IMG/VR virus record: IMGVR_UViG_2891442665_000011
Reading direction: 5' to 3' (one strand)
Source: an uncultured virus (IMG/VR IMGVR_UViG_2891442665_000011)
Taxonomy: Duplodnaviria; Heunggongvirae; Uroviricota; Caudoviricetes
Length of the DNA stretch: 20,000 nucleotides
Made by a program: the position numbers and the translations under genes. How positions within the stretch are numbered: the first letter of the stretch is position 1; each line of letters opens with the position of its first letter. This document shows positions 1-20,000 of the stretch, piece by piece. The notes below the pieces were generated by a model. The model was given only the letters and a program-made list of their open reading frames with translations, searched no databases and was not told where the DNA came from.

Positions 1-1
1 G

Positions 2-130
2 TCCATCCGGGTCAGAGGTATCAATCCGTAAAGTGCCAATATCCAAAGGTTTAGTTATAATCTTGGTTATAATTGAAGCAATTACAATGTCGATCGCAAA
101 GATAATTACAAGGATAATTACAAGTTCCAT
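2..130 (-). CDS. Partial small phage membrane-anchored protein (MELVIILVIIFAIDIVIASIITKIITKPLDIGTLRIDTSDPDG...), runs off the left edge
   Basis: Hand translation; ATG at 130 preceded by GAAAGGAG RBS; hydrophobic N-terminus; not in the ORF track because it is truncated. Confidence 0.75.
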   Translation of the reverse strand, partial: MELVIILVIIFAIDIVIASIITKIITKPLDIGTLRIDTSDPDG

Positions 131-240
131 AGAGTTCTCCTTTCAAATTGTTTTTTCAAATTTTTCCACCCGGGAATTTTTCAGATATCAAAATACCATG
201 TTTTTCCGTCACCTGCGTACTGGAATTCTAAGCTAGAATA

Positions 241-264
241 AAAAGAAAGAGCCATTGCTGGCTC
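241..264 (-). terminator. Intrinsic terminator GAGCCA-gcaa-TGGCTC-TTTCTTTT overlapping the stop of the 263..370 ORF
   Basis: 6-bp perfect stem (249-254/259-264) followed by a U-rich tract on the minus strand. Confidence 0.7.
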
Positions 265-370
265 AGTCTTTTAAAAGTCTTGTGATAAGGTATTCTGTTC
301 CGATAATCCCTATAATGCAGATGCCAATCCAAGGGATAAGCCCTGCTATGTATGGATTTTTGATTTTCAT
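263..370 (-). CDS. 35-aa single-TM peptide MKIKNPYIAGLIPWIGICIIGIIGTEYLITRLLKD
   Basis: Hand translation; GAAAGGAGAG RBS upstream; flanked by the 31-bp motif and a terminator; below the ORF-track size cutoff. Confidence 0.7.
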   Translation of the reverse strand: MKIKNPYIAGLIPWIGICIIGIIGTEYLITRLLKD

Positions 371-384
371 AAAATATCACTCTC

Positions 385-415
385 CTTTCATAATAGGAGC
401 TGTTATTTCTGCGAA
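385..415 (-). promoter_or_regulatory. 31-bp repeated motif copy 1 (TTCGCAGAAATAACAGCTCCTATTATGAAAG), putative phage-specific promoter
   Basis: 27/31 identical to 1650..1680; lies directly upstream of an RBS and short ORF. Confidence 0.6.
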
Positions 416-612
416 CCCTCACCTTCATAGACGATTTTCTTCCTCAAATCAGACCACGAAATATAACGTTCCTTCCGGCAGACTGGGCAGAAGAATTTAA
501 TCACTTTGCCGCCGATGTCCTCCAAATCCTGACTGTCCGCTTCCAACCGGCTTTGACAATTCGGGCAGTTGAATCGGTACACTTTTTTCACCGCAACATC
601 TACAATCTTCAT
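403..612 (-). CDS. Small zinc-ribbon protein (CPNC...CPVC), phage hypothetical
   Basis: Two CxxC motifs; ATG at 612 follows an AAGGAG RBS (ORF track starts at GTG 621). Confidence 0.75.
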   Translation of the reverse strand: MKIVDVAVKKVYRFNCPNCQSRLEADSQDLEDIGGKVIKFFCPVCRKERYISWSDLRKKIVYEGEGSQK

Positions 613-613
613 A

Positions 614-1033
614 TCAACCACGCTCCTTGTTTAGCAGCCAGAAGAATCGTCTGTACAAGTCGTAATAGACATCCTTACAGCATGGAATATCTAATCTAGC
701 TTTCAAACAATCGTAAGAGATGCCATTTGTAACAGCCTGTAAAATATAACTTCCAAGTACCGCATCGGTTTCTTCGGCTACCAGTTTCACCAATTCCATT
801 CTGTCGGAGTAAAATATCCTCGCCTCAGCGCATTTTGCTGTCGGATCACCAAGATGCTGCTGACTCGAAAACAAAACCAAATCTGTCGGTCTCTTAGCCA
901 GCCCGTTCAAGGCTAAGTATGCTTTTTTCCAGATAGGATACTGGAGACAGAAATGTTTCAACTCATAATACCGGTGTTTTTCAATCCAATAGGGATTCTT
1001 CTCGGACAACTCCGGTCGTATCGTCGTTCCCAT
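614..1033 (-). CDS. Phage hypothetical protein, possibly an ArpU/RinA-like transcriptional regulator
   Basis: 139 aa from ATG 1033, which overlaps the upstream stop (TAATG); helical C-terminus ISYDCLKARLDIPCCKDVYYDLYRRFFWLL is HTH-like; functional call is weak. Confidence 0.6.
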   Translation of the reverse strand: MGTTIRPELSEKNPYWIEKHRYYELKHFCLQYPIWKKAYLALNGLAKRPTDLVLFSSQQHLGDPTAKCAEARIFYSDRMELVKLVAEETDAVLGSYILQAVTNGISYDCLKARLDIPCCKDVYYDLYRRFFWLLNKERG

Positions 1034-1284
1034 TAGCGTTTCTCTCCTTTCCACAAATAGCCTGTTTCTTCATAGAGGAGCTTCGGAGAGATATAGAAAT
1101 TGATACGTCCGTACCTCGAATTCATCTCCTCAATGTTGGTTACAAGTTTGCCGTTTCGAGTGGCCTTTCCGATTGGAAGCCATCCGGATATGATTCCGGC
1201 TCTGACCCAGGATGCATCCTTACCGTACACTCTGGCCGCGACGACCACCGGCACCGAACCCGACTCAAATATAATTTCTTCCAT
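1033..1284 (-). CDS. Small HTH-type DNA-binding protein (excisionase/Cro-like candidate)
   Basis: 83 aa; VPVVVAARVYGKDASWVRAGI resembles a winged-HTH of Xis-like proteins; GAAAGGAGG RBS; near the integrase. Confidence 0.6.
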   Translation of the reverse strand: MEEIIFESGSVPVVVAARVYGKDASWVRAGIISGWLPIGKATRNGKLVTNIEEMNSRYGRINFYISPKLLYEETGYLWKGEKR

Positions 1285-1309
1285 TGGCTCTTGCCTCCTT
1301 TCAACGGCT

Positions 1310-1338
1310 ATTCTAGGATAAGAACCGCTTTTAGTAAA
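1310..1338 (-). promoter_or_regulatory. Sigma70/SigA-like promoter TTTACT-N17-TAGAAT
   Basis: Near-consensus hexamers with 17-bp spacing upstream of the RBS of 1033..1284 and just after a terminator. Confidence 0.55.
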
Positions 1339-1360
1339 AACAACCTCGGTGGTATGGCGG

Positions 1361-1388
1361 CAAAAAGAAAGAGTCCTTGTTAGGACTC
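1361..1388 (-). terminator. Intrinsic terminator GAGTCCT-aaca-AGGACTC-TTTCTTTTTG containing the stop codon of 1380..1619
   Basis: 7-bp perfect stem (1371-1377/1382-1388) plus U-tract. Confidence 0.75.
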
Positions 1389-1619
1389 CATCTCGTCTAC
1401 ATACTTTCCAAATGCTTTAATTTCTCTTTTAAGTTTTATTTTGTCTTTCCACAGATCAACAGTTTCGATTCCGAATATAATCAGCGCCGAGAAAGCTGCT
1501 CCGATTCCTACTCCAATAAGGACGTCTTTTGCGCCTTTATTATAGCAAGAATTTGCAAACTCGCTAAGTGCTTTCATAGCTTCTTCTTCCGTTACTGTTG
1601 TTTTAATTTCTTCTGACAT
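1380..1619 (-). CDS. 79-aa single-TM phage protein
   Basis: GAAAGGAG RBS; hydrophobic stretch VLIGVGIGAAFSALIIFGI; flanked by the 31-bp motif and a terminator. Confidence 0.75.
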   Translation of the reverse strand: MSEEIKTTVTEEEAMKALSEFANSCYNKGAKDVLIGVGIGAAFSALIIFGIETVDLWKDKIKLKREIKAFGKYVDEMES

Positions 1620-1649
1620 AATAATTCTCCTTTCGAAATATAAACAATT

Positions 1650-1680
1650 CTTTCATAATAGCAGTTGTAATTTTTGCGAA
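1650..1680 (-). promoter_or_regulatory. 31-bp repeated motif copy 2 (TTCGCAAAAATTACAACTGCTATTATGAAAG)
   Basis: 27/31 identical to 385..415; upstream of the RBS of 1380..1619. Confidence 0.6.
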
Positions 1681-1979
1681 GATTTCCACCGAATCATCGT
1701 CATCTCGCAAGGATAATCCTCATATCCAATCGTCTCACAAGTAATAAGTCCCTCTATCACGCCTCGGATAATTTCCGCCTCATACTGCTTGTACGGAAAA
1801 ATATCATCTGGAAGCTCTCTATGTAAATGTCCACATTTGATACAGCGTAATCTCCGAACCTTAATCCAGCTTGTACTTCTCCTTTTTGTTCGTACAATTC
1901 TTGGAACGCTGTCGTAGTATTTCAACGCTCCGCCGCAATCAGGACAGGTTGATTCGTCATGAGTAACCATATACATCAC
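1653..1979 (-). CDS. Zinc-ribbon protein, DUF6431-like
   Basis: CPDCGG...RRLRCIKCGHLHRELPDDIFPYKQY pattern recalled from DUF6431 proteins; GGAGG upstream; start may be one of the nearby ATGs. Confidence 0.65.
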   Translation of the reverse strand: MMYMVTHDESTCPDCGGALKYYDSVPRIVRTKRRSTSWIKVRRLRCIKCGHLHRELPDDIFPYKQYEAEIIRGVIEGLITCETIGYEDYPCEMTMIRWKSSQKLQLLL

Positions 1980-1996
1980 CTCCAGAGTGAAAAATA

Positions 1997-2038
1997 AGTG
2001 TAGGAGTAGTTGACAATTCCTACACTATGATATATGAT
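1997..2038 (+). promoter_or_regulatory. Integrase promoter TTGACA(2010-2015)-N17-TATGAT(2033-2038) overlapped by a 9-bp inverted repeat AGTGTAGGA/TCCTACACT
   Basis: Consensus -35, 5/6 -10, 17-bp spacer; IR arms at 1997-2005 and 2018-2026. Confidence 0.7.
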
Positions 2039-2095
2039 TACTAATGGCAAATCAACAGAAACTCTGAGATTTGTCAAGAAAGGAGTGAGCGCACC

Positions 2096-3334
2096 ATGCT
2101 GATGCAATGTCCCGAATGCCAACTGCAAGTAAGCGATAAGGCAACATACTGTCCTCATTGTGGCTATCCGATGCAGCCAGACATAAAACCAAGAAAGCCT
2201 CGCAAATCCAACAAGCGAAGAAGACTGCCAAATGGATTCGGACAGATAAGTGAAATCAAAGGAAGAAATCTTCGAAATCCATTTCGAGCTATGGTTACAG
2301 TTGGAAAAACTCCGACTGGACGGCCTATTTGTAAGCCACTCAAACCGGAGTCATACTTTCCCACTTATAATGATGCCTATGCTGCTTTGGTAGAATATAA
2401 CAAGAATCCGTATGATTTAGAGCCAGCCATAACAGCGAAAGAACTCTATGAAAAATGGACAGAAGAATATTTCAAGACTCTGAAGAACGATGCGAGTGCG
2501 AGGGCCGTTACCTCTGCCTGGGCTTATTGCTCATCTGTCTACGATATGCGGGTAATGGACATTCGGGCGCGCCATGTAAAAGGCTGTATGGAAGAAGGAA
2601 TAGCTGTAGTTAGGGGGAAAGAGCAGCGGCCTAGTGCGTCCATGAAAAATAAAATTAAATCTCTGTTCAACCTTATGTTGGATTATGCTTTGGAATATGA
2701 GATTGTTGACCGTAACTACTCCAGAAGTTTCAATCTGACGGAAGAAACCATCAAAGAAATCCAGACCGTTAAAAAGGAACACATCCCGTTTACGGATGAA
2801 GAAATTGCATTGCTTTGGGAACATGTGGATGATAAACGGTATGTTGACGCAATCCTGATTCAATGCTATTCTGGATGGAGACCGCAGGAACTTGGATTGA
2901 TACGGTTGGAAGATGTTGATTTGGAGAATTGGACTTTCAAAGGCGGTATGAAAACAGATGCCGGTACCGATAGGGTTGTTCCGATTCATTCAAAGATACA
3001 GTCGCTAGTGCTCAGAAAATATAAAGAGGCAGAATCCCTGGGGAGCGAATTCCTTTTCAATTGCACCGATCCGGACAGAAACCGGAAAAATATAAAGTTC
3101 ACGTACAACCGGTATCAAAAGGGATTTACAAGAATCCGTGATGAGCTGAAGTTGAATCCAGACCATAGACCACATGACGGACGAAAACATTTCGTAAGTA
3201 TGGCAAAAAAATATGGCATCGATGAATACGCCATCAAATATATGGTCGGACATAAGATTTCTGACATCACTGAAAAAGTGTACACAGCAAGAGAGTTTGA
3301 CTGGCTGCGAGAGGAAATAGAAAAAATAAAATAG
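2096..3334 (+). CDS. int: Tyrosine recombinase/phage integrase with N-terminal zinc ribbon
   Basis: Catalytic residues: R (SGWRPQEL), K (GGMKT), HxxR (PHDGRKH), H (MVGH), Y (TEKVY); N-terminal CPEC...CPHC; AAGGAG RBS. Confidence 0.93.
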   Translation: MLMQCPECQLQVSDKATYCPHCGYPMQPDIKPRKPRKSNKRRRLPNGFGQISEIKGRNLRNPFRAMVTVGKTPTGRPICKPLKPESYFPTYNDAYAALVEYNKNPYDLEPAITAKELYEKWTEEYFKTLKNDASARAVTSAWAYCSSVYDMRVMDIRARHVKGCMEEGIAVVRGKEQRPSASMKNKIKSLFNLMLDYALEYEIVDRNYSRSFNLTEETIKEIQTVKKEHIPFTDEEIALLWEHVDDKRYVDAILIQCYSGWRPQELGLIRLEDVDLENWTFKGGMKTDAGTDRVVPIHSKIQSLVLRKYKEAESLGSEFLFNCTDPDRNRKNIKFTYNRYQKGFTRIRDELKLNPDHRPHDGRKHFVSMAKKYGIDEYAIKYMVGHKISDITEKVYTAREFDWLREEIEKIK

Positions 3335-3344
3335 AATGTCTTTT

Positions 3345-3379
3345 GTGTAGGAATGTTGGTATAGGAGTGGTGCAGGAAT
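3345..3379 (+). repeat. Three direct copies of GTRYAGGART (probable integrase arm-type sites of an att region)
   Basis: GTGTAGGAAT 3345-3354, GTATAGGAGT 3359-3368, GTGCAGGAAT 3370-3379, immediately after the int stop. Confidence 0.65.
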
Positions 3380-3492
3380 AATATATGATTTACATACATT
3401 TCCCTGCTTTTTACCACTTCTAACCGCTTTTAAAAGTATTGATTTTACTGGTTTTTTCGCAAGTAGTCAGCTTAGGAAGTTTTTATTTTACA

Positions 3493-3515
3493 ATTATAAC
3501 TGTATTAGTTATAAT
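3493..3515. repeat. AT-rich inverted repeat ATTATAACT-gtatt-AGTTATAAT
   Basis: 9-bp perfect arms with a 5-bp spacer, at the junction between the two regions. Confidence 0.45.
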
Positions 3516-3607
3516 AATAATTAAAACAGTTGTATTTATAGCTAAATCGCCACAGAGAAAAATTTTTTCGTTGGTTTTCAACTGCGTCAATGGTTGTCTA
3601 CCTTGTT

Positions 3608-3616
3608 TGCTATACT
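3608..3616 (+). promoter_or_regulatory. Extended -10 element TGcTATACT upstream of the WYL gene
   Basis: TGnTATACT about 30 bp upstream of ATG 3648; no convincing -35. Confidence 0.4.
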
Positions 3617-3647
3617 ACTATACTATAGGTAAGGGGGCGGAGCTGCG

Positions 3648-4592
3648 ATGGAAAATCTGACGGAGGCGAAGTCCTCACGACTTCTGGTCATCTATTCCCG
3701 CTTGGTAAAGGGAGAAACCGTATCCAAAGCTGATTTGAGTGAGCAATACCATGTATCGGAGCGGAGCATACAACGAGATATGGAGGCCCTGCGTTGCTTT
3801 ATTTCCAATCAGTCTTTGGGACAGGATATTGTCTACGACTACAAGCTGCGAGGTTATCGGCTGGTGAACGATCTGTCCAAAGGGTTAAGCAACAGCGAGG
3901 TTTTGGCTGTTTGCAAAATCCTTTTGGAAAGCCGCTCTATGCGAAGGGATGAAATGCTGCCGATTTTGGACAAGCTAATCGACTGCGCCGTGCCGGAAGA
4001 AAACCGCCGTGCAGTAGTAGAGCTGATTTCAAACGAAAAGCACCATTACATAGAGCCGCACCATGGCAAACCTATTTTGAAGGGACTGTGGGAGTTTGGA
4101 CAGGCTATCAAGCATCATCAGTACATGGAGATTGAGTATGAACGGATAAAAGGGCCAAAGTGTGTACATCGGCGAATAAAGCCAGTCGGCATCATGTTTT
4201 CCGAGTATTATTTTTACCTCACAGCCTTTTTAGAGGATAAGACCGATTTTGAAAACCCGGACGATCTGTTTCCCACCATTTACCGCATCGACCGCATCCG
4301 TTCTTTTCAAGTGCTGGACGAGCACTTTTATGTGCCATACAGAGACCGTTTTGAGGAAGGGGAGTTTCGCAAACGGGTACAGTTTATGTACGGCGGAAGG
4401 TTGGAACGGATCAGGTTTCGCTACACTGGACCATCCGTGGAGGCAGTGCTGGACCGGCTGCCTACTGCGGAGATTGTCAGTACAGACAAGGAAGGGTGGA
4501 CGATTCAGGCAGAAGTATTCGGCAAGGGGGTTGAGATGTGGCTGAGGAGCCAGGGAGACTATGTTCAAATCATGCGGGAGGATACGCAATGA
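3648..4592 (+). CDS. HTH-WYL-WCX transcriptional regulator (YafY/PafBC/BrxR/CapW-like)
   Basis: N-terminal wHTH (LSEQYHVSERSIQRDMEALR); WYL domain (IKPVGIMFSEYYFYL...IYRIDRI); WCX-like C-terminus (WLRSQGDYVQI); 314 aa. Confidence 0.9.
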   Translation: MENLTEAKSSRLLVIYSRLVKGETVSKADLSEQYHVSERSIQRDMEALRCFISNQSLGQDIVYDYKLRGYRLVNDLSKGLSNSEVLAVCKILLESRSMRRDEMLPILDKLIDCAVPEENRRAVVELISNEKHHYIEPHHGKPILKGLWEFGQAIKHHQYMEIEYERIKGPKCVHRRIKPVGIMFSEYYFYLTAFLEDKTDFENPDDLFPTIYRIDRIRSFQVLDEHFYVPYRDRFEEGEFRKRVQFMYGGRLERIRFRYTGPSVEAVLDRLPTAEIVSTDKEGWTIQAEVFGKGVEMWLRSQGDYVQIMREDTQ

Positions 4593-5812
4593 AGCATAAA
4601 CTACAAAAGATTAAGGAAGAATCACAGGAGCTATGTACGGAAATTTCTTCTGATTTGCGTATATCGAAAGGGCATTTAGAGCAGATTGGGGACGAGTATC
4701 ATCGGGTTACAGAACTGTCTCATGCGCCGATGGTCGTTATCAACGAGATTGACAGGCAGTTTGCAAAAGCAACCAAGCTCAACGATGTAGACATAGCATT
4801 TTTATTTGTTGCGGCCGCACTACAATGTATCCGCCAGTACATATTTACACCAACACAGGAACGCTTGAACGATCAAGAAGCGGCCAACAAAGTAAAGAGC
4901 GGAAAAGAGCATTCAGACCGTTCCCACAGACTGTATAACCCCAGCCTGGAAGAAATTATTTCAAACCCAGTTCCTTTTGATATTACGGCTGGAAGTCGTG
5001 GCGTTCTCAAGGGATATGGTTCATTAGGCCATAGAGGGGCTACTGTAGGGCATGATCCGCTGTGGGGGTTGCTATATGGCACTGCAAACATCGCCACCAG
5101 CACGGTCACGATTTGGGGCAAAGATATTCCCGTTTTCATGGATTCCTACCATATCACAACTGGGTCGGTTCCTGTTCGCGGTGGCCTTGGAGCAAAGGAT
5201 GTAATCCCACTTAGTCCATCAGGCAAACCGATCTTGGCTGATACCAAAAAGGTTCTTAATTATACCATCGACAAATTACTGCATAAAGGTATGGAAGGGA
5301 AAACCATCGTTGGCGTTTCTGTCGCAAAGGAAATTCAGCATCTGCGCTCAGATGTTCACTCCACAAAAAGCCTTCCACTTCCAGCAATCTCAGCAATCAG
5401 CCCCAGGTTAGCCGGCGACCTTGCCAAGTATGGTGTAGATATGGCAACCGTATTGGATGCAGGGAAGCAGCTGGTCTACGCCATGGCAATTGACACACTA
5501 ATTGCACTAATCCACGGATTTTTTTATGAAGATTCTGCTGGACGCCGTAATATGTATGAAATCCGAACCAGAAGAATCCTGCTCTATTCTAATCTGATTG
5601 CATCTGCCAGCAATGTAGTTGTGGCGGCTGTCGCACAATCTCTTGGTATGGACGGGATGCGGATCGTGGACTGGGGTGGCTATTTGAATACTTTACATCA
5701 TATAGCCTTTGACGCAAAATTCATCCATGAAACTAAAAAGGATTTTCTGAAAAACGAGCTTTATGACCGCATTGTAGGCACAGAATATGATTTTATGAAA
5801 GGGGATATATAG
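4589..5812 (+). CDS. Hypothetical protein (407 aa) with several hydrophobic helices and an HRxxxxGHDPxxG motif
   Basis: ATG 4589 overlaps the WYL stop (ATGA) with GGGAGG RBS; hydrophobic segments IAFLFVAAALQCI, LWGLLYGTANIATSTVTIW, LVYAMAIDTLIALIHGFFY, ILLYSNLIASASNVVVAAVA. Confidence 0.8.
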   Translation: MKHKLQKIKEESQELCTEISSDLRISKGHLEQIGDEYHRVTELSHAPMVVINEIDRQFAKATKLNDVDIAFLFVAAALQCIRQYIFTPTQERLNDQEAANKVKSGKEHSDRSHRLYNPSLEEIISNPVPFDITAGSRGVLKGYGSLGHRGATVGHDPLWGLLYGTANIATSTVTIWGKDIPVFMDSYHITTGSVPVRGGLGAKDVIPLSPSGKPILADTKKVLNYTIDKLLHKGMEGKTIVGVSVAKEIQHLRSDVHSTKSLPLPAISAISPRLAGDLAKYGVDMATVLDAGKQLVYAMAIDTLIALIHGFFYEDSAGRRNMYEIRTRRILLYSNLIASASNVVVAAVAQSLGMDGMRIVDWGGYLNTLHHIAFDAKFIHETKKDFLKNELYDRIVGTEYDFMKGDI

Positions 5813-5813
5813 C

Positions 5814-7604
5814 ATGAGCAAAAAAGACTACAAACAAGGTATATCTGATGCTATGGCGGCTTACGAGGCGTTTGGCGAAAAGCAGGAGGCCGCCATCCGC
5901 CATGTGGGCGCTGAAATCGAAAGAACCGCCGGTAAAGTGGACCAGTTGGGCGGCAAGATCGGAGAGATCACCGACTATATTACCGACAAGGAGAAAGCGG
6001 CGCTTTACAAGTTGAACACTCCCGTTGACATCGCCGATCTGGATGACGCAGAAAAGCGTATCCTGCTGGCGGTACTGTACCAGCTTTCGGCGGACGAGGA
6101 CGAGGTGACGGCGGAGCAGCAAAACTATGTCCGGGCGGTGCAGCAGTATTTGAAAATCTATAACCCCCAGACAGAAATTGACCTGTCAGCAGTGGAGAAT
6201 ATCGAGGATATTTCCGCCCAGAAAGCAGTATTGCAATCTGTTCTGGAGTTTTTCCGCCTGGGGGCCCACCCGGAGGAGCTGACCGAGGAGCAGGAGGACT
6301 TTCTGGACTATTTCCAGGTCAACCGCAGGACTCGCCGGGAGATCGATGGCTTTATCACCGCCATCGTGGAGGCCGTAGGCATCAAGGGCCTTTCCGAAAA
6401 GTATGGCTTTGTAGCCGAACAGCCTCGGTCAGAGTTCGCCAAGTATCAGGACAATGGCAGGATACCGGAGAAGGTAGCGGACATCTGTATCGCCCAGCTT
6501 AAAGGCAAGGACGAAGATGACTATGACAATGATGACGAGGAATACGGGGTCAGTTTGGTTAAATGGTTTATGGACTGGACGCAATTTTTAGAAACAAAAG
6601 ATTATATTGTGTTTTTCAAGGCTCGCTATGATGGCATTGACCATGACGAGCAAGACTATGAGGATTACGACCTGAACGCAGACAAGAACTCTGGGCTTTT
6701 CCGCGTCCACAAGCAGAGCGGCAAGGTAGAGCGTATCCATATTGATTATGGGAAGATTGCCAGTCTTCCTTTTTATGGATGGTCTAATAATAAGCTGGTC
6801 TATTACATCGTACAAAATATGATTTACCTCACAATAAGCAAGCCTACCGAGGAAGAAAAAGTCTGGGTTTTAGCGGTGGATGTTAGCGAACAGGCCAGCC
6901 GGGTTTTGACTTTTCCGCACACATCCAACGGTTTTGAGTATATCCACATGAGCGCAAACGAATCTTATCTGATGATTGCCATTCTTGAAGCATATGGCCG
7001 TGATGAAATGAGGCCTGTTAAATCCTATGTGGTTGATTTGACACAGAATGATCGCATCTTTGTGCTGGATTCCGGTTTGTACGAAGTCTATGACGCATTT
7101 TTGTGGGAGGGAAAATTTCTGTTCTGGGGCATTAAAAAGAAGGGTACCCCAGATTCTCTCTATTGCTATGATCCTGGGCAGAAGACCTTGGAAAATATCC
7201 TGCCAGAGATGGACAGCAAAAAATTCAGGGGACTCAGAGCATCCTTTTCGGGGCCATTTGATTGGCGGCTCAACCCGTTGGATTACCTTACAACGATTGA
7301 CCATATGTGGCGTGTAGATGACCGCTACCACTATTGGCTGACAAATCGTACTTACTACGGTTCTGAACATCCGCTGTCACTTATTCGCCTTTTGCCGGAT
7401 GGTTATCTGTGTACATGGACGAATGTTATTAGCTGTCACTGCTTGAAAAAGGTTAGTTATCAAGAAGAAGATTTTGAGCTTGAAGGCTCATATATCCTTT
7501 TGGGCGATTACCTCTATCGTAGCAATTCCGAGGGCTGGCAGAAAACAAACATCTCCAACGGCTTGGACAATTTGCAGTGGGAGATTTTCCAGATGCCTGA
7601 TTGA
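5814..7604 (+). CDS. Hypothetical protein (596 aa): N-terminal coiled coil + TerB-like helical domain, C-terminal beta-rich (propeller-like) domain
   Basis: Starts 1 bp after the upstream stop, AAAGGGG RBS; EKRILLAVLYQLSADEDEVTAEQQNYVRAVQQYL resembles the TerB-like pattern; C-terminal LFRVHKQSGKVERI, VLAVDVSEQASRVL, LYCYDPGQKTLENI resemble propeller blades. Domain calls by eye. Confidence 0.75.
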   Translation: MSKKDYKQGISDAMAAYEAFGEKQEAAIRHVGAEIERTAGKVDQLGGKIGEITDYITDKEKAALYKLNTPVDIADLDDAEKRILLAVLYQLSADEDEVTAEQQNYVRAVQQYLKIYNPQTEIDLSAVENIEDISAQKAVLQSVLEFFRLGAHPEELTEEQEDFLDYFQVNRRTRREIDGFITAIVEAVGIKGLSEKYGFVAEQPRSEFAKYQDNGRIPEKVADICIAQLKGKDEDDYDNDDEEYGVSLVKWFMDWTQFLETKDYIVFFKARYDGIDHDEQDYEDYDLNADKNSGLFRVHKQSGKVERIHIDYGKIASLPFYGWSNNKLVYYIVQNMIYLTISKPTEEEKVWVLAVDVSEQASRVLTFPHTSNGFEYIHMSANESYLMIAILEAYGRDEMRPVKSYVVDLTQNDRIFVLDSGLYEVYDAFLWEGKFLFWGIKKKGTPDSLYCYDPGQKTLENILPEMDSKKFRGLRASFSGPFDWRLNPLDYLTTIDHMWRVDDRYHYWLTNRTYYGSEHPLSLIRLLPDGYLCTWTNVISCHCLKKVSYQEEDFELEGSYILLGDYLYRSNSEGWQKTNISNGLDNLQWEIFQMPD

Positions 7605-7696
7605 TACGCTCCGCTCTTGCACTATTTCAAGCTATATATTATAGCTATAGCGGCAAGGAAAATCTGTCCAAATAAATTTGAAAAGGAGATACTATA

Positions 7697-8476
7697 ATGA
7701 GTGAAGAAACTAATTTTCTGGAAGAACTGGAGGATGTGCTTGAAGAAGCAGCTTCCGCTGAAAGCGAAAAACTCCGTACTCCTTTGGAGGACTTTGCCTT
7801 CTGGCTGCGAGACCTGGGAAACTGCGCCTCCTTCCGGGGGAACCTAATTTCCCTGGACCGTGCCAAAGCGGATGTTATGGCCGCCGATGCCGAGGAAGCA
7901 TTTCAGTCAAATGCAAAATGCCGGGATGCAGCGCAGAAGCGTGTGGACAAGGCAATCCACGAGGCCCGGCAGAAGATGGACGCCCGGATGAGTGTTTCGG
8001 GAAACAGCAGCTTTTATCAGGAGTTCCGGCAGCGGTTCGACCACCGGTTGAATGCCCTTCGGGAAAAGTTGGAGCTGTTGCGTACTTCTGAAAATGCCGC
8101 TGTTGTGGACGAAATGGAGGGCCATCTGATAGCCTCCGGGATTCATGGAAAAGCAAAGGAAATCTGCGGCGATCTCGCTACGGAATATTCTCTTCAAGCC
8201 GCCAGCGTGTATTACAACGAAATTGGCTACGATGCCTGGGACCCCTCGGACTATGAGGAAGGTCTTGCGAAACTTTTCGCCAAGGGTTTTGTGCGGCATG
8301 GTTTTAACTGCTATGACGCCATCCGGGCCACCGAACAGGATGCCGAAACCGCCCTTGACCGTTTCCAAGCGGACTTCAATACCCAGATACAGGATGAGAT
8401 CTTGTCAACCATTGTAGAGCCTGTTCAAAAGCTGCTCCCCCGGCTCCGGGATGCCGATGCACTTCTCTCCGCATAA
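7697..8476 (+). CDS. Hypothetical all-helical/coiled-coil acidic protein (259 aa)
   Basis: AAAGGAG RBS; long helical heptad-like stretches; no catalytic motif recognised. Confidence 0.8.
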   Translation: MSEETNFLEELEDVLEEAASAESEKLRTPLEDFAFWLRDLGNCASFRGNLISLDRAKADVMAADAEEAFQSNAKCRDAAQKRVDKAIHEARQKMDARMSVSGNSSFYQEFRQRFDHRLNALREKLELLRTSENAAVVDEMEGHLIASGIHGKAKEICGDLATEYSLQAASVYYNEIGYDAWDPSDYEEGLAKLFAKGFVRHGFNCYDAIRATEQDAETALDRFQADFNTQIQDEILSTIVEPVQKLLPRLRDADALLSA

Positions 8477-8527
8477 TGAGCGTCATTCTGATTTCACGAT
8501 CAGGGAAATTATATACTATAACAGTGT

Positions 8528-8563
8528 AGGCCACGGGGTAATTCCCTGTGGCCTTATTTTGTT
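8528..8563 (+). terminator. Intrinsic terminator AGGCCACGGGG-taatt-CCCTGTGGCCT-TATTTTGTT
   Basis: 11-bp stem (one G-U pair) plus U-rich tail, 50 bp after the 7697..8476 stop. Confidence 0.7.
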
Positions 8564-8583
8564 GCTGTAAGGAGGTGATGGAT

Positions 8584-9069
8584 ATGCACAGCAGCGTGTT
8601 TGAGATTTCCCATGCGCCTATTCCTATGTCAAAATGGGCCAGAGCCGGAAATCTGCCTGACTGGTTCTATGAGCAGATTTGCGATTATGCTGAGAATGCA
8701 GACCCGGAGCAGCGGCGAAACGCCATCAGTCAGCTTTGTAGGGCTTTAGGAAGTTTGTGTGCGCTGGACGGGGACAGGCTTACCATTTCTCCACAAATCA
8801 AGGAAAGCTATTTTCACAAAGGCTACAGCTGTTTCATAACAACGGCAAAAAAACTCGCACAGATTGATTATAAAACATTTTCAGGATGCCGAACCACTCC
8901 AACACTTTCCTTGGTTCTGGACAAGCTGAATGACAGCTATGAGGACAAAAGAGGCGTTTACATCTATCTGTCCGAAACAGGAGAATTGATAACGCTGGAT
9001 CGTTGGCTTCGTACCACTGATTTCTCCAAGTCCTTCTACATCGACGGTACGATCAATTACCACTACTAA
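8584..9069 (+). CDS. Hypothetical protein (161 aa), first gene of the DUF932/YqaJ module
   Basis: AAGGAGG RBS 8 nt before ATG 8584 (ORF-track start 8548 lies inside the terminator hairpin). Confidence 0.75.
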   Translation: MHSSVFEISHAPIPMSKWARAGNLPDWFYEQICDYAENADPEQRRNAISQLCRALGSLCALDGDRLTISPQIKESYFHKGYSCFITTAKKLAQIDYKTFSGCRTTPTLSLVLDKLNDSYEDKRGVYIYLSETGELITLDRWLRTTDFSKSFYIDGTINYHY

Positions 9070-9093
9070 AATTTAGAAAGTGAGGAATGAAAA

Positions 9094-10029
9094 ATGTCCG
9101 CAAATGTTGAAACCATGTTCTATGTCCGCAAAAAGCCCTGGCACGGCTTGGGGACCGAGGTAAAGGAGGCCCCCACTTCCGCCGACGCCCTCATCTACGC
9201 CGGCCTGGATTGGGAGGTCGTTCAGGAGGATGTCTATACCGGTCATGGCTCCCCGATCCCTGGCTACAAGGTCAATCTCCGCAGCAGTGATGGCTCTGCC
9301 TTGGGGATCGTCTCCGACCGCTACAAGGTGGTTCAGAACGAGGATGCCTTTCGGTTCACTGATGACCTTCTGGGGGCCGGTGTCACCTATGAGACGGCAG
9401 GGGCCTTGCAGGGCGGCCGCAAGGTCTGGATGCTGGCCCGGATGCCTCACCGCTACATCATCGCCGGGGACGAGATTGCCCCCTATCTGGTGGTGATGAA
9501 CTCCCACGACGGCAGCAGCGGCATCAAAGTTGCCATGACCCCGGTCCGGGTGGTCTGCCAAAATACCCTAAATCTGGCCTTAAACACCGCCAAGCGTGTT
9601 TGGACCACCAAGCACACCGAAAATGTGATGGGCCGCATCCACGAGGCCAAGGAGACCTTACTGCTGGCCGAGCGGTATATGGAGGAACTGGGCCGGAGCA
9701 TCGACGCTCTGTCCAAAATCAGCCTGAGCGACAGGAAGGTCACCGAGTTTATGGAGGAGCTTTTTCCGGTGGGTCAGGACCTGCCGGAAATCCAGCGCAA
9801 GAACAATCTGCGGATGCTGGAGGATTTGAAGGCCCGGTATTGGGAGGCCCCGGACCTGGCCCATGTGGGGAAGAACGGCTACCGATTCGTCAACGCCGTC
9901 AGTGATTTTGCTATCCACGCCGACCCCATCCGCAGGACCAGGAACTACGATGAAAACCTGTTTCTCCGCACCGTGGAAGGGAATCCCATCATCGACAAGG
10001 CGTACAAGATGGCGCTGGCTGTTGCATAA
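9094..10029 (+). CDS. DUF932 domain phage/plasmid-like protein
   Basis: Characteristic motifs PWHGLG, LGIVSDRYKVVQNEDAF, ETAGALQGGRKVW, NSHDGS, TPVRVVCQNTL. Confidence 0.9.
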   Translation: MSANVETMFYVRKKPWHGLGTEVKEAPTSADALIYAGLDWEVVQEDVYTGHGSPIPGYKVNLRSSDGSALGIVSDRYKVVQNEDAFRFTDDLLGAGVTYETAGALQGGRKVWMLARMPHRYIIAGDEIAPYLVVMNSHDGSSGIKVAMTPVRVVCQNTLNLALNTAKRVWTTKHTENVMGRIHEAKETLLLAERYMEELGRSIDALSKISLSDRKVTEFMEELFPVGQDLPEIQRKNNLRMLEDLKARYWEAPDLAHVGKNGYRFVNAVSDFAIHADPIRRTRNYDENLFLRTVEGNPIIDKAYKMALAVA

Positions 10030-10042
10030 GGAGGTGGTTACG

Positions 10043-10987
10043 ATGGCGGCAATCGTTTTAGCTTCTACCGAAAATATGTCCTATGAGGATTGGTTGGAAA
10101 ATCGCAGGCAGGGGATTGGCGGCTCGGATGCTTCGGTGGTGTGCGGAATCAACCGGTACAAATCCCCTTTAGAGCTGTGGATGGAGAAAACCGACCAGCT
10201 TCCCCAGCAGGGGGCAGGAGAGGCAGCCTATTGGGGGACCCAGCTGGAGGCGCTGGTCCGCTTGGAGTTCAGTAAGCGAACTGGAATTGAGGTTTGCCTG
10301 GAAAAGCAGCTTCTTCAAAGCGAAGAGCACCCCTTTATGCTGGCGAATCTGGACGGCGTTTGTCAGCACCCGGAGTTTGGGCCCTGTATCTTCGAGGCCA
10401 AGACAGCCACCGCTTACAAGGCCGGAGAATGGGAGGATACTATCCCGGACGAGTACCAGCTTCAAATCCAGCACTATATGGCGGTGACGGGCTACCGAGG
10501 GGCCTACATCGCCGTTCTTATCGGAGGGAACACCTTCCGCTGGAAGTTTGTGGAGCGTGACGAGGAGTTGATTTCCATGCTCGTCGAACTGGAATCGGAT
10601 TTCTGGGGCCATGTGCAGAGCCTTACTCCTCCCCCTCTGGATGGTTCCAAGGCATCAGCCAAATTCCTTGCGGAACGGTTTCCCAACAGTGTCCCCCTCT
10701 CGCAAATTACCCTGCCGGAGACTGCTGTCGAACTTCTCCACCAGTACGATGAAGCCTGTGAGCAGTTAGATGCCATCACTGAACGGAAACAGGAGGCCGA
10801 AAATCTCCTAAAGGAGATGATGGGGGAGAACGAGGTGGGGACCGTGGGAGAGCGAATCATCACCTGGAAAAGTGTCTCCCAGGAGCGGCTGGACAGCAGA
10901 ACGCTGAAAGCCGAGCATCCGGCCCTTTACAAGAAGTACGCAAATCAAACAACATACCGCCGCTTTTCCATTAAGGCGGCGGGGTAA
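10043..10987 (+). CDS. YqaJ-like viral recombinase-family exonuclease (lambda-exonuclease fold)
   Basis: WLENRRQGIGGSDAS, ANLDG, FEAKT, YQLQIQHYMAV motifs; AAGGAGG RBS before ATG 10043 (ORF-track start 9863 overlaps DUF932 and is unlikely). Confidence 0.92.
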   Translation: MAAIVLASTENMSYEDWLENRRQGIGGSDASVVCGINRYKSPLELWMEKTDQLPQQGAGEAAYWGTQLEALVRLEFSKRTGIEVCLEKQLLQSEEHPFMLANLDGVCQHPEFGPCIFEAKTATAYKAGEWEDTIPDEYQLQIQHYMAVTGYRGAYIAVLIGGNTFRWKFVERDEELISMLVELESDFWGHVQSLTPPPLDGSKASAKFLAERFPNSVPLSQITLPETAVELLHQYDEACEQLDAITERKQEAENLLKEMMGENEVGTVGERIITWKSVSQERLDSRTLKAEHPALYKKYANQTTYRRFSIKAAG

Positions 10988-10998
10988 ATGGAGGATTT

Positions 10999-11760
10999 AT
11001 GATGGATACCGCAAAACTGAAAAGCCGTTTGGAGGGTAAGGTTCAGGAATTGCAAAAGCCTGCTGCCGACGCTGCTCTGGCTCCCTCCGGTTCCGCCTAT
11101 ATGGCTCTGAATGGCGATGCCTTGGGCATCATTCGGGAGAATTTGAAGAATCAGCCCTTGTCCCTTGACCTTTTCGATATTGTCAAATCCCCGTCCGGGG
11201 GGTCTACGGTGTTTTCCGTCCCGGGGCTGGCTGGGGAGGAAGCGGAAAAGGAACTGACAGGGATCATCCTGGACTATACCACTCCCAGGGCCTATTGGGA
11301 CAGCCCGGACCCGGTGGAAGGTACGCCGCCCACCTGTATGAGCCAGAACAGCATCATTTCCTTTGACGGGAAATCCTGCGCCCACTGTCCCTTCAACGAT
11401 TTCGGCTCCAAGAATGGGGAGAGCAACGCCAAGGCCTGCAAGGAATCGGTACTGCTGTTTCTGCTGCGGCCGGGGAGCATCATCCCCCTGCTGGTGCGTG
11501 TCCCGGTGACCAGCAAGAACCGGTTTTTGAGATACTCCACCCGGCTGTTGTGTACCCTGACGCCGATTTCCAGCGTGGTCACGAGGATCACCTTGGAGAA
11601 GGCCACCAGCAAGGGAGGAAAACCTTATGCTTTGTTTAACTTTGAGGCGGTTACTGCTCTTAGCCAGGAAGAGGCGGCCCAGGCGAAAGCCTTTGGGCGG
11701 CAGTTTATGGAAATCGTGAATGCTGCTCAGCTGGTACCAGAGTTAGCGGAGGCCGGTTAA
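10999..11760 (+). CDS. Cys-rich phage-type protein, putative ssDNA-binding/annealing protein (not RecT)
   Basis: RAYW...PPTC...CAHCPFNDFGS...KACK pattern; GGAGG RBS; occupies the usual position of the annealase after YqaJ; function inferred. Confidence 0.7.
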   Translation: MMDTAKLKSRLEGKVQELQKPAADAALAPSGSAYMALNGDALGIIRENLKNQPLSLDLFDIVKSPSGGSTVFSVPGLAGEEAEKELTGIILDYTTPRAYWDSPDPVEGTPPTCMSQNSIISFDGKSCAHCPFNDFGSKNGESNAKACKESVLLFLLRPGSIIPLLVRVPVTSKNRFLRYSTRLLCTLTPISSVVTRITLEKATSKGGKPYALFNFEAVTALSQEEAAQAKAFGRQFMEIVNAAQLVPELAEAG

Positions 11761-11780
11761 AATGAGTGGTAGCTAATTAT

Positions 11781-11823
11781 AGCCCAGCGTCCACGCAGAT
11801 AAAGGAGGACGCTGGGCTGTTTC
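11781..11823 (+). terminator. Hairpin AGCCCAGCGTCC-N14-GGACGCTGGGCT followed by GTTT; probable terminator of the YqaJ operon
   Basis: 12-bp perfect stem (11781-11792/11807-11818), 20 bp after the stop; U-tail is short. Confidence 0.65.
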
Positions 11824-11945
11824 GCAAATGGTATTTAGTAGGATGTAAAAAAACAATAAGGTGGGATTGCTTTGTAGCAGAAATCAGAACCAAAGGAAAG
11901 AAGCAATTGGAATGCTACCAGCCTGCCTTTCACAAGAAAACCATA

Positions 11946-12022
11946 CTCGTCCAAGCTCCGATGCTGCGCTCTACACTTGGACGAGGTATATCGCTTGAAC
12001 TCGTATGCTTTTCTTGTTCAAG
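11946..12022. repeat. Tandem inverted repeats CTCGTCCAAG/CTTGGACGAG and CTTGAAC/GTTCAAG
   Basis: Arms at 11946-11955/11976-11985 and 11994-12000/12016-12022. Confidence 0.6.
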
Positions 12023-12071
12023 GTAGGACTGGTTTTATATCTTATAGAAAAGCCCCCCTGAGGAAATCGGT

Positions 12072-14156
12072 TTATCTATCCTCCAAAAACAGTCGTTTAC
12101 ACATACTTAAAACTCTGGGCTGTAAATCAGCAGCAATCATGTCAGCACAAACCTTTTGAATATACCATTCTACAATAGATAAGTATGGCTGTATATCTTC
12201 TGGGAAATATTTATCCGTATCTTTCTCAGCCTGTATTGTTTCATTTAATTCAGATAATCTGATGTTGCTTCCCGGATAACATGGATCAGTATCTCCTATA
12301 ACATACGCTTCAACATCCGGATCACTTTTGATTACAGATTCTAAGAACTCTGCTAATTTTCGATGCCATTTCAACGGCATAATGCCGTGCCCAATTCCGT
12401 CTGGATCCAATAGTGCAATTTGCTTATATTGCTTTACAATGGCTTGTTCATCATGCTCCAGCAATTTCCGTATTTTCCGTTTGACCTTCACTACACGCTG
12501 GTCTTGCTTTTCATAGAAGAAATAGAACAAATTATCAGTGCGACATATGGATTTCGCGTATACAGGAATATGAAAGTCAAACACCCCATTAAGCTGTTGG
12601 TACAACTTAAAAATGGGGATCTCACTATCCGTACCATACAATATGGATCTTCCTCCAACAGCTAACCAATTTTGTTTGACAAGTTGATTCCTACATCTCG
12701 CGTAAAGCGCATCGCACAATTTTTGATTACAAGGGGAAAGAGTGGGATTTCTATACTGCACATTTTCATACCATTTGCACAGTTCATGAAAAAATCGAAA
12801 ATGGCATTGCTGAAAAAAAGACAACCGCCAATCCGTTTCTGCTTTTACCGAAGTAGCGATTTGGATATGTTTATCCCCCAACCGATAACTCCGTTTCAAA
12901 AGCGGTATCCTTGGCTCCTGTTTATTGATAAACCAGTGTGCCAAGTAAAATGGTCCTGCCTCAGCAACCCATTCTTTTGATAATTCAACTTGCACTTTAC
13001 AAAAACACTGGTAAATAGGATGTTTTCGATACTCATATAACGCTTGTCGCTCTAAATGACACAAAAAAGTATTTGCTACTTTCCTGTTCAAGATAGGCAT
13101 ATCTCGTTCCTGGTCCTTTGGTACTTGGGCCGATTCGGCAGCCTTGAAAAAAACTTTTAATCCAAGTTGAGACACTAACTTTTGGTCCAAGTCCCTCTCG
13201 CGTTGAGCAATTTCTACGGTGTGTTCCAGTTTCTTTTGATCCAGACAATTTAGCCATCGATAAAAATCATCGAGCCACCTGTTTTTCTCTTTCAGACGCA
13301 AACTTTCGTCAGGTGTTTTTAAGACTATTTCAAGTCGATGAACCAACCGATCCAAAGGAATCAATAGATCTATTGATTCCTCAATGTATCTCAGGTCCCG
13401 CAAAATCTTCTGTTCTGTCGCCGGCAAACAAACGCTGCGCTCCTCCGTTGTCCCCCTTCCGGTCTGCTCTAAACAATACTGACGGTAAATCCTAAAGAAG
13501 TCTCGAATATCTTCTTCTGAAAATGTAGCATCACCAGACTTTATTGTCCTATCCATATTATACCACTGTGAAACGATTTCACTTTGTTTTCTTAAATCGT
13601 CAATTACTTTTTGGCAGAGCCTATAATCCTTCTGGAAATATACTGCTCCTGCTAATAAGGCGTTATTCTCTAACGAAACCCACTGAAATTCTGCTCTTAT
13701 CTTGTCAGGAATTTTGAATGATTCCAAGGTATCGCACGGACGGACAGCCATATGCTGCTCTCCGTCAAAAGCCGTACCGAAAAGAAATCCTTGTCCAGAC
13801 AACGCAAGATGAATCAGTGATCGAAAGCACTCTCTATCTGTTCCGGGGGCGCGAAGTTCTTTTTCTTTCTCGATTGCTGCTTCAAAAAACGCTACTGCGT
13901 TGTGTGTTGGCAATCCGAAGCGAATCGAAAGCCCTTGAAAGCATTCGATTCCTATCAGAACATCCTTCTGAACACCTAAAATATCGCTTCTGTTCGGGAC
14001 ATAATCGAGTATGCTATCCCGTCGAAGGACCGACTCCTCTTTCGGTATGATGACACCCGAATCAATCTGAGTCTCCAATGCATCGATCAGATTTCGACTT
14101 AAACCAACCGCAGTATCCCTCTTTTCCTCTGGCAAGCAGATTCCTCCCTTCCGCAT
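12072..14156 (-). CDS. Hypothetical protein (694 aa), low GC, no recognised domain
   Basis: Long uninterrupted ORF; start uncertain (GAAGGGAGG RBS just inside the ORF suggests TTG at about 14135). Confidence 0.8.
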   Translation of the reverse strand: MRKGGICLPEEKRDTAVGLSRNLIDALETQIDSGVIIPKEESVLRRDSILDYVPNRSDILGVQKDVLIGIECFQGLSIRFGLPTHNAVAFFEAAIEKEKELRAPGTDRECFRSLIHLALSGQGFLFGTAFDGEQHMAVRPCDTLESFKIPDKIRAEFQWVSLENNALLAGAVYFQKDYRLCQKVIDDLRKQSEIVSQWYNMDRTIKSGDATFSEEDIRDFFRIYRQYCLEQTGRGTTEERSVCLPATEQKILRDLRYIEESIDLLIPLDRLVHRLEIVLKTPDESLRLKEKNRWLDDFYRWLNCLDQKKLEHTVEIAQRERDLDQKLVSQLGLKVFFKAAESAQVPKDQERDMPILNRKVANTFLCHLERQALYEYRKHPIYQCFCKVQVELSKEWVAEAGPFYLAHWFINKQEPRIPLLKRSYRLGDKHIQIATSVKAETDWRLSFFQQCHFRFFHELCKWYENVQYRNPTLSPCNQKLCDALYARCRNQLVKQNWLAVGGRSILYGTDSEIPIFKLYQQLNGVFDFHIPVYAKSICRTDNLFYFFYEKQDQRVVKVKRKIRKLLEHDEQAIVKQYKQIALLDPDGIGHGIMPLKWHRKLAEFLESVIKSDPDVEAYVIGDTDPCYPGSNIRLSELNETIQAEKDTDKYFPEDIQPYLSIVEWYIQKVCADMIAADLQPRVLSMCKRLFLEDR

Positions 14157-14166
14157 CTCAAATCAG

Positions 14167-14258
14167 TCTGAAATTGAAAAAAATGTGATTTCAGATTCCG
14201 TTCCCAGATTTCGGGAGTTCGATTATACTCTTTCCATAACCTCCGAACTCTTCGGAGG
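14167..14258 (+). promoter_or_regulatory. Divergent control region: IR TCTGAAAT/ATTTCAGA, promoter TTCCCA-N17-TATACT, leader hairpin CCTCCGAA-ctc-TTCGGAGG
   Basis: IR arms 14167-14174/14188-14195; -35 14201-14206, -10 14224-14229; hairpin 14240-14258. Confidence 0.5.
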
Positions 14259-14282
14259 AAATTCGGAAAGGAGTTTTCGCCC

Positions 14283-15884
14283 ATGAGCAGCAAGGAAAAG
14301 AAACCCGAACTACACTCCGTTACACTTGAACTCCCGCATACTACGCAAACGATCAATTCAACCAAGGTAAACAAGCAACTTGTCCCTCTCGAAATGGCTA
14401 CTGAGAAAGCCCGAAATTTAGCAAAATCAAAGAAACTTGACCATGAAATCAAAGTCAAACATAACCCACTCAAAAAGAAAGCACTAAAAAATCGTCCCTT
14501 TCAAAAGGCTTTTGGGTGTCTACTTCAATTTCCAAGTTATGTCGAACAGCCAGAAACCGCAGCCATCCTTTTGTTACTGATTCTGCTTAGCCAAGTAGCT
14601 TATTTATTGGTCGGTATATTGCCGCCGTTGCCAGCGGTTCTTTTGAGCGCAACCTCCACAGCGTTATCCCCCGTATTAAATGTTTTGCTCTGTGCTATCC
14701 AAGGTCCTCCCAAATGGCGTGGTGATAAATGGAAACTCCGGCGCCCATGGGTTATACATCCCCGCATATCGCCAAGGGAAACCAAACCATCTATATCCGT
14801 TTTAGATTACATAGGCGGAACAATTAGTGACTGGTATTTTAGTAAACCCATCAAATTTTGTTTTCCATATATAAACTCCGCCTTTGCATTGATGCCGGGG
14901 ATACCTCCTTCTGTCAACAAACAAATTACCGCTATATCTCCATTATCGTTGCCAATTATATTTAAGGACAGTAAATCGGAAGATAATCGAACTACACTTT
15001 CCATCGATGCAGGCCAACTTGCTTCCTACGATGTGGAAAGGATACAGGAACTAAAAGACTTGTCCGAAGTCTGCTATCTGGGGATAATGGGTTTTCTCCG
15101 GTGGTTCTGTCAAAGCAAAGAGCTTATACAGAATTGGAAAAATAACATCGTGCATTTTCGTCCGGTCAAGAAAAACGGACGCTTCACCCACTCAAAATCA
15201 GACCTCCAAACAGAACTTCTATGTGCCGCACTTTCGTTGCTTGAGAAATATCTTTATTTTGCATCAGACGAAGTGGGCTGGATCACCGAAGAACAAGCCA
15301 TTGAACTCTTACTCTACTATTGGAGACTGGTCCTGCCGGAATCCGCACCACAGAAAGAAAAAGAACCAAACACACAATATACCTATGATGATCCACGAAT
15401 CTTCTACCGTTTTCTCACAGAATATTTTCTTCCAACTTATCAGAAGCAAATCCTACAAGGCCGTCAAGGTAGCCAAGGAACAATGGGTCTAATTCGGCCG
15501 TTAGACGGAATGGACTATATCATTATCCCTCGTACCGTTCTGCTGGAAACCTATTCAAACTGGCTGAAAGAACAGAATATCTCGGATTTTGATCTTTCAA
15601 CGGCGAAAAGCGAGGCAGCGGTACAGCGTAGCCTTCTGGATGCTGGCATCCCTTTCAAACATGAAGGCAACAATCCGGCAACATGGCGTTATCCTTTCTA
15701 TGGAAAAGATAAAAAAACTCCTGGAGGTGGTATGGTCAACTGCATGGCCCTTCCCCTTTCTCATCTCCCGGAAAATGTCCATACCGCCCTCGGAACAAAG
15801 TTCGGAGGGGGTGACCTTAACGCAACCTCTCCGAATCCCGCCGAAGCTGCTCCGGACAGCCGCAAGGGGGTAAAAACACCGTGA
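14283..15884 (+). CDS. Hypothetical protein (533 aa), possibly replication-associated
   Basis: GAAAGGAG RBS; stop overlaps the helicase start (GTGA); basic N-terminus, hydrophobic stretch AAILLLLILLSQVAYLLVGIL; no clear Walker motifs. Confidence 0.75.
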   Translation: MSSKEKKPELHSVTLELPHTTQTINSTKVNKQLVPLEMATEKARNLAKSKKLDHEIKVKHNPLKKKALKNRPFQKAFGCLLQFPSYVEQPETAAILLLLILLSQVAYLLVGILPPLPAVLLSATSTALSPVLNVLLCAIQGPPKWRGDKWKLRRPWVIHPRISPRETKPSISVLDYIGGTISDWYFSKPIKFCFPYINSAFALMPGIPPSVNKQITAISPLSLPIIFKDSKSEDNRTTLSIDAGQLASYDVERIQELKDLSEVCYLGIMGFLRWFCQSKELIQNWKNNIVHFRPVKKNGRFTHSKSDLQTELLCAALSLLEKYLYFASDEVGWITEEQAIELLLYYWRLVLPESAPQKEKEPNTQYTYDDPRIFYRFLTEYFLPTYQKQILQGRQGSQGTMGLIRPLDGMDYIIIPRTVLLETYSNWLKEQNISDFDLSTAKSEAAVQRSLLDAGIPFKHEGNNPATWRYPFYGKDKKTPGGGMVNCMALPLSHLPENVHTALGTKFGGGDLNATSPNPAEAAPDSRKGVKTP

Positions 15885-17995
15885 TACAAGGGATTGCAGC
15901 CATTGATTCGGAGGTCCGGGATAAAAATAGCGTTCGGAACCATGGGAGTGAGTTCAAAAAACTGGAACATCGCAAGGATTCTGATCCCATGAAGTTATAC
16001 CCACATGTTCTGAAGAAACTGGACGATTACTTTTCGATTCGCGGTTTAACATACTTACCTGGCCAGCGGGAACTGCTTGCTAAAGCGGCAGAAACTATTC
16101 TGCAAGCGGTTTCCGGAACCGTTACCGCAATCCCATTCCAACCGGGGGTAGGCAAAACAACCCTAATGTACGCTCTGTTACTGATATTCTCTCTTGAATT
16201 TTTGAGCAACACACCGATTGCCAAAGAGATTGGCGGTGTAATCGTAGTGGTAGAGAAAACTTCCGAAGCCGAAGAACTTGAACAGCTTTGCAACAAGTAC
16301 AGTCCTGACCGGAACATCGCTAAAGCCATCTCCGCACCCAACGATTACAATCTGTCCCAAGGCAGATGTCCAAATGGTACGGCTACCTCCTATGAGGAAT
16401 GTCTTGGGCATAGCTGTCTTGACTATGCTGACTGTCCCCTGGTTCAGTCAGCCAGCCAAACCCGCAATACACCGATCCTGATTATGCTCCATGCCCGATA
16501 CCAACGATACATGGAAGATATAACACCATTCCTCATATGGGAGAACGAAGAAGGGCAGCATAACCGGACACTTCTGATGGTGGACGAGCTTCCACCAATC
16601 ATTGAGGACAACGCTTTGAGTTTGGAGGTGTTGAACAAAATTGAATCTGAGCTTGCACAATTCAAACCCAGCTATCAAATGAAGTTTTGGAAAGAGAAGT
16701 CTACCGTTCTTTATGAGTGGAATGCAACCATGCGTAACCCGTACTTCCAGCTGTCAAAGACGGCGCGTAAGCATCTGGGAATGTATGGCCTAATATCAAA
16801 AAAGGAGTTGAACGAAGCCGGTTTCACGCCAGAAAAGTTGAGAAATTTTGCGGCTTTACTTGAGGAATATCTGGGAAAGACAAATCACCCATCAAGCCGG
16901 ATAATCAATGTCCTCAAGGATACCGAAAGTGCTTACTATGCAGTTGGTCAGGACTTTACACTCTTCTTCCCCAGAATCAAAAAAATTTACGGTGAAGGCC
17001 AGCCTGCAACATTCCTGTTCAGCGGTACAGCATCACTTTCCCCGGAGTTATCTCAAAACCCGAACATCATATGCTTTCCGGATCAGAATTTGGAATCTTT
17101 TGACCGTCTCTGTATCAACATTCAGCGGGGAGATTTGTTTAATAGTTCAAGATCCGGATTGTCCAAAAATCAGAATCTTTCAGCATTAACTTCCTGGCTA
17201 CAATTTATTTTACCGCAAATCGCACAAAAGCACAAGAAAATATTGGCCGTTACCTACAAGAGCTATGCCGGAGTTATGTGGAATGCCTTGAAAGACTTCC
17301 ACGACCTCTTGATCCCTTACATTGGGTATGATGGACAAGCCCAAGCGTTGTTACCTTACTTTGGGGGTATGAATGGTTCCAATCTGTATCGGGAAAGCAC
17401 TTGTGTAATCTGCATTGGCCTAAATCGGTTTGAACCGAGGGACTATATCAGTCGCACGCTGGCTCTGGATTTTGACGGTAGATGTCGTGACGAAATCAAC
17501 ACCACATTGGAGGTGTCAGAAAGAAAATGCCGGTTGGACAGCGTTCCCTGTGTTATAGATATGCAGGATATTACACTTGCACGGGACATCGTACAGTTGG
17601 TATTCCGCAGCGCGCTCCGAAATCATGGTGAGACCCAGCCGATTGATTTGTGGATCTTGCAGCCGCCTAACGGCGTCATCCAGTATTTGAAAAAGTACTT
17701 TGCAGATTGCCAAATTCTGGAACATACCGAACTTCCGGAAAGCTGTCGAACCGCAGTAGTGCTGAACCGCTCATATATGGGAAAGCGGACCCATGCCGCC
17801 GTTTTGTTGGAGTTTTTGATGCAAGTTCCAGATAACACGAATTTCACACCGGAACAAATCCGAGCAGAAACCGGATTAAATTTACCGCAGTTCAAAGAAG
17901 CGAAAAAACACCCGGAGGTGCAGAATTACTTCAAAATACACATTAAAACAACGGGTAGCGGAGCAACCGCCCTGTATACAAAATTTTCGTTATAG
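15881..17995 (+). CDS. Superfamily 2 helicase-like protein with a Cys cluster (DinG/XPD-like organisation)
   Basis: Q-motif-like LPGQRELL, Walker A QPGVGKT, Walker B LLMVDELP, motif III SGTA, motif VI-like QLVFRSALR; CPNG...CLGHSCLDYADCP between Walker A and B; alternative start ATG 15989. Confidence 0.75.
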   Translation: MIQGIAAIDSEVRDKNSVRNHGSEFKKLEHRKDSDPMKLYPHVLKKLDDYFSIRGLTYLPGQRELLAKAAETILQAVSGTVTAIPFQPGVGKTTLMYALLLIFSLEFLSNTPIAKEIGGVIVVVEKTSEAEELEQLCNKYSPDRNIAKAISAPNDYNLSQGRCPNGTATSYEECLGHSCLDYADCPLVQSASQTRNTPILIMLHARYQRYMEDITPFLIWENEEGQHNRTLLMVDELPPIIEDNALSLEVLNKIESELAQFKPSYQMKFWKEKSTVLYEWNATMRNPYFQLSKTARKHLGMYGLISKKELNEAGFTPEKLRNFAALLEEYLGKTNHPSSRIINVLKDTESAYYAVGQDFTLFFPRIKKIYGEGQPATFLFSGTASLSPELSQNPNIICFPDQNLESFDRLCINIQRGDLFNSSRSGLSKNQNLSALTSWLQFILPQIAQKHKKILAVTYKSYAGVMWNALKDFHDLLIPYIGYDGQAQALLPYFGGMNGSNLYRESTCVICIGLNRFEPRDYISRTLALDFDGRCRDEINTTLEVSERKCRLDSVPCVIDMQDITLARDIVQLVFRSALRNHGETQPIDLWILQPPNGVIQYLKKYFADCQILEHTELPESCRTAVVLNRSYMGKRTHAAVLLEFLMQVPDNTNFTPEQIRAETGLNLPQFKEAKKHPEVQNYFKIHIKTTGSGATALYTKFSL

Positions 17996-18011
17996 TTGAG
18001 GAGGTGTTTTG

Positions 18012-18125
18012 ATGTCGGCTTTAACACCAAAGGAAATCGCCCTAAAGCTAATTGCTGCACTGTATGCACAAGGGCTTTTGAACAGGGCTACCTATGCAAA
18101 CATTCTGGACAAATACGCAAAATAA
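18012..18125 (+). CDS. 37-aa SHOCT-like peptide MSALTPKEIALKLIAALYAQGLLNRATYANILDKYAK
   Basis: Hand translation; GAGGAGG RBS; LxxLxxxGLLxxxxY pattern; directly upstream of the serine recombinase. Confidence 0.7.
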   Translation: MSALTPKEIALKLIAALYAQGLLNRATYANILDKYAK

Positions 18126-18164
18126 TTGATTACCTATCTTTAATTTGAAAGGGGGGGAAATAAC

Positions 18165-20000
18165 ATGGGCAACGCCCAAGTATCACGGCTGCGCCGTGTT
18201 GCCATCTATGGCCGTGTTTCCACAGAGCATGAAGCACAGCTTTCCGCATTTGAAAATCAGCAAGCCTGGTATGAGGGCGTTGCCTTGCAGCACCAGGACT
18301 GGATCATCGTTGAGCGGTATTATGACGAAGGTATCACCGGAACAGCGGCACAAAAACGCCCGGCGTTCATGCGTATGCTGAAGGATGCCAGACAGCACAG
18401 GTTTGATTTGGTCGTGACCCGCGAGGTTTGCCGTTTTGCACGGAACACGGTGGACACGCTAACTGTCACACGGGAACTAAGTCGAATTGGGATCGAAGTC
18501 TATTTCATTCAGGATAACATCTGGACAATGGACGGAGACGGGGAGCTCCGCCTGACCATTATGGCCACCCTTGCTCAAGAGGAAAGCCGAAAAATATCGG
18601 AGCGTGTTCGTGCGGGTCAGCAAATCAGCAGGGAGAAAGGGGTCCTCTATGGTACTGGAAATATCCTGGGGTATGATCGAGTTAATGGTACATATGTCAT
18701 CAACCCAGAACAAGCCTATGTTGTCCAGAAAATTTTCCGACTGTATGCGGATGGCTGGGGGTATAAACGAATCTGCGCCGAGTTGATCCGTCTTGGATGC
18801 AAAAACGCCCATGGCGAAGTGGAATGGAAGCTGGACCGAATTGGGCGAATACTCCGCAACGCTACATACAAAGGATATATCGGCTACAACAAATCTCATA
18901 GTGACGGGTATCTGACCCAAAAGCGAATCAATCATCGGGATGAAGATTTTGTCTATGTCAAAGGGGATTTTGAGCCGATCATATCCGAAGAATTATGGGA
19001 TTGCTGCGCTGAACTGCGTTTGAAGAAAAGTACGCACCAGCTTGGTGAAGATGGAAAACTTCGGCGTTTTTGCCGCAAGGAACCACAATCTGTCTGGTGT
19101 TCCAAGCTGCGGTGCAGCTGCGGCTCCTCCTTTCGCCGTTTCCTCTGGCACAAGAATGTAAACGGGAATAAAACATATGGTTATGAGTGCTACCGTCAAA
19201 AAAGAGAAGTGAGTGAGAAATATCTGAAGGCTCACGGTTTAGATGCTTCCAAAGTCTGCAAGAGCAAAAGCATTCCCTTTTGGCATATTGATTTGATGGC
19301 GCTTTCCGTATTTCGAGCAGTTTGGGGAGAGCAGAAGGAGGCTGTTCTACTGGCCTGTCAAATGATTGAAGAGTGCGCCGCAGAAGAGTGTAAAAGCAAT
19401 TCTTCTCTGGCGGATGCATTAAAAGCGCAGATGGAGGAACTGGTAAAAAAGCAGGAGGGCCTTCGGGGAATGTGCGCCATGGGGGATATTCCACGAGAAG
19501 TGTTTCTGCGTGATAACCAGAAAATTCAAGCGGAGTTGGAATCCCTCCAGTTACAGCTGAATGATTTGGACAGCCAAGACCCGGTTTCCTCCGTTTCAGC
19601 CTTGGATATGAATCAAATTCGGCGCACATTAAGCAGATGGAGCGATTTCTCCGGACCCTTGATCCCCGAAGCGTTGATTGAACAGTTTATTCTCCAAGTG
19701 GTAGTTGTGGATGATGACACATTTAACTGGACACTTGACCTGTCGGCGGATATGGCTCCGGAGCAACGGCAAATGATGACCCCCAGCAAAATTGCTCTGC
19801 AACTTTACCGTGAGAAACAGCGTGCCGATGCCGGTGGCATTGATTGTATTGATTCGATGCTCAGCAAGCATATTACAAATCCACAAACATTACTCACATT
19901 TACCATTACGAAAGCGGAAGCGGAGGAATACTGCCATTCCATCGGCATGAAATTCTTTGGGAAAAAATGGAGGAATAAAACGGTCATTGTAAGCATCTAA
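18165..20000 (+). CDS. Large serine recombinase (resolvase + recombinase + zinc-ribbon/coiled-coil domains)
   Basis: VAIYGRVST catalytic Ser, DEGITG, REVCRFARN, AQEESRKISERV, LGYD, ILRNATYKG, EPIISEELW, LRCSCGS...YEC; TAA at 19998-20000. Confidence 0.95.
   Translation: MGNAQVSRLRRVAIYGRVSTEHEAQLSAFENQQAWYEGVALQHQDWIIVERYYDEGITGTAAQKRPAFMRMLKDARQHRFDLVVTREVCRFARNTVDTLTVTRELSRIGIEVYFIQDNIWTMDGDGELRLTIMATLAQEESRKISERVRAGQQISREKGVLYGTGNILGYDRVNGTYVINPEQAYVVQKIFRLYADGWGYKRICAELIRLGCKNAHGEVEWKLDRIGRILRNATYKGYIGYNKSHSDGYLTQKRINHRDEDFVYVKGDFEPIISEELWDCCAELRLKKSTHQLGEDGKLRRFCRKEPQSVWCSKLRCSCGSSFRRFLWHKNVNGNKTYGYECYRQKREVSEKYLKAHGLDASKVCKSKSIPFWHIDLMALSVFRAVWGEQKEAVLLACQMIEECAAEECKSNSSLADALKAQMEELVKKQEGLRGMCAMGDIPREVFLRDNQKIQAELESLQLQLNDLDSQDPVSSVSALDMNQIRRTLSRWSDFSGPLIPEALIEQFILQVVVVDDDTFNWTLDLSADMAPEQRQMMTPSKIALQLYREKQRADAGGIDCIDSMLSKHITNPQTLLTFTITKAEAEEYCHSIGMKFFGKKWRNKTVIVSI

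What the first reader, a model, noticed from the sequence alone, without database searches (positions are those of the whole stretch)
3648..8563. Candidate undescribed WYL-regulated anti-phage system (membrane protein + TerB-like/propeller protein + coiled-coil protein)
Seen: a WYL regulator is translationally coupled (ATGA overlap, then a 1-bp gap) to a 407-aa protein with several hydrophobic helices and a 596-aa two-domain protein, followed by a 259-aa helical protein and a terminator. Established: WYL regulators such as BrxR and CapW sit at the head of defence operons (BREX, CBASS, RM) on mobile elements, and TerB-like domains occur in defence systems such as Shango and Bunzi. None of the three genes matches a defence system I can recognise. 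Inference: a sensor (variable beta-rich domain), scaffold and membrane-disrupting effector acting by abortive infection. This is the best candidate for a new system in the window.
Basis: partly seen in the sequence, partly recalled or inferred. Interest (0 to 1): 0.8.

Follow-up and report, generated by a model that had tools for sequence, protein, structure and literature searches.

The report
WYL-controlled variant of Bunzi phage defence
This gene cluster on a mobile element of a gut bacterium is a rearranged, previously unannotated relative of the poorly understood Bunzi anti-phage system, in which a conserved membrane protein is paired with a soluble partner whose end domain is swapped between relatives like a sensor.

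Summary
The genes, overlaps and terminator are as described. The claim that no gene matches a known defence system is wrong. The 407-aa protein matches PADLOC's BnzB model of Bunzi (E 5.8e-13) and shares an invariant His/Asp motif with 108 other BnzB-like proteins.

The 596-aa protein does not match BnzA. It has three parts:
- a ~60-aa N-terminal helix, found at the start of the gene just downstream of the BnzB-like gene in 25 of 109 related loci, including dynamin-like GTPase partners;
- a helical domain that resembles TerB only at fold level;
- a hypervariable beta-propeller, 56% identical to the nearest relative where the flanks are 87-99%.

One relative carries a true BnzA module in the propeller's slot.

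A WYL gene lies directly upstream in 16 of those 25 loci. A GACA-N5-TGTC-like palindrome precedes 19 of 24 such WYL genes.

The 259-aa protein is seen in a locus only in near-identical systems. In 9 of 59 relatives its domain is fused to the partner's N-terminal domain.

Verdict: a new variant of a known kind. The sensor, release and membrane-damage mechanism is inferred and no function was tested. The scan has already noted other Bunzi-like variants on other DNA.

The parts
3487..3515 (+). Promoter-like site (TTTACA, 17 nt, TATAAT). It sits at the left edge of the conserved cassette.
   Evidence: 11 of 12 consensus positions. The region as a whole has no excess of such sites: 8 found against 8.6 +/- 2.9 in shuffles. 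Similarity to the related metagenome contig L024 begins at 3484. Contigs from RNA libraries diverge to the left of 3484-3487.
3586..3598 (.). Candidate operator for the WYL regulator: GTCAATGGTTGTC, one mismatch from the palindrome GACA-N5-TGTC, 62 nt before the WYL start codon.
   Evidence: The exact palindrome occurs in 10 of 24 distinct 120-nt regions upstream of related WYL genes, and with up to one mismatch in 19 of 24. The background rate in the fetched loci is 0.012 and 0.043 per 120 nt. I defined the motif after looking at these same regions. Binding was not tested.
3648..4592 (+). HTH-WYL transcription regulator, 314 aa.
   Evidence: Pfam WYL E 1.2e-8 and HTH_11 E 8.1e-5. PADLOC WYL models E 1.2e-20. 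Homologues of 43-50% identity lie beside BnzB-like genes in 5 of 8 genome loci by BLASTP and in 6 of 8 by the PADLOC WYL models. A WYL gene lies directly upstream in 16 of the 25 loci of this architecture.
4589..5812 (+). BnzB-like membrane-associated protein, 407 aa; the conserved core and presumed effector.
   Evidence: PADLOC BnzB PDLC03834 at E 5.8e-13, residues 125-399 against model positions 232-496 of 504. The AF2 model has pLDDT 85.7 and no solved relative: best Foldseek E 0.45 and best VIA Z 7.4. Three hydrophobic helices. P129, D131, H148, G154, H155, D156, G160, G164, T174, D255 and P265 are invariant in 109 of 109 BnzB-like proteins.
5814..5993 (+). N-terminal helix of the partner protein (residues 1 to about 60); proposed docking element for the BnzB-like protein.
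   Evidence: Helix 3-44 in the model. An iterated HMM of this stretch finds 28 ORFs, and in every one the match lies within the protein's first 74 residues. Of these, 26 lie in 25 of the 109 loci and the other 2 are in L001 and the window's own contig L023. In all 25 loci the match is in the gene just downstream of the BnzB-like gene. They include partners with a dynamin-like GTPase. Binding is inferred.
6024..6389 (+). Helical middle domain of the partner (residues 71-192), TerB-like by fold only.
   Evidence: The structure search on the ESM Atlas's own model gives TerB or DUF533 clusters in rows 1-4. The best has TM 0.72 by the row and 0.45 by the query, with 120 residues aligned. Pfam TerB matched 0 of 32 family members at E <= 10. 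The N-terminal ~200 residues are the conserved part of the family.
6453..7604 (+). Hypervariable C-terminal beta-propeller of the partner (residues about 214-596); presumed sensor.
   Evidence: VIA Z 11.0, rmsd 5.5 A, 277 aligned to the DPP IV propeller 5yp1_A. Foldseek E 1.6e-5 to acylaminoacyl-peptidase and Kelch propellers. It is 56% identical to L024, where the same protein's N-domain is 91% and the flanking genes are 87-99% apart from the 173-aa gene at 79%. In relatives it is replaced by a beta-helix, a BnzA module, a 259-aa-like domain or other domains.
7697..8476 (+). 259-aa accessory protein; a free-standing copy of a domain that elsewhere sits at the C-terminus of the partner family.
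   Evidence: Among the fetched loci it is present only in the near-identical systems L001, L024 and the window's own contig. Of 59 representative relatives, 9 carry the partner's N-domain in front of this domain, at E 4.8e-72 to 1.2e-104. It was not found in viral contigs, nor in the 400 other sampled genomes of the phylum.
8528..8554 (+). Intrinsic-terminator-like hairpin that closes the operon.
   Evidence: 11-pair stem with 8 G-C pairs, loop of 5, tail TATTTTGTTG.

Best explanation
The cluster is a WYL-repressed, rearranged variant of the Bunzi anti-phage system, carried as cargo on an integrative element of a gut Firmicute.

Shown:
- The core is a BnzB-like protein with three hydrophobic helices and an invariant His/Asp-rich motif.
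- It is translationally coupled to a soluble partner built from a conserved N-terminal helix, a conserved helical domain and a C-terminal domain that is exchanged between relatives.
- A dedicated WYL regulator, with a palindrome in front of it, accompanies the pair.

Inferred:
- The WYL protein keeps the operon low until a cue, such as the single-stranded DNA sensed by CapW-type regulators, lifts repression.
- The partner docks on the BnzB-like protein through its N-terminal helix and holds it inactive.
- The propeller recognises a phage component and releases or activates the BnzB-like protein.
- That protein then damages the membrane or an envelope substrate, by enzyme-like chemistry at its His/Asp centre or by insertion, which stops the infected cell.
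- The 259-aa protein is an accessory, probably a second specificity or helper module that has lost its adaptor part.
For: - Homology to Bunzi. PADLOC BnzB hits the 407-aa protein at E 5.8e-13. All 8 more distant relatives in genomes hit BnzB at E 6.5e-24 to 4.1e-65. A residue set is invariant across 109 family members. L026/P0213, which shares 69% identity with the 596-aa protein's N-domain, carries a BnzA module at E 3.1e-14 in place of the propeller.
- Conserved module. In all 11 loci whose BnzB-like protein is 45-93% identical (L024-L034), a gene of the partner family follows within 0-44 nt. A WYL gene is at its upstream end, overlapping or up to 16 nt before it, in 8 of the 8 that have enough flank. 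The architecture recurs in 25 of 109 loci.
- Shared N-terminal helix on otherwise different partners.
- The sensor domain is the fastest-evolving part.
- The operator-like palindrome is enriched upstream of the WYL genes.
- Patchy distribution: 9 of 399 scored genomes of the class.
- Mobile and defence context. Related loci carry recombinases and PADLOC hits to mad2/3/8, IetA and LeoA/BC. Relatives occur on 29 viral contigs.
- The locus is present in assemblies from four RNA libraries of three studies, with contigs that bridge the WYL/B, B/C and C/D junctions.
- Bunzi protected B. subtilis in Millman et al. (bioRxiv 10.1101/2022.05.11.491447; passages read).
- WYL repressors of defence operons: abstracts seen in the search listing.
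Against: - No function was tested.
- The BnzB match covers only the C-terminal two thirds of the protein.
- No window protein hits the BnzA model even at E <= 10. The partner has no transmembrane helix. The gene order is the reverse of canonical Bunzi.
- TerB likeness has no sequence support.
- A lactococcal Bunzi gave no protection against the phages tested (PMC11381338; passage read).
- Contigs from RNA libraries can contain DNA and do not prove a single transcript.
- The palindrome was defined post hoc, and the window's copy has one mismatch.
- On a FastTree of the BnzB-like proteins this architecture is not a single clade.
- No background rate was measured for defence genes in the neighbourhoods.
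Confidence: 0.55

Rival explanations
1. An addiction or competition module of the mobile element rather than anti-phage immunity. The BnzB-like protein is a membrane toxin, the co-translated partner is its antidote, and the pair stabilises the element or excludes rival elements.
For: Tight translational coupling. Cargo position next to recombinases. A hydrophobic effector beside a soluble partner. Several two-gene defence systems in Millman et al. are also toxin-antitoxin pairs (passage read).
Against: A simple antidote has no need for a hypervariable propeller or exchangeable C-terminal domains. Nor would it need a WYL regulator of the kind tied to defence operons. The only tested relative was scored as phage defence. 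The two readings are not exclusive.
Confidence: 0.15
2. A membrane-stress or membrane-remodelling module, related in theme to Ter and dynamin-like systems, that helps the host or the element cope with envelope damage in general rather than sensing phage.
For: TerB-like fold. True TerB proteins and dynamin-like GTPases (LeoA/LeoBC, Dynamin_N) occur as partners in sister loci. TerB was first tied to tellurite stress (passage read).
Against: The distribution is patchy and mobile: 9 of 399 genomes. The C-terminal domain is hypervariable. WYL control is present. These fit an arms race better than housekeeping does. In PADLOC, the dynamin-like Leo proteins are themselves listed as defence candidates.
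Confidence: 0.15
3. The functional unit is only three genes (WYL, BnzB-like, partner). The 259-aa gene is unrelated neighbouring cargo that merely shares the terminator.
For: The 259-aa gene is absent from 10 of the 11 closest related loci; for example, L027 goes from the partner straight to the 173-aa gene and DUF932. A 92-nt gap and its own ribosome-binding site separate it from the partner. The family was not found in viral contigs or in the 400 other sampled genomes.
Against: In 9 of 59 representative relatives its domain is fused to the partner's N-terminal domain. Eight relatives share a longest-contig length with propeller-type partners, which is only an indirect sign of the same contig. 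No terminator-like site lies between the partner and this gene. An RNA-library contig spans 7483-8645.
Confidence: 0.35

Closest known systems
Bunzi (BnzA + BnzB), Millman et al. 2022 (bioRxiv 10.1101/2022.05.11.491447)
   Same: A BnzB-like core protein with the family's invariant His/Asp motif. The partner gene is directly adjacent. Partners in the same protein family can carry a BnzA module. The membrane theme is shared, and the mechanism is unknown in both.
   Different: No BnzA match in the window. The partner is soluble, lies downstream rather than upstream, and ends in a beta-propeller. A WYL regulator and a fourth gene are added. The BnzB-like protein is shorter (407 aa against a 504-position model) and its N-terminal third is unmatched.
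Split or shortened Bunzi-like loci (TerB protein plus a small membrane protein plus a BnzB-like protein), seen here in sister loci and noted earlier by this scan (e1-2461685, e1-2482072)
   Same: The same BnzB-like family. The same backbone position, just upstream of a DUF932 gene, in L035, L040, L064 and L070.
   Different: There the partners lie upstream. They are a true Pfam TerB protein (E 2.4e-8) and a 160-210-aa protein, which in the canonical type has about three hydrophobic segments. They have no N-terminal helix motif and no propeller.
Dionysus (DinA, DinB TerB-like, DinC pore-forming toxin), bioRxiv 10.1101/2025.09.30.679545
   Same: A multi-gene defence system that combines a TerB-like protein with a membrane-active effector (passages read).
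   Different: No sequence relation was tested or seen. Dionysus has a MAEBL/TM protein and a four-TM pore-former, occurs in Proteobacteria and acts on jumbo phages.
BrxR/CapW-type WYL repressors of defence operons (PMC9122601, PMC9122588, PMC11662680; abstracts seen in the search listing)
   Same: An HTH + WYL protein of about 300 aa at the head of a defence-like operon, with a palindrome in its own upstream region.
   Different: No sequence match to any solved structure at E <= 0.01. The C-terminal WCX domain and the ligand were not shown.

Membership tests
Bunzi defence system | A BnzB homologue | tested here: met
   PADLOC PDLC03834 at E 5.8e-13 over residues 125-399. The motif is shared with 108 other BnzB-like proteins.
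Bunzi defence system | A BnzA homologue (TerB domain, two transmembrane helices, lipid-interacting domain; Millman et al., passages) | tested here: not met
   No window protein hits PDLC03833 at E <= 10. The 596-aa protein has no hydrophobic segment. A relative of it does carry a BnzA module.
Bunzi defence system | Two-gene operon in the order bnzA then bnzB | tested here: not met
   The order here is WYL, BnzB-like, partner, 259-aa gene. That canonical Bunzi has the A-then-B order is taken from sister loci and from recall.
Bunzi defence system | Protection against phage | not testable with these tools
TerB domain (Pfam PF05099) | Sequence match to the TerB profile | tested here: not met
   0 of 32 family members at E <= 10. 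No hit for the window protein or its N-terminal part.
TerB domain (Pfam PF05099) | TerB-like helical fold | tested here: inconclusive
   On the Atlas's own model, residues 71-192 align to TerB clusters with TM 0.72 by the row, 0.45 by the query and 120 residues aligned. All scores are below the tool's bar for naming a family. Local hhalign against 6 true TerB proteins gave P 0.013 over 44 columns.
wHTH-WYL-WCX repressors (BrxR/CapW) | N-terminal HTH plus a central WYL domain | tested here: met
   HTH_11 E 8.1e-5 and WYL E 1.2e-8, above the cut-off.
wHTH-WYL-WCX repressors (BrxR/CapW) | C-terminal WCX domain, and ligand-dependent repression of the adjacent operon | not tested
   No Pfam hit beyond residue 222. 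No solved relative by sequence. The candidate operator is computational only.
Beta-propeller fold | Structural match covering the domain | tested here: met
   VIA Z 11.0 to 9.0 for 44 solved chains, almost all propeller-containing, spanning residues about 214-596. Foldseek gave 232 matches at E <= 0.001.

The most novel reading that the evidence does not exclude
BnzB-like proteins are a large, unrecognised family of membrane-embedded effectors with a metal- or enzyme-type His/Asp centre. They are armed by a universal ~60-residue docking helix. Any protein that carries this helix can couple its own sensing domain to the same effector: a TerB-like adaptor with a propeller, beta-helix, BnzA module or 259-aa-type domain, or a dynamin-like GTPase. 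On this reading Bunzi is one face of a plug-and-play receptor-effector platform, and the window's operon is its WYL-gated form with a soluble sensor.
Probability: 0.3. Interest if true: 0.75.

Novelty: new variant of a known kind. Interest (0 to 1): 0.55.

Why it matters
Bunzi is a validated defence system with no known mechanism. The two library searches found no paper that explains BnzB.

This variant offers handles that the canonical system lacks:
- a soluble partner with a cleanly separable adaptor helix;
- a swappable sensor domain that pinpoints where specificity should lie;
- an invariant residue set in the effector to mutate;
- a dedicated regulator with a candidate operator.

The family is common in gut metagenomes. 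The effector has 1058 homologues at E <= 0.001, and none of the 120 listed carries a Pfam domain or an informative name. At the level of the PADLOC protein models, the partner matches nothing. Recognising this architecture would therefore add systems to defence annotation in Firmicutes.

Tried and rejected
- PDB sequence searches. Profiles of the effector, partner and 259-aa families, and the WYL protein itself, gave nothing meaningful.
- Fold searches for the effector. Foldseek found no match at E <= 0.001 and the best VIA Z was 7.4, to generic helical bundles. I do not claim a new fold, only that no solved relative was found.
- TerB by sequence. Pfam at E <= 10 on the protein, on its N-terminal part and on 32 relatives gave no TerB. 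Local hhalign of the N-domain against true TerB proteins, BnzA-module proteins and the two small-partner clusters gave only P 0.013-0.09.
- Early guess dropped. I first took BnzA model positions 18-140 to be the TerB part. No call shows this, so I dropped it.
- The 259-aa family was not found in viral contigs. It was found in 1 of 401 sampled genomes of the phylum, and that one is the window's own.
- Cluster look-up gave only 'hypothetical protein' names and no adjacency information.
- The first genome-collection scan used a single protein and returned only one locus.
- RNA-library contigs leave some bins uncovered in X17 and X18. This says nothing about expression.
- On a midpoint-rooted FastTree of 109 effectors, the downstream-partner type falls in several blocks, not one clade. 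I make no co-evolution claim.
- The 24-nt imperfect inverted repeat at 3489-3540 over the distal promoter is conserved only in L024, so I did not take it as the operator.
- Earlier-findings look-ups by place and by sequence returned nothing.
Full report
**Observation**

- WYL regulator, 3648-4592;
- 407-aa gene, 4589-5812, with the ATGA overlap read;
- 596-aa gene, 5814-7604, one base after the TAG;
- 259-aa gene, 7697-8476, after a 92-nt gap with its own ribosome-binding site.

A strong terminator-like hairpin follows at 8528-8554. The regulator matches Pfam WYL and HTH_11. All three unknown proteins have many homologues: 1058, 122 and 64 at E <= 0.001. They are real genes.

**What the 407-aa protein is**

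It matches PADLOC's BnzB model at E 5.8e-13, over residues 125-399. BnzB is the second protein of the Bunzi defence system.

I searched 399 scored genomes of the same class, and 9 hold a relative. All 8 relatives outside the window's own genome hit BnzB, at E 6.5e-24 to 4.1e-65.

I aligned 109 distinct family members from genomes, metagenomes and viral contigs. P129, D131, H148, G154, H155, D156, G160, G164, T174, D255 and P265 are invariant. R149, P157, H251, P263 and N342 are nearly so. This looks like an active or metal-binding site rather than a plain pore-former.

The AlphaFold2 model (pLDDT 85.7) is helical with a small beta insertion. Three helices are hydrophobic: 67-87, 294-313 and 330-354. 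No solved structure resembles it. The best Foldseek E is 0.45 and the best VIA Z is 7.4, to generic bundles.

**What the 596-aa protein is**

It matches no Pfam, PADLOC, NCBIfam or PHROG model. An alignment of 32 relatives shows that the first ~200 residues are strongly conserved, ending in EKYGFV. The rest is unalignable between subgroups.

The model (pLDDT 77.1) has a long N-terminal helix (3-44), a helical domain, and a beta domain from about residue 247. The beta domain is a propeller. VIA gives Z 11.0, rmsd 5.5 A and 277 aligned residues to a DPP IV propeller. Foldseek gives E 1.6e-5 to peptidase and Kelch propellers.

For the helical domain, the ESM Atlas structure search places residues 71-192 on TerB and DUF533 clusters in its first four rows. 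The best has TM 0.72 by the row. Pfam TerB matched 0 of 32 relatives at E <= 10, so 'TerB-like' is a fold-level lead and not a membership.

**The partner is modular**

In relatives the propeller is replaced by other domains:
- a right-handed beta-helix (Pfam Beta_helix);
- in L026/P0213, a module that hits the PADLOC BnzA model at E 3.1e-14, which ties this protein family directly to Bunzi;
- a domain homologous to the window's 259-aa protein.

The first ~60 residues form a separate motif. An iterated HMM finds it in 28 ORFs, always within the first 74 residues of the protein. Of these, 26 lie in 25 of the 109 loci, each time in the gene immediately downstream of the BnzB-like gene. The other 2 are in L001 and the window's own contig.

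Some of these proteins have no TerB-like domain at all. Instead they carry a dynamin-like GTPase (Dynamin_N E 5.9e-17; LeoA E 3.6e-13). A short helix shared by otherwise unrelated proteins, each encoded right after the same effector, is most simply read as the effector's docking element.

**Conservation of the cluster**

Among 80 metagenome and 29 viral loci retrieved with the effector family, I looked first at L024-L034. These are the 11 loci whose effector is 45-93% identical to the window's.
- In all 11, a partner-family gene follows the effector within 0-44 nt.
- In 8 of the 8 with enough upstream sequence, a WYL gene abuts its upstream end, overlapping it or ending up to 16 nt before it.

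Across all 109 loci, 25 have this downstream-partner architecture, and 16 of these have a WYL gene directly upstream. Of the other 9, 7 have under 1 kb of upstream flank and 2 have the WYL gene 2.7-2.8 kb downstream.

The remaining loci have upstream partners instead:
- a ~226-aa protein in 27 loci;
- a ~182-aa protein, mostly with three hydrophobic segments, that matches BnzA positions ~276-417, in 21 loci;
- a true Pfam TerB protein plus a small helical protein in 6 loci.

These are the forms that the scan noted earlier on other DNA.

**Regulation**

A palindrome GACA-N5-TGTC lies within 120 nt upstream of the WYL gene in 10 of 24 distinct upstream regions. With one mismatch allowed, it is present in 19 of 24. 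The background rates are 0.012 and 0.043 per 120 nt. The window's copy, GTCAATGGTTGTC at 3586-3598, has one mismatch. I defined the motif after inspecting these regions, so it is a candidate operator and nothing more.

**The 259-aa protein**

It was seen in a locus only in the window's own contig and in L001 and L024. Their copies are 87% identical to the window's. In L027 the partner is followed directly by the 173-aa gene and DUF932.

Its family has 59 representative clusters. In 9 of them the domain sits behind the partner's N-terminal domain, at E 4.8e-72 to 1.2e-104. Eight of its relatives also share a longest-contig length with propeller-type partners, which is only an indirect sign of linkage.

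I read it as an accessory: a free-standing copy of one of the exchangeable C-terminal modules. Its fold was not predicted.

**Context**

- L024 is colinear with the window from 3484 to 13863. This also supports the window's continuity across two contigs of the held assembly.
- Identity to L024 is 97% (WYL), 93% (effector), 91% (partner N-domain), 56% (propeller), 87% (259-aa), 79% (173-aa protein) and 99% (DUF932). The propeller is the fast-evolving part.
- To the left of 3484 the contexts differ. RNA-library contigs in two runs continue into the L024-type sequence, and one run continues from the integrase side into other DNA. The tyrosine integrase at 2096-3334 is therefore not part of the conserved unit.
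- Different Bunzi-like variants sit just upstream of a DUF932 gene in L027, L035, L040, L064 and L070. That suggests a cargo hotspot of one family of elements.
- The locus is present in four RNA libraries of three studies, with contigs bridging all three gene junctions. Such contigs may contain DNA and do not prove one transcript.

**Mechanism and status**

Shown:
- homology of the core to BnzB;
- the conserved three-gene module;
- the modular partner;
- the variable sensor domain.

Inferred:
- WYL-gated expression;
- docking through the N-terminal helix;
- activation of a membrane-acting effector on phage sensing, with an abortive outcome.

Bunzi's own mechanism is unknown. Millman et al. suggest only 'membrane surveillance'. 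A 2025 preprint on the TerB-containing Dionysus system says that the role of TerB is still unclear. A lactococcal Bunzi gave no protection against the phages tested.

**Verdict**

This is a real, conserved and unannotated architecture, best filed as a new variant of Bunzi and not as a new kind of system. Confidence that it is a Bunzi-type defence module is 0.55, and lower for the detailed mechanism.

Noticed in passing
window 3484-3487: A sharp junction. Similarity to the related contig L024 starts at 3484. RNA-library contigs carry different sequence to the left of it, and one contig coming from the integrase side continues into other DNA beyond 3487. This looks like the end of a separate integrase-bearing element, or a recombination site, abutting the cassette's promoter.
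   Followed up: partly
window 14283-17995: Two overlapping genes of 533 and 704 aa with no family match. The second has a P-loop-like GVGKT motif and weak helicase-like hits (YoaA E 0.12). They lie between a 694-aa unknown on the minus strand (12072-14156) and a large serine recombinase (18165 onwards). They may be further cargo of the element.
   Followed up: no
window 8548-11760: Conserved backbone genes of the element: a 173-aa unknown, DUF932 (E 1.4e-58), a YqaJ/RecE-like exonuclease (E 4.4e-44) and a phrog_23155 protein. G+C here is 55-57%, against 40-47% elsewhere in the window. DUF932 follows Bunzi-like variants in at least seven related loci.
   Followed up: partly
L049, L055, L102 (genes just downstream of the BnzB-like gene); L018, L044, L058: Dynamin-like GTPases (Dynamin_N, LeoA/LeoBC models) are encoded beside BnzB-like genes. 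In three loci they carry the same N-terminal helix motif as the window's partner protein.
   Followed up: partly
L030 8437-10353 and 11616-12821: One locus holds two partner-family genes with different C-terminal domains (638 and 401 aa) after a single BnzB-like gene, as if it carried two alternative sensors.
   Followed up: no
G000 contigs C113 and C91 against the window: The held assembly of this genome splits the window into two contigs, with about 800 bases (roughly 8609-9414) on neither. The join is supported by the colinear metagenome contig L024.
   Followed up: partly
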